In this document: piece after piece, positions 1 to 59,036 of the stretch
Layout of the letters: every line of letters begins with the position of its first letter
How positions within the stretch are numbered: the first letter of the stretch is position 1
Assembly: GCA_036351675.1 (NCBI GenBank)
Contig: JAZBPO010000255.1
Coordinates: forward strand, 1-59,036
DNA length: 59,036 nt
Direction: 5' to 3'
Origin: Pseudomonadales bacterium
GTDB lineage: Bacteria; Pseudomonadota; Gammaproteobacteria; Pseudomonadales; Azotimanducaceae
The notes under the pieces: generated by a model
Databases searched by the model: none
The model's input: only the letters and a program-made list of their open reading frames with translations
What the model was told of the DNA's origin: nothing
Program-made: the position numbers and the translations under genes

Positions 1-106
1 CGTACCGACCGGCGTCGTCGAAGCAAGGACGCGCCCCGACCGGGCAAGGACGACGCCGGTCCGGTGGCGGTTGACTGCGGCCCGGCAGTTCGCCTTGATC
101 GGCGCC

Positions 107-667
107 ATGAACGAATCCCTCGACGTCACCGGACTCCTCGTGGCCTGGCGCGACGGCGACGAGGCCGCCCTCGATCGTCTCTCTCCGCTCCTCTACTCGG
201 AGCTGCGACGCCTCGCGGGCAGCTACATGGCGCGGGAGGCGCCGGGCCATACGCTGCAGGCGACGGCGCTCGTGAACGAGGCCTTCGTCCGCCTCGTGGA
301 TGCAGACGTCGCCTATCGGGATCGTCGGCACTTCTTCGCCCTGGCCGCGCGCATGATGCGGCGCATCCTCGTGGACCACGCTCGCGCCCGGGAGCGCGAC
401 AAGCGCGGCGGCAGTGTCGTCGCCGTGTCCTTCGACGAGGAACTGCACGTGCCCGCCGGGGCCAGCGATGCGGCGTCGATCCTGGAACTCGACGAGGCGC
501 TCTCGCGGCTGGCGGAGATCGACGCCCGCATGGTCGAGGCGGTCGAGCTGATCTTCTTCGGGGGACTGACCTACGAGGAAGCGGCAGAGGTGCTCGGCAT
601 CGCCCGGAGCACGATCTTCGAGGACGTGCGCTTCGCGCGGGCCTGGTTGAAGCGAGCCATGAGCTGA
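107..667 (+). CDS. ECF-type RNA polymerase sigma factor (kinase-associated, TIGR02999-like subgroup)
   Basis: ORF 71..667. The best start is ATG 107 (MNESLDVTGLLVAWRDGDEAALDRL). Region 2-like HTLQATALVNEAFVRL and a C-terminal region-4 HTH (LTYEEAAEVLGIARSTIFEDVRFARAWL) are present. GC3 is high. Confidence 0.85.
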   Translation: MNESLDVTGLLVAWRDGDEAALDRLSPLLYSELRRLAGSYMAREAPGHTLQATALVNEAFVRLVDADVAYRDRRHFFALAARMMRRILVDHARARERDKRGGSVVAVSFDEELHVPAGASDAASILELDEALSRLAEIDARMVEAVELIFFGGLTYEEAAEVLGIARSTIFEDVRFARAWLKRAMS

Positions 668-674
668 GCGCGAC

Positions 675-869
675 CTAGCCCGGCGGCTCGTCCCGCTGCG
701 TGGCGGCAGCCTCGAGCAGTTCCCGGAGGATCCGTTCGAGTTCGGCGTCGTCGCTGCAGGCCCTGTGCAGCCATGCGCCCTGCGTCGGGTCTCCGTGCCG
801 ACAGGCGTCGCGGAACAGACGCCGCAGACGGGACCAGTGGAGTCGTTGCGTGCGGGTCTCGGGATTCAC
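675..869 (-). CDS. 64-codon ORF resembling the N-terminal segment of ECF-linked Ser/Thr kinases; possible minimal anti-sigma factor or kinase gene remnant
   Basis: GTG start. Translation reads HWSRLRRLFRDACRHGDPTQGAWLHRACSDDAELERILRELLEAA, with GC-rich third positions. The stop lies 8 nt from the convergent sigma gene stop. It sits downstream of the lipoprotein gene on the same strand. Confidence 0.45.
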   Translation of the reverse strand: MNPETRTQRLHWSRLRRLFRDACRHGDPTQGAWLHRACSDDAELERILRELLEAAATQRDEPPG

Positions 870-962
870 GCCGGCGTCCTGCCCTCTGGCGTCCGGGGAT
901 CGAGCAAGAAGGCGCGGTGCGCCGGCGCAGGGGCACGCCGACGCACCGCGAAGGGGCGTGCC

Positions 963-3900
963 TCAGTCCACGTCCGCGGAGAAGACGACCGTGACCTCGC
1001 TGCGGTCCAGGACGATCAGGTCCGCGTTGCCGTCGCCGTCGACGTCGCCGGCGAATCGGGGCGTCCGGGCCTGATTGCCGATCGTGCCCTGGTTGGTCCC
1101 GAACTCCGCGAGCCACAGCGTCCGCGGCGTGAACTCGCCCCGGTCGCCGGGGTTGAGGGCGTAGTAGACGCCGCCGGGGACGCCTGTCCGCTCCGGACCG
1201 AAACCGACGATGTCCGGGAACCCATCGCCGTTCAGATCGGCGAGATAGCGGGGATCGTTGCCGATGCGCCAGCCGTCGTTGAAGGCGAAGTCGTCGGAGA
1301 TCGGGCCCTGCGAAGGCGTGATGGTCTCCCCCTCGCTGTAGTTCGCGACGGTGACGGAGTTGGCGAAGCCGATGAGATCGTCGCCCTGCTCGCCGTCGAG
1401 GTCGACCGCCAGGCGGATGTGTCGGTCGGCGCGCCAGCCTCCGTTCTCCGTGTAGCCGTTGATCGAGGAGCCGGAGCGGAAGCCGCCTGCCCGGTCGTTG
1501 AGCCGGAAGAAGGTGGCCGCGTCGCCGAAGCCGACGAAGTCGACGAAACCGTCCCCGTTGAAGTCTCCGAGGATCCGCTGATTGTTCACGCCCCAGTTGC
1601 CCGCGTTCCGGCCGAAGTTGTTCTCGACCGGGTTCCCGTTGTCCAGGAACGTGAAGCTGCTGCCGTCGGAGACCGCGAGAACGGGGCCCGTGCCCGAGAA
1701 GCCGACGATGTCGTCGAAGGCGTCGCCGTTCACGCGCCCGAGGTCCCGCGGGTATTCGCCGAAGCTCGGATAGCCCTGACCCGAGCCGAAGGCCTCGATC
1801 CAGCGCGTGGCGGGGCCGAAGGTGCCGTCCCCCTGATTCAGGGCGACATACACGCCGTCCGCCGCGAAGTGGACGATGTCCGGTGCGGCGTTTCCGCCGA
1901 CGTTCGCGAGCTGGCGACGCTGCGTCGCCTTGTCGAAGGACGTGCCGCTGGCGAAGTCCGTGGACACGCGAGTGGCGTCGCCGAAGCCGTCGCCATCAGA
2001 GAGTGCGACCCAGGTGCCGTCCGGCCCGAAGCCGATCAGGTCTACCTGGCCGTCCTGGTTCACGTCCACGGCATAGCGGGTGTCGCGGGCGTCGTCCCAG
2101 CCGTCGTCGAAGAGCATGCCGCCGATGTCGGCCGTGGTGCGGGGGCGCAGCGTCACGGTACTGGTCCGCGTCTCCGAGCCGCCGGAGGCCGTGCGCGCGG
2201 TCAGGGTGATCGTGTAGCTGCCGTCGCTCGCGTAGTTCCGGAAGACGTTGCGGATCTGGACGAAGTCCTCGCCCGGTACGGGTGCGAGTGTCGTCGGGGT
2301 CGACCCGTCGCCCCAGTCGATCTCCACCTCGGTGACCGATTCGCCCGTGGGGGGCACCACGTCGCCTTCCGCCGAGATCCGCCGGGTGGGGCCGCTGTAG
2401 CTGACGTCGATGTCGAGTATTGAAACGCCGGTCGGATCCGGATCGGTGTCGTCGTTCGTGCCGTCGCCGTCCGTGTCGGCCGCATTCGGGTCCGTGCCGT
2501 CGTCGCGCTCCCGGGCATCGCTGAGGCCGTCACCGTCGACGTCGTCGTTGAGCGGATCGGAGAACACCTGACGGGCGTCGCCGTCCACGTTCACGAACCA
2601 GCCCTCCTTGGCCTCCTCGAAGTCCGTGAGACCGTCGCCGTCGGAATCCGCATCGTCGAGGTCCGTGCCCAGCAGGAACTCCTCGCGGTCGAAGACGCGG
2701 TCACCGTCGGAGTCGCGCAGGTACACGAGCGAGATCCGGTCCCGGGGCCGCAGGACGATGTCGTCGAAGTCCGTCGTCGGGTCGTCGAGGCTGTCGCTGC
2801 TGGAGAACACGTACCAGAAACCGTCGCGGACCGAGGCGCCGGAGGCGACGCTCCGGATCGAGGACAGAGCCTCCTTCTGTTGCCCCGTGTCCTGGCCGTC
2901 CGCATCGAGCACGGGCGAGGGCTGCACCGTGTAGGGAAGCTCGAGAATCTCCCCGAGCACCCGGGACATGGGCACCCCGAGCGCCTCCTGGGTCACCGGG
3001 TCCCGATCGACGTTCGTGGCCACCATGAACTGCTCGACCGTGTCGGCGCCGCTCGGCGCGCTCGCACCGTAGTCGACGACGACCTGGGCGGTCTGGGCCG
3101 ACACGTCCTGATTCAGACGCGCGAAGCTGCGGCCATCCTCGTTGCCCACGCGATCGAGGACGTAGTTCGCGACCGTGAACTGCAGGCCCGTGGGGTTGGC
3201 CATGAGCTCCCGGAGCAGGTCCGTGGAGGCGGAATCGGTGGTCACGACCTGCTGGATCTCCTGACCGTTCGCCAGCTCCTGCGGAGTGGGCAGCTCGATG
3301 CGCAGCGTGCCGATGGGCTGGAAGGTCTCGCTGTCGGCGCCGAAGCGCTTGGCGATCACTTCCACGCGGGACAGCTCGAAGGTGAGATCGGAGACGTTGC
3401 GGATGCGCAGCGTGACCTGCAGCGAGCCGCCGGTCACGACGCGTGTGCCGGTCTGCTCGGCCGAGCGGAGCCGGCCGAATTCCTGACGCGAGTCGCGAGC
3501 CGCGGTGGAGGTCACCGAGGTGGACTTGTCCACCGTGGCCGAGGCCGAGACGCTCGCCTCGGCGCCGACCTTGGAGGACCCGCTCGGCCCCGTGATCCCC
3601 CCGGAGACCTCGGCCTCCGCGTAGACGCGGGCGCTGGCCTCGACCGTGGCCGAGGTCGCGCTCGTGTCCGACTCGGAGTAGCTCGACTGCTGCCCCTGGG
3701 CGAAGCTCGCCGTGTAGGACTCGGCGGCCGAGTTGGTCGCCGTGTCCTGCGTGTCCAGCTGGATCGTCGGGGCGCCGATGACCTCGATCGAGAGGCGCGG
3801 AATGTCCGCGACGAGCGGATCGAAGCCGCCGCTCGTGACCTCCTCGTCGTCGTCCAGGCCGTCGCCGTCCGTGTCGGCGAGGTCCGGCGACGTGCCGATG

Positions 3901-4133
3901 GATGCTTCCTCAGTGTCGGAGAGGCCGTCGTTGTCCGTGTCGGCGGTGGGCGCCGGCGGCGGTGCGGGCGGCGGTGCGGGCGGTGGCCCGGGATTGGTGA
4001 CGGGCGCCGGGGCGGCGGCGCTGCTGCCGCCGCCTCCGCAGGCCGTGAGGCCGAGGGCGGCGATGGCCAGGGCCGTGGCCAGGGCGAGGCCGGGGCGCGC
4101 TTCGTACACGCGTTCGGGTCGTTGCCGGATCAT
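963..4133 (-). CDS. Large secreted lipoprotein with thrombospondin type-3-like Ca-binding repeats, a PKD-like domain and C-terminal FG-GAP/VCBS repeats
   Basis: 1056-aa ORF. It has a signal peptide plus lipobox (LGLTAC GGGGSS), Pro-rich linker PPPAPPPAPPPAP and DTDGDGLDDDEE-type repeats. IDWGDGS...GSYTITL looks PKD-like. NGDGFxDxVGFG-type FG-GAP repeats recur in the C-terminal third. Confidence 0.85.
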   Translation of the reverse strand: MIRQRPERVYEARPGLALATALAIAALGLTACGGGGSSAAAPAPVTNPGPPPAPPPAPPPAPTADTDNDGLSDTEEASIGTSPDLADTDGDGLDDDEEVTSGGFDPLVADIPRLSIEVIGAPTIQLDTQDTATNSAAESYTASFAQGQQSSYSESDTSATSATVEASARVYAEAEVSGGITGPSGSSKVGAEASVSASATVDKSTSVTSTAARDSRQEFGRLRSAEQTGTRVVTGGSLQVTLRIRNVSDLTFELSRVEVIAKRFGADSETFQPIGTLRIELPTPQELANGQEIQQVVTTDSASTDLLRELMANPTGLQFTVANYVLDRVGNEDGRSFARLNQDVSAQTAQVVVDYGASAPSGADTVEQFMVATNVDRDPVTQEALGVPMSRVLGEILELPYTVQPSPVLDADGQDTGQQKEALSSIRSVASGASVRDGFWYVFSSSDSLDDPTTDFDDIVLRPRDRISLVYLRDSDGDRVFDREEFLLGTDLDDADSDGDGLTDFEEAKEGWFVNVDGDARQVFSDPLNDDVDGDGLSDARERDDGTDPNAADTDGDGTNDDTDPDPTGVSILDIDVSYSGPTRRISAEGDVVPPTGESVTEVEIDWGDGSTPTTLAPVPGEDFVQIRNVFRNYASDGSYTITLTARTASGGSETRTSTVTLRPRTTADIGGMLFDDGWDDARDTRYAVDVNQDGQVDLIGFGPDGTWVALSDGDGFGDATRVSTDFASGTSFDKATQRRQLANVGGNAAPDIVHFAADGVYVALNQGDGTFGPATRWIEAFGSGQGYPSFGEYPRDLGRVNGDAFDDIVGFSGTGPVLAVSDGSSFTFLDNGNPVENNFGRNAGNWGVNNQRILGDFNGDGFVDFVGFGDAATFFRLNDRAGGFRSGSSINGYTENGGWRADRHIRLAVDLDGEQGDDLIGFANSVTVANYSEGETITPSQGPISDDFAFNDGWRIGNDPRYLADLNGDGFPDIVGFGPERTGVPGGVYYALNPGDRGEFTPRTLWLAEFGTNQGTIGNQARTPRFAGDVDGDGNADLIVLDRSEVTVVFSADVD
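2431..2720 (-). repeat. Block of Asp-rich thrombospondin type-3-like repeats (DxDxDGxxDxxE) inside CDS 963..4133
   Basis: Translation gives DSDGDRVFDREE, DADSDGDGLTDFEE, DDVDGDGLSDARE and AADTDGDGTNDDTDPDP. Confidence 0.6.
3833..3941 (-). repeat. Second, N-terminal block of thrombospondin type-3-like repeats inside CDS 963..4133
   Basis: Translation gives DTDNDGLSDTEE...ADTDGDGLDDDEE. Coordinates are approximate. Confidence 0.5.
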
Positions 4134-5130
4134 GATGCTCTCCAGTCCATGTCGTCTCGAGCGCAGAGGTGCTCACTCCCTCAAGCGACGAAACGGGTCG
4201 AAGCGTCCGGCGATAGTCCTGGAGAACCAGGAAAGCTCCTGGAATCAGTAGATTGGATTCGGCTGCGGCGAGGCCGGTCCTGCGGGAGGCGCACAGTCGG
4301 GGACCCTCGCCGGTCAGAAGCCCCTGCAGCCGGGGCGAAACGGTCGGATTCCAGGCGCAAATCGTCCCGCGGCCAGGAAGGCGTCAGGACACCCAGAGGC
4401 AGGATGCCTGCTGTCTCGAACTCGGGGCTGCCGCCGGATCCGAAGTGATCCCTTCTTCGTCCATCGGCTGCTTGCTCCGCGCGGGCGTTGGTCGGGGCCT
4501 GGAGTCGTGAGCGTCCCTTCGCGCGGTGTATGGCCCAGGACGGCGGCGATAGCGCGGGACCCGCGGCGCCGGGACGGATTCCGTAGCGAGGGGGGCGGAC
4601 CTTTCGGCGTCGCATCCGACCGCTGCTCTTCGAACGACACGCGCCCGGTTCGCGCCCACGCGCTTCGACGTGAGAAGGGGCGGCAGAGCCTCCTCCTCGT
4701 GCTCGACTTCGCGCTCTGCGCCTGAAGCGCGTCCGGGGAATCGACATCGCGCCATGGCGGCTTTGCGCTAGCCTGCGTGCGGCCGCCGATCCCGAGTCAC
4801 ATCGCCGATCTGCATGGTGTTCGTTGATGGCGGGCTTCCCTGGGACGCCCTCATCAGGAAGCGGACAGTCTCCGAGGAGATCGCGGCCTGTTCGTCCGAG
4901 GCGCGTCGCTTCCGTAGTGCGATCCCAGATAGTGTCGAGTCTCCGCGCGGACCGGCAGATGCGTCCTGCTCCAGATGCACCATGGATCCCGTGGCCTCGG
5001 CTGTTCCCGGGAATGGCCGGGATCGGCAGGCATGGGGATCAGATCCGTAGCAGCTGGGAACGCTGCCCCGCCGAAACCGGCGCATGCGGCCGAACCGACG
5101 ATGACGACGGCAGGAGGATGCGATTCCGTC

Positions 5131-7014
5131 ATGTGTGGGATTCTTGGCTACGTAGGGAACGACCGCACCGTGATCGATCGATTCCCCTCGGCGCTGGACA
5201 CCCTCGTCCACCGAGGGCCGGACGACTCGGGTATCTTCAGGGCCGATGGCGTGATTCTCGGCCATCGGCGCCTGTCGATAATCGATCTGTCCAAGGAAGG
5301 TCATCAGCCTTTCGTCGATGCTTCGAGCGGTAACGTCGTCACCTACAACGGGGAAATCTACAACTATCTCGAGATCAGGGAGTCTCTGGAGACCCTGGGT
5401 CACGACTTCCGGTCTGCTTGTGATACCGAGGTGCTCCTCCACGCGTACCGTGAATGGGGAGAGGCGTGCCTCCAGAAATTCAACGGGATGTTCTCCTTCT
5501 CGATTCTCGACCCCGAGAAGAAGAGACTGTTCTTCGCGCGCGACAGATTCGGGGTCAAGCCGTTCTATTACACTCGCGTGTCCGGCTTCATCTTCGCGTC
5601 AGAGCCGAAGGCGATCCTGAAGCTCGATCCGAGTCTGGCGAAGCCCGACCTTCGCGCACTGTACGAGTTCCTGCAGTTCGGGAGGCTCGGCGGTTCGGAG
5701 AGAACCTTCCTGGAGAACATCGAGTCCCTGCTCCCTGCGCACTATGGAGTGCTCGACCTCTCTAGCGGGAGGATCGAAACGTGTCGGTACTGGGATTATC
5801 CGGAGCAGTCGTCGGGAGAAACGGATCCCCGGAGTATCGAGGCGGAGTTCGAGCGCTGCTTCGATGATGCGGTCGCGCTTCGGACGCGCAGTGATGTCCC
5901 TGTAGGGCTGACGCTGTCGGGCGGCATCGACTCGACCGGCATTCTTGCGTCCTTGTCGAAGACTGGCGTCGAAGATCTCTCCAGCTTCACGTCCGTCTAT
6001 GGCGGTTCCGGGCCCGGCGAACTGGATTGGGCGAGGCTGGCGTGTGCGCCCTACTCGGACCGGGTGACGCTGACCGAAGTGCTGGCTGGTGCAGAAGGCT
6101 GGTTGAGCACGTTGGAGAAGATCGTCTGGCACATGGACGGGCCAGGTCTCTCGCCGGCGGTGTATCCGGTCTGGCGAGTCATGGAACGAGCGCGGCAGCA
6201 GGGTGTTCCCGTACTGCTGGAGGGGCAGGGCGCCGACGAACTGCTGGGTGGCTACGTGAACTACTCGGCCCTCGATCTGCTGGAGTCCATGAAGAACCTG
6301 CTCCGACCAGGCCGGAGAGCTTCACTACGCGAGGTCGTGAACAAGTGGCAGGCGATGGGCGACGCGTTCGGAGTGAAGCCGTCCGTCCTCTGGGTCCTGA
6401 GAGAGTCCTTCCCGTTCCTCTTCGAGATGAACAGAAAGCGGAACACGGCAGCTTACGCGCTCAAGGATTCGGTGGTCGAAAGCTGTGTGGTCTCTGGCGC
6501 TCGAAACGACATCGCCGCTTCGAAGTATCCGGATGATCCTGTCTCGGAAAGGCTCTGTTCGGATCATGCGAAGGACATACTTCCAAGCCTCCTCCACTAC
6601 GGCGACGCCATCAGCATGGCTCATTCCATCGAATGCAGACAGCCGTTCCTGGACTATCGGCTGGTGGAGTTCGTGTTCCGCCTTCGTTCCGAACAGAAGA
6701 TCAAGGGCGGCCGCACCAAGGCGCCATTGAGGGGCTATCTGATGAGAGCCGGGCAGGAGGCCATTGCCCGGCGAGCGGACAAGGTCGGGTACATGACGCC
6801 CGTAGATGCGTGGATGTCCAAGGACAACTGCACTGTGCTGAGGCTTTTTCTGTTGGAAGGTGCTCCGAGAATCCTGGAGTTCTGTGAGCGTGGACGGATT
6901 TCGGAGTTGATCGAGCGTTTCGGCGGCGGTGGATTCGCGCTGGGCAATCACATGTACAGGTTGCTGACGACGGAGATCTGGCTCAGGTCCCTGGCCGATC
7001 ACGGTCGATCCTGA
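5131..7014 (+). CDS. asnB: Asparagine synthase (glutamine-hydrolysing)
   Basis: MCGILGY gives the N-terminal Cys2 nucleophile at ATG 5131 inside ORF 4975..7014. The PP-loop LSGGIDS is present, and the product is 627 aa. The upstream extension of the ORF has no coding character. Confidence 0.9.
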   Translation: MCGILGYVGNDRTVIDRFPSALDTLVHRGPDDSGIFRADGVILGHRRLSIIDLSKEGHQPFVDASSGNVVTYNGEIYNYLEIRESLETLGHDFRSACDTEVLLHAYREWGEACLQKFNGMFSFSILDPEKKRLFFARDRFGVKPFYYTRVSGFIFASEPKAILKLDPSLAKPDLRALYEFLQFGRLGGSERTFLENIESLLPAHYGVLDLSSGRIETCRYWDYPEQSSGETDPRSIEAEFERCFDDAVALRTRSDVPVGLTLSGGIDSTGILASLSKTGVEDLSSFTSVYGGSGPGELDWARLACAPYSDRVTLTEVLAGAEGWLSTLEKIVWHMDGPGLSPAVYPVWRVMERARQQGVPVLLEGQGADELLGGYVNYSALDLLESMKNLLRPGRRASLREVVNKWQAMGDAFGVKPSVLWVLRESFPFLFEMNRKRNTAAYALKDSVVESCVVSGARNDIAASKYPDDPVSERLCSDHAKDILPSLLHYGDAISMAHSIECRQPFLDYRLVEFVFRLRSEQKIKGGRTKAPLRGYLMRAGQEAIARRADKVGYMTPVDAWMSKDNCTVLRLFLLEGAPRILEFCERGRISELIERFGGGGFALGNHMYRLLTTEIWLRSLADHGRS

Positions 7015-7371
7015 CGATCACTTGGCAGACGCGGGATTTCCGTGAGATTGCCGTGGATTTCCGCGTGGCGACCGGCTTCGGTGGGCGTTCCTTCGACCAC
7101 TGCTGTCGACGCGGCTTCGATTCGGACATCGGGGGATCGCAGACGTTCCCTCGCCATCCAGCGGATCCGAGGAACGGCTGACAGATCGCGGAAGACACAG
7201 GTGTGGCGGACGTCCGCGATCGTCCCGGGAAAAGGCGGGCGAGAAGGGAAAGCCGTGTGCCGTGAACGGGTCAGGCCGTCGCGTCCTGGAACGCCCTCCA
7301 TGTATGGTGGAGCCCGTGCCGGAACGGCCCGGTGGAACGCTTCTCGAACGAAGTCGGAATCGGGGACCGCC

Positions 7372-9105
7372 ATGCGTATCGCAGCATTGCTTCCGCTCGT
7401 TCTACTCGCATCGCTTCAGCAGCAGGCGGCCCTGGCAGCCGAGACCCTCGAGTACCGCATGCCGGAAGGGTTCTCCTATGCGTTCGAGAACGTCACGGAG
7501 TCGGGCTCGGTGATGGATGTCGAGGCCGACGGGCTGACCATGCCGCTCGAGCAGGAGGTGATCACGCGGACGGCGGGCAGCGTCAGCGTGCTCGCGTCGG
7601 AGGACGGCGTGCCGTCGCGGGTTCGAATCCGTTTCGCCCCGGACTGCGGCACACGATCGACAGCCAACGGCGCGACCCAGGACATGCCCTTCGCCCTTGC
7701 CGGGCGGACCATCGTCGTCGATGTGCGCGACGAGGCGATCGTCGCCGTTCGCGATATGGACGCGGGCGACCTCGTGCTGGACGAGCAGACTCGCCGAGTC
7801 GTCGCCGACATCGCGATCGCGGACGAGTCGTTGCTGCCGGGTCGGCCTGTCGCGCCCGGCGACAGCTGGGTCGCCGACATGGCGCGCGAGGAACGCTCGT
7901 CGACGCCGGTCCTCGATCTCGAAGTCGTCGCTTTCGGCGAGCAGGGTGGCCGACGCATCGCCGAGCTCGCCGCCGAGGGGACGCTCGAGGGAAGTCAGCA
8001 GGGTTTCGCCATGGCCGGCCGGCTGCGCGGTCCCATCGTCATGGACCTGGAAAGCGGCATGGCGCTGTCGTCGCGGCTGACGGGCGCGATCGATGTCGAT
8101 GGAACGCTGAACCAGGGCGGCACGATGGTCACGATGAGGGGCGTCCAGTCCATCACCATGACGTCGTCGAACCGGATCGGCGAGCGCGACCTGGCAACGG
8201 ACGCTGGACCAACCCGAACTCCGCAAGCGGGCAGCGCCGACGACTGGGTGGCGTTCCGGCATGCGTCCGGCGCCACGCTGAAGCACCCTGGATCATGGGG
8301 CGTGGAGGACGGACCCGACGGCGTACGGTTGATCCCGCCCGACACGGCCGGCAACGAGATGATCGTGGCAAGCGGCCTCGCGTCCGGAGCCGGGAGCCCT
8401 GCTTCGCAGGAGGTTGCGGCATACCTCGACTCGGCGCTCGGGCAGATGCTTCCGGGGCTGCGGCGAAGCGGGCCACCGCAGCCGGTTCCTTCGGGCAACG
8501 GACAGGGCGCCCTGTACAGCTACCGTGGCGCTCTGCTCGACGGTTCGCCGATCCTTGCCGACGTCTACGTGACGATCGAGAACGGTGTCGCACTCAGTCT
8601 GTCGGCGATCGCGCCGCCCCCGACCCTGCGCGCCCGTGGCCCGGCCTTGCGCGAGATCTTCGCGAGCATGGCGATGAGCGGATCGTCGGGGCCGGCCATG
8701 GCGGCCGCCGGCGGCGGTGTCGGGGCTGGCGGCAGCGCGAACACGGACGACGACCGCCTGATCGGCATGTTCGGTGGGGAATCGGTCCACCGCGGCAGCG
8801 GGACCTACTTCAACACCCAGCTCGTCTACGTTCTCAACGCCGACGGCACGGTGTACCACGGGGCACAGGGTCACTTCGATGCCGTCACCCGCGATTCGAA
8901 CGGCTACACGCGATGGTCGGCCTCGGGGGTCACCGACGGCAGCGTCCAGGGCGGCCGCTGGAGCGCCCAGGGCGGTGTCCTCGCGATTCGTTGGGACTCG
9001 GGCGAGCGGTCCAGCTTCGCCTATGGCTTCGAACCGGACGGTAGCCTGGTCCTGCGCAATCCGCGTACACGCGAGCTGATCAACTTCTTCGGACGCGTGC
9101 GCTAG
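7372..9105 (+). CDS. Secreted hypothetical protein
   Basis: An internal ATG at 7372 gives a clean signal peptide ([24 protein letters not shown]). GC3 is high throughout. I recognise no domain. Confidence 0.7.
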
Positions 9106-9238
9106 CGCGATCCTCCAGGCGCCGCCCGACGGGAACGCGCTCCTGCCGCTTCGATGGAAGCCGGTCCCGCTGGATTCGTGGCGCGCGCATACTGTTCCGG
9201 TTGGGCCCGATCCCGCGCTTCGACCGGAGAACCGCACC

Positions 9239-10861
<1,623 letters not shown>

Positions 10862-10880
10862 CCGCGCTCCGACGGGGTGC

Positions 10881-11714
10881 TCAGGCCGGCACTTCCTCGA
10901 CGATGTAGCCCCCGGACTTCTCGTCCGCCGTCAGCCGCAGGGCCCCGCGGGCCTGCGCCTCTTCCAGAAGGGCGCCGAAGTTCGCGAAGCCGAAGGCCTT
11001 CTCGTTGAAGCCGGGGCGGCGGCGCTTCAGGGACTGCTTGACCATCGAGCCCCAGACCTTCTCGCCATCGTCGCGGGCGTCCAGGAGCGCCGTCGCGATC
11101 TCCAGCACCCATTCGATGGCCTTGTCCTCTTTCTTCGCCTCTTCGCTCTGCTCCGTTCCCGCAGTCTCGGCCTTCGCGGTCTTGCTGCGACCGCCGCGGC
11201 GCTTGCGCCTCGCGGGTCGTTCCTTCTCGAGTACGAGATCGTCGTAGAAGATGAACTCGTCGCAGATGTGCGTGAGCAGGTCGGAGGTGGACGTGCGCAC
11301 GCCGACGCCGATGACCTTGCGGTCGTTCTCGCGCAGCTTGCTCACGAGGGGCGAGAAGTCCGAGTCGCCGGATATGACGACGAAGGTGTCGAGGTGCGGC
11401 TTCGTGTAGCAGAGGTCGAGGGCGTCCACGACCATGCGGATGTCCGCCGAGTTCTTGCCGGAAATGCGCACGTGCGGGATCTCGATGAGCTCGAAGGAGG
11501 CCTCGTGCATGGCCTTCTTGTAGTCCTTGTAGCGATCCCAGTCGCAGTAGGCCTTGCGCACCACGAGGTTGCCGCGGAGCAGGAGTCGGTCGAGGACGGG
11601 GGCGATGTCGAACTTCGCGTACTTCGCGTCACGCGCGCCGAGGGCGATGTTCTCGAAGTCGCAGAACACCGCCATGCTGATCGTCTGATGGTCCATCGGT
11701 CTGTTGGTTTCCAC
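10881..11714 (-). CDS. NYN (LabA-like) ribonuclease domain protein with C-terminal OST-HTH/LOTUS domain
   Basis: MAVFCDFENI ... KNSADIRMVVDALD ... FVVISGDSDFSPLVSKLRE, a basic/acidic linker, then a C-terminal helical LOTUS-like region. The start is GTG 11714 or ATG 11696. Confidence 0.85.
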   Translation of the reverse strand: METNRPMDHQTISMAVFCDFENIALGARDAKYAKFDIAPVLDRLLLRGNLVVRKAYCDWDRYKDYKKAMHEASFELIEIPHVRISGKNSADIRMVVDALDLCYTKPHLDTFVVISGDSDFSPLVSKLRENDRKVIGVGVRTSTSDLLTHICDEFIFYDDLVLEKERPARRKRRGGRSKTAKAETAGTEQSEEAKKEDKAIEWVLEIATALLDARDDGEKVWGSMVKQSLKRRRPGFNEKAFGFANFGALLEEAQARGALRLTADEKSGGYIVEEVPA

Positions 11715-11944
11715 TTCGGGAGGTGACTCTGGGGCTCATCGTACGTCACCGCCGCGCAAATGCGTGTCGGCATCGCCGCTCGCGAGATCGATCGGCTGCC
11801 GCCCGGCGTTCGCCATGGCGTGCGCGGATCGCGGCGTCGTCGTGGGGCGCGTCCCGACGATCGAGTGTCCGATGGGGAGCGATCGCTCCTACGCGAGAGG
11901 CGCGCCTATACTGCGTCGGACGATCGGTCGTCGGGGGAGCGCAC

Positions 11945-13465
11945 TTGGGGCAGGGGATCACGGGGACGGCGCGCCTGCCTGCTGCCTATCGCGGCTCGGA
12001 GCCCTACGTCTTCGTCTGCTATTCCCACCACGACAGTGATGCGGTCCATGCGGATCTGGCGCGGCTTCGCGGCATCGGCCTTCGCATCTGGTACGACGAG
12101 GGCATCAGCCCGGGTTCCGAGTGGAGCGAGGAGCTCGCGCAGGCCCTCGAGGGTGCCGAGCTGGTCCTGTTCTATGCGACGGAGCGATCCGCGAACTCGC
12201 GGCACTGCCGCGACGAGATCAACTTCGCGCACAACCACGACAAGTCGATCCTGCCCATCTTCCTCGAGGACGTGAGTCTGCCGAAAGGGCTCGAACTCTC
12301 GCTCAGCTCGACGCAGGCGGTCCTCCGCTTCCGGCTCGACGAAGACCACTACCTCGAGAAGCTGCGCTCCGTGTTGCCGGTCGCGACGATCGGGGAATCC
12401 GCCTCGACGCGCTCCGACGCGCACGCGCCTGTTTCCCCCGCGCTCGAGACGCGGCAGGCGACGGGGCCCCGTCGTCCCGTGGGACTCGCCGTCGCGATCC
12501 TGGCGATCGCAGCCCTCGCCGCCGTGCTGCTCGACCGAGACGCGCTCATCGCCCGATGGGTCATGTTCCGGGCGGATCATCTCGGCAGTCCCATGGAGCA
12601 GCAGGTGGGCTTCGGCGTCGCCGCTGACGGGACGCGCATCGCCTATGCCGTCACGGGGGAGGGGCCGCCGATCCTCATCGTGCTCGGCTGGGCGACGCAT
12701 CTCGAGACCGGCTTCAACAGCCCGACCTACGACGGTCTCGGCGTGCTCGCGCTCACGTCGGAGCATCATCGGGTGATCCGCTATGACGGGCGCGGCTTCG
12801 GTCTGTCCGATCGGGACATCGACGACTTCTCGCTGGAGGCCCGCGTCAGTGACATCGAGGCCGTGGTCGCGGCGGCAGGTCTCGACCGTTTCGCCCTCTA
12901 CGCGCTTTCCGCCGGCGGGCCGGCGGGTATCGCCTATGCGCACAGGCACCCGGAGAAGGTCGTGAGCCTGACGCTCGCGAGCTCCAGCGCCGCACCTTCG
13001 GAGATCGAGCGCACGGACCTCGAAGCCTTCCTGGGCACGCTCGACGTCGTGGAGGCCGGCTATGATCGTTCCGAGAGTTCGGTGAATCTGTTCACCGAAG
13101 TGCTGTTTCCGGACGCCGACGGTCCGACGCGGGAAATCTTCCGCGAGTTCCTGAGGCGATCCGCCCGCGGCACGGATCTGGTCGGCTTCTTCCGGGGCTA
13201 CATGGAAGAGAACGTCAACGATCTCGCCGAGACCCTGACGGTGCCGACCTACGTCATCCACGGTCAGGACGACCGCACCATCCCGCTCGAGCGCGGACGC
13301 AGGATGGCGTCGCTGATCCCCGGGGCGCGCTTCGAGATCGTTCCCGGCGGCCACCCGGAAGGTACGGGCCAGACGCCCGAGACGCGGCGCAAGATCATCG
13401 ACTTCATCGACGAGATCTACGCGCGGGAGCGCGCGGAACCGTCTGGCCTGCCCGAGGCGGAGTGA
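11945..13465 (+). CDS. TIR domain - single transmembrane helix - alpha/beta-hydrolase fusion protein
   Basis: ORF 11723..13465. The likely start is TTG 11945, preceded by GGGGGAG. The TIR_2-like region reads YVFVCYSHHD...WYDEGISPGSEW...SRHCRDEINFA...ILPIFLED. The TM helix is GLAVAILAIAALAAVLL. The hydrolase region has ILIVLGW, YDGRGFGLSD, YALSAGG, HGQDD and GGH. Confidence 0.8.
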   Translation: MGQGITGTARLPAAYRGSEPYVFVCYSHHDSDAVHADLARLRGIGLRIWYDEGISPGSEWSEELAQALEGAELVLFYATERSANSRHCRDEINFAHNHDKSILPIFLEDVSLPKGLELSLSSTQAVLRFRLDEDHYLEKLRSVLPVATIGESASTRSDAHAPVSPALETRQATGPRRPVGLAVAILAIAALAAVLLDRDALIARWVMFRADHLGSPMEQQVGFGVAADGTRIAYAVTGEGPPILIVLGWATHLETGFNSPTYDGLGVLALTSEHHRVIRYDGRGFGLSDRDIDDFSLEARVSDIEAVVAAAGLDRFALYALSAGGPAGIAYAHRHPEKVVSLTLASSSAAPSEIERTDLEAFLGTLDVVEAGYDRSESSVNLFTEVLFPDADGPTREIFREFLRRSARGTDLVGFFRGYMEENVNDLAETLTVPTYVIHGQDDRTIPLERGRRMASLIPGARFEIVPGGHPEGTGQTPETRRKIIDFIDEIYARERAEPSGLPEAE

Positions 13466-13477
13466 GCTGCGGGAGAA

Positions 13478-15712
13478 GTGATGCCGATCGGAAACATCGT
13501 CGCGCGCTCTGCGCGCACCTTCGTGCGCGACGCCCTCACCAGCGGCTTCGCGGTCCTGTCGGCGCTGATCTCCACGGCGCTCGGCGCTGAGCCGGACCCG
13601 GAGCTTTCCCTGGAGGCGCTGCTCGAGCGGCCGGGCATCTTCGGCACCGCGCCTGCGGGTCCTGCGTGGTCGCCCGACGGTGCGCAGCTCGCGTTCCGCT
13701 GGGCCGAGCCCGGCGAGGGCCGGCGCGGCCTGTGGCTGGTGGCTGCCAGCGGCGAGAATCTCCGGCGCATCGACCAGGGCGCGGCGAACGCGCCAGCAGT
13801 CCGGGAGATCGCCTGGTCCGCCGACGGCGGGCACCTGCTCTCGCTGCGCGGGGATCAGCTGTGGCAGAGCGATCCGGCCGGTGGCGGAGAAGCGGCGATG
13901 TACACGGTCGGTGCCGGAGCCGGGGACCTGAAGGTCTCGCCCGATGGCCGCTACGTGAGCTACCTGCGCGATGGTGACCTGTGGCTCTTCGATCTGCGGA
14001 CGCAGCGCGAACGGGCGCTCACCGCTGTCGGGCTGCCACCCCTGTCGGAGCCGCCCACGGGGCGCTACAGCCGGCCGGAGCGCGAGATCGGTCCGGGCAT
14101 CTGGGGCGGCCCGACCTACGCCTGGTCGCCGGACGGTGCGCGGATCGCGCTTCACCACGTGGATCGCCGTGGCATGCGCCGGGTGCCGTTCCCGAACTAT
14201 CTCGCCGAGGAGACCGATCCGAATCCCGTCCGCCGCGGCTATCCGGGCGACCCCAACGAGGCGCGGCATGTCGGGCTCCTGGGCGTCGAGGATGGCGAGC
14301 TGACGCTGCTGGAACTCGACGAGCCCGAGTCGTTCCAGATCGTCGGCTTCGACTTCTCGAAGCGCGGCGACCTGCTCGTCGACACGGCGTCGGACACCGC
14401 CACCGATCGCCGCCTCTACACGCTCGCCGCCGGGAGCACCGTGCCGGAGCTGCTCTGGGAGAGCCGACGCGAGACGCGCATCTACACCAGCTTCGCCGCG
14501 CGCTGGGTTGCCGCGGGCGATGCGGTCGTCTTGCTCAGCGACCACGAGGACCGCTACGGCCTCTATCGCCTGGCCGTGGATCAGGACGGTGCCGGCACGC
14601 TGCGCCGTCTCGACGATCCTGCCGACGACGTCCTGAGCGAACCGAAGTTCGCCGGCGACGCGCTGTACTTCGAGGCCAATGCCGAGAGTCCGGCGGACCG
14701 TCACGTGTTCCGCCTCGACCCCGGCGCGGCGGTCGCCGAGCAGTTGACGCGCACGCCCGGGCAGAACGTCGCCTTCCCGGCGCCGCGCGGCGGCGCCGTC
14801 GCCATCCTCCACGAGGACGATCGCCATCCGCGCGAGCTCTTCATGCTGTCGGCCGGTGACGCCACGCCACGACGGGTCACCCACTCGCCTGCGGCGGACT
14901 TCGACGACTTCCCGCTCGCCGAGGTCCGCTACCTGCAGACGCCGGCCGGCGGAAGCGGGCCGCCGCTGCACGTGCGTCTCATGCTTCCTGCGGACTTCGA
15001 TGCGGACCGGCGCTACCCGGTGCTCTTCGGCCCGATGTACTCGAACACGGTCCGCAACCGCTGGGGTTCTTCCTACGCCCTGGTGCAGCAGCTCATGACG
15101 CAGCGCGGCTATCTGGTGGTGCAGGTCGACGTGCCCGGCAGCACGGGCTACGGCCGTGCCTTCCGCGAAGTCTTCCTGAACGATTTCGCCGGTGGCGACA
15201 TCGAGGCCATCGAGCGCGTCGTGGCGTATCTGAAGACGCTGCCCTACGTGGACGGTGACCGGCTGGGTATCTGGGGCAGCAGCTACGGCGGCACGCTCAC
15301 GGTCTACACGCTGCTGAAGAAGCCGGGCCTCTTCGCCGCCGGCGTGGCGGCCGCCGCGGCCGTCGATCCAGCGTTCTTCGGCACCGACGACGTCGCGATC
15401 GTGGGCCGGCCCGAGGACGGCACGGGCATCTTCGAGCGCAGGGCCGAGGATCTCGTCGACCGGCTCGAGGACGCACTGCTGCTCGTGCACGGCCTGCAGG
15501 ATCAGGTCGTCCCCTTCAAGACCGCGGCTGCTCTCACCGACGCCTTCATCCGCGCGGGCAAGGACGTGGAGACCGCCTTCCTGCCGGCTGCCACGCACGG
15601 CTGGAGCCGCGAGCCGGGCTACGCCCGCTACGGCTATCAGCGTCTGCTCGACTTCTTCGATCGGCATCTGCAGCCGGGTGAGGGCGACCCGGCGCCGTCT
15701 CGATCGCCGTGA
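13478..15712 (+). CDS. S9 family serine peptidase (DPP IV / prolyl oligopeptidase-like) with signal peptide
   Basis: It starts 12 nt after the TIR-hydrolase stop and GGGAGA precedes it. N-terminal beta-propeller-like WSPDG repeats are present. The C-terminal catalytic motifs are GIWGSSYGG, VHGLQDQVVP and ATHGW. Confidence 0.9.
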   Translation: MMPIGNIVARSARTFVRDALTSGFAVLSALISTALGAEPDPELSLEALLERPGIFGTAPAGPAWSPDGAQLAFRWAEPGEGRRGLWLVAASGENLRRIDQGAANAPAVREIAWSADGGHLLSLRGDQLWQSDPAGGGEAAMYTVGAGAGDLKVSPDGRYVSYLRDGDLWLFDLRTQRERALTAVGLPPLSEPPTGRYSRPEREIGPGIWGGPTYAWSPDGARIALHHVDRRGMRRVPFPNYLAEETDPNPVRRGYPGDPNEARHVGLLGVEDGELTLLELDEPESFQIVGFDFSKRGDLLVDTASDTATDRRLYTLAAGSTVPELLWESRRETRIYTSFAARWVAAGDAVVLLSDHEDRYGLYRLAVDQDGAGTLRRLDDPADDVLSEPKFAGDALYFEANAESPADRHVFRLDPGAAVAEQLTRTPGQNVAFPAPRGGAVAILHEDDRHPRELFMLSAGDATPRRVTHSPAADFDDFPLAEVRYLQTPAGGSGPPLHVRLMLPADFDADRRYPVLFGPMYSNTVRNRWGSSYALVQQLMTQRGYLVVQVDVPGSTGYGRAFREVFLNDFAGGDIEAIERVVAYLKTLPYVDGDRLGIWGSSYGGTLTVYTLLKKPGLFAAGVAAAAAVDPAFFGTDDVAIVGRPEDGTGIFERRAEDLVDRLEDALLLVHGLQDQVVPFKTAAALTDAFIRAGKDVETAFLPAATHGWSREPGYARYGYQRLLDFFDRHLQPGEGDPAPSRSP

Positions 15713-15974
15713 GCACCGCTTCCGCGGAGCGCGGCCACCTCAGCCGCCAATCGGGCCTCCGGGCCTGGCGGCGCCCGGCATCTGCTCCATGCTCGGCGCG
15801 TCTGTTTCCGAACGGCAGGTGCGGTTCGGCGGGAGAACCTCCTGCGCCCGGATGCGAACCGGAGCGAAGCGCTGAAACGCGCGTGTAGGAGATGTCGCAC
15901 AGCAGTGCGGGGCAGGCCCGGCTGCGCTGGAATCGTCGGCCGCAGAGCGCGGCGCTCGTCAGGGGAGAGGGATC

Positions 15975-16964
15975 GTGACCAAGATCTACTTCGGGACCAA
16001 CCGCAAGCCGAACCGCAAGTCGAACCCGACGGACTTCGGTGGCGAGTTCTCGGACATGGGGCTCGCGAACCTCCGCTTCGGCTCGGCGCAGGTGGACCTC
16101 GCCGGCGCTGCGCCCGCCATCGACCTGGACGTCTATCCCGAGGTCACGCCGAAGACCCGCGTGAAGCCGGACTTTCTCGGCGACGTGCAGCGGCGCATGG
16201 CGGACGAGGGCGCCGACGTGATCGTCTTCGTGCACGGCTTCAACGTCAGCTTCACGGAAGCGCTGGTCTCGGCAGCGCGCATGAAGGAAGCCTACACGGC
16301 CGCCGCGGGCCGCCCCTTCGAGGTGGTGGTCTTCTCCTGGCCGTCGAACGGCGAGGTCCTCCACTACCGCAGCGATCGCAAGGACGCGGAGGCGTCGGGC
16401 TATGCGCTGACCCGCGGCCTGGAGTTCCTGTTCCGGTTCCTCGCGCGCATGAACGAGGAGGAGGCCTGCGAGCAGCGTCTCCACCTCGTCTGTCACTCCA
16501 TGGGTAACTACGCCCTGCGCTGGGCGGTGCAGGCCATGAAGGAGGAGCGGCGTGTGCTGCCCCGGGTGTTCGAGGAGATCATCCTCGCGGCCGCGGACGA
16601 GGACGACGACTGCTTCGAGCACGACTTCAAGCTCGGTGACCTGCCCGCGCTCGGCCAGCGTGTCACCGTGCTCTTCAATCGCAACGACTGGGCGCTCGGT
16701 GTCAGCGATCTGGCGAAGGGGAACATGGACCGCCTCGGCGCGAGCGGCGCGCGCCGGCCTCGCATGGTGCATCACAAGATCTCGCTCGTGGACTGCACCG
16801 ACGTCGTCCGGGGCAGGCTCCGGCGCGACCCCATCGAGCACGGCTACTTCCTCGACCAGCAGACCGTGGTCGGCGACATCGGCGACGTGCTGCGGGGCCT
16901 CGCCTCGGACCAGATCGGTGGTCGACGCTTCATCGCCGAGAAGAACGTCTATCGTCTCGGCTGA
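15975..16964 (+). CDS. DUF900-family alpha/beta hydrolase
   Basis: GTG start after AGGGGAGAGGG. Motifs are IYFGTNR, VIVFVHGFNVSF, FSWPSNG and the nucleophile elbow CHSMGN. Confidence 0.8.
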   Translation: MTKIYFGTNRKPNRKSNPTDFGGEFSDMGLANLRFGSAQVDLAGAAPAIDLDVYPEVTPKTRVKPDFLGDVQRRMADEGADVIVFVHGFNVSFTEALVSAARMKEAYTAAAGRPFEVVVFSWPSNGEVLHYRSDRKDAEASGYALTRGLEFLFRFLARMNEEEACEQRLHLVCHSMGNYALRWAVQAMKEERRVLPRVFEEIILAAADEDDDCFEHDFKLGDLPALGQRVTVLFNRNDWALGVSDLAKGNMDRLGASGARRPRMVHHKISLVDCTDVVRGRLRRDPIEHGYFLDQQTVVGDIGDVLRGLASDQIGGRRFIAEKNVYRLG

Positions 16965-17403
16965 GGCGCATAGGCGCTGGTCGCGTTGCATCGCGGCCGG
17001 CGCCCCGGCCTCTGTCCGCAAGCGACTGCCTGAGTCCCGCTGGATCCCCGGCACGTCGCGCGCTGGCGCAGCGCAGCCGCGCAGGCCGAGCGCCGTCCCG
17101 GGCGGCGACCCACTGAACGTCCTTCGGGTGATTTCCCTCGCGACGACGCTCAGGGCATCAGGGGCGCCCGAGGGCGTCTCCGGCACGGGCCGAAGCGCTC
17201 TGCCGCGCGGAAGGGGAGGGTGATCACCCACAGGGGAGCCATAGCTGACGGTCTGGAACAGCCGCGCAGGGGAGCGCCCCGGTCACGTCCGCCGAGCGCT
17301 GGGCCGTTGCTTCCTTTCACGGAGCCTCGCCTGGCGGGCTGATCCGGATCGGAAGATACTCGCCCACAGGACGCAGGATGATTGCCGAGGAGCCGTTCCG
17401 AGG

Positions 17404-17982
17404 GTGGGTGTCGAGCTGAACTGGGAGGCGATGGGAGCCGTTGGTGAGCTCCTCGGTTCGCTGCTCGTGCTGGTGACGCTCGTCTACCTGGCCATCCAGA
17501 CCCACAGCATCAAGAAGCAGATGAAGGCCGAAGCCCGCTACAACTTCGTCGCTTCGATGGCCGACATCAATCTCCACATCGCGCAGAACACGCAGACGGC
17601 TTCGGTGTGGCGCAAGGGCCTGGAAGACGTGGACTCCCTGTCGTCGGACGAGCGCATGCAGTTCCTCATGTACATGGGGCAGAGCTGCAACTTCTGGTCG
17701 GTGATGTACCGCCTGGAGCAGGACGGGACGCTTCCCGCGGACCAGTGGTCCATCGCGAAGACCGACATGGTGAGCCTGCTGGCCAGTAGCGGCGGGCTGT
17801 TCTTCTGGAAGCACGGCGGCCGTGAAGCCTTCGACGACGAGTTCGCCGCCTTCGTGGATGGCGAGCTCGAGAGCCAGAAGCCGGCCTATGACATGGCTTC
17901 GATCTCGGCGGGAGTTCGTGAGTCGCGAAAGGAAGGCGCGGAGACCTCGGCGGCGACTGCGGAGCGACCGGGCGGCTCGTGA
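17404..17982 (+). CDS. Membrane-anchored hypothetical protein
   Basis: N-terminal hydrophobic helix (ELLGSLLVLVTLVYLAIQ) followed by a helical soluble region. GC3 is high. I recognise no domain. The start is GTG 17404 or ATG 17431. Confidence 0.6.
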   Translation: MGVELNWEAMGAVGELLGSLLVLVTLVYLAIQTHSIKKQMKAEARYNFVASMADINLHIAQNTQTASVWRKGLEDVDSLSSDERMQFLMYMGQSCNFWSVMYRLEQDGTLPADQWSIAKTDMVSLLASSGGLFFWKHGGREAFDDEFAAFVDGELESQKPAYDMASISAGVRESRKEGAETSAATAERPGGS

Positions 17983-18367
17983 CAGGCGCCCGGTACTCGA
18001 ACCAGGATTCCGGCGGGCGCCCTCGACTGCATCTCGACCCTGACCTCGATCGTCGCCGGCCCGGGCATGACCCCGCTGTTCTCCGGCGTCGGCCCTGTCG
18101 TTCGGCACGCCGACAGACTCCCCCCCATACTCGATCCACCAGCGCTGGATGGCCGGCCGCTTCGGCTTCACCGTGTTCCGCGTCTGCGCCATCGTCGCGC
18201 GGAACGGACGGTTCCGCGTGGTCTTCGCCGTCAGTGCGAGTACGTGGCTCGGGGTTCGGAGTTGCCTGTTCCACTCGACCATCGAGTGAGCGCCCGGCGC
18301 GTCCGACTCGGTGGGGTGCGCACGGAGTTCCTCGTGCCCTCCGGCGCCGCCAGGAGCGTTCCGCTCC

Positions 18368-19174
18368 CTAGATCGGGTCTCCGCCGAGCACGGCTGGGGT
18401 CTCGCAATAGGTCGTCAGGATGTATCGCTGGTGGCTGGCGATGCGCTCCGACAGCGCGTCCGCGATGGCCGGGATCTCGCCGTTCTTCGCGAAGAACTGC
18501 AGCATGCGCTGGTTCTGCTTCGTGATCGGCATGATCTCCGGGCCCGGGGGCGCCACGGCCATGCTCATGGTCGCCCAGTAGACGTCGATGGCCGTGATCG
18601 CCTCGCCGACGATGTAGGGCGAGCCCCGGTCCGCCTGGGCCGCGAGGCGCCTGTCGATCAGCCGCAGCACCTCCGCCATCTTGCCGGCGGCTGCGGTGCT
18701 CGCCTCTTCGCTGTAGCCGTACTTCCGGGCGAGGGGACCGTCGGAGAGGATTCTCATGTTCCAGACCAGGCCGTCCTCGCCGAGCACCACCTCGCAGAGG
18801 CCCATGACCTCGACGCGCGCCTCGTAGTCCCTCGGAATCAGTTCCGGGCTGCCCGGTGCGCCGATCCGCTCCGCGAGTCCCAGCTGCTCGATCCAGACGT
18901 TCCGCGGTCGTTCCTCGTCATGGAACATGGTCGGCAGACTGGTCTGACGCGTGAGCTCGTAGAGCCGGGCCTGTCGGTCCTCGCCGGTCTCCTTGTCTAC
19001 GCCCATCAACGGGTGCAGCGCGCGGATCAGCGGCACACCCTTGACGTGGCAGACGTTCTTGAGCGCCTCCGAGTACATGGCCGGGATGCCCGGGATGAAG
19101 GTCACCCGCGTACCCGTGGTCATGGCGGCGGCTTCTTCCAGCGAGATGAACTGCGGGGTGTCGGATCGGGCCAT
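18368..19174 (-). CDS. Glutathione S-transferase-like protein (weak assignment)
   Basis: 268-aa ORF with AGGAA 6 nt upstream of the ATG. The C-terminal half looks GST-like (GEAITAIDVYWATM). The functional call is tentative. Confidence 0.55.
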   Translation of the reverse strand: MARSDTPQFISLEEAAAMTTGTRVTFIPGIPAMYSEALKNVCHVKGVPLIRALHPLMGVDKETGEDRQARLYELTRQTSLPTMFHDEERPRNVWIEQLGLAERIGAPGSPELIPRDYEARVEVMGLCEVVLGEDGLVWNMRILSDGPLARKYGYSEEASTAAAGKMAEVLRLIDRRLAAQADRGSPYIVGEAITAIDVYWATMSMAVAPPGPEIMPITKQNQRMLQFFAKNGEIPAIADALSERIASHQRYILTTYCETPAVLGGDPI

Positions 19175-19570
19175 CGGGATTCCTGAAGGGTCGTGGGGGC
19201 GTGTTGCGCCGGACGCTCAGGATGTCATGCGCAGGCTGTGCCCGGAATGGTGTCGACGCTTCCGCGGACAGCAGGCCCGTATCCTCCAGTGAATCGGTTG
19301 CTCCTTGCGGTACGCGTGACGGGTGCCCGGGCGGCTTGCGTCCTGGCGCCAGGGCCAGGTCGGAGTTCGAGGGTTCGGTCCGCTGAAGAACGGGAAGCGG
19401 CCCGCGATCATGACCGTGTAAGTGCCGAAGAGATGCGGTGATCGGGCGTGAAGTGCGCGCGTGGCGGGCGCGGTCGACGGATCCGTGCGAGGGGATGCCC
19501 GGAAACCGACGCCGGCTGACGGGCGCTCGAGCAGGGAGTGGAAAGGGTCGAGCGAGGGGGGGCGTTCCGG

Positions 19571-19597
19571 ATCGCGGCGACGAGATGCCGCCGCGAT
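19571..19597 (-). terminator. GC-rich hairpin downstream of the cold-shock gene (candidate terminator without a clear U-tract)
   Basis: ATCGCGGCG (19571-19579) pairs perfectly with CGCCGCGAT (19589-19597) around a 9-nt loop. It lies about 20 nt past the csp stop. Confidence 0.35.
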
Positions 19598-19617
19598 CGT
19601 CGTTCAGCGTTCGCGGA

Positions 19618-19824
19618 TCAGATCGCGACGACGCCTTCGGCTGCCGGGCCCTTCTGGCCCTGCACCACGTCGAACTCGACGGCGGCGCCTTCGGCCAGGG
19701 TCTTGAAGCCCTCTGCCCTGATGCCGCTGTGATGGACGAACAGGTCCTTGCTGCCGTCCTGCGGCGTGATGAACCCGAAGCCCTTCTGATCGTTGAACCA
19801 CTTCACGGTGCCATTGCTGCGCAT
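19618..19824 (-). CDS. Cold-shock protein (CspA family)
   Basis: [35 protein letters not shown] carries the RNP1 (KGFGFI) and RNP2 (LFVHH) motifs. The product is 68 aa. It uses an internal ATG of ORF 19618..20004. Confidence 0.95.
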
Positions 19825-20290
19825 GTGTGCGCTCCTGATGTCGAGCAGGGATGCTGTGTACTTCCGTACGATGCAACGCTGACTCTGCGCGGAAACCGCC
19901 GCGCGGCGTACGGTCTTGCGACCTCCGGAAACGAGAAGGGGCGGCGCCTCCTGTATCGAGACCACCGCCCCCATGCTGGATTCCGTCGTGACTCTGATGG
20001 CCACGGACTCACCGTCCTCTCATGGAGTGGCCGCGTCAAGCGCTTTCTCGTCTTTCTTGCCAACAGTTCCAGGGTGGCGCGACGAAGCGGTGGCGTTCCC
20101 GCCATCGCCGACGCGATGGTCGGCGCCTCCGTCCGCCATCAGGTGGCCGCGCGCAGGGGCGCGCGGAAAGCACTCGTCGCGACGCCCTGCGCGCATCGGC
20201 TCGGTAGCGGCCCGGGTCGCATGGCGCGCAGTGCGTGGTACCGTCGCGAGATCCTTGCAGTGCGCACGATCGGAGGAATCGACCTTGTTC

Positions 20291-22633
20291 ATGCTCGAAG
20301 ACCATCCCGAGGCGGCGTGGCCGCGCATCGAGGACCGCCTTCCGATCAACGTCAGCCGCCGAGGCTTCCTCGCGAGTGCCGGCGCCGGCGCCTTCGTGCT
20401 CGGTCTCGGCCTGCACAGCGCACCTGCCCGCGCCGATGCCACGGCTGGCGGCATCACCATGACCAAGGGCGGCGACATGACGCCGTCGCTGTTCATCGCC
20501 CTCGATGCGGACGGCACCGTCACGCTCACCTGCCACCGTTCGGAGATGGGCCAGCAGACCTGGACCGCCATGGCGCAGCTCCTGGCCGACGAGCTCGAAG
20601 CGGACTGGGACCGCCTGGCCATCGAGCAGGCGGTCGGCGACGCGAAGTATGGCGATCAGAACACGGACGGCTCCCGCTCCGTGCGCTGGAACTTCCACCG
20701 CCTGCGCGTGGCCGGTGCGGCCATGCGCACGATGCTCGAGCGCGCCGCGGCCGAGCAGTGGGGCGTCGACCCCGCGCAGTGCCGCGCCGCAGCGCACCAG
20801 GTGCGTGGGCCCGGCGGCCGAACCATCGGCTACGGCGATCTGGCCGGGGCGGCTGCGTCGCAGGCCGTACCGTCAGAGGGCGACATCACGCTCAAGTCCC
20901 GTGACCAGTGGCGTTACATCGGCAAGGCCGTGCCCTCGCTGACCGTGCCCTCGATCGTGGCAGGTCGCGGGACCTTCGGTATCGACGTGCGTCTGCCCGA
21001 CATGCTCGTCGCCGTGGTCGCGAGGCCGCCGCAGGTGTTCGGCAGCGTCCGTTCCTTCGACGACGCCGACACGCTCGCCACGCCGGGCGTCGTGCGGACT
21101 GTGCAGCTGCCGAAGCTCGAAGCACCCGCCGGCTTCAAGGCGCTCGGCGGCGTCGCCGTCGTCGGCCGGGACACCTGGGCGGCCATCTCCGGCCGGAACG
21201 CCCTGAGAGTCGACTGGGACGAGGGCCCGAATGCCGGGCACGACTCGGCCACCTACGCGGAGGCGATGCGCGAGACCGCACGTTCGCCCGGCGAGGTGCG
21301 CCGTGCGCGCGGCGACGTCGACGGCGCGCTCGCCGCCGCCGCCACGCGCATCGAGGCGGACTACCATGTCCCGCACCTCTCCCAGTCGCCCATGGAGCCG
21401 CCGTCGGCCACCGCGCGCTGGCAGGACGGCAAGGTGGAGTGCTGGGCCTGCGTGCAGGCGCCCCAGGCGACGCGCGCGGCCGTCGCCGAAGCCTGTGGCG
21501 TGCCCGAGTCCGACGTCACGATCAACGTCACCTGGCTCGGCGGCGGCTTCGGCCGCAAGTCGAAGCCCGACTTCGTCATCGAGGCAGCCCTCGTCGCCCG
21601 CGCCGTGGGCCGGCCCGTGAAGGTGACCTGGACGCGTGAGGACGAGGTCCGCCACGGCTACTACCATTCGGTCAGCGCCCAGCATCTGGAGGGCGGCCTC
21701 GACGCCGAGGGCCGCTGCACGGCGTTCCTGCACCGGACCGTGTTCCCGACGATCTCCTCGACCTTCGTCGCGGGCGAGACGCGCCCCTCCTGGGGCGAGC
21801 TGCGCCTGGGCGCCTCGGACAATCCCTTCGCCGTACCGAATCTGCGTCTGGAGACGGGCGATGCGGCGGCGCACGTGCGCATCGGCTGGCTGCGCTCCGT
21901 GGCGAACGTCTATCACGCCTTCGCCATCCAGAGCTTCGCCGCGGAACTGGCCCATGCCGCCGGCCGCGACCAGAAGGACTACCTGCTCGAGCTCATCGGT
22001 CCGCCGCGGATCGTCGATCCGCGCGAGGAGGGCGCCGAGTACGACAACTACGGCGATCCCTTCGACGAATACCCGATCGACACCGGGCGCCTCGCGCACG
22101 TGACGCGTGAGGCGGCGGCGCTCGCCGGCTGGGGGCGGTCCCTGCCGAAGGGGCACGGCCTGGGTATCGCCGCGCACCGCTCGTTCCTGAGCTACGTGGC
22201 GACGGTGGTCGAGGTGGCCGTCGACGAGGACGGGCGCCTGTCGATCGAGGGCGTGTGGTCGGTCATGGACGCCGGCACGGTCGTCAATCCGGGCCATGTC
22301 CGGGCGCAGGTCGAGGGCGGCACGATCTTCGGTCTGTCCAACGCCCTCTACGGCGCGATCACCGCGAAGGACGGCGCCATCGAGCAGGCCAACTTCCCGG
22401 ACTGGCGAGTGATGCGCATGCGCGAGGCGCCGCGTGCGGTCGAGGTGAAGATCATCGAGAGCGACGCGCCGCCTGGGGGAGTCGGCGAGCCGCCGACCCC
22501 CCCGGCCGCGCCGGCCCTCGCCAACGCGATCTTCGCCGCGACGGGCCTGCGCATCCGTGAACTGCCGGTGTTCGGCAGCGGCGGCGACGATCGCCTGCCC
22601 GTCGAGGATGCAGACGAAGGAGCCACGGCATGA
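20291..22633 (+). CDS. Molybdopterin-binding subunit of a xanthine dehydrogenase/aldehyde oxidase family enzyme (IorB-like), Tat signal
   Basis: ATG 20291 gives MLEDHP...[18 protein letters not shown], a twin-arginine leader. The body is a long aldehyde-oxidase-like region. It is coupled to the next gene by an ATGA overlap. Confidence 0.9.
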
Positions 22634-23082
22634 CGATCCGGTTGAGCATCAACGGCGAGCGCCACGAACTCGACGTCGAGGAAGGAACGCCTCTGCTCTG
22701 GGTCCTGCGTGACCGGCTCGGGCTGACGGGTACGAAGTTCGGCTGCGGCGTCGCGCAGTGCGGAGCCTGCACGGTCCACGTGGACGGTGAGCCGCGCCGG
22801 TCCTGCTCGACGCCCGTGGGCAGCATCGGTGAGGCCGAGGTGACGACCATCGAGGGAGTCCAGGGGCCGGTCGCGGACGCGGTGCGCGAAGCCTGGATCG
22901 CGATCGACGTGCCGCAGTGCGGCTACTGCCAGTCCGGGCAGATCATGTCGGCGATCGCGCTGCTCGCGTCCGACCCGGATCCGAGCGACGAAGCCATCGA
23001 CGCAGGCATGTCCGGCAATCTCTGCCGCTGCGGGACCTATCCGCGGATCCGTGCGGCGATCAGGAACGCGGCGGACGGCTGA
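22630..23082 (+). CDS. (2Fe-2S)-binding small subunit (IorA/CoxS-like)
   Basis: Cys clusters [11 protein letters not shown] and [11 protein letters not shown]...CRCGTY are present. The product is 150 aa. Confidence 0.95.
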
Positions 23083-23130
23083 AGGGCGCCGCCGGGCCGC
23101 GCAGCGCGTCGGACCGGGGATGGAGGGGGC

Positions 23131-23661
23131 TCATCTGCCCCGGGCGCTGGCGGCGCCGCCGAGACTGAAGACCCCCTCGCGATCGATCCGGATGGCGCGG
23201 CGGATCCCCTGGAGCGACAGCTTGGTGTCGAGGCGGTAGGGAATGCTCCCGTCGCCGGGGTCGGTCATGAGGTCGCGCAGCAGCGAGAGGGAGCCGAGCA
23301 TGCCCGCGGCGACCTCCACGTTCGCCACGCTCTCGCTGTAGGCGCCGACGTCCAGCCCCTCGTTGCTCACACCCGACAGGACCTTGGAGTCCCGCAGGAA
23401 CAGGTCGAAGGCCATGCCGTCGAGGAGCAGCGGAACGGGGTTGGGGTTGACCACGCGCAGCCGGACCAGAAAGCGCGCCTCCATGCCTCGCACCGGCAGC
23501 GGCTCCAGACCGAGGAGTTCCACGTCGGGCTCGTCGAAGCCGGCCAGCTCGCCCAGATTCGCGCAGCTGCCGAGGAGCAGCATCAGCACCAGGGCAGGGA
23601 CGCGCAGCGCTGGATGCGGCCCGCGCCGCTTCCGGATCCGATGAATCTCTGGCTCGCGCAT
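23131..23661 (-). CDS. LEA type-2 / NDR1-HIN1-like (LEA_2) lipoprotein
   Basis: Signal plus lipobox-like LLLGSC. This is followed by a beta-sandwich-like region (RLRVVNPNPVPLLLDGMAFDLFL). Confidence 0.7.
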   Translation of the reverse strand: MREPEIHRIRKRRGPHPALRVPALVLMLLLGSCANLGELAGFDEPDVELLGLEPLPVRGMEARFLVRLRVVNPNPVPLLLDGMAFDLFLRDSKVLSGVSNEGLDVGAYSESVANVEVAAGMLGSLSLLRDLMTDPGDGSIPYRLDTKLSLQGIRRAIRIDREGVFSLGGAASARGR

Positions 23662-23928
23662 GGGCTGGATGTCCGGTGGAAGCGTCCGGTGGAAGCGATG
23701 ACAGCCCGGCTCGAACGGCCGCCTTGCCGTTCCGGGCCCTTCTCGCGGTCGGGTTGCGCAGGATCATCACGCAGGTCGCGTGCCGGAACCAGTAGCGGGT
23801 GATCCCGGTGGGTCAGTACGGAGGACGCTCACCTCGGAAGTCCAGTGGAATCAGGACCTCGCACCGCCGGCTCGCGTCGGTGTCCATGGAGCTTCCGGGG
23901 AGCTGCTTGCGGCGGGAGCCATGAGTGG

Positions 23929-24060
23929 ATGTCGTCCATGAGAAGCATGGCCATTGCCGTGATGCTCGCGGCCTCGCTGTTCGCAACGGGACCGGGCTGC
24001 TCTGCCGAGAAGGCTCCGGAAGACCTCAGGCAGCCGCTGCAGCGCCAGAAGTGCGAGTGA
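23929..24060 (+). CDS. Possible 43-aa secreted or lipoprotein-like peptide (speculative)
   Basis: MSSMRSMAIAVMLAASLFATGPGCSAEK..., with GGGAG about 11 nt upstream. It lies in an otherwise empty 675-bp gap. The lipobox is atypical. Confidence 0.2.
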   Translation: MSSMRSMAIAVMLAASLFATGPGCSAEKAPEDLRQPLQRQKCE

Positions 24061-24335
24061 GCCGGCGCGGCTGAATCTCGACTCCTTCGCGAGCGCCTGC
24101 GGTTCGAGGCCACCCTGCGAAGCCTCGTTGCGGTTCTACGTCGGCAGCAATCCAGCTCCGAGATCGCTCGAGGGAAGCATGGCGTCGATCGGTAGCGCAG
24201 GAGTGCGACGCGACGCGCGAGCCGCGCGGGTGGTGGGGTCTGATCGTCGGAAGTGGAAGCGGACGGGCGACGCCGCTGAGCGCCGCCCGACCGGATACTA
24301 CGAAACACCGCTGGGTGCGGCGATCGGAGGCTGGT

Positions 24336-25118
24336 TCAGAAGGTGTAGCGCACACCCACTTCGTAGATGAACGACTCGACTTCGATGTCGAAGCTCGCGT
24401 TCAGGAGCGGCGAGTTCAGCGACGCCTCTTCCATCACGCGGTAGCGGATGCCGCCGGTGGCTTCGAGGTTCTCCGTGAAGCCGTAGGCCACGCCGCCCAT
24501 GACCTGGTAGGTGAGGACGTCGTCATCGTCGTCGATGATGCCCACGCCGGAAGGCGCATACTCGACTTCGACGTTCGCGGTACCGATGCCCACGCCGACG
24601 TAAGGCGTCCAGGCGGACCCGGTGTCGAAGTCGTAGAAGCCATTCACGTAGAACGCGGACGTCTCGACTTCGCCGCGGCCGTCTGCGACGAGCGCGCCCA
24701 CGCTCGTGCCGAGATCACCGACGTTGCCGGTGAGCAGCACACCGGCGTCGATGGCGTCGAGGGCAATGCCTCCTGCGACCACACCGCCATGCGTGTCCAC
24801 GTCGTTGCTTGCGCCGGCGTACTCGAGCTCGATGCGGAAGTTGTCGAGGCGCACGCCACCGGCGATGCCGAAGGCCGTGCCCGAGTCGAGTTCGGTGGTC
24901 CAGCCGACGGCCTGGCCCGCGGGAATCACGAGGGGCGGGGTCACGCCCGTGACCTCACCGGTCGTGAAGTCCTGCGTGAAGGTGCCGTCGTTGCTGAGGT
25001 CGTCCGTGTCGGCGAGGCCGAGGCTGCCGCTGACGTAGAACTCGGCCGCGCTGGCGCCGGCCGTCGTACCGAGGGCGATGGCGAAGGCGAGCGTGTTGCG
25101 AAGCATGGGCTTCTTCAT
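24336..25118 (-). CDS. Outer-membrane beta-barrel protein (OmpW/OMP_b-brl-like)
   Basis: Internal ATG 25118 gives MKKPMLRNTLAFAIALGTTAGASA. Amphipathic strands alternate and the C-terminus ends in ...VGVRYTF. Confidence 0.8.
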   Translation of the reverse strand: MKKPMLRNTLAFAIALGTTAGASAAEFYVSGSLGLADTDDLSNDGTFTQDFTTGEVTGVTPPLVIPAGQAVGWTTELDSGTAFGIAGGVRLDNFRIELEYAGASNDVDTHGGVVAGGIALDAIDAGVLLTGNVGDLGTSVGALVADGRGEVETSAFYVNGFYDFDTGSAWTPYVGVGIGTANVEVEYAPSGVGIIDDDDDVLTYQVMGGVAYGFTENLEATGGIRYRVMEEASLNSPLLNASFDIEVESFIYEVGVRYTF

Positions 25119-25358
25119 GGGATTCTCCTGTGGGGGGAGGAAGAAAGAGTCGATCGACTCGCCCGTCGTACTGGGCAGGCGCAGGATGTTCTCCGAGCGG
25201 TGAAGGGCGTGTGAAGCGCGCGCCGACTCGGCAGGGACCACGCTGCGGAATGTGACGGCGATCGCGATGTCGCGGCCGGGGCCCGGAAGCGGGAGAAGCC
25301 GTGCCGGGCAGGCACGGAAGGACTCCCTCGAACTCTCGAGAGCGGGCTCCAGCCTTCG

Positions 25359-26660
25359 CTACGCGCGCCGTCGATCCCCAGCGATCGAGCGCACCGCGTC
25401 GGCGAAGCGATCGAGCTCCGAAAGGCTGGTGTAGATGCTGGGGCTCACGCGCAGCCCCGAACATTCCGGGTGGTTGATCGCGACGCTGATGATGCGGTGC
25501 TCGTTCCAGAGGCGGTCGCGCAGCTCGACGGGCGTCACGCCATCGACCACCAGGTTGGCGATGCCGCAGGCGCGGCCGGGCTTCAGACTGGTGTTCAGAC
25601 TGATGCCGGGATCGTCGATGAGCTGGTTCACCCAGTAGTCGCGCAGGTAGATCAGGCGGGCCTCCTTGCGCGCGGGCCCTATGCCCTGATGGAAGCTTAG
25701 CGCTTCCCCGATCGCCAGATAGGGCGCTTCCGGGTGGGTTCCGATCTCCTCGAACTTGCGGATGTCCGCATCCTGCCGCTCCGGCGCCGCCATCAGGGGC
25801 CAGATGTCCCGGATCTTGTCCCGCCTCACGTAGAGCATGCCCGTCCCGTGCGGGGCGAAGAGCCACTTGTGGAGACTGGTGGAGTAGTTGTCGACGTCCA
25901 GCTCACCGATGCTGAAGTCGAAGTGCGCCAGCGCATGGGCGCCATCGATCACGAGCGGTATGCCGCGTGCGCGTGCCATCGCCGTCAGCTCGCTCACGGG
26001 AAGGATCTGTCCCGTGAGGTTCACCATGTGGCAGGCGAGGATCATGCGGGTTCGCGGCGTGATCGCCTCCTCGAAGCGACGCACGACCTCGGCGGTGTCC
26101 TCGGCGGGGACCGGGATCCTGATCTGCCTGAGCACGATGCCTTCGCGTCGCACGCGCTGCTTGAAGGTGGTGATCATGCGTCCGTAGTCCTGCGTCGTGG
26201 TCAGGACCTCGTCGCCCGGCTTCAGGTCGATGCCGAACTGCATGGTCTGCAGGCTCTCCGAGGCATTGCGCGTGAAGGCCACTTCTTCCGTGTCCACACC
26301 CCACTGACGGGCCATGCGCTGACGAACCGCCTCTCGCTGCGGTTTGAGGATCTGCCACATGGTGTAGGTGGGTGCCAGGTTCGAGTAGTCCTGGTGGCGC
26401 TTCATCGCTGCCTGAACCAGCCCCGGCGCGGGGCTCACACCCCCGTTGTTCAGATTGACCAGGGAGCGGTCCACGGTGAAGGCGTTCTGCACCTCGAACC
26501 AGAAGGCCTCGTCCGCGGCCGTGCTGGCGGCGTCGGCGGCGTGCGTCGAAAGGTTCGCGGCGATGGCCGCTGCATTCGCGTTGAGCTGGGTAGGGAAGAA
26601 GGTGCCGGCCGCGAGGGCGGGCGCGGACATCAACTGCAGGAAGCGTCGTCGATTCTGCAT
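25359..26660 (-). CDS. Class V aminotransferase-fold PLP-dependent enzyme with twin-arginine signal
   Basis: ATG 26660 with a GGAG RBS. The Tat-like leader is MQNRRRFLQLMSAPALAAGTF. The PLP-lysine motif is TSLHKWLFAPHGTG. Confidence 0.85.
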   Translation of the reverse strand: MQNRRRFLQLMSAPALAAGTFFPTQLNANAAAIAANLSTHAADAASTAADEAFWFEVQNAFTVDRSLVNLNNGGVSPAPGLVQAAMKRHQDYSNLAPTYTMWQILKPQREAVRQRMARQWGVDTEEVAFTRNASESLQTMQFGIDLKPGDEVLTTTQDYGRMITTFKQRVRREGIVLRQIRIPVPAEDTAEVVRRFEEAITPRTRMILACHMVNLTGQILPVSELTAMARARGIPLVIDGAHALAHFDFSIGELDVDNYSTSLHKWLFAPHGTGMLYVRRDKIRDIWPLMAAPERQDADIRKFEEIGTHPEAPYLAIGEALSFHQGIGPARKEARLIYLRDYWVNQLIDDPGISLNTSLKPGRACGIANLVVDGVTPVELRDRLWNEHRIISVAINHPECSGLRVSPSIYTSLSELDRFADAVRSIAGDRRRA

Positions 26661-26948
26661 GGAGGCTCCGGCGGCGGTTGCGACAAGGGAAGCTAAGGCT
26701 CCCCAGCGGTGTGTGTCCAATGCGCACGGCGCGATGAGAGCGCTACTGGCGGTAACGCCGCTCCCATGCTGCGCGCTACTGCGCCGCCACGAACGTCCTC
26801 CGCGCAGGCCGCTTCGACAGGCGAATGCTGCGTCGATCCCCGTTCCGGGGAAGCTCGGGATCCGGCATCTGAACTGTCGGATGTTCCGGGTGGGCGCGGC
26901 ATTTTCGGCCCGGCGCGCCGAAGTGCGCGAACACCGGACTCCGACCGT

Positions 26949-27257
26949 TCACTCCAGGCCGGCCCGCCTGACGATCCCGTGCCCATCGAGTTCGATCACG
27001 CAGCGATGGCGGCCGAGATTCCAGGCGCTGTCGACGAGAATCGTCACGGCCGTCGCGCGCGTCCGTCGCTCGCGGCGCAGGAAGTGTGCCGTGTCGAGCT
27101 GCCGGATGACGCTGCGCTCCGCGGTCCCGGGGGTGAAGTTGGCGCAGAGGTAGACCACTTCCTTGCGCGCCTCGTCCCAGACGAAGGCCGCGGAGCTGGC
27201 GGCCAGCAGGAGCGCGACGGCGCCGAGGGCGATCGGGGTGCGGCGGCGGAAGGCCAT
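26949..27257 (-). CDS. Small membrane-anchored or secreted hypothetical protein
   Basis: 102 aa with an N-terminal hydrophobic segment (PIALGAVALLLAASSAAF). It sits between two same-strand genes. Confidence 0.45.
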   Translation of the reverse strand: MAFRRRTPIALGAVALLLAASSAAFVWDEARKEVVYLCANFTPGTAERSVIRQLDTAHFLRRERRTRATAVTILVDSAWNLGRHRCVIELDGHGIVRRAGLE

Positions 27258-27298
27258 GGTTCTCTCGTCGCGGCGAAGGCTGCGTCCCCGGACGCGCG

Positions 27299-28234
27299 TC
27301 AGTCGCGGCCGGCTGCGGCGCGCCCCTTCGCCAGCGCGTCAGCGGGGGCCGGCGAGATGCCCGCGTCGTTCCAGTAGCCGATGGTCACGAAGTCCCAGCC
27401 GTCCTCGATGTAGCCCTCGACGGTCGACGGCCCGGTGGTCAGGCCACAGGGTACGTCGTTGGCCTTGCAGGCCGCGAGGACACGGGCGAGGGCATCCTGC
27501 ATCACCGGCGTGTCGTTGCCGCGGACGCCGTAGCTGAGGGCGAGATCGGCCGGCCCCACGAAGATGCCGCCGACGCCGGGGACGGCCGCGATCTCCTCGA
27601 TGTTCTCGACGCCTTCGGCGTTCTCGATCTGCAGCACGGCGAGGAGATCACCGTCCGGGTCGAGCGGCCAGGTGTCGGCGCGCTGGAAATAGTCGTCCAC
27701 GCCCCAGAGCCACGCCGCGAGGCCAGGCGAGGAGCCGCGGACGCCGCGCGGCTCCGGCTGCGCGTCGCCCTGCTGCGGCGGATAGCGCATGGCGGTCACG
27801 GCGTTCTCCGCTTCCTCGGCGGTGGCGATGAACGGGAACAGGACGCCGAAGGCGCCGATGTCCAGTACCTGCTTGACGAGGAACTGGAGCTTCTCGCGGC
27901 CGTACATGGGGATGCGCACGATCGGCGTGACGTCCATCTGCGCGTTGCCCTTCTCGAGCATGCGGCGCTTGTCCTGCATGCCGAGCAGGAAGGCGCGCAG
28001 CGTCTCCATGTCGAAGGGCGTGTGCTCCATGTCGATGAACACGAAATCGAGCTCGGAGCGGGCGAGGGCGCGCGCGTTCGTGAGCGAGAAGTCGGAGCTG
28101 AACAGGCCGAACACGGCGTCGCCCTGCTCCAGCGTCTCGACGGTGCGGTTCATGTGCACGTGCTCGGCGGCGGCCGCGCTGACGGCGAGCGCGACCAGCG
28201 CCGAGGCGGCGACCGCGCGAAGGAACTGCTTCAT
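27299..28234 (-). CDS. HpcH/HpaI aldolase family protein with N-terminal signal peptide
   Basis: The leader is MKQFLRAVAASALVALAVSAAAAEH. The aldolase core shows LDFVFIDMEHTPFD and VRIP...VKQVLDIGAFGVLFPFI. GAGGTGA serves as the RBS. Confidence 0.8.
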   Translation of the reverse strand: MKQFLRAVAASALVALAVSAAAAEHVHMNRTVETLEQGDAVFGLFSSDFSLTNARALARSELDFVFIDMEHTPFDMETLRAFLLGMQDKRRMLEKGNAQMDVTPIVRIPMYGREKLQFLVKQVLDIGAFGVLFPFIATAEEAENAVTAMRYPPQQGDAQPEPRGVRGSSPGLAAWLWGVDDYFQRADTWPLDPDGDLLAVLQIENAEGVENIEEIAAVPGVGGIFVGPADLALSYGVRGNDTPVMQDALARVLAACKANDVPCGLTTGPSTVEGYIEDGWDFVTIGYWNDAGISPAPADALAKGRAAAGRD

Positions 28235-28311
28235 GGCTTCACCTCGGATGCGATCGTGGCGCAGGGACGTCGGCGGCGCATGGGCGCGCCGCCGACGGAG
28301 GGGCGCGCGGA

Positions 28312-29490
28312 TCAGAGCTCCGCGGCGGGCCAGGGCGTGCCCTGCTGCGAGGCCGTCACCGGGGCCATGCCCTGGTAGACGAACTTCTGCAGGCGCTTAC
28401 CCTCGTAGGTCTCGGTCGTGTAGAGGTTGCCCTTGGAGTCCACGGCGACGCTGTGAACGCCGAAGAACTGGCCCGGCTGACGGCCACCGGCGCCGAAGGT
28501 CGTGACGATCTCCAGCGTCTCGCGGAGGATCACGTAGACGCGCTGGTTCTTGCCGTCGACGAGGTAGATCCAGGTCTGCTCCTCGTCCTTCGAGAAGTCG
28601 AGATCCCAGACCGAACCGTCGCCGAGCGTCTCCGGCGCGATGAAGGCCTCCTCGACGAACTCGCCTTCGCGCGTGAACACCTGGATGCGGTTGTTCACGC
28701 GGTCGCAGACGTAGACGAGGCCGTCGCGGGTCGGCTGCGCGCAGTGGACGGGATTACGGAACTGCGGGGCCGGCTCGGCGTCCGGATCGTAGCGGCCGAG
28801 GTCCTCGTCCGAGGGTTCGTTGCCGTAGGCGCCCCAGAACCGGAGCATCTCACCGGAGGCGACGTCGAGGACGGCGACGCGCTTGTGGGAGTAGCCGTCG
28901 GCCACGTAGGCGAGGTTGTGCTCGGCGTCGATGGAGACCTCGGCGACGCGGCCGAAATGCTGCGTGCTGTTCGAGTCCACGGGCATGCCGGGCTTGCCGT
29001 ACTGGGCGATGAACTTGCCGTCCCGCGTGAACTTGAGGATGTGGGCGTCGTTGCGGCCGTTGCCGCCTATCCAGACGTTGTCCTCGTGATCGACGGTGAT
29101 GCCGTGATTCGACTCGGGCCAGTCGTAGCCGTCGGCCGGACCGCCCCACCAGTTCACCAGATTGCCCTCGGGGTCGAATTCGAGGACGTTCGGCGCCGGC
29201 TTGCAGCAGTAGCCGGTGGGCGGCTCCGTGGAGGCGCCGACTTCGAGGCGCGCATTGAGCGACTGCGGCCGGTGGGTGATGAATACGTGATCGCGCGAGT
29301 CGATGCTGATGCCGATCGCGGAGCCGAGCAGCCAGTCGTTCGGCAGCGGCTTCGGCCAGAAAGGGTCGACCTCGAATCTCGGCGCCATGACGCTGGCTGC
29401 CTCGATCCGATCCCCGACGACGCCCTGCGCGAACCAGAGTCCTGCGATGGCGAACAGAGCGGCGACGCCGCCCGCTAATCCGCGTTTCAT
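28312..29490 (-). CDS. NHL-repeat beta-propeller protein (peptidyl-alpha-hydroxyglycine amidating lyase-like), N-terminal anchor or signal
   Basis: Internal ATG 29490 gives MKRGLAGGVAALFAIAGLWFA. NHL-like blades include NNRIQVFTREGEF and GQFFGVHSVAVDSKGNLY. Confidence 0.75.
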   Translation of the reverse strand: MKRGLAGGVAALFAIAGLWFAQGVVGDRIEAASVMAPRFEVDPFWPKPLPNDWLLGSAIGISIDSRDHVFITHRPQSLNARLEVGASTEPPTGYCCKPAPNVLEFDPEGNLVNWWGGPADGYDWPESNHGITVDHEDNVWIGGNGRNDAHILKFTRDGKFIAQYGKPGMPVDSNSTQHFGRVAEVSIDAEHNLAYVADGYSHKRVAVLDVASGEMLRFWGAYGNEPSDEDLGRYDPDAEPAPQFRNPVHCAQPTRDGLVYVCDRVNNRIQVFTREGEFVEEAFIAPETLGDGSVWDLDFSKDEEQTWIYLVDGKNQRVYVILRETLEIVTTFGAGGRQPGQFFGVHSVAVDSKGNLYTTETYEGKRLQKFVYQGMAPVTASQQGTPWPAAEL

Positions 29491-29570
29491 GTCTCTCTCC
29501 CCCAGTGATGCGTGGTGCCTCTCCGCGCCCGAGTATACTCGCACGCCTTCCTGCTGTTGCCGGTGTCGCC

Positions 29571-30953
29571 GTGACCCGTTTCCTCGTCCTCGGCCTGCTC
29601 TGCGGGCTCGCGCTCGCCGGGTCCGGGGCGGCGCGCGGCCACGAGATTCCGGGCCGGGCGGACGTCGAACTGCGCGTAGCGGACCAGGCCGAGGTGATCG
29701 GTGTCGCGGTCCGTGTCCCCCTGGGCGCCCTCCGGGACCTTTCGCTGCCGCTGCGGGCCGACGGCACGCTCGTGATCGAGGAGGCGGAGGGCCCCCTGCG
29801 CGAGGCGGCGGGACTCTGGATCGGCGACTACCTTGCCGCCGAGGCCGGCGGCCGGGCGCTGCCGCCGCCGACACTGCGCGCGGTGCGGGCCTCGCTGCCT
29901 TCCGAGCGCGGCTTCGCGGACCACGCCGCCGCCGTCGCGCATGTCACGGGCCCGGCGCTGTCCGCGGAGGCGCGCCTGCGCCCGGCGCAGGCACATCTCG
30001 ACGCGCTCTTCGAGATTCCCGTACCCGAGGCGCTGCGCGCGCGGGCGCGCACGCTCGAACCGCGCCTCTCCCATCTCGGCATCACCACGCGCATCGACCT
30101 CGCCGTGCGCACGCTGGACGGCGAACTCCGGCGCCTCGAGGTGGAGGGTTCACCCGGCCCGCTGCCCCTCGACCCCGGGGTCGGCTGGGTCGCCGGGACC
30201 TTCGTCGTCTCCGGCATCGAGCACATCCTCGGCGGCTTCGATCACCTGCTCTTCCTCGTCTGCCTCGTGCTGCCGCTCCTCGCCTGGCGCCCGCTCGTGG
30301 TCATGGTCACGGCCTTCACGGCGGGCCACACGGTCACCCTCGTCGCCGCTTCGCTCGGCTGGGCGCCGCGCGGCGCCTGGTTCCCGGCGCTCATGGAGGC
30401 GCTGATCGCGGCGTCCGTCGTCTGGCTCGCGGTCGCGAACCTCTACCGCCTCCTCGGTGGTTCGACCGAGCGCACCGCTGACGGCCGCTGGCGCCTAGCC
30501 TTCCTGTTCGGGCTCGTCCACGGTTTCGGTTTCGCGTTCATGCTCGCCGAGCGCCTGCAGTTCGCCGGCGATCAGCTGTTGCTGGCGCTCGTGTCCTTCA
30601 ATGTCGGTGTGGAGCTCGGGCAGCTGCTGTTCCTCGTCGTCGCCGTTCCGCTGCTGACGATGCTGCTCGCACGTACGCAGCGCACGCTCACGCTGGCGCT
30701 CGTCGCGGGGCTGGTGCTGCACACGGCCTGGCACTGGCTGCTCGAGCGCGCTGCGGTGTTCGCGGCCTATCCGCTCGCGCCGCCGGCCGTCGATCTCGTG
30801 CTCCTGCGCGGTACCCTGCAGGCTGCGCTCCTCGCCGTCGTCGCCTTCGTGCTCTACCGACTGCTGGCTCGCCTCGCGGCGGCTCTGCACGTCGGCGACG
30901 CGCCCGCTGGCGCTGCCGACCGAGGACTTTGCACACCGAGCGGTGGCACCTAA
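29571..30953 (+). CDS. HupE/UreJ-family membrane protein with an N-terminal extracytoplasmic domain
   Basis: A probable GTG 29571 gives the signal VTRFLVLGLLCGLALAGSGAARGHE. An approximately 200-aa soluble domain is followed by GIEHILGGFDHLLFLVCLVLPL and about six hydrophobic helices. Confidence 0.75.
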   Translation: MTRFLVLGLLCGLALAGSGAARGHEIPGRADVELRVADQAEVIGVAVRVPLGALRDLSLPLRADGTLVIEEAEGPLREAAGLWIGDYLAAEAGGRALPPPTLRAVRASLPSERGFADHAAAVAHVTGPALSAEARLRPAQAHLDALFEIPVPEALRARARTLEPRLSHLGITTRIDLAVRTLDGELRRLEVEGSPGPLPLDPGVGWVAGTFVVSGIEHILGGFDHLLFLVCLVLPLLAWRPLVVMVTAFTAGHTVTLVAASLGWAPRGAWFPALMEALIAASVVWLAVANLYRLLGGSTERTADGRWRLAFLFGLVHGFGFAFMLAERLQFAGDQLLLALVSFNVGVELGQLLFLVVAVPLLTMLLARTQRTLTLALVAGLVLHTAWHWLLERAAVFAAYPLAPPAVDLVLLRGTLQAALLAVVAFVLYRLLARLAAALHVGDAPAGAADRGLCTPSGGT

Positions 30954-30984
30954 GCTGCATCTGCTCAATCCTGGGAGGGACGTG

Positions 30985-32007
30985 ATGATCCAGCACCGCA
31001 CCGTGCGAGCCCTGCTCGCGTCGACCTTCATCGCCGCGGCGGCGACTGCCGTCGCCATGCATCCCGACAGCAACCCCTTCGACGCCCAGCCCGGCTGGGG
31101 TGATCTGCCGGGCGGACGCATGTGGGGCTCGACTTCGGCCATCTATCCGGCGCCGGACGGCCAGAGCATCTGGGTGGGTGAACGCTGTGGCGCGAACACC
31201 TGCGTCGACCGGCCCGACCTCGATCCGATCCTGCACTTCGACCTGGAAGGCAGGCTGCTCGGCAGCTTCGGTGCAGGTCTCATCGTCTGGCCCCACGGCC
31301 TGTTCGTGGACGACGAGGGCAACGTCTGGGTGGCCGACGCGCGCGGGGACGGCGAGCGCGGCCATCAGGTGTGGAAGTTCAGCCCCGAGGGCGAGGTGCT
31401 CATGACGCTCGGTACGAAGGGCGTCGCCGGCGAGGGTGACTACGTGTTCGACCAGCCCTCCGACGTGTACGTGGCGCCGGACGGTTCGATCTTCGTCGCC
31501 GACGGCCACGGCCGCGGCAACAACAACCGCATCGTGAAGTACGACGCCGAGGGCACCTATCTGATGGAGTGGGGCGGCACCGGGGGCGAGGACGGCCAGT
31601 TTCGCGACCCGCACGCGCTCGCCATGGATTCCGAGGGACGCCTCTACGTCGGCGACCGCGCCAACAACCGGATCCAGGTCTTCACGCAGGACGGGGAGCA
31701 CCTCGACACCTGGCATCAGTTCGGCCGTCCGTCCGGGATCTTCATCGACGAGAACGACGTCATCTACGTCGTCGACTCCGAGTCGAACCGCACCTGGGGC
31801 AACAACCCCGGCTTCAAGCGCGGCATGCGCATCGGCGATATCGCCGACGCCGTGGTCGACCACTTCATCCCCGATCCGTTCCCGGGCGATCCGAGCGCGC
31901 CGGGCGTCAGCACGACCTTTGCCGAAGGCGTGGCCGTGGATGCCCAGGGCAACGTCTACGGCGCCGAGGTGGGCCCGGAGCAGGTCGTGAAGTACACGCC
32001 GCGCTGA
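30985..32007 (+). CDS. NHL-repeat beta-propeller protein (amidating lyase-like), signal peptide; paralog-like to 28312..29490
   Basis: ATG 30985 follows GGGAGGGA. The leader is MIQHRTVRALLASTFIAAAATAVA. Blades include NNRIVKYDAEG, GQFRDPHALAMDSEGRLYVGDRANNRIQVF. Confidence 0.75.
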   Translation: MIQHRTVRALLASTFIAAAATAVAMHPDSNPFDAQPGWGDLPGGRMWGSTSAIYPAPDGQSIWVGERCGANTCVDRPDLDPILHFDLEGRLLGSFGAGLIVWPHGLFVDDEGNVWVADARGDGERGHQVWKFSPEGEVLMTLGTKGVAGEGDYVFDQPSDVYVAPDGSIFVADGHGRGNNNRIVKYDAEGTYLMEWGGTGGEDGQFRDPHALAMDSEGRLYVGDRANNRIQVFTQDGEHLDTWHQFGRPSGIFIDENDVIYVVDSESNRTWGNNPGFKRGMRIGDIADAVVDHFIPDPFPGDPSAPGVSTTFAEGVAVDAQGNVYGAEVGPEQVVKYTPR

Positions 32008-32115
32008 GGCCGCCGCCCATGGCCGCACCACCGGTGCGGCCATGACCTGACGGGTCATGGTCGTCGGGGTCCGCGCGTTCCAGGATCCCGCCAGCGCAAC
32101 GGAGCGGGGGTGGGC

Positions 32116-32472
32116 ATGAACGCATTCAGGATCTATCTGGTGATGGTGGTGCTGGTGATCGGCGCCTACACGGCCGTGGTCGTCGCGAACCACGGCCTGG
32201 GACTGCTGCAGGTGTTCTTCGCGGACATGGCGAAGATGGCCTGGCCCGGGCAGTTCAACCTCGATTTCATGGCTTTCCTGTCCTTCTCGGCGCTCTGGCT
32301 CGCCTGGCGCCATCACTTCTCCCCGGCCGGCCTCGCGCTCGGCGTCGCCGGGTTCCTCCTCGGCGCTCCGTTTCTCGCGGTCTATCTGCTCTTGACGCTG
32401 CAGCGCACGGGTGAGGACGTGGCGGCGCTACTGCTCGGGCCGGAGCGGGCTGCGGCGATCAGGGCATCCTGA
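32116..32472 (+). CDS. Small integral membrane protein (about 4 TM)
   Basis: MNAFRIYLVMVVLVIGAYTAVVVA..., hydrophobic throughout. The start is GTG 32110 or ATG 32116. Confidence 0.6.
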   Translation: MNAFRIYLVMVVLVIGAYTAVVVANHGLGLLQVFFADMAKMAWPGQFNLDFMAFLSFSALWLAWRHHFSPAGLALGVAGFLLGAPFLAVYLLLTLQRTGEDVAALLLGPERAAAIRAS

Positions 32473-32507
32473 TCCGGCCCTGGCATCGCCACTGCGGCAG
32501 GGCGGAC

Positions 32508-32753
32508 TCAGCGGTCGTGCGCAGCGAGGATGACCTTCACGGCCGCCCGCGTCGCGAGGCGATCCTCCTCCTCGTGCGGTCGGCCGTCGGGCGCCGTGAT
32601 CTGTGCGCACCACACCCCTTCGCTCCAGGAGAGGTCGACGTCGTAGCGGTCCATGAGCGCGCGGCAACGAGCGTCGTCGCGGATCGCCTCGAAGCCTTCC
32701 GGGTCCGCGCCGACCACGCGCGCGAGGCGCGCGTTGAGGGCTGCGTCGCTCAC
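32508..32753 (-). CDS. 81-aa hypothetical protein translationally coupled to the HslV-like gene
   Basis: The GTG start overlaps the upstream stop (GTGA at 32750-32753). Translation is VSDAALNARLARVVGADPEGFEAIRDDARCRALMDRYDVDLSW..., with high GC3. Confidence 0.45.
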   Translation of the reverse strand: MSDAALNARLARVVGADPEGFEAIRDDARCRALMDRYDVDLSWSEGVWCAQITAPDGRPHEEEDRLATRAAVKVILAAHDR

Positions 32754-33334
32754 CGCCGGGCGCCTTTCAGGCGCACGGTCTCGACGTTGATGGGCGCACC
32801 ACAGTAGAGATCGAGGTCGATGGCCGCCGCCACGGCCCGGCGGGCGATCTCCTCCGCCGAGAGCTCCGAATCCCAGAGCGCGTGTACGGCCCCCATGGCC
32901 ACGGAGGCGCCGGAGCCGATCGCGAAGTAGCGCTGGAACGTGGTCACGGACAGATCCGAGGCGACGTGGAACAGGCCGCCGGGGCTCGCGACCAGGAAGG
33001 TCGAGTCGAGATCGCCGAAGGGCGAGTCGTGGTCGTCGGGCTGATCCTTCACGAAGGAATAGCGGTCGTGGAGCTGGTTCCACAGATCGTTGAAGAAGCG
33101 GAACACGGCCGGTGACGTCGCGAGCGACGGCATGCGCTTCCGACCCCCGAGCCAGTCGTCGAGGATGTTCGAGTACAGCGACCAGCCGGTGGCGGCGAGC
33201 CAGGCCTGGCCCACCCGGCGCATCTTCCGATCCGCGAGATTATCGGTGGGCATCTTCTCGCCGCCGAAATGGATCATCGAGTCGGTGGCGAGAGCGAGGC
33301 GGCGGTCCTTGAGGACGGCGACGGCGACGGACAT
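32750..33334 (-). CDS. HslV/proteasome beta-subunit-like Ntn hydrolase with Ser at the nucleophile position
   Basis: By eye it aligns to E. coli HslV. (M)SVAVAVLKDRRLALATDS matches TTIVSVRRNGHVVIAGDG, RKMRRV matches KKVRRL, and FAIGSGASVAMGAVHAL matches IAIGSGGPYAQAAARAL. Confidence 0.7.
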   Translation of the reverse strand: MSVAVAVLKDRRLALATDSMIHFGGEKMPTDNLADRKMRRVGQAWLAATGWSLYSNILDDWLGGRKRMPSLATSPAVFRFFNDLWNQLHDRYSFVKDQPDDHDSPFGDLDSTFLVASPGGLFHVASDLSVTTFQRYFAIGSGASVAMGAVHALWDSELSAEEIARRAVAAAIDLDLYCGAPINVETVRLKGARR

Positions 33335-33358
33335 GGGTGGACTCTCTCGGTGCGGGCG

Positions 33359-34132
33359 TCAGGCGCCGGGCGGCAGTACGGGGCGGTAGATCGGGAACGC
33401 GTCCCGCGACAGAGCCCAGTCGTGCAGGGCGGCGACGGAGCCGAGGTCGACGAGCGTCGCGAGCTGGCGCTCGGTCACGGCCATGAGGCCGAAGTCCCCG
33501 GCGGCATGGCGTTCGAGGGCCTGGCGCGGCGTGATCCAGAGGCTGTCGACGGTCTCCTTGTCGTCGTGGAGACCGGCCTGGCGCGCTGGCGCCTCGGCGA
33601 TGAAGAAGCGCGTGTCGAAGCGGCGCGGGCGTCCGAGCGGCGTCACCCAGCGATTGAAGAAGTGGACGTGGTCGCAGGCGAGCGTGAGCTGCTCCTGCCG
33701 ACACAACTCGAGCAGATCGAGGCGCCCCTCGTGCACGTCGTGGCGCAGCGCATCGAAGCGTGCCTCCTCGTCTTCGTCGGCCCACTCCTTCAGGCGCCCC
33801 TCGGCGTCATAGGCGAGCAGCAGGCCCGATTCCTCGAAGGTCTCGCGGATCGCCGCGATCCAGAAGCCGCGCCATTCGTTGCCGAGCGCCCGGACCTGGG
33901 CGGCCTGGGCCTCGTTCGGTCCGGTGCGGAAGGGGTCCCAGGCATGGAGGTGGTCGTCGGACTCGACGCGCCCGCCGGGGAACACGTACATGCCCCCGGC
34001 GAAGGAAGCGCCCTGGGTCCGGCGCAGCATGAAGACCTCCATCTCGACCACGCCGTCGCGGTCGAAGTCCCCGTCGCGGGCGATGATGACGGTGGCGGCG
34101 GGGCGGATCGGCTGGACGGGCGCTGCGGACAC
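33359..34132 (-). CDS. NUDIX hydrolase
   Basis: YVFPGGRVE ... AIRETFEESGLLL forms the Nudix box region. The likely start is GTG 34132, preceded by GGAG. The ORF extension to 34210 would overrun the divergent gene start. Confidence 0.75.
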   Translation of the reverse strand: MSAAPVQPIRPAATVIIARDGDFDRDGVVEMEVFMLRRTQGASFAGGMYVFPGGRVESDDHLHAWDPFRTGPNEAQAAQVRALGNEWRGFWIAAIRETFEESGLLLAYDAEGRLKEWADEDEEARFDALRHDVHEGRLDLLELCRQEQLTLACDHVHFFNRWVTPLGRPRRFDTRFFIAEAPARQAGLHDDKETVDSLWITPRQALERHAAGDFGLMAVTERQLATLVDLGSVAALHDWALSRDAFPIYRPVLPPGA

Positions 34133-34197
34133 GGAGATCTCCTCGGCTGAGCTGCGCCGGGCACTATACTGGCTCGCGGGAGAGGAGGGAGACACGC

Positions 34198-35424
34198 ATG
34201 AACACTGCAAGCCTGGCCGCAGCCGGCCTGAACGCCGCGCAGCTCGATCGCATCCGAACGCACCTCGAGGAGCGCTATCTGAAGCCCGGCAAGGTCGCCG
34301 GCTTCCTGCCCCTCGTGTACCGGCGCGGCGAGATCGCGTACTGCGAACCCATGGGGCTCATGGACATCGAACGCGGCAAGCCGGTGCGCGAGGACACGAT
34401 CTGGCGCATCTACTCCATGTCCAAGCCGATCACTTCCGTGGCGCTCATGCAGCTCTACGAGCAGGGCCACTTCCAGCTGAGCGACGCCGTCGATCGCTGG
34501 CTGCCCGAGTTCAGGGATCTGCGCGTCTATCGCTCCGGCGTCTACCCGAACTTCCTGACGGATCCCTGCGAACGGCGCATGACCGTGAAGGATCTGCTCA
34601 CGCACATGAGCGGGCTCACCTACGACTTCATGGTCGCCACGAACGTGGACGCGGCCTATCGCAAGGCCGGGGTACGGCTCGAGAAGAAGTCCGGGACCCT
34701 CGACGACATGGCGCACATCCTCTCGCGCCTGCCGCTCGAGTTCTCGCCGGGGACGTCCTGGAACTACTCCGTGGCGACGGACGTCTGCGGCCTGCTCGTC
34801 CAGCGCATGAGCGGTCAGCGCTTCGACGAGTACCTGCAGGAGCACCTGTTCGGGCCCCTCGGCATGGTCGACACGGGCTTCTCCGTGCCCGAGGACAAGC
34901 TCGACCGCTTCGCCGCCAACTACCAGCGCGGGCCCGACAAGGGGCTCCAGCTCATCGACGACCCCATGGACTCGCCCTACGGCGGCGAGGTGACCTTCTT
35001 CTCCGGCGGCGGCGGCCTCGTCTCCACGGCCCACGACTATCTGCGCTTCTGCCGCATGCTGCTCGGTGGCGGCACGCTCGACGGCGTGCGCGTCATGGGC
35101 CGCAAGACCATCGAGCTCATGAGCGCGAACCATCTGCCGAACGGCGACGACCTCACGAAGTGGGCGCGCGGGACCTTCAGCGAGACCACCTACGAGGGTT
35201 ACGGCTTCGGCCTCGGCTTCTCCGTGAACCTCGGGCCCGGGCCGACCGCGACCGCGGGCTCGCTCGGCGAGATCGCCTGGGGTGGCGCGGCGAGCACGAT
35301 CTTCTGGGTCGATCCGGCGGAGGACCTGGCGGTGATCCTCATGACCCAGTTCATGCCCTCCGGGACCTTCAACTTCCGCGGGCAGATGAAGTCGCTCGTG
35401 TATCCGGCGATCGAGCCGGAGTGA
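34198..35424 (+). CDS. Serine hydrolase, beta-lactamase / PBP4-like family (class C-type fold)
   Basis: SxxK motif YSMSKPITS. The product is 408 aa, with a strong RBS (GGAGGGAGA). Confidence 0.85.
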   Translation: MNTASLAAAGLNAAQLDRIRTHLEERYLKPGKVAGFLPLVYRRGEIAYCEPMGLMDIERGKPVREDTIWRIYSMSKPITSVALMQLYEQGHFQLSDAVDRWLPEFRDLRVYRSGVYPNFLTDPCERRMTVKDLLTHMSGLTYDFMVATNVDAAYRKAGVRLEKKSGTLDDMAHILSRLPLEFSPGTSWNYSVATDVCGLLVQRMSGQRFDEYLQEHLFGPLGMVDTGFSVPEDKLDRFAANYQRGPDKGLQLIDDPMDSPYGGEVTFFSGGGGLVSTAHDYLRFCRMLLGGGTLDGVRVMGRKTIELMSANHLPNGDDLTKWARGTFSETTYEGYGFGLGFSVNLGPGPTATAGSLGEIAWGGAASTIFWVDPAEDLAVILMTQFMPSGTFNFRGQMKSLVYPAIEPE

Positions 35425-35431
35425 GTCGCGC

Positions 35432-36196
35432 ATGACCAGCACGATCGTCGATGCCTGGCGCGCCGGGCAGCGCCGCCTGGGGTTGTGGACCAACCTCGCC
35501 GACGCGCACGCGACGGAGGTGCTCGCGCATGCGGGGTGCGACTGGATCTGCATCGACCTCCAGCACGGCCTCGCCGAGATCGGCGATCTGCAGCGCATGC
35601 TCCCGGGCGTGGAGAAGAGCCCGGCGGCGCCGGTCGTGCGCGTACGCGCGAACGCGTCGGACCAGATCGGCCGCGTCCTGGATCTCGGCGCGGCCGGCGT
35701 GATCGTGCCCATGGTCAGCACCGTGGCCGAGGCGCGTGCGGCCGCCGAGGCCTGCCGTTTCCCGCCGCGCGGCGCGCGCTCCTGCGGGCCCGTGCGCGCG
35801 GCCATGCACGACGGCGGCTACCTCGGCACGGCCGACGACTCGGTCGCCTGCATCGTGATGATCGAGACCGCGGAGGGGCTCGCGAGCGTCGAGGCGATCG
35901 CCGCGACCGAGGGCGTGGACGCGCTCTTCGTCGGGCCGTTCGATCTGAGCTACGCGATCGGCGTCGGGCCGGCTGGCATGGCGTCCGAGGCCTTCGCCGA
36001 GGCGCTGGCGAGGATCCGGGCTGCCGCGGCCGCCGCTGGCAAGCCGGCCGGCATCTTCGGCGCGAGTGCGCGGGCGGCGGCGCATGCCCTGGGCGAAGGC
36101 TTCGCCTTCGCGAGCGTCGGCGTGGACGTGAATCTGCTTCGCGCCGAAGCCGTGCGCGCGCTGGCACTCGCGCGAGGTGACGAGACCGCGTCGTGA
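35432..36196 (+). CDS. HpcH/HpaI aldolase/citrate-lyase family protein (cytoplasmic)
   Basis: Motifs are CDWICIDLQHG and VRVRANASDQIGRVLDLGAAGVIVPMV. A GTGA overlap couples it to the next gene. Confidence 0.85.
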   Translation: MTSTIVDAWRAGQRRLGLWTNLADAHATEVLAHAGCDWICIDLQHGLAEIGDLQRMLPGVEKSPAAPVVRVRANASDQIGRVLDLGAAGVIVPMVSTVAEARAAAEACRFPPRGARSCGPVRAAMHDGGYLGTADDSVACIVMIETAEGLASVEAIAATEGVDALFVGPFDLSYAIGVGPAGMASEAFAEALARIRAAAAAAGKPAGIFGASARAAAHALGEGFAFASVGVDVNLLRAEAVRALALARGDETAS

Positions 36197-37638
36197 GCGA
36201 CCGCCCGAACATCCTGCTGTTCATGCCCGACCAGCTCCGGGCCGATGCGCTCGGCTGCTTCGGCAGCGCCGTGGCGCGTACGCCGAACGTGGACGCGCTC
36301 GCGGCGCGCGGCACGCGTTTCACGAACGCCTGGGTGAACCACCCCGTGTGCTCGCCCTCGCGCGTCAGCCTGATGACGGGGTGGTATCCGCACGTCCGCG
36401 GGCACCGCACGCTCACCCATCTGGTGCAGCCGCACGAGCCGAACCTGCTCCGCTATCTGAAGGACGCCGGCTATCACGTCGCCTTCGCCGGCGCGCGCGG
36501 CGACGTCTTCGCCCCGGGCGTCACGGAGGCGAGTACGGACTTCTGCGGCTGGACCGTGAAGCCCGACCGGACGCAGATGAGCATGGGGCCGCAGCATCCG
36601 GAGGGCTCACCGCAGTATCACGCCTTCCTGCACGGCCGCCGCGGCGACGACGTCTGGCTCGACTTCGACGAGGCAGTGACGCGCACGGCCCTCGACTTCC
36701 TCGGGGCGGCGCCGCGCGAGCCCTTCTTCCTGTGGATGCCGATGATCTTTCCGCATCTCCCCTTCGAGGTGGAGGGGCCCTGGTACGACGCCTTCGATCC
36801 GGCGCTCATGCCGGCACCCGTCCCGCCACGCGTGGGCAAGGCGCGCTTCCAGCGCGTGATCCACGAACGGGCACACCTCGATCGCCTCGCGCTCGCGGAC
36901 TGGCAGGAGATCGCGCGCATCTATCACGCCATGACGGCGCGCGTGGACGACCAGTTCGGGCGCGTGCTGAGGGCGCTCGAGGCCGCGAGGCGCCTGGAAG
37001 ACACGGTCGTGATCTTCATGACCGACCACGGCGAGTATCTCGGTGACTTCGGCCTCGTGGAGAAGTGGCCCGCGGGGCTGGAGCCCTGCCTGACGCGCAA
37101 TCCGCTCGTGGTCGCCGGCCCCGGCGTCGCCGAGGGGCGCGTGTGCGATGCGCTCGTGGAGATGGTGGATCTGCTGCCGACCTGCCTGGAACTCGCTCAC
37201 ACGGACCCTCGGCACACGCACTTCGGGCGCTCCCTCGCGCCGCTTTTCGTGGACCCGGCCGCGTCCTGGGGGCGGACGGCGGCGTTCACGGAAGGCGGCT
37301 TCGCACGGGCCGATGCGCATCTGTTCGAGGAGGCCGGCGGCGAGTACGCCCTCAAGGCCGGCCTGCAGCGCGAGGATCCCGCGCTCGTGGGCAAGTGCGT
37401 CGCCATGCGCACGCACGACTGGACCTACGTGCACCGCCTCGGTGATGCGCCCGAGCTCTACGACCGTCGCGTCGATCCGGAGGAACTCGACAATCTGTTG
37501 CCTGCCGGCTCGGCGGCTCACCTCGAACAGGCCCAGTGCATGCGTGCGGGGCTGCTCGACTGGCAGATCGAGACCTCCGACGTCATTCCCTGGGAAGCGG
37601 ACCCGCGTTTTCCTAGCATCCCGCAGGGCTTCCGCTAG
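36193..37638 (+). CDS. Sulfatase (Cys-type, formylglycine-dependent), no signal peptide
   Basis: NILLFMPDQLRAD and CSPSRVSLMTG (the C-x-P-x-R motif) are present. FMTDHGE is also present. Confidence 0.9.
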   Translation: MSDRPNILLFMPDQLRADALGCFGSAVARTPNVDALAARGTRFTNAWVNHPVCSPSRVSLMTGWYPHVRGHRTLTHLVQPHEPNLLRYLKDAGYHVAFAGARGDVFAPGVTEASTDFCGWTVKPDRTQMSMGPQHPEGSPQYHAFLHGRRGDDVWLDFDEAVTRTALDFLGAAPREPFFLWMPMIFPHLPFEVEGPWYDAFDPALMPAPVPPRVGKARFQRVIHERAHLDRLALADWQEIARIYHAMTARVDDQFGRVLRALEAARRLEDTVVIFMTDHGEYLGDFGLVEKWPAGLEPCLTRNPLVVAGPGVAEGRVCDALVEMVDLLPTCLELAHTDPRHTHFGRSLAPLFVDPAASWGRTAAFTEGGFARADAHLFEEAGGEYALKAGLQREDPALVGKCVAMRTHDWTYVHRLGDAPELYDRRVDPEELDNLLPAGSAAHLEQAQCMRAGLLDWQIETSDVIPWEADPRFPSIPQGFR

Positions 37639-37708
37639 GGAAGCTCTCCACGACTCGTGCGGCGCTGCACTCGGTCAGGTGCTCGCCTCGGGAAGCCAGC
37701 CCCGGCGC

Positions 37709-38266
37709 TCAGGCCTCGAGCTGCTCCGCGAGCCAGTCCCGCGCCGCACGCCATTCCCGGCGGACCGTGCGCTCGGACAGGCCGAGGGCGGCGGCGGTCT
37801 CGCCCTCCGTCATGCCGGCGAAGTAGCGGGCGTCGACGATCCGGAGCCAGCGCGGATTCTCGTCCTCCAGGCGCTCGAGCAACTGCCCGATGGCCACGAG
37901 CTGCTCCGGGGTCTCGCCGAACTCCGGGAGCAGGGCCTCGGAGCCCTCGAGCGGCACGTTCGCACGGCCGGAGCCCCGCTTCGCGGTCAGGCGGGCGCGG
38001 GCGTGGTCGACGATCACCTGACGCATGGCGAGGCTCGCCGTGCGCAGGAAGTGCTCCTGTGACTGCCAGACAGTGCGGCCGCTGAGCTTCAGGAAACTCT
38101 CGTGGAGCAGGTCGCTCGTGAGCATCGTGTCGCCGACGTCGGCGCGCCGGCGGCGCGTGCGGGCGAGCCCGAGCAGCGTGTCGTAGGCGGACTCCATCAG
38201 CCCTTCCGCGACCTCGCGCTCGTCCGGGCGATAGCGCTCGAGGGCCTCGTCTCCGGGCTCACTCAT
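37709..38266 (-). CDS. ECF-type RNA polymerase sigma factor (second TIGR02999-like copy)
   Basis: LLHESFLKL, VIVDHARARLTAKRG and the region-4 HTH MTEGETAAALGLSERTVRREWRAARDWL are present. Confidence 0.85.
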   Translation of the reverse strand: MSEPGDEALERYRPDEREVAEGLMESAYDTLLGLARTRRRRADVGDTMLTSDLLHESFLKLSGRTVWQSQEHFLRTASLAMRQVIVDHARARLTAKRGSGRANVPLEGSEALLPEFGETPEQLVAIGQLLERLEDENPRWLRIVDARYFAGMTEGETAAALGLSERTVRREWRAARDWLAEQLEA

Positions 38267-38448
38267 CTCGTCGAGATCCCCTTCCTCGATGACGGGGCGA
38301 CGACCGTTCGTCCGACGGTCTGCTTTCGGGGGCCCCCGTCTGGCCGGTTTCGCCCGTCGCTCTCGTTAGGGCTTGTGTAGTTCGAAGACCGACCAGGCCA
38401 CGCGGCGACCGCGATGCGATCGCGACGCGGCCTGCAGGGGAGTAGACC

Positions 38449-40782
38449 ATGACGAGTCAGACCACCACCTATCAACTCGCGCCGCGGAGCGCCCACCTTC
38501 TGCTCGAATGGCCGCGGCTCACGCTGCTCGTCGCGGTCCTGACGGTCATCGTGGCGGCGGCCGGGCTGGCCGGCGTCTCGAAGGACCCCTCCGTGGACGC
38601 TTTCGTTCCCGGCGACCACCCCGCCGCCCTGGCGCGGGACCGCGCCCGCGAGTACTTCGGTCTGGAAGACCCGATCGTGGTCGGTCTCGCGGCGCCTGCG
38701 GGAGAGCATGCCTTCACGCCGGCGCGGCTGGAAGCGCTCCGGCGGATCGACGAGGGCGTCCGGCGGATCGAGGGCGTGCGCAAGCCGGACGTCGTCAGCC
38801 TGGCCACGGAGCGCGCGATCTCGGGCGACGACGGAGATCTCCTGGTCGATCCGATCCTCGAGGACGGCCCGCTGTCACCGGCGACGGCCGAGCTGGCCCG
38901 CGAGCGCTTCCGGTCCATGCCGATGCTCTCCGGCCTGCTGGCGTCCGCCGGGGAGGATCTGCTGACGGTGCTCGTGCCGGTCGAGGATCCGAATCACGCT
39001 CAGGAGGAGGTCCGGGCCGTGATCGAGCTCGCGGAGCAGGAGGCGGGCGCCGTCTTCGACGTGCACGTGGCGGGCGTGGCGGCCATGAACGCGCGGCTCG
39101 CGTCCATGGTCGACACGGACACCCGGATCTTCGTGCCCGCGGCCGTCGTCACGGTGCTGCTGATCCTCCTGCTCGCGCTCAGACGACCCGTGGCGCTCCT
39201 CGGGCCGCTCTTCGTCATCGCCGGCGCCGCGGCGGTGGCGATCGGGCTCATGGGCTGGGTCGGTGCCCGCTACTACCTGATCACGACGGCGCTCCCCGTC
39301 GTCATCATGGCCATCGCCGTCGCGGACTGCCTGCATCTCGGCACCTACTACCTGCGCGCGCGGGCGGAGGACGTCGCGTGTTCCGCAGAGGACGCCGTGC
39401 GTGCCGCGATCGCCCGCGCCTGGCTGCCGATCACGCTCACGAGCGTCACCACGATCGCCGCCTTCCTGGGCCTGTCATCCGGCGCTGCGATGCGCCCGAT
39501 CAGCGAGTTCGGACTCTTCGCAGCGGTCGGCGTCGCCGCCGCCTGGGTGCTCAGCCTGACCGCGCTGCCCGCGATTCTCGTGCTCACGGACCTCCGGCCT
39601 TCGACGGGCCGGGGATCCGTGGCGCGGGACGGTACGATCGACGCGGCGGTCCGGCGTGTGACGGCGCTCGCGTTCCGCTATCCGATCCGGGCGCTCGCGG
39701 GCGTGCTGCTGCTGGCGAACGTTCTCGGCGGCCTCGCGTTGCAGGCCGAGTTCGACTACGAGCGGCAACGCTACTTCACGGCGGGAGACCCGGTGCGTGT
39801 CGCCGATCGCGAGATCAACGCGCGGCTCGGTGGCGTGAACTTCCTCGACGTGGTCGTCACCGCTTCGGAGCCGGGCGGACTGCTGGAGCCGCAGGTCATG
39901 CAGGCGATGGCGGAGCTGCGCGCGGAGATGGCGGCGCTGCCGCTGGCGGTCAAGGCGACGGGAATCGACGAGTACATCTCGCTCATGCACCAGGTGCTGA
40001 CCGGCGCGTCGCCGGGCAGCCTGCCGACGGGGGCGCGCGCGCCGGGGCAGTATCTGTTCCTCTACGAGGCGTCGGCGCCTCCGGAAGACTTCAAGCAGCA
40101 GATCGACTACGACCAGCAGCACGCACTGCTTCGGGCACAGCTGTCGACGGACCGCTACTCGCAGACGGTCGGTTCCGTGGACGCGCTCGAGGCGCTGGTC
40201 ACCGACTGGAGTGCGCGTACGGGTCTCGCGGCAGCGGTCAGCGGTCGCGTCGCCGTGAATGACGGCTGGATGCGCGAACTCGCGCGGACTCACGTACGGG
40301 GGCTGCTCGTCGCCGTGGCGCTGGTGCTGCTCGCCTCCGCCGTGGCATTCCGATCGCTGCGCTACGGGGTCTTCGCCATGATCCCCGTGCTCGTCGGTGT
40401 CGTCAGCGTGTACGCCACCATGGGCGCCTTCGGGATCGACATCGCACCGGCCACGTCCATGACCGCCGCCATCGCCACGGGGCTCGGTGTGGACTTCGGG
40501 ATCCACCTGCTCTCGCTGGTGCGTCAGCGCCGCCGGGAAGGCGCGCACGGTCTCGAGGCCTTCTCCGGCAGCTACACGGTCGTCGCGCGGGCGTGCTTCT
40601 TCTCCGCGCTCGCACTCGGCGTCGCACTGGCGGTGATCTGCGTGTCCTCGGCGCCACCGCTGCGCTGGTTCGGTCTGCTCGTGTCCCTGGGCGCCTTCGG
40701 GTCGCTCCTCGGTGCGCTCGTCGTCGTGCCTGCGCTCTGGTCCGTAGGGACCTCGCTCGCCAGGAGAGAAGACCATGTGTGA
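38449..40782 (+). CDS. RND-superfamily exporter (MMPL / COG1033-like, 12 TM with two sterol-sensing-like halves)
   Basis: 777 aa made of two repeated halves, each with hydrophobic bundles and a large loop. GGGGAG serves as the RBS. Confidence 0.9.
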   Translation: MTSQTTTYQLAPRSAHLLLEWPRLTLLVAVLTVIVAAAGLAGVSKDPSVDAFVPGDHPAALARDRAREYFGLEDPIVVGLAAPAGEHAFTPARLEALRRIDEGVRRIEGVRKPDVVSLATERAISGDDGDLLVDPILEDGPLSPATAELARERFRSMPMLSGLLASAGEDLLTVLVPVEDPNHAQEEVRAVIELAEQEAGAVFDVHVAGVAAMNARLASMVDTDTRIFVPAAVVTVLLILLLALRRPVALLGPLFVIAGAAAVAIGLMGWVGARYYLITTALPVVIMAIAVADCLHLGTYYLRARAEDVACSAEDAVRAAIARAWLPITLTSVTTIAAFLGLSSGAAMRPISEFGLFAAVGVAAAWVLSLTALPAILVLTDLRPSTGRGSVARDGTIDAAVRRVTALAFRYPIRALAGVLLLANVLGGLALQAEFDYERQRYFTAGDPVRVADREINARLGGVNFLDVVVTASEPGGLLEPQVMQAMAELRAEMAALPLAVKATGIDEYISLMHQVLTGASPGSLPTGARAPGQYLFLYEASAPPEDFKQQIDYDQQHALLRAQLSTDRYSQTVGSVDALEALVTDWSARTGLAAAVSGRVAVNDGWMRELARTHVRGLLVAVALVLLASAVAFRSLRYGVFAMIPVLVGVVSVYATMGAFGIDIAPATSMTAAIATGLGVDFGIHLLSLVRQRRREGAHGLEAFSGSYTVVARACFFSALALGVALAVICVSSAPPLRWFGLLVSLGAFGSLLGALVVVPALWSVGTSLARREDHV

Positions 40783-41581
40783 TCAGCTCCGTTCTGCATG
40801 GTGCCTGTGCCTGTTTCTGCTGCTGCCGCTGTCGGCCTGGTCCGACGACGACGCGCTGGCGCTCGCGCGCCTCGTCGCCGAACGGCCGGCGAACGAGGGC
40901 CGTACGGGCATCATGCATTTCCATCTGGAGAGCGACGGCGGCCGCGTCCGGGATCGCCGCGCGCGGATGATCCACTCGGAGCGGGAGGACGTGGAGCGCA
41001 TCGCGATCTTCTTCACGGCGCCGGCGATGATCGCGGACACGGCCTTCCTGAGCCTCGATCACGACTCGCGCCCCGACGAGAACTGGCTCTACCTGCCGGC
41101 GACCGATCGCGTCCGCCGGCTCCCGGTCTCCGAGCGCGGGGACGCGTTCATGGGTACGGACCTCAGCTACGGGGACGTCAAGGACAACTTCAAGTTCCCG
41201 CTCGAGGACTGGGACTTCACGCGCGGGCCCGACGCCGAACGGGACGGGAGGATGCTGCCGGTGCTGCGGGGCACGGCGCGTTCGCCGGAGATCGCGAAGG
41301 AAACGGGCTACGGCGCCTTCGAGGCCCTCGTCGACCCCGTCTCGGCGTTTCCGGTCCACATCCGCTACACGGACCGGGATGGCGATCCCCTCAAGGAAGT
41401 CGAGGTCGAGGAGATCGAGGTCGTGGGCGGTGCCCACACGGCCATGCGTTTCAAAGCTCGCAACCTCCAGACGGGACACAGCACCGCGATCCACTTCACG
41501 GAGATGCGCTACGTTCGGACCGTCCCCGAGGAAGCCTTCGAGCCTGCTTCCCTGTCCTACGGTGTGCCGGAGCTGCGATAG
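40775..41581 (+). CDS. Outer-membrane lipoprotein-sorting (LolA-like) protein
   Basis: It overlaps the RND stop by 8 nt and has a signal peptide. Motifs WLYLPATDRVRRL and FMGTDLSYGDV are typical of the LolA_like family. Confidence 0.8.
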   Translation: MCDQLRSAWCLCLFLLLPLSAWSDDDALALARLVAERPANEGRTGIMHFHLESDGGRVRDRRARMIHSEREDVERIAIFFTAPAMIADTAFLSLDHDSRPDENWLYLPATDRVRRLPVSERGDAFMGTDLSYGDVKDNFKFPLEDWDFTRGPDAERDGRMLPVLRGTARSPEIAKETGYGAFEALVDPVSAFPVHIRYTDRDGDPLKEVEVEEIEVVGGAHTAMRFKARNLQTGHSTAIHFTEMRYVRTVPEEAFEPASLSYGVPELR

Positions 41582-41582
41582 C

Positions 41583-42845
41583 GTGCGGGCCCTCCTGACG
41601 TTGATCGCGCTGCTCGCCGCCGGGCCGGTGGGGGCGAGCGGCATCGAGGTCTCGCGAGTGGCCCTCGAGCTGGAGAGTCAGTACGCGCTGTCGCTCGATG
41701 ACGGTTCCACCAGCCAGGCGCGCGCCATCGTGCGGCCGTCGGTGCGCCTCCAGTTGCCCGCACGCTGGACTGCAGAGCTCGAACTCCGCGGTGAGGTCTC
41801 GGGGAGCGACACGGGTCTGGGCGCGCTCGCCGGCTACGACGACGCGTCGCGCCCCTGGTCCCCCGACGGCGAGGCCCGGGTCGAGATCGAGCAGGCCCTG
41901 CTGCGCTGGCGGCGCGGCGGCAAGCGGCTCACGCTCGGCAAGCAGACCCTGGCCTGGGGGGTGCTCGACGGCCTCCAGGTGACGGATCGCATGGACGCGG
42001 TCCGTCGCCGGGAGGCCTTCTTCACGGAACCGCGGCCCGATCGCATCGCGCGCTGGGGCGCGCGCGCCGAGTTCCGGGCGGCGGGCCTGCGCGTCGATGC
42101 GGTCGTGCTCGCGGACGGCACCGTCGATCAGCTGCCCGGGCCGCAGGATACCTATGCGATCCGTGCCCCGCGGCTTCGAGCCGGTCTGCCTGCCAGCGCG
42201 CCGACGCCGCCGCTCGCCTTCGACGTACCCGACGCGCCGACCCTCGGTCTGCGCCTGTCCCGTTCCTTCGGCGCATCCGAGCTCGGGATTCTCGTGATCG
42301 ACGGTCCGGACACGGAGCCGGTTTTCGTCGACGCGGGCGGTGCCGTCGGCCTGACCTATGCGAGCCGCACGCTCTTCGGCGCGACCTTCTCGCGCAGTGC
42401 AGGGTCGCGTGTCTGGCGCATGGAGGCTGCCTGGGTGCCCGAACAACCGTTCAACCTCGCCGGGCCCGTGCTGACCGTGGACACGCGCAGACGCGTTCTC
42501 GGCGGGGTGGGCCTCGACTGGCGTCTGCCGCGAAGCCTGCTCGTGAACGCCCAGCTCGCCGTGGACCGCGCCTTCGGCGACGATCTCGTGCGGCCGCGGA
42601 CCGACGTCATCGCGACGCTGCGCGCGGAGCGGCGTTTCGCGAACGACCGCTGGCGCCTCTCCTCGGAACTGCTCGGATCCCTCACCGATCGCGACGGTAG
42701 CCTGCGCCCTCAGCTCGAGTGGCAGGTGAACGACATCCTGCGTCTGCAGCTCGGCGCCGACGTGGTCTGGGGTCGCGCGCGTGGACTCTTCGGACAGTTC
42801 GCCAGGACGGACCGCTTCTGGACGCGGCTGCGGCTGACGCTCTGA
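41583..42845 (+). CDS. Putative outer-membrane beta-barrel protein (third gene of the RND operon)
   Basis: GTG 41583 lies 1 nt after the upstream stop and gives the signal peptide VRALLTLIALLAAGPVGAS. The strand pattern alternates. The family assignment is uncertain. Confidence 0.6.
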   Translation: MRALLTLIALLAAGPVGASGIEVSRVALELESQYALSLDDGSTSQARAIVRPSVRLQLPARWTAELELRGEVSGSDTGLGALAGYDDASRPWSPDGEARVEIEQALLRWRRGGKRLTLGKQTLAWGVLDGLQVTDRMDAVRRREAFFTEPRPDRIARWGARAEFRAAGLRVDAVVLADGTVDQLPGPQDTYAIRAPRLRAGLPASAPTPPLAFDVPDAPTLGLRLSRSFGASELGILVIDGPDTEPVFVDAGGAVGLTYASRTLFGATFSRSAGSRVWRMEAAWVPEQPFNLAGPVLTVDTRRRVLGGVGLDWRLPRSLLVNAQLAVDRAFGDDLVRPRTDVIATLRAERRFANDRWRLSSELLGSLTDRDGSLRPQLEWQVNDILRLQLGADVVWGRARGLFGQFARTDRFWTRLRLTL

Positions 42846-42889
42846 CGGGACGGATCGGGGGCGCCCGGTCCGGCGCCGTGTCCGGTCGG

Positions 42890-45277
42890 TCAGCCGCCCG
42901 TGCGCGAGAGGTCCGGAGCTTCCCGGACCACGGCTGCGCTCTGCAGCGTCGGCCACAGTCCTAGCGTCTCCAGTCGAGCGCGCCGATGGACGAGCAGGGG
43001 GCTGGAGGCGATGACGCCCGGAGGCGGCGCATCAGCCGCGAGGTGTGCCCGGCCGTCCTCCGGGGTGCCGTGAGCGGCGATCACCTCGGCTTCGGCGAGG
43101 GCCAGGCGCACTCCTTGCTCCGACTCGGGCCGCAGCTCGGGCAGGGTCCGTCGCGCTTCTTCGAGGGCAGTGGCCGCCTGCGTGAGCGCTCCGGCGTCGG
43201 CCAGGATCTCCACGCGACTGATCCGCGCCGCTGCGACGATCGCCGACCCCGGATCGTCGAAGCGGAGCAGCGTCTCGAGCGCGTCGTCGAGCATCTCGAG
43301 CGCCGCGCGCGTGCGGTCGCGCCGCGCTTCGATCAGCGCGAGGAGCACGAGGGCGCGGCCGGTCTCGGCGCTCTCGCCCTTGCTGGCGCGCGCCTCGAAG
43401 GCGACGGCGCGGGCGAGACGTTCGGCATTGCCGGGATCGGTCCCGCGCCAGAAATCGAACTCCGCGAGATTCAGGCGCCCGGTGTCGGTGCCCGAGATGT
43501 CCATGAGCGGGTTCGCCTCGATGATGGCGACCACTTCCCGCAGTGCATCGTGGGCCCCGGCGAGATCGCCACGTATGCGGCGCATGCGCGAGAGCTGATT
43601 CTGGAAGTACATGTTCACGCTCGGCCCCTGATCCGTGCGCAGACCCTCCTCGAGCAGTGCCTCGGCATTGCGCAGGTCCGCTTCTTCTCGGGTCGCACCG
43701 GCAAGCTGCGTCGCGGCGGCGATGTGATCGGCGCTGCCGCGGTCGTAGCTCGCGGCGTACCAGCGTTCGATCCGCCGCAGCTGGGGAACGGCCGCATCGG
43801 CCTGGTCGGTCTGGAGGTATGCGATGGCGAGCAGATGCGCGCCGAACAGGACCAGATCCTCGGGTCCATAGCCCTCCTCGACCCAGGGCTCCAGGATCGA
43901 GATCGCCGTCGGATAGTCGTTCCGGAACAGAAAGTGGCGACCGATGGCGTGGCCGAGCTGAGCGGCAAGCTCCGGGTCCTCCTCGCGCAGCGCATGCGCC
44001 TCTTCCCAGCGGGCCTTGAGGATCTCCGTCTGGCGAGCGACGTCGGCCTGCCCGCCGAAGCTTCGCTGCAGCGCATCCGAATAGGCGTTCTGGGCGGCGT
44101 AGAAGAGGTTGGCCCGTTCGAGGAAGAACTCGGCTCGGGCGAGGTTCTCCCGTGCCTGATCGCGCTCGCGGCTCGCGCGCTCGGCGAAGGACATGCTCAC
44201 GAACAGACCGGTGACGAGGGCCGTGGCGGTCGCGGCGGCGAGCCCGCTGGCCAGCGCGTTGCGCCGCAGGAAGCGCCCGAGGCGGTAGCCGCGGCCGCCG
44301 TCGCGGGCCTGCACGGGCCGATGCTCGAGGAGGGCGCGCAGATCGTCGGCCAGGGCGTCGACGGAGGGATAGCGATCGGCGGGGTCGAAGGCGAGACAGC
44401 GCTCGACGATGGCGAGTAGATCCGGATCGCCGAGTGCGACGGCGTCCATGCCGCCGTCCGCTCGCCGCGACGGTAGCGCGCCCGCGACCAGCTGGTGCAG
44501 GAGCACGCCCAGGGCGAAGACGTCGGTGGCGACCGTGACGGCGTCGCCCCGGAGCTGTTCCGGCGCTGCCGTCGCCAGCGTGAGGGCGCGGCTCTGGCTC
44601 CGATCCGCATCGATGGCCGTGGCGATGCCGAAGTCGATGAGCCGCACGGCACCCGTGCGATCCACGAGCACGTTCGTTGCCTTGATGTCGCTGTGCACGA
44701 CGAGGTTGCCGTGCGCATGCGCCACGGCCGCCGCCAGGTCGAGCATGAGTCGGACGACGCCGGTTCGGGACAGACTCCGTTCCCGGGCATGTGCGTCGAT
44801 CGTCGCGCCTTCGACGAACTCCATGGCGAGCCAGGGGCGATCGTCGTCCCCGACGCCACCGTCGACGATGCGCGCGATGCCGGGGTGATTCATGCGGGCG
44901 AGCTTGCGCCGTTCCTCGTCGAAGCGGGCGCGAGGCCGTTCGTCCGTGGTCTCCAGGACCTTCAGGGCGACGTCCTGCTCGTACAGTCCGTCGTCCCGGC
45001 AGGCACGGTAGACGGCTCCGGAACCGCCGAGACCGACCGGTTCCCGGATGCGCCAGACGCCGAGGCGATCTCCCGGGCGCAGGGTGAAGGCATCGGTGGG
45101 CGATCCCTCGACGGAGGTCGCCATGAAGCCGGCTCGGGGTCGGAGCTGCTCGAGCAGTCGGCGAGACTCGGGCGGGAGGGAACCGTCGCCGCCCCGGCCC
45201 AGCAGCTTCGCGAGCGATGCCTCGTCGAGCGTGAGCGCCTCTTCGACCTGAGCCGTGACGAGTCGCCAGTCGATCAT
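42890..45277 (-). CDS. Ser/Thr protein kinase with one TM helix and an extracytoplasmic TPR-rich region
   Basis: ATG 45277. Kinase motifs are GLGGSGAVY, VALKVL, HSDIKATNVLV (Ser replaces the Arg of HRD) and DFGIA. The TM helix is LASGLAAATATALVTGLFV. A long helical TPR-like repeat region follows. Confidence 0.9.
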   Translation of the reverse strand: MIDWRLVTAQVEEALTLDEASLAKLLGRGGDGSLPPESRRLLEQLRPRAGFMATSVEGSPTDAFTLRPGDRLGVWRIREPVGLGGSGAVYRACRDDGLYEQDVALKVLETTDERPRARFDEERRKLARMNHPGIARIVDGGVGDDDRPWLAMEFVEGATIDAHARERSLSRTGVVRLMLDLAAAVAHAHGNLVVHSDIKATNVLVDRTGAVRLIDFGIATAIDADRSQSRALTLATAAPEQLRGDAVTVATDVFALGVLLHQLVAGALPSRRADGGMDAVALGDPDLLAIVERCLAFDPADRYPSVDALADDLRALLEHRPVQARDGGRGYRLGRFLRRNALASGLAAATATALVTGLFVSMSFAERASRERDQARENLARAEFFLERANLFYAAQNAYSDALQRSFGGQADVARQTEILKARWEEAHALREEDPELAAQLGHAIGRHFLFRNDYPTAISILEPWVEEGYGPEDLVLFGAHLLAIAYLQTDQADAAVPQLRRIERWYAASYDRGSADHIAAATQLAGATREEADLRNAEALLEEGLRTDQGPSVNMYFQNQLSRMRRIRGDLAGAHDALREVVAIIEANPLMDISGTDTGRLNLAEFDFWRGTDPGNAERLARAVAFEARASKGESAETGRALVLLALIEARRDRTRAALEMLDDALETLLRFDDPGSAIVAAARISRVEILADAGALTQAATALEEARRTLPELRPESEQGVRLALAEAEVIAAHGTPEDGRAHLAADAPPPGVIASSPLLVHRRARLETLGLWPTLQSAAVVREAPDLSRTGG

Positions 45278-45562
45278 GTGCCTGTGTTCTCCGACCGCCG
45301 AAGAGCGCGCCGCCGCGGGCTGGCGGCGGGCCGGCGGGAGTATCGCGCGCGCACGTGCGCCTGACGAGGCTCCGCGGCTTCTCGCCGTGCCGACGCCGGT
45401 CGCGGCCCGATGCTCGTCGTCGATCCGGGCGCGCGAGCCGCGCACCCGGCGGGGTGACCCCCGGATGGGCGCCTGCGCTGTGGCACCGGCCGCGCTGGTG
45501 TAGGCTCGCGCGGGAGACACCGGCAGGGACTGCCGTGTCGACGGGGTGCGGGAGGCATCGGC

Positions 45563-47461
45563 GTGGACGCGACCCAGCGTGAACGCAGCAGCAGAAAGGT
45601 CCGTCCGGGCAACTGGCTACGGATCGCCCTGTTCAACCTCGTCTTCATCGTCGTGCCGCTCGGCATCTACTTCGTCTTCTACGTCGACTCGCGCATCGAG
45701 CAGATCACCGTGCGCAACTTCCGCGCGCTCGATGCGGCGTCCGAGCGGCTGCGGGTGGTCATCGACAATCTCCCGAAGGTTGCCGGCAACGTTCCCGTGG
45801 GCCTCTCCTCGGCCGCGCTTTCCCAGGCGCGGCGCGTCCTGCGGGAAGCCGCGCCGAGCACGGGGCAGAGCGAGCTCGCGGCAGAACTCGCAGCGGCTCG
45901 CTCGCGCCGCGCGGTGGCTCAGCGGCGCGTGGAGGCGTTGTCCCGCGAAGCCTCCGTACCCCGCAGCAAGTCTTCCTTGCAGTCGCTGCTCGACGAGGTG
46001 AGGCAGCAGCAGGCCGCCGTCGTCGGCGATCTGCGCCGGGCGCAGGCGGAGCTGCGCCGCAGCGACGACGAGCTGGCGGATCTCGAGCGGCGCCTGCGCT
46101 ACGCGTCCGGCGAAGCCGACTGCCTCGACAGCTCGGCCATACGGGACCTCGTGGGCCTCGACGCGACCTACAGCGCCTACCTCGAGGACTTCCGTTCCGT
46201 CCCCGGCGCGACGGGCTTCCAGGTCGGTGCGCTGAAGCGTCGCGCGCCTGCCGCGGCGACCGGTGACGCCTGTGCGGAAGCAGCGTCGAAGGAGCTGCGC
46301 AGGCAACTCGACCGGGCCCTCGTCACGACCGCGACGTGCGAGCACGAGGGCGTCAGGCGTCGTCTCATCCTGCAGAGGCCCGAGGGCATAGGCCTGGAGG
46401 TCCGTGACTGCCAACCCTTCGATCGGCGTGCCGAGGCTCTGTCGAGGGCGATCGCGACGGAAGCGCTACGGGGCGTGCTCGACGAGTACGGCGTCCGCAT
46501 CTTCTCGCGTCTCGACACGATCGTGGCGGGCGTCGCGGCGAACGTGGCGCCCCTCTTCGACCAGTACCTGATCACCGATGCGAACGGGCGGGTGCTCTAC
46601 GCCGCCAGCAGCGGCGGTGGTGCATCCCGCGTCGACGACGTCGTCGGCACGCCGAACGGTCGCAACGTCCGGGTCGATTTCGTCAGTCAGGTCGACCTGG
46701 GCGCCCTGGTGCGCAACGAGGCGCGCTCGGCCAGTTCCGCCCTCGATGACAGCCTGGACGCCCTCGGCGCTCGCGCCGGAGGATCGGACGACCGGCCCTG
46801 GGTCCGTTACGGCGTGCACTCGCGCCTCGAGACGATCAGCGTCGCGGACATCACCTTCAACGTCTTCGTGCACCCCTTCGAAGTGCCCGGTGTCGAGTTC
46901 GACCTTGCCGTGGACGACGGAGATGGTGCCGAAGATGCGGGGCGCGGTGACGGAACGCCCGCGGCGCGGCCTCCCGTGCTCTACATGATCGGCATCGTCG
47001 ACCGCGCATCCCTCAGTGACGAGGCCCTGCGGCTGCGCCTGTCCGTCGTCGTCGACGCGCTGCTGTTGCTGGGTGTGCTCTTCACTTCCTTCGCCATGCT
47101 CTGGCTCTGGACCGCCGGTGATCGTCTCGTGCTGTTCACGCGCCACTTCGTGCTCGTACTGGCGACCGGCCTCCTCGGTGCGCTCCTGTACACGCTGTTC
47201 GGCATGCACCTGGTCTCGCGAGGGATCGACGCGAACGCCCTCGACCACAGCATGGCAACGGTCAGCCATCGACTGCGTGAGGGCTTCGCACAGGAGCTCC
47301 AGCGCCGCCTCGCTGACCTCGCGGTCGCGACGGAGGAGATGTTGTCCGGGGACTACGAAGCGGAGGCGGCCGCGTCCTCTCCGGTGCTCAGGGAGCGCTT
47401 CTACTGTCGTCCGCGTGGCGGCTGGCCTCCCGACGACGAGGGGGACGGTGCGCGCTACTAG
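45563..47461 (+). CDS. Membrane protein, N-terminal part of a split ~1620-codon same-frame reading (TM, coiled coil, extracytoplasmic domain, 2 TM)
   Basis: GTG 45563 lies 7 nt after GGAGG. An N-terminal TM (WLRIALFNLVFIVVPLGIYFVFYV) is followed by a coiled-coil stretch (AELRRSDDELADLERRL). It ends at TAG 47459-47461, which is in frame with the next ORF. Confidence 0.7.
   Translation: MDATQRERSSRKVRPGNWLRIALFNLVFIVVPLGIYFVFYVDSRIEQITVRNFRALDAASERLRVVIDNLPKVAGNVPVGLSSAALSQARRVLREAAPSTGQSELAAELAAARSRRAVAQRRVEALSREASVPRSKSSLQSLLDEVRQQQAAVVGDLRRAQAELRRSDDELADLERRLRYASGEADCLDSSAIRDLVGLDATYSAYLEDFRSVPGATGFQVGALKRRAPAAATGDACAEAASKELRRQLDRALVTTATCEHEGVRRRLILQRPEGIGLEVRDCQPFDRRAEALSRAIATEALRGVLDEYGVRIFSRLDTIVAGVAANVAPLFDQYLITDANGRVLYAASSGGGASRVDDVVGTPNGRNVRVDFVSQVDLGALVRNEARSASSALDDSLDALGARAGGSDDRPWVRYGVHSRLETISVADITFNVFVHPFEVPGVEFDLAVDDGDGAEDAGRGDGTPAARPPVLYMIGIVDRASLSDEALRLRLSVVVDALLLLGVLFTSFAMLWLWTAGDRLVLFTRHFVLVLATGLLGALLYTLFGMHLVSRGIDANALDHSMATVSHRLREGFAQELQRRLADLAVATEEMLSGDYEAEAAASSPVLRERFYCRPRGGWPPDDEGDGARY
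47459..47461 (+). other. Single in-frame amber codon separating ORFs 45563..47461 and 47654..50425
   Basis: 47462 is in phase with 47654 (192 nt, 64 sense codons). That interval has no other stop and keeps GC-rich third positions. Confidence 0.9.
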
Positions 47462-47653
47462 CGTTTTCCGCCCTTCGATCTCGCGTTCCTGCTGGATGAT
47501 GACGGGCGCCAGACGCGCTGCCTGTCCTATCGCATCGCGGACACGCCGCCCCTGACGCTCTCTTTCCGCGACTACTTCCGGCGGCCACGGGAGGGGCGCC
47601 TCTGGTGGCCACCGGCTGCGGCACCGGAGGGCGCGGACGCCACGAGGCCGTTC

Positions 47654-50425
47654 GTGCCGGGGCCCATCGCCGGCCAGAGCACCGGAACGCCGACCTGGCC
47701 CGGAGACGCGCCGCGCTTCTTCATCGAGCGGATCACCTCGGTCCTCGACAACACGACCGAGACGGCGCTCTCGGCCCGGCCCGAGGATCTCTGCGCGCCG
47801 GCTGCGGGGCGGAGCGCGACAGGGGAGCCGGCACCGCCGTGTCGGACCGACGCCGGGTCGAAGCCCCCGGTGGCCGTGCTCATCGGCCGTTTCCAGTCGC
47901 TGGAGGAGCCGGTGCTGCCGCCGCACTTCCGGTTCGCCGTCTTCGACGACGCGACCGGAGAGACGCTGTTCCACACGGTCCGGTCGCGGGCGCTGGCGAC
48001 GAACTTCCTGCGCCAGATCGACGGCGACGCCTCGTTGCTCGCGCTCGTGCGGGCGCGCAGCTCCGGCTTCGTCGACCTCGACTACCACGGCACGTCCATC
48101 CGCGCGTTCGTTCAGCCCGTCGCCGAGGACGTGCCGTGGACGCTCGTCGTCTATCGGGGTCGTGAACTCGAGGACACGGTCGGCGTGATGGCGGTCTCGC
48201 TGACCACGGTGAACACGATCGGCGCCTGGACGCTTCTGCTCGCGGTGCTCGGCGCGCTCTGGCTGGTCCGCGGCAGGGAGAGCGTGATCCGCCTCTGGCC
48301 CTGGCGCAGTTGCGGGCTGCCGCAGCTCGAAGCGGCCCGGCGCGGGCTGCTGATCCTGGCGGCCTCGGCCGCGGTGATCCTCGGCGTCCTCGCGTTCGTC
48401 TGGCCCCGTGCTTCGGGCCTCGCTGCCATGGCGACGCTCGTCGCCGCGCCGATCGTGCTCGCCTGGGCTGCGCGCCACGGCGCACGGCCCGGACGGCCGG
48501 CCATCGCAGGCCATGCGTTGACGGAGACCGGCGAGGAGCGCACGCCGCTCGCCGTCACGGTCCTGCTCCTGATCGTCGTGGTCGCCGTGCTGCCCGCGAC
48601 GGGCTGGTATCAGTACCAGCGCGTGGAGCTCAGCGCCGGGCTCGGCGACTACCTCCGCGACGAGACCCTCGCCGCCATCGAGACGCGCTGCGCACGCCAT
48701 CGGGAGTACGCGCGACGCTACAAGCGCCCCTTCGGCGACATCGCCACGAGCGACCTCGGTGGCTCCGGGCTCTGGGACGGGGCCTTCGATCACGGCTGGA
48801 CGCTGGCACCGGTCGAGGATGGCGCTGAGCAGCGGGCGCGGGCCGAGCCGCTCTCGCAGATCTGCTCGGCCTTCAGCGATGCCGGGGCCCATCGGGAACG
48901 GATCGTTCGCGCACTCGACTTCGAAGCGCGCGAGGGCGGGCGGGCGGGAGCGCCCCTGGTGCGCGGCATGGCGGGCTTCTCGCTGCTCGCGGAGGAACTC
49001 TTCGAGCGCAGCAGCGGCATCATGCCCCGTCGCGACCTGCGGTCGACGGGTGCGGTCTTCGAGGCGCTGGTGGAGCCCGAGCGCACCGGCTTCCTGGGTC
49101 GCCTCGATCTCGGCACCTTCGTCCTGCTCGCCTTCGTCCTGATCGTCGGCGGCGCCTTCGCCGGAGCCGTCGTGGTCTCGCTGATCGACCGCATCATCGG
49201 TGTGAAGCTCCGCCTCGCACTGCTGCCCGAGGCGAGGCTCGACCGCCTGCCGACGAGCTGGGTGTCGCAGGACGCGGTGCCGTTGCGTGCCTGTGCGCTG
49301 CATCGTTCCGATGCACTCACGGAGGCGCTCGTGGCACAGCTCGTGGACGCGCGCTTCGGTAGCGCCCGCTACGCGCGCTTCGTGTCCGGAGACGAGGGGC
49401 GCGTCGTCTGGGACGTGGCGCAGCGCGAGCGCCTGCGGCCGGCGCCGGTCCCGGCGGAGGAGGAGACCGACGACGACGCCGATGCAGTGCCTGCGGCGGC
49501 CCGGCCCGTGCTCTACGTGGTCGACGGGCTGGAGCGGATGCTGCTCGAGGAGGCGGCCCGGGACACGCTGCTCCGGGAGCTGGAACGCCTGGTCGCGGCC
49601 GACGCGTCCATCCTCCTGTGTACGCGCGTGATGCCCGGCTTCTGGCTCGCGCGCATGAGTGAGAGCGTCGCCGGAGACGTCGTGAACGTCTCGCGCCGGG
49701 CGGCGCTCACCACACGCTGGGCACACGTGATCGGGCCCTTCGACGTGCGCCGTCTCAGCGATGGCCTCGGCGACCGCGAGGCGAGCTTCGAGCGTGCGCT
49801 CGAGACCCACGAGGCTCGCTGGCGGGGCGATCCCGAGTTCGCCGCAGTGCGTGACCTCATGCTCGCCGAGGCCGAAGCGAACCCCGAACTCCTCGATCTC
49901 GCTGCCGGTGTCACCCGGCAGGTGACGCAGCCGGACTTCGCGGCGCCCGGGTCGAGGGCGAACTCGGCGCTCCAGCGCTTCGCTGCCGTCGCGGCGGGCA
50001 ACTTCCACGAGATCTGGGCGGCTTCGACGCGGGAGGAGCGTCTGCAGCTCTATGCGCTGGCCCGGGGCGGCTTCGTCAATCCCACGGAGACGGTGGTGCT
50101 CTCCTCGCTCGCGAATCGCGGCCTCGTCTCGATCGACGGGATCGTGCAGCTGCGCAGTCGCGCCTTCGGCAACTTCGTGGTCAACGATCTGGTCCACGAC
50201 GCGCTTCTCGCCTGGCGCGACGAGGGCCACGGCAACGTCTGGCGGTCCATCTGGCCACCGATCGTGATCCTGGTGGTACTCGCCATGGCCTTCTTCGTGA
50301 GTTCGACGCCGGAAGCGCTGGCGCCGCTGGCCGCGCTCCTGGCTGCGGGTCTGGGCGCCGTGCCGGTGGTCAACTCACTGCTGCGGAGCGTGCGCGAGTT
50401 CAAGGGGGCGGGAGACGGCGGGTGA
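47654..50425 (+). CDS. Multi-pass membrane protein, C-terminal part of the split reading frame; contains a P-loop-less STAND-like module
   Basis: 923-aa ORF from GTG 47654, with no convincing RBS of its own. It has several TM helices. A Walker-B-like PVLYVVDGLERMLLEE is followed by a winged-helix-like EERLQLYALARGG...LANRGLV and two C-terminal TM helices. Confidence 0.7.
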   Translation: MPGPIAGQSTGTPTWPGDAPRFFIERITSVLDNTTETALSARPEDLCAPAAGRSATGEPAPPCRTDAGSKPPVAVLIGRFQSLEEPVLPPHFRFAVFDDATGETLFHTVRSRALATNFLRQIDGDASLLALVRARSSGFVDLDYHGTSIRAFVQPVAEDVPWTLVVYRGRELEDTVGVMAVSLTTVNTIGAWTLLLAVLGALWLVRGRESVIRLWPWRSCGLPQLEAARRGLLILAASAAVILGVLAFVWPRASGLAAMATLVAAPIVLAWAARHGARPGRPAIAGHALTETGEERTPLAVTVLLLIVVVAVLPATGWYQYQRVELSAGLGDYLRDETLAAIETRCARHREYARRYKRPFGDIATSDLGGSGLWDGAFDHGWTLAPVEDGAEQRARAEPLSQICSAFSDAGAHRERIVRALDFEAREGGRAGAPLVRGMAGFSLLAEELFERSSGIMPRRDLRSTGAVFEALVEPERTGFLGRLDLGTFVLLAFVLIVGGAFAGAVVVSLIDRIIGVKLRLALLPEARLDRLPTSWVSQDAVPLRACALHRSDALTEALVAQLVDARFGSARYARFVSGDEGRVVWDVAQRERLRPAPVPAEEETDDDADAVPAAARPVLYVVDGLERMLLEEAARDTLLRELERLVAADASILLCTRVMPGFWLARMSESVAGDVVNVSRRAALTTRWAHVIGPFDVRRLSDGLGDREASFERALETHEARWRGDPEFAAVRDLMLAEAEANPELLDLAAGVTRQVTQPDFAAPGSRANSALQRFAAVAAGNFHEIWAASTREERLQLYALARGGFVNPTETVVLSSLANRGLVSIDGIVQLRSRAFGNFVVNDLVHDALLAWRDEGHGNVWRSIWPPIVILVVLAMAFFVSSTPEALAPLAALLAAGLGAVPVVNSLLRSVREFKGAGDGG

Positions 50426-50702
50426 GCAGCGACCCCGGCGCTCGGGCAGTGCTACCCCCGAGAGTCATGGCCAGGCGCGTCTGGACGTGCGCCTGGCGCG
50501 CAACGCGCAGATCGGTCGGCGGGGCGGTCGCCGCTGCTGCCGCTGGTGTCCACGACGACGCCCGCGCGCGCATGCCCGCGCGGACCCGCGCGGAGAGTAC
50601 GTCGATGCATCGGAGCGTCGCCGCCATCCGGCCGCAGGACCGTGCCGGCACGCTCCCCGTGCGTGCGCAGTCGTCAGTCCCCGAAAGGGGAGGTCAGCGC
50701 CG

Positions 50703-51464
50703 TCAGGCCGGCGTGTCCGTCTTGCGCGCGATGTAGACGCCATAGCTGAAGTGCGCGCGATGGCGCTCGTAGAGATCGATCTCCCGCCGCTCCGCCGCGA
50801 CGATCGCCTGCGCGGCGTCGCTACGGTCGTTGCGCGCGAGGAATTCGTCGAAGCGCGCCTGCATGGGTCGGTAGTAGTGCTCGAGCCAGCAGTGCTCCGG
50901 CAGTACGAAGTAGCCGATGGGCACGTAACCGTACTGCTCGAGGAGCGCGAAGCGCACCGAGGCAGCTGCGATCTCCGGATACTCCGTGCGCCAGTGCTGC
51001 TCGAGTTCCGTCGGTCGGGAGGCAGTCAGCCAGGTGATCTCCGACGCGACGAGCACTCCCCCGGGCCGCAGCGAGCGTCGCCAGGCGTCGATGCCGCGCT
51101 CGAACCCGATGTTGTAGATGGCTCCCTCGGACCAGATCACGTCGAGGCTCTCTTCTTCGAAGGGCAGCGCGTCCATGGAGCAGCAGCGCGTGGCGATGCG
51201 ATCCGGGACGCCGGCCCGCTCGGCGCGCGCTTCCAGCTCCTCCAGGAACGGCTCGAGAAAGTCGATGGCGGTGATGGACGCGTTCGTGTGCTGCGCGAGG
51301 ACCAGCGTGGACGCGCCGGTGCCGCAGCCGACGTCGGCGATACGCAGCGCTGCGCGCCGGTCGATGCCCGTCAGTTCCAGGGCGCGCAGGGTCTCTGCCT
51401 CGCCGCCGGGGCCCTGGCGTGCCGCAGGCCTATGCAGGTCCACCAGTAGCTGCAGTTCGTCCAT
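50703..51464 (-). CDS. Class I SAM-dependent methyltransferase
   Basis: ATG 51464 follows AAGGAGA. The SAM motif is IADVGCGTGAST. The product is 253 aa. Confidence 0.85.
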   Translation of the reverse strand: MDELQLLVDLHRPAARQGPGGEAETLRALELTGIDRRAALRIADVGCGTGASTLVLAQHTNASITAIDFLEPFLEELEARAERAGVPDRIATRCCSMDALPFEEESLDVIWSEGAIYNIGFERGIDAWRRSLRPGGVLVASEITWLTASRPTELEQHWRTEYPEIAAASVRFALLEQYGYVPIGYFVLPEHCWLEHYYRPMQARFDEFLARNDRSDAAQAIVAAERREIDLYERHRAHFSYGVYIARKTDTPA

Positions 51465-51495
51465 GTCTTCGCCGTCTCCTTCGGGATACACGATC

Positions 51496-52725
51496 TCAGG
51501 CTGCGGTGCCCGCGGCGTGCCCGGAGGCCCAGGCCCACTGGAAGTTGTGGCCGCCGAGCTGGCCCGTGACGTCGATCGCCTCCCCGACGAAATAGAGACC
51601 CGGGTGCGCGCGGCACTCCATGGTCTTCGACGAGAGGGCGCCGGTGTCGATGCCGCCGAGCGTGACTTCCGCGGTCCGCCAGCCTTCCGTGCCGGCCGGG
51701 AGGACGCGCCACGGCTGACAGGACGCGACGATCTCGTCGATGGCGGCATCGCTCAGTTCGGCGAGGCTCTGATCGCGCACGAAGTGCTCGCACCAGCGCT
51801 GCACGACGCGCTTCGGGAGCTGTTCGGCGAGCACCGTGCGCACGCTCTGGCGCGGACGGCGCGTGCGCGCTTCGCGCAGGTGCGCCGCGAGGTCGATGCC
51901 CGGGAAGAGGTCCACGGCGACCGTGTGCCCGGGCGTCCAGTAGGTCGAGGCCTGCAGCATGCCCGGGCCCGAGAGTCCGCGGTGGGTGAACAGCAGTGGT
52001 TCCCGGAACGCAGGGCCTTCGCTCCGGACCTCGGCGTCGACCGACACGCCCGACAGATCCTCGAGCTGCGCCAGTTGCTCCGGTGTGAGCGTGAAGGGCA
52101 CGAGGGCCGCACGCGTCGGCCGGATCGCGAGGCCGAGGCTGCGGGCCAGATCGAAGGCGAAGCCCGTAGCCCCGAGCGTGGGGATCGAGTAGCCGCCGGT
52201 GGCGACGACGAGGGCGTCGCACCCGACCGGGCCGCCCGGCGTCTCGAGTTCGTGCACGCCCCGTTCCGACGCCGCGGGTCCGTCCTCGCCCTCGGCTGCA
52301 CTTGCCGCGAGCGCCCGGATTCTCACCGGCTGCCGCGTCCGGATCTCGACGCCCGCCGCGTCACACTCCGCCTGCAGCATGGCGACGATGTCCTTCGAGG
52401 AGCGGTCGCAGAACAGCTGCCCCGGCGTCTTCTCGTGGTGCGGTATGCCGTGCCCGTCGACGAGCGCCAGGAAGTCCCAGGGCGTGTAGCGACTCAGCGC
52501 CGACTTGCAGAAGTGCGGGTTGGCGGAGAGGAAGTGCTCCGGCGTGGAGTGAAGGTGGGTGAAGTTGCAGCGCCCGCCACCTGACATGAGGATCTTCTTG
52601 CCGATGCGGTCGGCGTGATCGAGGACCAGTACGCGGCGGCCGCGCCGACCGGCCGTGATGGCGCAGAACAGACCCGCTGCACCGGCCCCGATGACGACGA
52701 CGTCGAAGTGGTCGCGGCCTCTCAT
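51496..52725 (-). CDS. BaiN/RdsA (HI0933-like) NAD(P)/FAD-dependent oxidoreductase
   Basis: FDVVVIGAGAAGLFCA and GGGRCNFTH are present. The start is ATG 52725, in an ATGA overlap with the MFS stop. The track ORF 51496..54066 is an artefactual upstream extension. Confidence 0.9.
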   Translation of the reverse strand: MRGRDHFDVVVIGAGAAGLFCAITAGRRGRRVLVLDHADRIGKKILMSGGGRCNFTHLHSTPEHFLSANPHFCKSALSRYTPWDFLALVDGHGIPHHEKTPGQLFCDRSSKDIVAMLQAECDAAGVEIRTRQPVRIRALAASAAEGEDGPAASERGVHELETPGGPVGCDALVVATGGYSIPTLGATGFAFDLARSLGLAIRPTRAALVPFTLTPEQLAQLEDLSGVSVDAEVRSEGPAFREPLLFTHRGLSGPGMLQASTYWTPGHTVAVDLFPGIDLAAHLREARTRRPRQSVRTVLAEQLPKRVVQRWCEHFVRDQSLAELSDAAIDEIVASCQPWRVLPAGTEGWRTAEVTLGGIDTGALSSKTMECRAHPGLYFVGEAIDVTGQLGGHNFQWAWASGHAAGTAA

Positions 52726-54026
52726 CCGTTCGCGGGCGCGAAGTCCGGAAGCTCGTCCTCGAGCAGCCGCAGGCGCCGGCTCGAGAATGCGATCGCCGTG
52801 ACGACCAGCAGGGAGGCGCCGATCAACCAGTACATCAGCGCGATGCCGCGGCCCTCGCCGGTGCCGAGGAGCGCGCCGGCGGTGTCCGCCAGGGCGCCGC
52901 CCTGCAGCATGAGGGGCTCGAAGAAGGCTTCGGCGATCGGGCCCGCGAGGGCGATGCCGCTCACCTGCGCGATGGTTCCTAGGGCGAGGCGCAGCGAGGC
53001 GACCCGCCCGAGCACGAGTGGATCCACCTTCTCCTGGAGGATGACGCGCACCAGTCCCATGACGAACATGAAGGTCGCACCGACGGCGAGCACGCCGAAG
53101 GCGACGATCCACACGTCCTCGCGTGCGGCGATGATCCAGGAGGAGAGGGCTGCGAACGCGAGCCCGATCAGGATTCCGTCCATGCGCCGCCGCGGGCCTC
53201 CCGTGGTGGCGAGCAGGGCGCCGCCGATCAGGGCGCCGACGCCGAAGCTCGACATGACGATGCCGGCCGCGCGCTCGCCCGCGAAGCTCATCACGAGGGG
53301 CGTGCACAGGGCGAAGCCGAAGCCTGCATTGACGAACATGAGTGACGTCACGAGCACGAACAGGCGCCGCAGCGGCGCGCGCTCCCGGACATAGCGCAGG
53401 CCCGTGCGGAAGGCGCGGAAGACCGGTTCGTGTTCGTGGTCCTCGTCCCAGGCCGGATTCGGGATGCGCGCCGTCAGGAGCGCGACGAGGGCGAAGGCGA
53501 AGGTGCCGAAGTCGATGAGGAACAGGGCGCCGAGGTCGAAGAGGGAGATGACGATGCCGGCGAGGGCGGGCGCCGCGATCGTCTCGAGGGCGAGAATCAT
53601 CTGCGTGAATCCCGCGGCGCTGCCGAGCTTCTCGCGCGGCATCATCAGCGGCACGCTCGCCTCGAAGGCCGGCAGGATGAAACTGTTGGCGAAGCCGTTC
53701 GCGAAGAGGGCGATGAACAGGTGCCAGATCTCGAGGTGGTCCGTGAAGTACAGGCCGGCGACCGCGAGCGTCGAGAGCGAAGGCAGGGCGTTCGCCACCA
53801 GCATGACCTGCCGCCGGTCGAGGCGGTCCACGAGCGGGCCGGCGACGAGCGAACCGATGCCGATGGGCAGGAAGGCGAAGAACAGCAAGCCCGTGTAGGC
53901 GGTGACGTCGCCCGTCTCGGACAGTACCCACAGGGAGAGTCCGAAGCGGGTCATGCCGGACCCCACCGACGAGACCAGCTGGGCGCTCGACACCGCCCAG
54001 AAGGCGCGCTCTCCCTGGAAGGCCAC
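52722..54026 (-). CDS. MFS transporter
   Basis: 434 aa with about 12 hydrophobic helices and an MFS-like loop (GPLVDRLDRRQVM). The start is GTG. Confidence 0.85.
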   Translation of the reverse strand: MAFQGERAFWAVSSAQLVSSVGSGMTRFGLSLWVLSETGDVTAYTGLLFFAFLPIGIGSLVAGPLVDRLDRRQVMLVANALPSLSTLAVAGLYFTDHLEIWHLFIALFANGFANSFILPAFEASVPLMMPREKLGSAAGFTQMILALETIAAPALAGIVISLFDLGALFLIDFGTFAFALVALLTARIPNPAWDEDHEHEPVFRAFRTGLRYVRERAPLRRLFVLVTSLMFVNAGFGFALCTPLVMSFAGERAAGIVMSSFGVGALIGGALLATTGGPRRRMDGILIGLAFAALSSWIIAAREDVWIVAFGVLAVGATFMFVMGLVRVILQEKVDPLVLGRVASLRLALGTIAQVSGIALAGPIAEAFFEPLMLQGGALADTAGALLGTGEGRGIALMYWLIGASLLVVTAIAFSSRRLRLLEDELPDFAPANG

Positions 54027-54037
54027 GGCAGCGTGCC

Positions 54038-54709
54038 TCAGAAGCCGTGGAAGCTCGCGAGATCATCGAGCGGCGCGCGCTCGGTGCGGAAGTCCGCGAG
54101 CGGGTGCTCCGGGTCCTCCTCGCCGATGCCCATGCCGCAGAACAGCATCTCGTTCTCGGGAATGCCGAGGATCTCGACGATGGTCGGCGTCCACACGGCC
54201 CAGGCCTCCTGGAAGGCCGTGTGCAGGCCGTGCTCCCGGGCGAGGAGGGCGATGGACTGCAGGAACATGCCGAGGTCCGACCACTGCCCTTCCTGCATCT
54301 GCCGGTCCATGGTGAAGAACATGGCGGTGGGCGCGCCGAAGAACTCGAAGTTGCGCGCGAACCACGTCAGCCGGCTCGCCTTGTCTTCGCGCGGGATGCC
54401 GAGCTTCGCGTACATCTGTTCGCCGACCGCGAAGCGCCGTGTCCTGTAGGGCTCGGTCAGGTCCGGCGGATAGATGTGATACTCGGCGCCCTCGCCACGC
54501 GGCGTCGCGGCCATCTTTCCATGCACCGCATCGATGATCTGCTGGCGTACCGGATCCTGGACCACGTAGGCACGCCAGGGCTGCAGGTTGCCGCCGGACG
54601 GCGCACGCTGGGCACCGCGGAGGATCGCCTCCAGTGTCTCCCGGGGTACCGGTTCGGTGCGGAAGGCGCGGCAGGTACGGCGGGTCTCGAGGGCTTCGGA
54701 TACGCGCAT
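54038..54709 (-). CDS. Nitroreductase family protein
   Basis: ATG 54709. Motifs are RRTCRAFRTEPV and APSGGNLQPW. The product is 223 aa. Confidence 0.9.
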   Translation of the reverse strand: MRVSEALETRRTCRAFRTEPVPRETLEAILRGAQRAPSGGNLQPWRAYVVQDPVRQQIIDAVHGKMAATPRGEGAEYHIYPPDLTEPYRTRRFAVGEQMYAKLGIPREDKASRLTWFARNFEFFGAPTAMFFTMDRQMQEGQWSDLGMFLQSIALLAREHGLHTAFQEAWAVWTPTIVEILGIPENEMLFCGMGIGEEDPEHPLADFRTERAPLDDLASFHGF

Positions 54710-54834
54710 GGTCTGGTCCTGATCCCGTACTCGAAAGGCGCGGGAGGATAGCAGGGTGACCGGTTGCCGGGTCGCGCGTCGGGGGGGATGATCCCGCGGT
54801 CGCGGGAGCGCGGCGCGAGGCAGAGGAAGCACCC

Positions 54835-55869
54835 TTGGACGAGAAGAAGCTGGAAGCGCTGCGCGCGAAGTACGGCGACACCCAGGCCGACGACATCCAC
54901 GATCCGCACTTCAAGTCCGTCGCCGAGAGCTTCTTCGTCGATGCCGGTCGGCGACCGGCGCCCTTCGCGGGCATCTCCACATTTCTCGATTTCCCGCACC
55001 AGGAGACCCTCGACGATCTCGACATCGCGATCGTCGGCGTGCCCATGGATCTCGCGGTGACGAACCGCTCCGGCGCGCGCTTCGGGCCGCGCGCCGTGCG
55101 CACGATCGAGCGCGTCGGACCCTACAACCACGCGCTGCGGGTCGCACCGAAGGCCGTCGCGCGCATCGCCGACGTCGGCGACGTGCCCTTTCGAAGCCGC
55201 TTCGACCTGAAGAAGAGCATCGAGGACATCGAGCACTGGTTCCGCGAACCGGCGCGGCGCGGTGTGCGCACGCTCGCTGTCGGCGGTGACCACTCCGTGA
55301 CCCATCCGATCATGAACGCCATCAGCGCCGAGCGCCTCGGCGGCGCGCCCCTCGGCATGGTGCACATCGACGCGCACTGCGACACCGGCGGCATCATGGA
55401 CGGGGAGAAGTTCAATCACGGCGGCCCCTTCCGCAACGCCGTGCTCGACGGCAGCCTCGATCCGGAGCGCTGCATCCAGATCGGCATCCGCGGCAGCTCC
55501 GAGTACATCTGGGAGTTCTCCTACGAGTCGGGCATGACCGTGGTGCATGCCGAGGACGTGGACGAGATGGGCATCGACGCGCTCGTCGCGAAGTGCCGGG
55601 AAGTCGTGGGCGATGGTCCGGTCTACGTCACGCTCGACGTCGACGGGATCGATCCGGCCTATACGCCGGGCACCGGTACGCCCGAAGTCGGTGGCCTGAC
55701 ACCGCGTGAGACGCAGCGCCTGCTCCGGGGCCTCGCGGGGCTCGACATCGTCGGCGGTGACGTCGTGGAGGTGGCGCCGCAGTACGACCCGAGCCACAAC
55801 ACGGCCCACGTCGGCGCGCAGATGCTGTTCGAGATCCTGTCCGCCATGGTGGTGCCGCGGACTGCTTGA
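54835..55869 (+). CDS. speB: Agmatinase / guanidino-acid ureohydrolase (arginase family)
   Basis: GGDHSVT, VHIDAHCDT and DVDGIDPAYTPGTGTPEVGGL form the Mn-binding motifs. The start is TTG. Substrate (agmatine versus guanidinobutyrate and similar) cannot be decided from sequence. Confidence 0.85.
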   Translation: MDEKKLEALRAKYGDTQADDIHDPHFKSVAESFFVDAGRRPAPFAGISTFLDFPHQETLDDLDIAIVGVPMDLAVTNRSGARFGPRAVRTIERVGPYNHALRVAPKAVARIADVGDVPFRSRFDLKKSIEDIEHWFREPARRGVRTLAVGGDHSVTHPIMNAISAERLGGAPLGMVHIDAHCDTGGIMDGEKFNHGGPFRNAVLDGSLDPERCIQIGIRGSSEYIWEFSYESGMTVVHAEDVDEMGIDALVAKCREVVGDGPVYVTLDVDGIDPAYTPGTGTPEVGGLTPRETQRLLRGLAGLDIVGGDVVEVAPQYDPSHNTAHVGAQMLFEILSAMVVPRTA

Positions 55870-56065
55870 GCCCGGGCGCCGCACCGGCCGTGTGCGCGCT
55901 CCCCTCGCCTGCGCCGCGAGCGTGCGGCGGTGCGCAGCGCGAACGCCCGGGATCGGCGCCACGGCGCGGCATGGTTCTGGCATCGACGGCAGGGCGGGCG
56001 CTCAGGCTTGTCGGCGCCGCGCGCGCTGTGGTTCAGTCGACCGGACGTTGACCGGGGGGAAGACG

Positions 56066-57166
56066 ATGCGTCGAAGGTATCTCGTGGGCATGGCGCTTGC
56101 GGGCCTGCTCGGTGCTGCCGTGCACGCGGCCGAGTGGGACAGCATCCGCGGTATGGAGAGCATGCTCGGTGAACCCGACGCGCACTGGTTCACCATCCGC
56201 TCGCGTCACAGCGGCTACGTCGTCGACGGCGACGAGGGCGAGGTGAAGGGCATCCTCACCCTGTCGATGTTCTCGCCGGCCCTCCGTTCGCATCTCGATG
56301 CGGGGCTGATCTACTCCTATGGCAGCTTCTACACGCGCACCTACTACGGCGACCGCAGCGACTACGTGCTGTTCTACGACGCCGAGTCGCTGAAGCCCGT
56401 CGACGAGGTCGAGATCCCGCCGAAGAGCGCCGGCATCGGCCACTCCGGGATGATCGGTCTCGTGAACGAGCGCTTCGTCGGCGTCTGGAACATCACGCCC
56501 GCCATGTCCGTGTCGATCGTCGACGCCCGCGAGCGCGAGTTCGTCGCCGAGATCTCGACGCCGGGGTGCGCCGCGGTCTATCCCGTCGCCGAGGGTTTTC
56601 TCATGCCCTGCGGCGATGGATCACTCCAGTACGTCACCCTCGACGGCGACGGTCGGGAGGCCGCTCGCACGCGCAGCGACGTGTTCTTCAGCGTCGAGGA
56701 GGACCCGGTCTTCGACTACGCCGTGCCCACGGAGGACGGCTGGTTGTTCATGAGCCTGGAGGGCAACGTGTTCCGGGCCACCGTCGAGGGCGGCAAGGTC
56801 CTGGTCTCCGAGCCGTTCTCCATCTTCGCGGACGAAGAGGAGGAGGGCTGGCGCATCGGTGGCAGCCAGCCCTTCGCCTACAACGCCGAGAAGGGCCTGC
56901 TCGTGACCGTCATGCACAAGGGTGGTGGTCAGGAGACCTTCGAGGACGGCGGTGACCACATCTGGGGCTTCAGCATGCGTACCGGGCGCCGCGGCTACGT
57001 GCTCGAACTCGAGGATGAGACGCGCGGCGTTGCCCTGACGCCGGACGCGAAGCCGCTCATGATCATGAGCGGCGATGGTGACGTACTCATCCACGACGGC
57101 ATGAGCGGCGCCCACCTGCGTACGATCGAGAACCTGCGCGGAGGGCTGGTCCAGCCGCTGCGATGA
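56066..57166 (+). CDS. mauB: TTQ-dependent amine dehydrogenase heavy (large) subunit
   Basis: ATG 56066 follows GGGGGGA and gives the signal peptide MRRRYLVGMALAGLLGAAVHA. The propeller sequence resembles the MADH/AADH heavy chain (VVDGDEGEVKGIL, YGSFYTRTYYGDRSDYV, FLMPCGDGSL). Confidence 0.85.
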   Translation: MRRRYLVGMALAGLLGAAVHAAEWDSIRGMESMLGEPDAHWFTIRSRHSGYVVDGDEGEVKGILTLSMFSPALRSHLDAGLIYSYGSFYTRTYYGDRSDYVLFYDAESLKPVDEVEIPPKSAGIGHSGMIGLVNERFVGVWNITPAMSVSIVDAREREFVAEISTPGCAAVYPVAEGFLMPCGDGSLQYVTLDGDGREAARTRSDVFFSVEEDPVFDYAVPTEDGWLFMSLEGNVFRATVEGGKVLVSEPFSIFADEEEEGWRIGGSQPFAYNAEKGLLVTVMHKGGGQETFEDGGDHIWGFSMRTGRRGYVLELEDETRGVALTPDAKPLMIMSGDGDVLIHDGMSGAHLRTIENLRGGLVQPLR

Positions 57167-57699
57167 TCGACCCGCTGATCGACACCGTGTTCGCGCTGGC
57201 GCTGGCCGCGCTCTTCGCCAGCACGGCGGTGCACAAGTTCCGCGAGGGCCCGCGCTTCGAGGCCCAGCTGTCCGAGTACCGGCTGTTGCCGGAGGGCTTC
57301 GTGGCGGCCGCCGCCAAGGCGCTCGCCTTCGTCGAGGCCGTGCTCGCCGTGACGCTCGTGCTGCCAGCGACGCGCGATCTCGCCGCCATCGAGGCGGCCC
57401 TCCTGCTCGCGTCCTACGCGGCGGCGATCGGGATCAACCTGCTGCGCGGCCGCGATCACATCGACTGTGGCTGCGGCGATGCGCCGACGCTGCTATCGCC
57501 CTGGCTACTGCTTCGCAATGCCGTGCTCGTCGGCGTCGCTGTGATGGTCGCGCTGCCCGAGTCCGCGCGTGCGTTCGGCGGGCTCGACTGGATGCTGGGC
57601 GCGTTCGGACTGGTCGCGCTGGTCCTGCTCTGGGCCGTGGTGGAACTGCTGCTCGCGAACGCCTCGGCGCTGCGTGAATGGAGCCAGGCCCGTGACTGA
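57163..57699 (+). CDS. mauE: Methylamine utilisation protein MauE-like membrane protein
   Basis: An ATGA overlap couples it to mauB. It is a 4-TM DoxX-like protein with HIDCGCG. Confidence 0.8.
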   Translation: MIDPLIDTVFALALAALFASTAVHKFREGPRFEAQLSEYRLLPEGFVAAAAKALAFVEAVLAVTLVLPATRDLAAIEAALLLASYAAAIGINLLRGRDHIDCGCGDAPTLLSPWLLLRNAVLVGVAVMVALPESARAFGGLDWMLGAFGLVALVLLWAVVELLLANASALREWSQARD

Positions 57700-58363
57700 A
57701 CTCCTCGTCGCCAGCATCTTCGTGCTCTGGTTCGTGGTGATCGTGCTCGCCTTCGTCGTCTTCGCGCTCGCGCGCCAGATCGGCGTCCTCCACGAACGCG
57801 TGGCGCCGGCGGGCGCGCTCATGCCCGGTTCCGGCCCCAAGGTCGGTGAGCTCGCGCCGCAGCTCGAGATCGCCGATCTCCATGGTGAGGAGGTGGTCGT
57901 CGGCGGCGCTGCGGACGCGGCGCAGATGATCCTCTTCGTCTCGCCCACCTGCCCGATCTGCAAGTCCCTCGTCCCCACGGCGAAGGCGCTCGCGCGCAGC
58001 GAGAAGGGCCGCCTGCGCCTGGTGTTCGCCTCCGACGGCGGTGAGCCCGAGCGTCATCTGCACTACGCTCGGGACATGGGCATCACGGGTCGGTATCCCT
58101 ACGTCGTCTCCCTCGAGCTCGGCATGAAGTTCGAGGTGGGCAAGCTGCCCTTCGCGGTGCTCATCGGCGCCGACGGTGTGCTGCGCTCGAAGGGTCTCGT
58201 GAACAGCCGCGAGCACCTCGAGTCGCTCGTCGAGGCGATGGATACGGGCTACGTCTCGATCCAGGACTACATGTTCGGTGAGGAGGGTGAGGGGACCGCC
58301 GACGCGGTCGTCGAAGTCACGCCCGAAGCAACTGTGGACCTTGCCAAGAAGGAGGCGTCATGA
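57692..58363 (+). CDS. mauD: MauD-like thioredoxin-fold accessory protein
   Basis: GTG 57692 overlaps the mauE end. An N-terminal TM is followed by the CxxC motif SPTCPICKS. Confidence 0.85.
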   Translation: MTELLVASIFVLWFVVIVLAFVVFALARQIGVLHERVAPAGALMPGSGPKVGELAPQLEIADLHGEEVVVGGAADAAQMILFVSPTCPICKSLVPTAKALARSEKGRLRLVFASDGGEPERHLHYARDMGITGRYPYVVSLELGMKFEVGKLPFAVLIGADGVLRSKGLVNSREHLESLVEAMDTGYVSIQDYMFGEEGEGTADAVVEVTPEATVDLAKKEAS

Positions 58364-58908
58364 GCGCTACCACGATGCTGGACGATCTGCTGACGGGCGT
58401 GGACCGTATCGCCGCGGGCGCGAGCCGCTGGCTCGCCAATCGCACTTCCCGGCGCTCCGTCCTCGGCCGCGCCGGTGCGGTGATGGTCGGCATGGGCGCC
58501 TTTCCGATGCTGCCCGTCTACCGCGAGGCGCAGGCCGCGGCCGACATCCCGGAGATGGGCGATCCGAACAGCTGCGAGTACTGGCGCTACTGCGCGTTCT
58601 CCGGAACGCTCTGCGGCTGCTGCGGTGGCAGTACCACGCAGTGCCCGCCGGGTTCCGAGACCGCCTCCGTCGCCTGGGTCGGCACCTGCCACAACCCCAC
58701 GGACGGCAAGGACTACCTCATCAGCTACAACGACTGCTGCGGTGCAGCCTCCTGCGGTCGCTGCGGCTGTCACCGTTCCGAAGGTGACAAGCCGGTCTAC
58801 TTCCCGTCGAAGTCCAACAGCATCCTCTGGTGCTTCGGTGCCAACAGCCACAGCTATCACTGCACGCTCGCGCTCGTCATCGGCGAGGCCGAGGAAAGCG
58901 CGGCCTGA
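58360..58908 (+). CDS. mauA: TTQ-dependent amine dehydrogenase light (small) subunit
   Basis: An ATGA overlap couples it to mauD. The Tat-like leader is SRRSVLGRAG. The Cys-rich core CEYWRYCAFSGTLCGCCGG...AWVGTCHNPTDGKDYLISYNDCCG...ILWCFG aligns with the Paracoccus MauA sequence as I recall it, including both TTQ Trp positions. Confidence 0.92.
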   Translation: MSATTMLDDLLTGVDRIAAGASRWLANRTSRRSVLGRAGAVMVGMGAFPMLPVYREAQAAADIPEMGDPNSCEYWRYCAFSGTLCGCCGGSTTQCPPGSETASVAWVGTCHNPTDGKDYLISYNDCCGAASCGRCGCHRSEGDKPVYFPSKSNSILWCFGANSHSYHCTLALVIGEAEESAA

Positions 58909-58916
58909 GCGCAGCC

Positions 58917-59036
58917 GTGAGAGACCTCCTGCTACCGGCTGGCCTCATCCTCCTCGCCGTACTGGCACTGCCGGCGACCGCGAGCCCACGCATCGACTAC
59001 CTGCTCTACTGCGGTGGCTGCCATCTCGAGAACGGC
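58917..59036 (+). CDS. c-type cytochrome, 5' partial (runs off the window end)
   Basis: GTG 58917 gives the signal peptide VRDLLLPAGLILLAVLALPATA. A CxxCH haem motif (YCGGCHLENG) follows. Confidence 0.6.
   Translation, partial: MRDLLLPAGLILLAVLALPATASPRIDYLLYCGGCHLENG

What the first reader, a model, noticed from the sequence alone, without database searches (positions are those of the whole stretch)
11945..13465. Receptor-like transmembrane TIR protein: cytoplasmic TIR, one TM helix, extracytoplasmic alpha/beta-hydrolase
The translation has a TIR_2-type N-terminal domain (YVFVCYSHHD ... SRHCRDEINFA ... ILPIFLED). It keeps a Glu at the position that is catalytic in bacterial TIR NADases. One hydrophobic helix follows (about 12480-12535), then a complete alpha/beta-hydrolase fold with an apparent Ser/Asp/His triad (YALSAGG, HGQDD, GGH). 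The predicted topology puts the TIR inside and the hydrolase outside, which is the logic of a transmembrane receptor. The characterised bacterial TIR systems I know (Thoeris ThsB, TIR-STING, TIR-NLR types) are soluble. I do not recognise this fusion as a described system.
Basis: partly seen in the sequence, partly recalled or inferred. Interest (0 to 1): 0.72.

Follow-up and report, generated by a model that had tools for sequence, protein, structure and literature searches.

The report
Membrane receptor with cytoplasmic TIR output
This gene encodes a single-pass inner-membrane protein with an NAD-cleaving-type TIR domain inside the cell and an intact esterase-like domain in the periplasm; relatives carry a cAMP cyclase or a DNA-binding domain in place of the TIR, so it looks like an undescribed kind of bacterial receptor.

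Summary
Window 11945-13465(+) encodes a 506-aa protein with these parts:
- TIR_2 domain (aa 22-130)
- disordered linker
- one very hydrophobic helix (aa 178-196)
- short juxtamembrane helices
- complete alpha/beta-hydrolase (aa 220-497)

Four residues are conserved in 46 full-length homologues: Glu91, which aligns to the catalytic Glu208 of AbTir, and the Ser322/Asp443/His470 triad.

The receptor reading is supported and extended.
- The same TM-plus-hydrolase module (about 50% identical) carries an N-terminal class III cyclase or a ToxR-like winged-helix domain in other bacteria.
- Positive-inside bias puts the N-terminus in the cytoplasm in 50/53 TIR members and 73/74 cyclase members.
- The TM-linked hydrolase domains are almost free of cysteine, unlike their soluble relatives.
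- This TIR subtype also heads many TIR-TM-TPR, DcrB, FGE-sulfatase and PD40 proteins.

The link to the downstream S9 peptidase is not supported: no window neighbour recurs at the homologue loci examined. There is no defence-island context.

I found no published description. The ligand, NADase activity and physiological role remain untested. The full-length fusion is rare: six species genomes, all gammaproteobacterial MAGs.

The parts
11934..11939 (+). Shine-Dalgarno-like GGGGAG, 5 nt upstream of the TTG start
   Evidence: Sequence read.
11945..13465 (+). Gene for the 506-aa TIR-TM-alpha/beta-hydrolase protein (TTG start, stop included)
   Evidence: (P0001, 100% identity, 506 aa).
12008..12373 (+). 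TIR domain (aa 22-143), predicted cytoplasmic
   Evidence: Pfam TIR_2 E 3.3e-18. AF2 pLDDT is mostly above 90 with an alternating beta/alpha pattern. A family profile hits AbTIR, TLR1/2, SARM1 and Cat1 in the PDB.
12215..12217 (+). Codon of Glu91, the catalytic-position glutamate of the TIR domain (HCRDE, the WxxxE position)
   Evidence: Invariant in 46 of 46 homologues. Aligns to the Glu of NWTEYEL in AbTir chain 7uxr. By my residue count this is AbTir E208, the catalytic glutamate named in PMC10022894.
12404..12469 (+). Disordered linker rich in Arg, Pro and Thr (aa 154-175); RRP lies just before the helix
   Evidence: AF2 pLDDT below 50. K/R are enriched on the N-side of the helix across the family.
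12476..12532 (+). Single transmembrane helix (aa 178-196), predicted N-in/C-out signal anchor
   Evidence: KD 2.69 and the only such segment in the protein. Helix in the AF2 model. Conserved in position but not in sequence in 53 TIR-type and 74 cyclase-type relatives, with positive-inside bias.
12536..12583 (+). Juxtamembrane helices (aa 198-213) joining the TM helix to the hydrolase core
   Evidence: AF2 helices 198-208 and 210-213. The gap from TM helix to hydrolase is about 19 aa in all classes. PlaF (6i8w) aligns over 330 columns, against about 280-290 for most soluble esterases.
12602..13435 (+). Alpha/beta-hydrolase domain (aa 220-497), predicted periplasmic, with a helical cap at about aa 356-420
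   Evidence: Pfam Abhydrolase_1, Abhydrolase_6 and Hydrolase_4. Foldseek target-normalised TM-score (TMt) about 0.8 to esterases and enol-lactonases. PDB sequence hits to 5h3h, 8v16 and 3om8.
12908..12910 (+). Codon of Ser322, the nucleophile in the A-L-S-A-G elbow
   Evidence: Invariant in A1 and at least 90% conserved across all fusion classes in A2.
13271..13273 (+). Codon of Asp443, the triad acid in the HGQDDRTIP motif
   Evidence: At least 90% conserved.
13352..13354 (+). Codon of His470, the triad base in the GGH motif
   Evidence: Invariant in A1 and at least 90% conserved in A2.

Best explanation
The gene encodes a self-contained single-pass inner-membrane signal transducer of a diderm bacterium, probably a gammaproteobacterium.

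Shown or strongly supported:
- an N-terminal TIR domain with the catalytic glutamate
- an Arg-rich linker
- one N-in/C-out TM helix
- a short juxtamembrane helix
- a periplasmic alpha/beta-hydrolase with an intact Ser-Asp-His triad

Inferred mechanism:
1. The periplasmic hydrolase is the input module. It binds, and probably turns over, an ester, lactone or lipid-like ligand.
2. This changes the self-association of the TM/juxtamembrane segment. In PlaF, fatty acids drive TM/JM-mediated dimerisation in the same way.
3. The change in proximity is passed to the cytoplasmic TIR domains. TIR domains, like class III cyclase domains, are active only when self-associated.
4. The assembled TIRs cleave NAD+. 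This either produces a cADPR-type nucleotide signal or lowers NAD+.

On this reading the TIR is one of several interchangeable outputs built on one sensor chassis. The others are a cAMP cyclase and a ToxR-like DNA-binding domain.
For: Domains and conserved catalytic residues.

TM helix and topology.

Output swapping:
- Among 192 relatives of the hydrolase domain, 53 are TIR-TM-hydrolase, 74 are cyclase-TM-hydrolase and 4 are Trans_reg_C-TM-hydrolase. All have the same spacing of about 19 aa from TM helix to hydrolase.
- Soluble relatives are fused to GerE, Pkinase, cyclase or Trans_reg_C.
- The window's hydrolase domain is as close to cyclase-type members (median 52% identity) as to other TIR-type members (median 48%). 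TIR and cyclase types interleave in an identity clustering.
- The two TIR subgroups have TIR domains only 25% identical. This suggests more than one fusion event.

A wider TIR-TM class: 44 of 85 N-terminal single-TIR representatives have a hydrophobic 19-mer starting at aa 131-212. Its K/R bias is N-in (34 against 4). The 20 examined carry C-terminal TPR/FlgO-like, DcrB, FGE-sulfatase, PD40 or hydrolase domains, and a few have no recognisable C-terminal domain.

PlaF precedent for a TM-JM-anchored periplasmic hydrolase regulated by dimerisation: and PMC9132575.

Ordinary chromosomal context:
- An outer-membrane beta-barrel gene shows the organism is a diderm.
- GC3 is like that of neighbouring genes.
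- No conserved partner genes.
Against: - No experiment supports any step. Topology, NADase activity and hydrolase activity are all inferred.
- The catalytic-position Glu is also kept in TLR1/TLR2 TIR domains. To my knowledge these are not NADases, so the Glu alone does not prove catalysis.
- The ligand is unknown. The nearest structures are generic esterases and enol-lactonases at about 20-24% identity, and no NCBIfam model reaches its cut-off.
- No reader of a TIR-made nucleotide (SLOG, Macro, SAVED, etc.) lies nearby.
- The direction of signalling, outside-in or inside-out, is not established.
- The clustering used to argue for repeated swapping is a crude UPGMA on pairwise identity.
Confidence: 0.55

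Rival explanations
1. It is an anti-phage or abortive-infection effector. The periplasmic hydrolase detects envelope damage or a phage-derived cue, and the TIR then depletes NAD+ to arrest or kill the cell. The architecture is the same as in the best explanation, but the role is immunity rather than routine sensing.
For: - TIR domains with the catalytic Glu are typical of Thoeris, TIR-STING, TIR-SAVED and Cat1 (PDB hits). PADLOC gives weak ThsB and TIR-effector hits, E 1.5e-6 to 4e-3.
- The full-length fusion is rare and patchy: six of 185,579 species genomes.
- Two homologue copies are disrupted: a nonsense codon in the TIR of L005 and a frameshift in L003/L004. That pattern fits a costly gene.
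Against: - No defence or mobile genes lie next to it in the window or at the homologue loci. The neighbours are metabolic or housekeeping genes and differ each time.
- No ThsA-like partner is present.
- Sister proteins use cyclase, DNA-binding, kinase and LuxR-type outputs, which are typical of ordinary signal transduction.
- Composition matches the host genome.
Confidence: 0.2
2. It is mainly a membrane-anchored periplasmic enzyme, a PlaF-like lipase or esterase acting on envelope lipids or exogenous esters. The TIR serves only as a cytoplasmic oligomerisation or regulatory handle. It would signal inside-out, or be non-catalytic and scaffold-like.
For: - The triad is fully conserved, so hydrolysis is under selection.
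- PlaF has the same TM-JM-hydrolase build and is itself controlled by dimerisation (PMC9132575).
- In this genome the gene sits among genes for predicted exported hydrolases: DUF885 and S9 peptidase with signal-peptide-like N-termini, plus DUF900.
- TLR-type TIRs keep the same Glu; to my knowledge they have no NADase activity.
Against: - The partner domains in sister proteins (cyclase, wHTH, kinase, GerE) are classical outputs, not oligomerisation handles.
- An invariant Glu91 and eight other invariant TIR positions over 34-65% divergent homologues argue for more than a scaffold.
- Similarity to PlaF is in architecture, not orthology: 19% identity and phmmer E 1.7e-5.
Confidence: 0.17
3. The hydrophobic segment is not a membrane-spanning helix. 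It is either a buried or peripheral helix, or a cleaved signal peptide. Both domains would then be on the same side of the membrane.
For: No topology predictor or experiment was available. The AF2 model cannot by itself distinguish a membrane helix from a soluble one.
Against: - It is a 19-residue stretch of A/L/I/V/G with KD 2.69, flanked by RRP on the N-side.
- It is conserved in place but not in sequence in 127 or more relatives, with strong positive-inside bias.
- It lies 177 residues from the N-terminus, behind a folded domain, which rules out a signal peptide.
- Soluble relatives of the same hydrolase lack the segment entirely and have a different Cys content.
Confidence: 0.03

Closest known systems
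PlaF (PA2949) of Pseudomonas aeruginosa, PDB 6i8w: a membrane-bound phospholipase A1
   Same: It has an N-in single TM helix, a juxtamembrane helix and a periplasmic alpha/beta-hydrolase with a cap. Its activity is governed by TM/JM-mediated dimerisation, which fatty acids promote (PMC9132575). The Foldseek alignment spans 330 columns.
   Different: PlaF has only two charged residues before the helix and no cytoplasmic domain. Sequence similarity is generic: 19% identity, E 1.7e-5. Phospholipase activity was not tested here.
Class III cyclase fused to an alpha/beta-hydrolase (LipJ/Rv1900c type), and the cyclase-TM-hydrolase proteins found here (e.g. P0049, L009-L039)
   Same: The hydrolase domain is from the same clade. 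The TM-linked cyclase forms are about 50% identical to the window protein over TM, JM and hydrolase, with identical spacing.
   Different: The output is cAMP/cGMP synthesis rather than a TIR. In LipJ-type proteins, by the NCBIfam LipJ model, the hydrolase is N-terminal to the cyclase; the two hydrolase-cyclase relatives examined here also lack a TM helix. The cyclase-TM forms occur mainly in Myxococcota, Binatia and other 'delta' lineages, not in Gammaproteobacteria.
ToxR/CadC-like one-component transmembrane regulators
   Same: The layout is the same: cytoplasmic N-terminal output, a single TM helix and a periplasmic sensor in one polypeptide. Direct sister proteins carry Trans_reg_C on the same hydrolase chassis (L030, L031, L037, L047).
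   Different: The output here is a TIR domain, not a DNA-binding domain. To my knowledge, the periplasmic sensors of ToxR and CadC are not alpha/beta-hydrolases.
Bacterial TIR NADases: AbTir/TcpB-type, Thoeris ThsB, TIR-STING, TIR-SAVED, Cat1
   Same: It has the TIR fold, box 1 and the BB-loop PG, and the catalytic glutamate aligned to AbTir E208. Activation by self-association is the expected mode.
   Different: To my knowledge those proteins are soluble and are activated by cytoplasmic cues: nucleotide-binding STING, SAVED or CARF domains, phage proteins, or coiled-coil dimerisation. This protein has a TM helix and a periplasmic domain. It has no ThsA, CD-NTase or CRISPR partner.
Metazoan Toll-like and IL-1 receptors
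   Same: The logic is the same: an extracytoplasmic sensor, one TM helix and a cytoplasmic TIR. TLR1, TLR2 and TLR15 are among the best PDB sequence matches to the TIR domain.
   Different: The polarity is reversed: type II, with the TIR N-terminal. The sensor is a hydrolase, not LRR or Ig. TLR TIRs signal through adaptor scaffolding rather than NAD+ cleavage. Common descent of the whole receptor is not implied.
Alpha/beta-hydrolase receptors D14/KAI2/DAD2 (plants) and RsbQ (Bacillus)
   Same: A catalytically competent alpha/beta-hydrolase acts as a ligand-perceiving module. DAD2 (4dnp) is among the structural matches (E 3.3e-15, TMt 0.77).
   Different: Those are soluble proteins that signal through separate partners. 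The resemblance here is no closer than to ordinary esterases, and the ligand class is unknown.

Membership tests
TIR domain (Pfam TIR_2, PF13676) | Profile match above the curated threshold | tested here: met
   66.8 bits against a cut-off of 28, E 3.3e-18, aa 22-130.
TIR domain NADases | Catalytic glutamate on helix alpha-C (the WxxxE position) | tested here: met
   E91 is invariant in 46 homologues. It aligns to the Glu of NWTEYEL in AbTir chain 7uxr. By my residue count this is AbTir E208, named as catalytic in PMC10022894. The Trp position is His in this subgroup and Trp in the P0100 subgroup.
TIR domain NADases | NAD+ cleavage or cyclisation activity that depends on self-association | not testable with these tools
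   This needs an enzyme assay of wild type against E91A.
Thoeris (ThsB with ThsA) | An adjacent ThsA-type effector (SIR2, SLOG or Macro) in the same locus | tested here: not met
   PADLOC gives only weak domain-level ThsB hits for this protein and none for the other window genes tested except a generic NYN match. The flanking genes are NYN/OST-HTH, S9 peptidase, DUF885 and DUF900. None is conserved at other loci.
Alpha/beta-hydrolase fold serine hydrolases | Profile and fold match, with a Ser-Asp-His triad in canonical order and a small-x-Ser-x-small elbow | tested here: met
   Abhydrolase_1 at 72.4 bits. Foldseek TMt about 0.8. A-L-S322-A-G, D443 and H470 are conserved.
Alpha/beta-hydrolase fold serine hydrolases | A specific named subfamily (PcaD, BioH, LipJ, macrolide esterase, etc.) | tested here: not met
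   All NCBIfam hits are far below their cut-offs. The best is PcaD at 75 bits against 255.85.
PlaF-like membrane-bound phospholipase A | N-terminal TM helix plus juxtamembrane helix anchoring a periplasmic hydrolase | tested here: met
   AF2 helices at 179-196, 198-208 and 210-213. 6i8w_A aligns over 330 columns.
PlaF-like membrane-bound phospholipase A | Close sequence relationship, and phospholipase A1 activity | tested here: not met
   Only 19% identity and phmmer E 1.7e-5 over aa 225-352. Activity is not testable here.
Single-pass one-component transmembrane receptors (ToxR-like or receptor-kinase-like layout) | Cytoplasmic N-terminal output, one TM helix with N-in orientation, and an extracytoplasmic C-terminal sensor in one polypeptide | tested here: inconclusive
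   Indirect evidence agrees. This covers the positive-inside bias, sister proteins with cyclase or wHTH outputs, and Cys depletion of the TM-linked domain. No topology experiment or dedicated predictor was available.
Conserved multi-gene system with the S9 peptidase | Co-occurrence of the neighbouring genes across genomes | tested here: not met
   tblastn of S9, NYN, DUF885 and DUF900 against the loci of eight distinct homologues gave no hits. Gene tables of homologue loci show different neighbours each time.

The most novel reading that the evidence does not exclude
These proteins, together with the much larger set of TIR-TM-TPR, DcrB, FGE-sulfatase and PD40 proteins that share this TIR subtype, would be a previously unrecognised class of bacterial type II transmembrane receptors. 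In them a periplasmic sensor switches on a cytoplasmic TIR enzyme. TIR-made NAD+-derived nucleotides would then serve as ordinary second messengers for sensing the environment or the envelope, on a par with cAMP. They would not be confined to phage defence. Bacteria would have a functional analogue of Toll-like receptor topology.
Probability: 0.3. Interest if true: 0.85.

Novelty: new variant of a known kind. Interest (0 to 1): 0.7.

Why it matters
To my knowledge, bacterial TIR domains are currently understood mainly in two ways: as soluble NADases in anti-phage systems, and as secreted virulence factors.

This protein gives a concrete, testable case of a TIR wired as the cytoplasmic output of a membrane receptor. 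In close relatives the TIR is swapped for a cAMP cyclase or a ToxR-like DNA-binding domain on the same sensor chassis. That would have three consequences:
- It would widen the known roles of TIR enzymology to signalling from outside the cell.
- It would give a natural system for studying how proximity across a single TM helix activates a TIR.
- It would identify a clade of alpha/beta-hydrolases that act as sensor modules in bacteria.

It also shows that many database entries named 'pimeloyl-ACP methyl ester carboxylesterase' are in fact signalling proteins.

Tried and rejected
- **Neighbourhood conservation.** tblastn of the four window neighbours against homologue loci gave nothing. Gene tables from seven look-ups showed no shared partner. 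I rejected the idea of a TIR plus S9 peptidase operon system. In this genome the two genes are 13 nt apart with no terminator-like site between them.
- **Defence-system models.** PADLOC gave only weak TIR-domain hits.
- **NCBIfam.** No model reached its cut-off.
- **Regulatory RNA and repeats.** An Rfam scan of 10500-16500 gave one chance-level snoRNA hit, E 0.83. The repeat scan gave only short chance-like matches. The promoter scan found nothing. There are no tRNAs.
- **Alternative start.** GTG 11723 would add a 74-aa Arg-rich extension that no homologue has, and it abuts the divergent NYN gene.
- **Signal peptide.** Rejected on position, since the helix lies 177 aa into the protein.
- **Horizontal acquisition.** No compositional signal.
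- **Tree building.** The neighbour-joining tree timed out. I used an identity-based UPGMA instead, so the 'interleaving' of TIR and cyclase types is only indicative.
- **TIR-only homologue search.** The word-indexed search returned mostly fragments. The exhaustive representative search was the informative one.
- **Literature.** Searches for this fusion, for TIR-TM receptors, and for periplasmic hydrolase sensors found no description. The Burroughs/Aravind 2015 survey of TIR contexts was not in the searchable library, so prior mention there cannot be excluded.
Full report
**1. What is in the sequence**

The ORF that ends at 13465 has only two plausible in-frame starts, GTG 11723 and TTG 11945.
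- TTG 11945 follows a GGGGAG box (11934-11939).
- It gives an N-terminus of the same length as the homologues.
- It matches the 506-aa database entry for this contig (P0001).
- GTG 11723 would add an Arg-rich 74-aa extension found in no relative, and it abuts the start of the divergent gene at 11714.

**2. Domains**

- Pfam gives TIR_2 (aa 22-130, E 3.3e-18) and Abhydrolase_1, Abhydrolase_6 and Hydrolase_4 (aa 241-470, E 5.9e-20). All are well above the curated thresholds.
- An AlphaFold2 model built on 46 homologues is confident: mean pLDDT 88.8, with 371 residues at 90 or above.
- The model shows, in order:
  - a TIR-like alternating beta/alpha domain (22-143)
  - a disordered linker (154-175)
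  - a long helix (179-196)
  - two short helices (198-213)
  - a canonical alpha/beta-hydrolase with a helical cap (220-497)
- Foldseek matches the C-terminal domain to esterases, enol-lactonases and haloperoxidase-type hydrolases, with target-normalised TM-score (TMt) about 0.8 and 19-24% identity.
- The sequence search of the PDB agrees.
- No NCBIfam equivalog model comes near its cut-off. The substrate class is therefore open.

**3. Catalytic residues**

- In the 46-member alignment A1 (34-65% identical to the window protein), E91, S322 and H470 are invariant. D443 is conserved in at least 90%.
- A profile of the TIR regions hits AbTIR (7uxr, E 2.3e-9), TLR1/2/15, Cat1, SARM1 and plant TIRs.
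- The family-invariant Glu aligns with the Glu of NWTEYEL in AbTir. By my residue count on that alignment, this is residue 208 in AbTir numbering.
- PMC10022894 names E208 as the catalytic glutamate of AbTir.
- TLR1 and TLR2 keep the same Glu. To my knowledge they are not NADases, so retention is necessary but not sufficient for catalysis.

**4. The hydrophobic helix and topology**

- The segment PVGLAVAILAIAALAAVLL (aa 178-196, mean Kyte-Doolittle 2.69) is the only such stretch in the protein.
- In 53 TIR-type and 74 cyclase-type relatives, a comparable segment sits at the same distance from the hydrolase core, about 19 aa. Its sequence is not conserved.
- Lys plus Arg in the 15 residues on the N-side average 4.5-4.6, against 1.1-1.7 on the C-side. 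N exceeds C in 50/53 TIR-type and 73/74 cyclase-type proteins. This is the positive-inside signature of an N-in signal anchor.
- The helix lies 177 residues into the protein, behind a folded domain, so it is not a signal peptide.
- As a second, independent indicator I counted cysteines in the hydrolase domain.
  - TM-linked domains are almost Cys-free: 43/53 TIR-type and 66/74 cyclase-type have none. Nine of the ten TIR-type domains that have any carry an even number.
  - Soluble relatives average 2.2-3.0, and the count is usually odd.
  - This fits an oxidising, extracytoplasmic location for the TM-linked domains. The groups are not phylogenetically independent.
- The window also encodes an outer-membrane beta-barrel protein. 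'Outside' therefore means the periplasm.

**5. The decisive comparative result: swappable outputs on one sensor chassis**

- The homologue search found about 50 clusters with the full TIR-TM-hydrolase build.
- The next-best hits are about 50% identical across TM, juxtamembrane segment and hydrolase. They carry an N-terminal class III cyclase domain instead of the TIR (sequences read).
- A scan of one genome per GTDB species, followed by Pfam scans, added two groups.
  - Trans_reg_C-TM-hydrolase proteins occur in gammaproteobacterial MAGs. Their layout is that of ToxR and CadC.
  - Soluble relatives are fused to Ser/Thr kinase, LuxR-type GerE, cyclase or Trans_reg_C domains.
- Among 192 relatives, the TM-linked classes number 74 cyclase, 53 TIR and 4 winged-helix. 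The soluble classes number 31 GerE, 5 kinase, 6 cyclase and 3 winged-helix.
- A cyclase needs ATP and a DNA-binding domain needs the chromosome. The N-terminal side of this TM helix must therefore be cytoplasmic.
- This hydrolase clade is repeatedly used as the non-output half of signalling proteins.
- The window's hydrolase domain is as similar to cyclase-type members (median 52%) as to other TIR-type members (median 48%). The two types interleave in an identity clustering.
- The two TIR subgroups have TIR domains only 25% identical. This suggests more than one fusion event, but a proper tree is needed.

**6. A wider TIR-TM class**

- An exhaustive search with the TIR domain alone found 430 representatives at E of 1e-30 or below.
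- Of the 147 non-redundant best hits, 85 have a single N-terminal TIR.
- Of those 85, 44 have a hydrophobic 19-mer starting at aa 131-212. Its K/R bias is N-in (34 against 4), and the median C-terminal region is about 430 aa.
- The C-terminal regions of the 20 examined hold TPR with a FlgO/TolB-N-like 'SIAVLPF' module, DcrB repeats, FGE-sulfatase, PD40 propeller blades, a weak sub-threshold CsgG-like match, or the alpha/beta-hydrolase. A few have no recognisable domain.
- These named domains are, to my knowledge, typical periplasmic domain types.
- The window protein is therefore a minor, hydrolase-bearing branch of a large and apparently uncharacterised set of TIR-TM-periplasmic-domain proteins.

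**7. Context**

- Upstream and divergent lies an NYN plus OST-HTH protein (10881-11714).
- Downstream, 13 nt after the stop and with no terminator-like site between, lies an S9/DPP-IV-type peptidase with a signal-peptide-like N-terminus (13478-15712). A DUF900 hydrolase follows.
- None of these neighbours, nor DUF885, is found in the flanks (about 8-10 kb where the contig allows) of the eight distinct homologue loci searched by tblastn.
- The gene tables show different metabolic or housekeeping neighbours each time.
- The rest of the window is ordinary chromosome: an ECF sigma factor, a molybdopterin oxidoreductase, an aminotransferase, an aldolase and HupE.
- There are no tRNAs, no mobile-element genes, and no compositional anomaly.
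- The protein is therefore a stand-alone unit, not part of a conserved operon or a defence island.
- The full-length TIR fusion is rare. It occurs in six of 185,579 species genomes, all uncultured Gammaproteobacteria or Pseudomonadales.

**8. Mechanism**

What I regard as established by computation:
- the architecture
- the conservation of both catalytic centres
- the membrane helix
- the modular exchange of N-terminal outputs

What is inferred:
1. The periplasmic hydrolase is the input.
2. Ligand binding or turnover alters the self-association of the TM/juxtamembrane region.
3. That change brings the TIR domains together and switches on NAD+ cleavage.

Two observations make this the most economical model.
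- TIR and class III cyclase catalytic domains both need self-association to form active sites (general knowledge of both families). They are therefore natural alternatives on a chassis whose signal is a change in oligomeric state.
- PlaF of P. aeruginosa has the same TM-JM-hydrolase build and an experimentally periplasmic catalytic domain. It is regulated by TM/JM-mediated dimerisation, which fatty acids promote (PMC9132575). It aligns to the model over more columns than the soluble esterases do (330 against about 280-290 for most of them).

Three things cannot be decided here:
- whether the TIR makes a signalling nucleotide or simply drains NAD+
- whether the physiological role is routine sensing, envelope surveillance or immunity
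- what the ligand is

**9. Rivals**

- An abortive-infection role is compatible with the same architecture.
  - The rarity of the fusion and two disrupted copies hint at it. L005 has a TAG replacing the Tyr of the invariant WYDEG motif. L003/L004 have a frameshift in the hydrolase.
  - The lack of any defence context and the nature of the sister outputs argue against it.
- An 'enzyme first' reading treats the protein as a PlaF-like periplasmic lipase with a regulatory TIR handle.
  - It cannot be excluded.
  - It fits less well with the kinase, LuxR, wHTH and cyclase partners.
- A non-membrane reading is very unlikely.

**10. Novelty**

- I found no paper that describes a TIR-TM-hydrolase protein, TIR-headed single-pass receptors in bacteria, or periplasmic alpha/beta-hydrolase sensor domains.
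- The library does not cover everything. In particular, the 2015 Aravind-lab survey of TIR contexts could not be searched.
- Source annotations call these proteins 'pimeloyl-ACP methyl ester carboxylesterase'.
- I rate it a new variant of known kinds: a TIR NADase combined with a one-component transmembrane receptor. Its interest is high for a purely computational finding.

Noticed in passing
L009-L039, L047, L049 (cyclase or Trans_reg_C with TM and hydrolase); L045, L055, L059, L060 (hydrolase-Pkinase); L054, L077 and many Burkholderiales loci (hydrolase-GerE); L032, L035 (hydrolase-cyclase): One clade of alpha/beta-hydrolases, with the triad retained, is fused to at least five kinds of signalling output besides TIR: cyclase, ToxR-like wHTH, Ser/Thr kinase, LuxR-type HTH and soluble wHTH. 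It behaves as a general sensor module. The hydrolase-GerE form is the commonest soluble form (31 of 192).
   Followed up: partly
Proteins P0185, P0187, P0194-P0197, P0216, P0230, P0232, P0236, P0262, P0269, P0276 and others: The same TIR subtype (about 50% identical) heads many proteins with a TM helix at about aa 160. Their C-terminal parts hold TPR/FlgO-like, DcrB, FGE-sulfatase or PD40 domains. One protein (P0230) has TIR and Trans_reg_C in tandem before the helix. This looks like a large uncharacterised class of TIR-TM proteins.
   Followed up: partly
Proteins P0154, P0162, P0165, P0166, P0174, P0243: Some proteins carry three to seven tandem copies of this TIR subtype. Examples are P0154 (610 aa, four copies) and P0165 (2023 aa, seven matched stretches). 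Some have a single hydrophobic segment far downstream.
   Followed up: no
L005 8109-8111; L003 about 9150-9200 and L004: The copy in the Ca. Azotimanducaceae MAG has TAG in place of the Tyr codon of the invariant WYDEG motif of the TIR, with Asn replacing the adjacent Asp. The P0026 copy, seen on 13 contigs, is frameshifted inside the hydrolase. These are either pseudogenes or assembly errors.
   Followed up: partly
window 17404-17982 (+) and L010 5693-6142: A 192-aa ORF with an N-terminal hydrophobic segment and no Pfam match lies 4 kb downstream of the TIR gene. A 34%-identical homologue lies 1.9 kb upstream of the TIR gene in the complete MAG genome CP121329.1. It was not seen at the other loci, so it may be coincidence.
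   Followed up: no
window 10881-11714 (-): The divergently transcribed upstream gene encodes an NYN ribonuclease-like domain (E 1.2e-35) with a weak OST-HTH/LOTUS match (E 0.0015, below the Pfam cut-off). PADLOC also gives a weak NYN hit. It is not conserved next to homologues of the TIR gene.
   Followed up: partly
window 9239-10861, 13478-15712, 15975-16964: The TIR gene sits in a local run of hydrolase genes. DUF885 and the S9/DPP-IV-type peptidase have signal-peptide-like N-termini; a DUF900 alpha/beta-hydrolase follows. The peptidase starts 13 nt after the TIR gene stop, with no terminator-like site between, so the two are probably co-transcribed in this genome only.
   Followed up: partly
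window 4172-9080: This stretch has lower G+C (0.64 against about 0.70) and no strong GC3-type gene call. The 687-aa ORF at 7042-9105 has no Pfam match.
   Followed up: no
whole window: The database lists the longest contig carrying P0001 as 59,036 bp, the same length as the window. The window is therefore probably an entire metagenomic contig. Its closest relatives are uncultured Pseudomonadales (GTDB sense).
   Followed up: no

Follow-up and report, generated by a model that had tools for sequence, protein, structure and literature searches.

In the window (the whole stretch of 59,036 nucleotides of DNA that we analysed), positions 45563-50425 are, on the evidence of homologues, one predicted gene for a giant membrane protein, and the single TAG within its reading frame probably arose by a very recent nonsense substitution or, less likely, is a miscalled base; the gene is otherwise intact. 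Four observations carry this reading: homologues have a single-gene architecture across the site, the stop lies inside a conserved domain, the sequence behind it shows no decay, and other genes of the window end normally in TAG. Read from its N-terminus, the intact protein would begin with a transmembrane (TM) segment and the first of two large extracytoplasmic regions, which includes a coiled coil. A TM hairpin would lead into a ligand-binding domain of the dCache_1 type; a bundle of four TM helices and a further single TM segment would follow, and then a conserved cytoplasmic module and a C-terminal TM hairpin. One base substitution would have turned codon 633, a non-conserved sense codon (probably TCG for serine, with C changed to A), into TAG. 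Translation would then stop after 632 residues, and the product would have the N-terminal region and three TM helices but, of the sensor domain, no more than the first helix. The 987 codons behind the stop would not be translated to any useful extent, and function would presumably be lost. Such an event would have to be very recent, as nothing else in the gene has decayed.

Reading frame and coding signal

Translated in one frame, 45563-50425 gives 1,621 codons, of which codon 633 is the sole internal stop and the last is TGA. The upstream open reading frame (ORF 45563..47461, 632 aa) starts at GTG and ends at the TAG 47459-47461; the downstream one (ORF 47654..50425, 923 aa) lies in the same phase. 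GC content at third codon positions (GC3) remains at 0.78-0.98 in this frame over the whole stretch, TAG and bridge included, and the coding signal is thus continuous. The 64 codons of the bridge (47462-47653), which encode RFPPFDLAFLLDDDGRQTRCLSYRIADTPPLTLSFRDYFRRP..., contain no stop, have GC-rich third positions and are in phase with the downstream ORF. Direct translation and GC3 thus bear out the initial annotation, which had described about 1620 codons in one frame with a single in-frame TAG and a stop-free bridge. The window has a GC content of 69% and long ORFs are therefore weak evidence by themselves; an antisense shadow ORF of 1,254 aa overlaps this very gene. The continuity of the frame is nevertheless not due to chance, because homologues are colinear with the joined 1,620-aa sequence over 90-99% of its length. 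The putative start at GTG 45563 is credible, with a Shine-Dalgarno (SD) sequence GGGAGG 7 nt upstream and an N-terminus that aligns with those of the orthologues (Table 1).

Table 1. Features of the interrupted gene; positions are those of the window and residues those of the joined translation.
Feature	Position	Strand	Evidence
Translation start: SD GGGAGG, 7-nt spacer, GTG 45563	45545..45565	+	Sequence; N-terminus aligned with orthologue N-termini
Predicted giant membrane protein gene, 1,620 sense codons + TGA, one in-frame TAG	45563..50425	+	Translation, GC3, colinear orthologues
TM1, residues ~18-40	45614..45682	+	Hydropathy scan
TM2-TM3 hairpin, residues ~493-551, invariant LWLWT.G	47039..47215	+	Hydropathy scan, alignment
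dCache_1-like, putatively extracytoplasmic sensor domain, residues ~557-863, contains TAG	47231..48151	+	Family Pfam matches, hmmalign projection, weak Foldseek matches
Premature in-frame TAG, codon 633, followed by C, making CTAG	47459..47461	+	Translation; orthologue codons
64-codon bridge: conserved coding block, then variable loop	47462..47653	+	Invariant columns in alignments; first beta-strands in low-confidence model
First in-frame GTG after TAG: artefactual start of the downstream ORF in a variable loop of the Cache domain	47654..47656	+	ORF list, alignment, SD test
TM4-TM7 bundle, residues ~877-1016	48191..48610	+	Hydropathy scan
TM8, residues ~1182-1212	49106..49198	+	Hydropathy scan
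Conserved, putatively cytoplasmic C-terminal module with no recognised fold, residues ~1226-1566	49238..50260	+	Family alignments
C-terminal TM9-TM10 hairpin, residues ~1563-1607, invariant SIWPP...FFVSSTPEAL	50249..50383	+	Hydropathy scan, alignment

Homologues across the stop codon

A word-index search with the joined 1,620-aa query returned three proteins (P0001, P0002 and P0003) of 1,541-1,590 aa, 38-39% identical over 90-99% of the query, and all three align straight across the TAG junction in uninterrupted form. Two further orthologues (P0006 and P0007) are likewise continuous through the site, as is a partial metagenome locus (L010) with 0 stops in 1,303 codons; every orthologue that extends to the TAG site is a single uninterrupted gene. 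A profile built on the 987 residues behind the TAG matched, in an exhaustive HMMER search, 2,665 representatives at E <= 1e-3, 167 of them at E <= 1e-30. Most of the 2,665 are 1,300-1,900 aa long and carry profile positions 1-10 at residue 400-900, i.e. well inside a longer protein. When a profile of the whole protein was used, one continuous HMMER alignment spanned the junction, by 40 or more positions on either side, in 78 of the 152 best representatives, and the remaining long homologues of this set have the post-TAG block at residue 400-900. The short matches begin at scattered profile positions (657, 665, 680, 739, 759, 794 and others), as would fragments or sporadically broken copies. 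No recurrent split point at the TAG junction appeared among these 152 representatives. Orthologues consistently divided at this point, which the initial annotation had named as the observation that would overturn a single-gene reading, were thus looked for and not found.

The word-index search returned only those three proteins even when a profile was used, and pattern scans of genomes and metagenomes found one and two loci, respectively. These low numbers are a limit of sensitivity and do not reflect true rarity, given the 2,665 representatives of the exhaustive search. The nearest homologue in the collections searched is only 45% identical, and look-ups by exact protein sequence for the 632-aa ORF, the 923-aa ORF and the neighbouring MFS gene returned no record. 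The predicted family, of 2,665 representative clusters and proteins of ~1,300-1,900 aa, is widespread and has no family-level annotation.

The giant gene stands alone. Upstream lies a divergent gene for a Hanks-type Ser/Thr kinase; the genes downstream, for a methyltransferase, an HI0933-like flavoprotein and an MFS transporter, are convergent. Four orthologue neighbourhoods were entirely different, with no conserved gene order around the family. The Ser/Thr kinase beside the window gene and a Tle1-like gene beside P0001 are lineage-specific neighbours.

A probable Cache-type domain holds the stop codon

The resemblance of the bridge peptide to Cache/PDC sensors, noticed in the initial annotation, is supported by transitive homology at the level of the family. 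When 32 full-length members were scanned singly, Pfam dCache_1 (PF02743) was the only family to come up repeatedly, in 15 of them. The best match, in P0072 (residues 306-546, model positions 6-239 of 240, 7.1e-12), reached 45.8 bits against a gathering score of 45; the other matches shown scored 17-40 bits, below that threshold. Projected by hmmalign on the family profile, they correspond to residues ~557-863 of the window protein, a region flanked by TM3 (527-551) and TM4 (877-903) and, by the positive-inside rule, probably extracytoplasmic. The window protein itself has no Pfam match at E <= 1 and no NCBIfam match, and a profile search of PDB sequences with residues 255-905 gave nothing significant. 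An AlphaFold2 model of residues 255-905, made from a four-sequence alignment and of low confidence (mean pLDDT 41), shows, in this order, a long helix, two beta-strands, helices, and three beta-strands that lead into a TM helix. Foldseek matched this pLDDT-41 model to CitA-PDC, PscC, tandem-Cache, dCache-ectodomain and PAS structures, with a best E of 0.011 and none at or below 1e-3.

The TAG is ~76 residues into the dCache-like region and, in the predicted model, separates the first helix of the Cache domain from its first beta-strands, which lie just behind the stop. The bridge would thus provide the first beta-strands of a dCache_1-type sensor domain, an assignment supported by family-level transitive homology. 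The ~45 residues that follow the TAG, R[YF]P.[FY]DLAF..D..G....C.S.R..DT.P..L.FR.YF..P...LW, are among the densest invariant clusters of the protein, and such a conserved coding block rules out that the bridge is an intergenic spacer.

Membrane topology and C-terminal module

Hydropathy predicts TM segments at residues 18-40, 493-518, 527-551, 877-903, 925-948, 952-970, 994-1016, 1182-1212, 1563-1580 and 1586-1607. These ~10 segments and the full-length homologues vindicate the description of the product as a giant multi-pass membrane protein. The positive-inside rule suggests that both large soluble regions of the N-terminal half are extracytoplasmic, and that the module at residues ~1226-1566 is cytoplasmic.

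No other part of the protein is as widely conserved in the family as this module, which has motifs such as RW..vL..F and LW..SS.EE.LQL.ALA.GGF.NP....L.SL..RGLI. Searches of Pfam, NCBIfam, PADLOC and PDB sequences gave no match to it. Profile searches of the PDB with residues 1017-1562 and with a 14-sequence C-terminal profile gave nothing significant; a ClpV-like "type VI secretion" match at E = 0.025 was dismissed as chance. An AlphaFold2 model of the module from a four-sequence alignment reached a pLDDT of 43.5, and Foldseek returned nothing for this poor model. By eye, the C-terminal motifs (hhhhDGLE ... hhhCTRvxP, followed by a helical region and by a winged-helix-like LQL.ALA.GGF.NP....LSSLANRGL) recall the Walker-B and TSRP elements of STAND/NACHT proteins, a likeness that we do not claim, as Pfam gives no match and the Walker-A position is degenerate.

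The most economical reading of this architecture is that of a ligand-sensing membrane protein, in which the Cache domain would signal through the TM bundle to a cytoplasmic output of a kind that has not been described.

Origin of the stop codon

Alignment with orthologues, proposed at the outset as a way to see whether a sense codon occupies the TAG site, did reveal sense codons there: TCG (Ser, in L002), TCC (Ser, in L010) and GGA (Gly, in L001). The column is variable among orthologues (G/T/S/A), TCG belongs to the orthologue closest in GC content, and TCG becomes TAG by one C-to-A transversion. The gene is a large target for nonsense mutation, because 2.2% of all possible substitutions in its 4.9 kb create a stop. 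A template-switch origin of the TAG from the quasi-palindrome CGCTA-C-TAGCG was also considered, and proved uninformative since such palindromes occur 2.3 times per kb.

How old the lesion may be was addressed by a leave-one-out comparison of the window protein and five full-length orthologues, in which a position is invariant when it is the same in all the others. Behind the TAG, the window copy keeps 172 of the 189 positions invariant in orthologues (91%), and the intact orthologues keep 88-92%. No second stop or frameshift occurs in the 1,620 codons, and the marks of an old pseudogene, relaxed constraint or extra downstream lesions, are not seen at such a level of retention. The lesion, if real, is therefore recent. 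The absence of decay is also what a consensus error or continued expression would produce. The TAG and the preceding C form CTAG, a tetranucleotide that is ~5-fold depleted in the window (12 observed against ~60 expected under a Markov model); about half of its other copies overlap annotated TAG stops. This depletion fits a very young mutation and an artefact equally well. Together, the lack of decay and the rarity of CTAG mean that the lesion is very young, or not real.

The strongest rival to a recent nonsense substitution is that the gene is intact, and that an error of sequencing, assembly or consensus miscalled position 47460 or a neighbouring base. We regard this as rather unlikely. In its favour, the gene is otherwise perfect, with a post-TAG retention like that of intact orthologues, and CTAG is strongly avoided. 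Against it, the lesion is a substitution and not an indel, and no other interrupted gene was found in the 59-kb window, which argues against an error-prone assembly; two same-frame ORF pairs, at 25359 and 7012, were examined as further candidates and are both ordinary gene boundaries. Genuine nonsense alleles are common in long non-essential or accessory bacterial genes, and substitutions are rarer than indels among consensus errors. It is on these general grounds that we give more weight to a real mutation than to a miscalled base.

Of the three explanations offered at first (inactivated gene, base-call error, amber readthrough), the two just discussed are both live, whereas readthrough fits poorly with a stop that is not conserved and has no RNA structure around it. 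In this explanation the full-length protein is made by amber readthrough, either because the TAG followed by C is leaky or because a suppressor or Pyl tRNA is encoded elsewhere in the genome. We consider it improbable. The undecayed downstream half and the variety of residues tolerated at the TAG column would agree with it, but no orthologue conserves the stop and all have sense codons instead, and the 121 nt around and downstream of the TAG form no stable structure (z = -0.24 against shuffles). Neither a tRNA nor an Rfam element turned up in the window, nor did any other TAG-interrupted gene. The base after the TAG is indeed C, as had been reported, and for bacterial termination a C at +4 has been described as the weakest context, above all at UGA (PMC5289835). 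It is not a distinguishing feature, since C also follows the TAG in five of the eight other TAG-ending ORFs of the window.

TAG is an ordinary stop here, because genes that are complete according to Pfam (for an aminotransferase, a sulfatase and a LolA-like protein) end in it. The aminotransferase gene is followed by an OMP gene with an SD and a GTG of its own. Stop usage among the coding-like ORFs of the window is TGA 35, TAG 9 and TAA 1. Unassisted UAG readthrough is usually around 1% or below. We found no support for programmed UAG recoding at this site. A variant in which the TAG is real, a leaky UAG-C or a suppressor tRNA yields a low level of full-length product, and the stop acts as a translational attenuator of the sensor, is in our view quite improbable.

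Very improbable is a functional split, in which the 632-aa N-terminal fragment and a C-terminal fragment re-initiated at GTG 47654 would be two working polypeptides. This GTG is the first candidate start after the TAG, as there is no in-frame ATG, GTG or TTG in between, and in the orthologue alignment it is a valine codon in a lineage-variable loop. An SD-like GAGG lies 6 nt upstream of it, so the initial claim that it has no convincing ribosome-binding site overlooked a motif; the motif is not evidence of a start, because 14.6% of the in-frame codons of the gene have such an SD-like 4-mer in the same position range by chance. A restart at 47654 would also drop the invariant FDLAF...FR.YF block, ~220 residues of the Cache domain would, given the predicted topology, have to be exported with no preceding TM or signal segment, and the 152 representatives show no recurrent split here. 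The predicted loss of the conserved bridge rules out GTG 47654 as a genuine start.

Implications

Annotations should combine the two ORFs into one gene, marked as carrying an internal stop, and should not pass on the 923-aa "protein" that begins at GTG 47654. The TAG itself is of little general importance, since it is most likely either a strain-level loss-of-function allele or an error. The more useful side result is the existence of a family of giant membrane proteins that contain dCache and have no family-level annotation; the association of dCache with a cytoplasmic module that matches nothing could represent an undescribed type of signalling output.

Comparison with known systems

The case preferred here, a recent nonsense substitution, resembles annotated "internal stop" pseudogenes and null alleles in several respects: the orthologue is intact and full-length, a single premature stop lies inside a conserved domain, there is no compensating start, and the stop codon has its normal meaning elsewhere. 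Uninterrupted homologues and the truncation of a conserved domain with no plausible restart are features expected of nonsense pseudogenes, and both are found here. There is, however, no further degradation, so that the locus could at best be called a very young pseudogene, or else a strain-level allele.

With systems of programmed recoding (pyrrolysine UAG codons, genes with leaky termination, supE/supF suppression) the locus shares an in-frame UAG, a conserved downstream frame and the +4C. It differs from them in several ways: orthologues lack the stop, neither a PYLIS-like nor any other structure is present, neighbouring genes use TAG as an ordinary stop, and suppressor and Pyl tRNAs are absent from the window.

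The predicted sensor domain finds its closest counterparts in dCache_1 (PF02743) ectodomains such as those of PscC (6mni), TlpQ (6fu4) and mmHK1S-Z3 (3lib), which likewise comprise ~300 residues between two TM segments. They have a long initial helix followed by beta-rich PAS-like modules, an order that the low-confidence model suggests for the predicted domain as well. Members of the family match the dCache_1 model over almost its full length, whereas the window protein stays under every Pfam threshold. Unlike the chemoreceptors and histidine kinases that carry dCache_1, it has no recognisable transmitter (HK, MCP, GGDEF or similar), and it combines the putative sensor with ~10 predicted TM helices, a second large region that is probably extracytoplasmic, and an unannotated module that is probably cytoplasmic.

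Genomic context

The surroundings of the giant membrane-protein gene include a divergent gene for a Hanks-type Ser/Thr protein kinase, their putative starts lying only about 42 bp apart, and this pairing was not seen beside the giant gene's orthologues. At L008, the genome locus carrying the full-length orthologue P0001, a gene for a protein with a T6SS Tle1-like (DUF2235) catalytic domain starts 30 nt downstream of the orthologue, and no equivalent was found in the window or at the remaining orthologue loci. We rejected as a gene the long antisense ORF overlapping the giant gene, because its frame lacks the third-position GC signal; it is a high-GC shadow ORF.

Positions of the features discussed (in the window unless stated)
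Feature	Coordinates	Strand	Details
TSP3/FG-GAP-like repeat protein	963-4172	-	about 1,060 aa; bacterial TSP3 repeats and FG-GAP-like repeats
Asparagine synthase	4975-7014
687-aa ORF	7042-9105
MMPL/RND-type transporter, then LolA-like protein	38446-41581	+	sterol-sensing-domain-like region in the transporter
Ser/Thr protein kinase	42890-45520	-	876 aa; Pkinase domain at residues 158-356
Antisense ORF	46466-50230	-	1,254 aa
C-terminal module of the giant protein	49238-50260		predicted cytoplasmic; residues about 1226-1566
Tle1-like protein	L008 14804-16711		635 aa; Pseudomonadales MAG JANQFF010000233
CTAG copies	675, 4768, 5762, 9102, 10858, 18368, 30495, 37613, 37635, 42961, 47458, 52979

Elsewhere in the window, GC falls to about 64% at 4000-8000, against about 70% outside this stretch, which holds the asparagine synthase gene and part of the 687-aa ORF (no Pfam match); the two share a frame, yet each is complete and they are mutually unrelated. 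The repeat protein is probably a large surface or secreted protein, and the MMPL/RND-type transporter and LolA-like protein are likely an export pair for lipid or lipoprotein. CTAG is strongly depleted across the whole window, with 12 copies observed against about 60 expected under a second-order Markov model and 166 expected from base composition, and roughly half of the 12 overlap a TAG stop, on one strand or the other.

The C-terminal module

The best-conserved region of the family (2,665 representative clusters; homologues P0004-P0152) is the C-terminal module, which had no match in Pfam, NCBIfam, PADLOC or PDB sequences. It carries, in order, the motifs hhhhDGLE, hhhCTRvxP and a winged-helix-like LQL.ALA.GGF.NP....LSSLANRGL. 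Judged by eye, these motifs may resemble those of STAND/NACHT NTPases with a degenerate P-loop.
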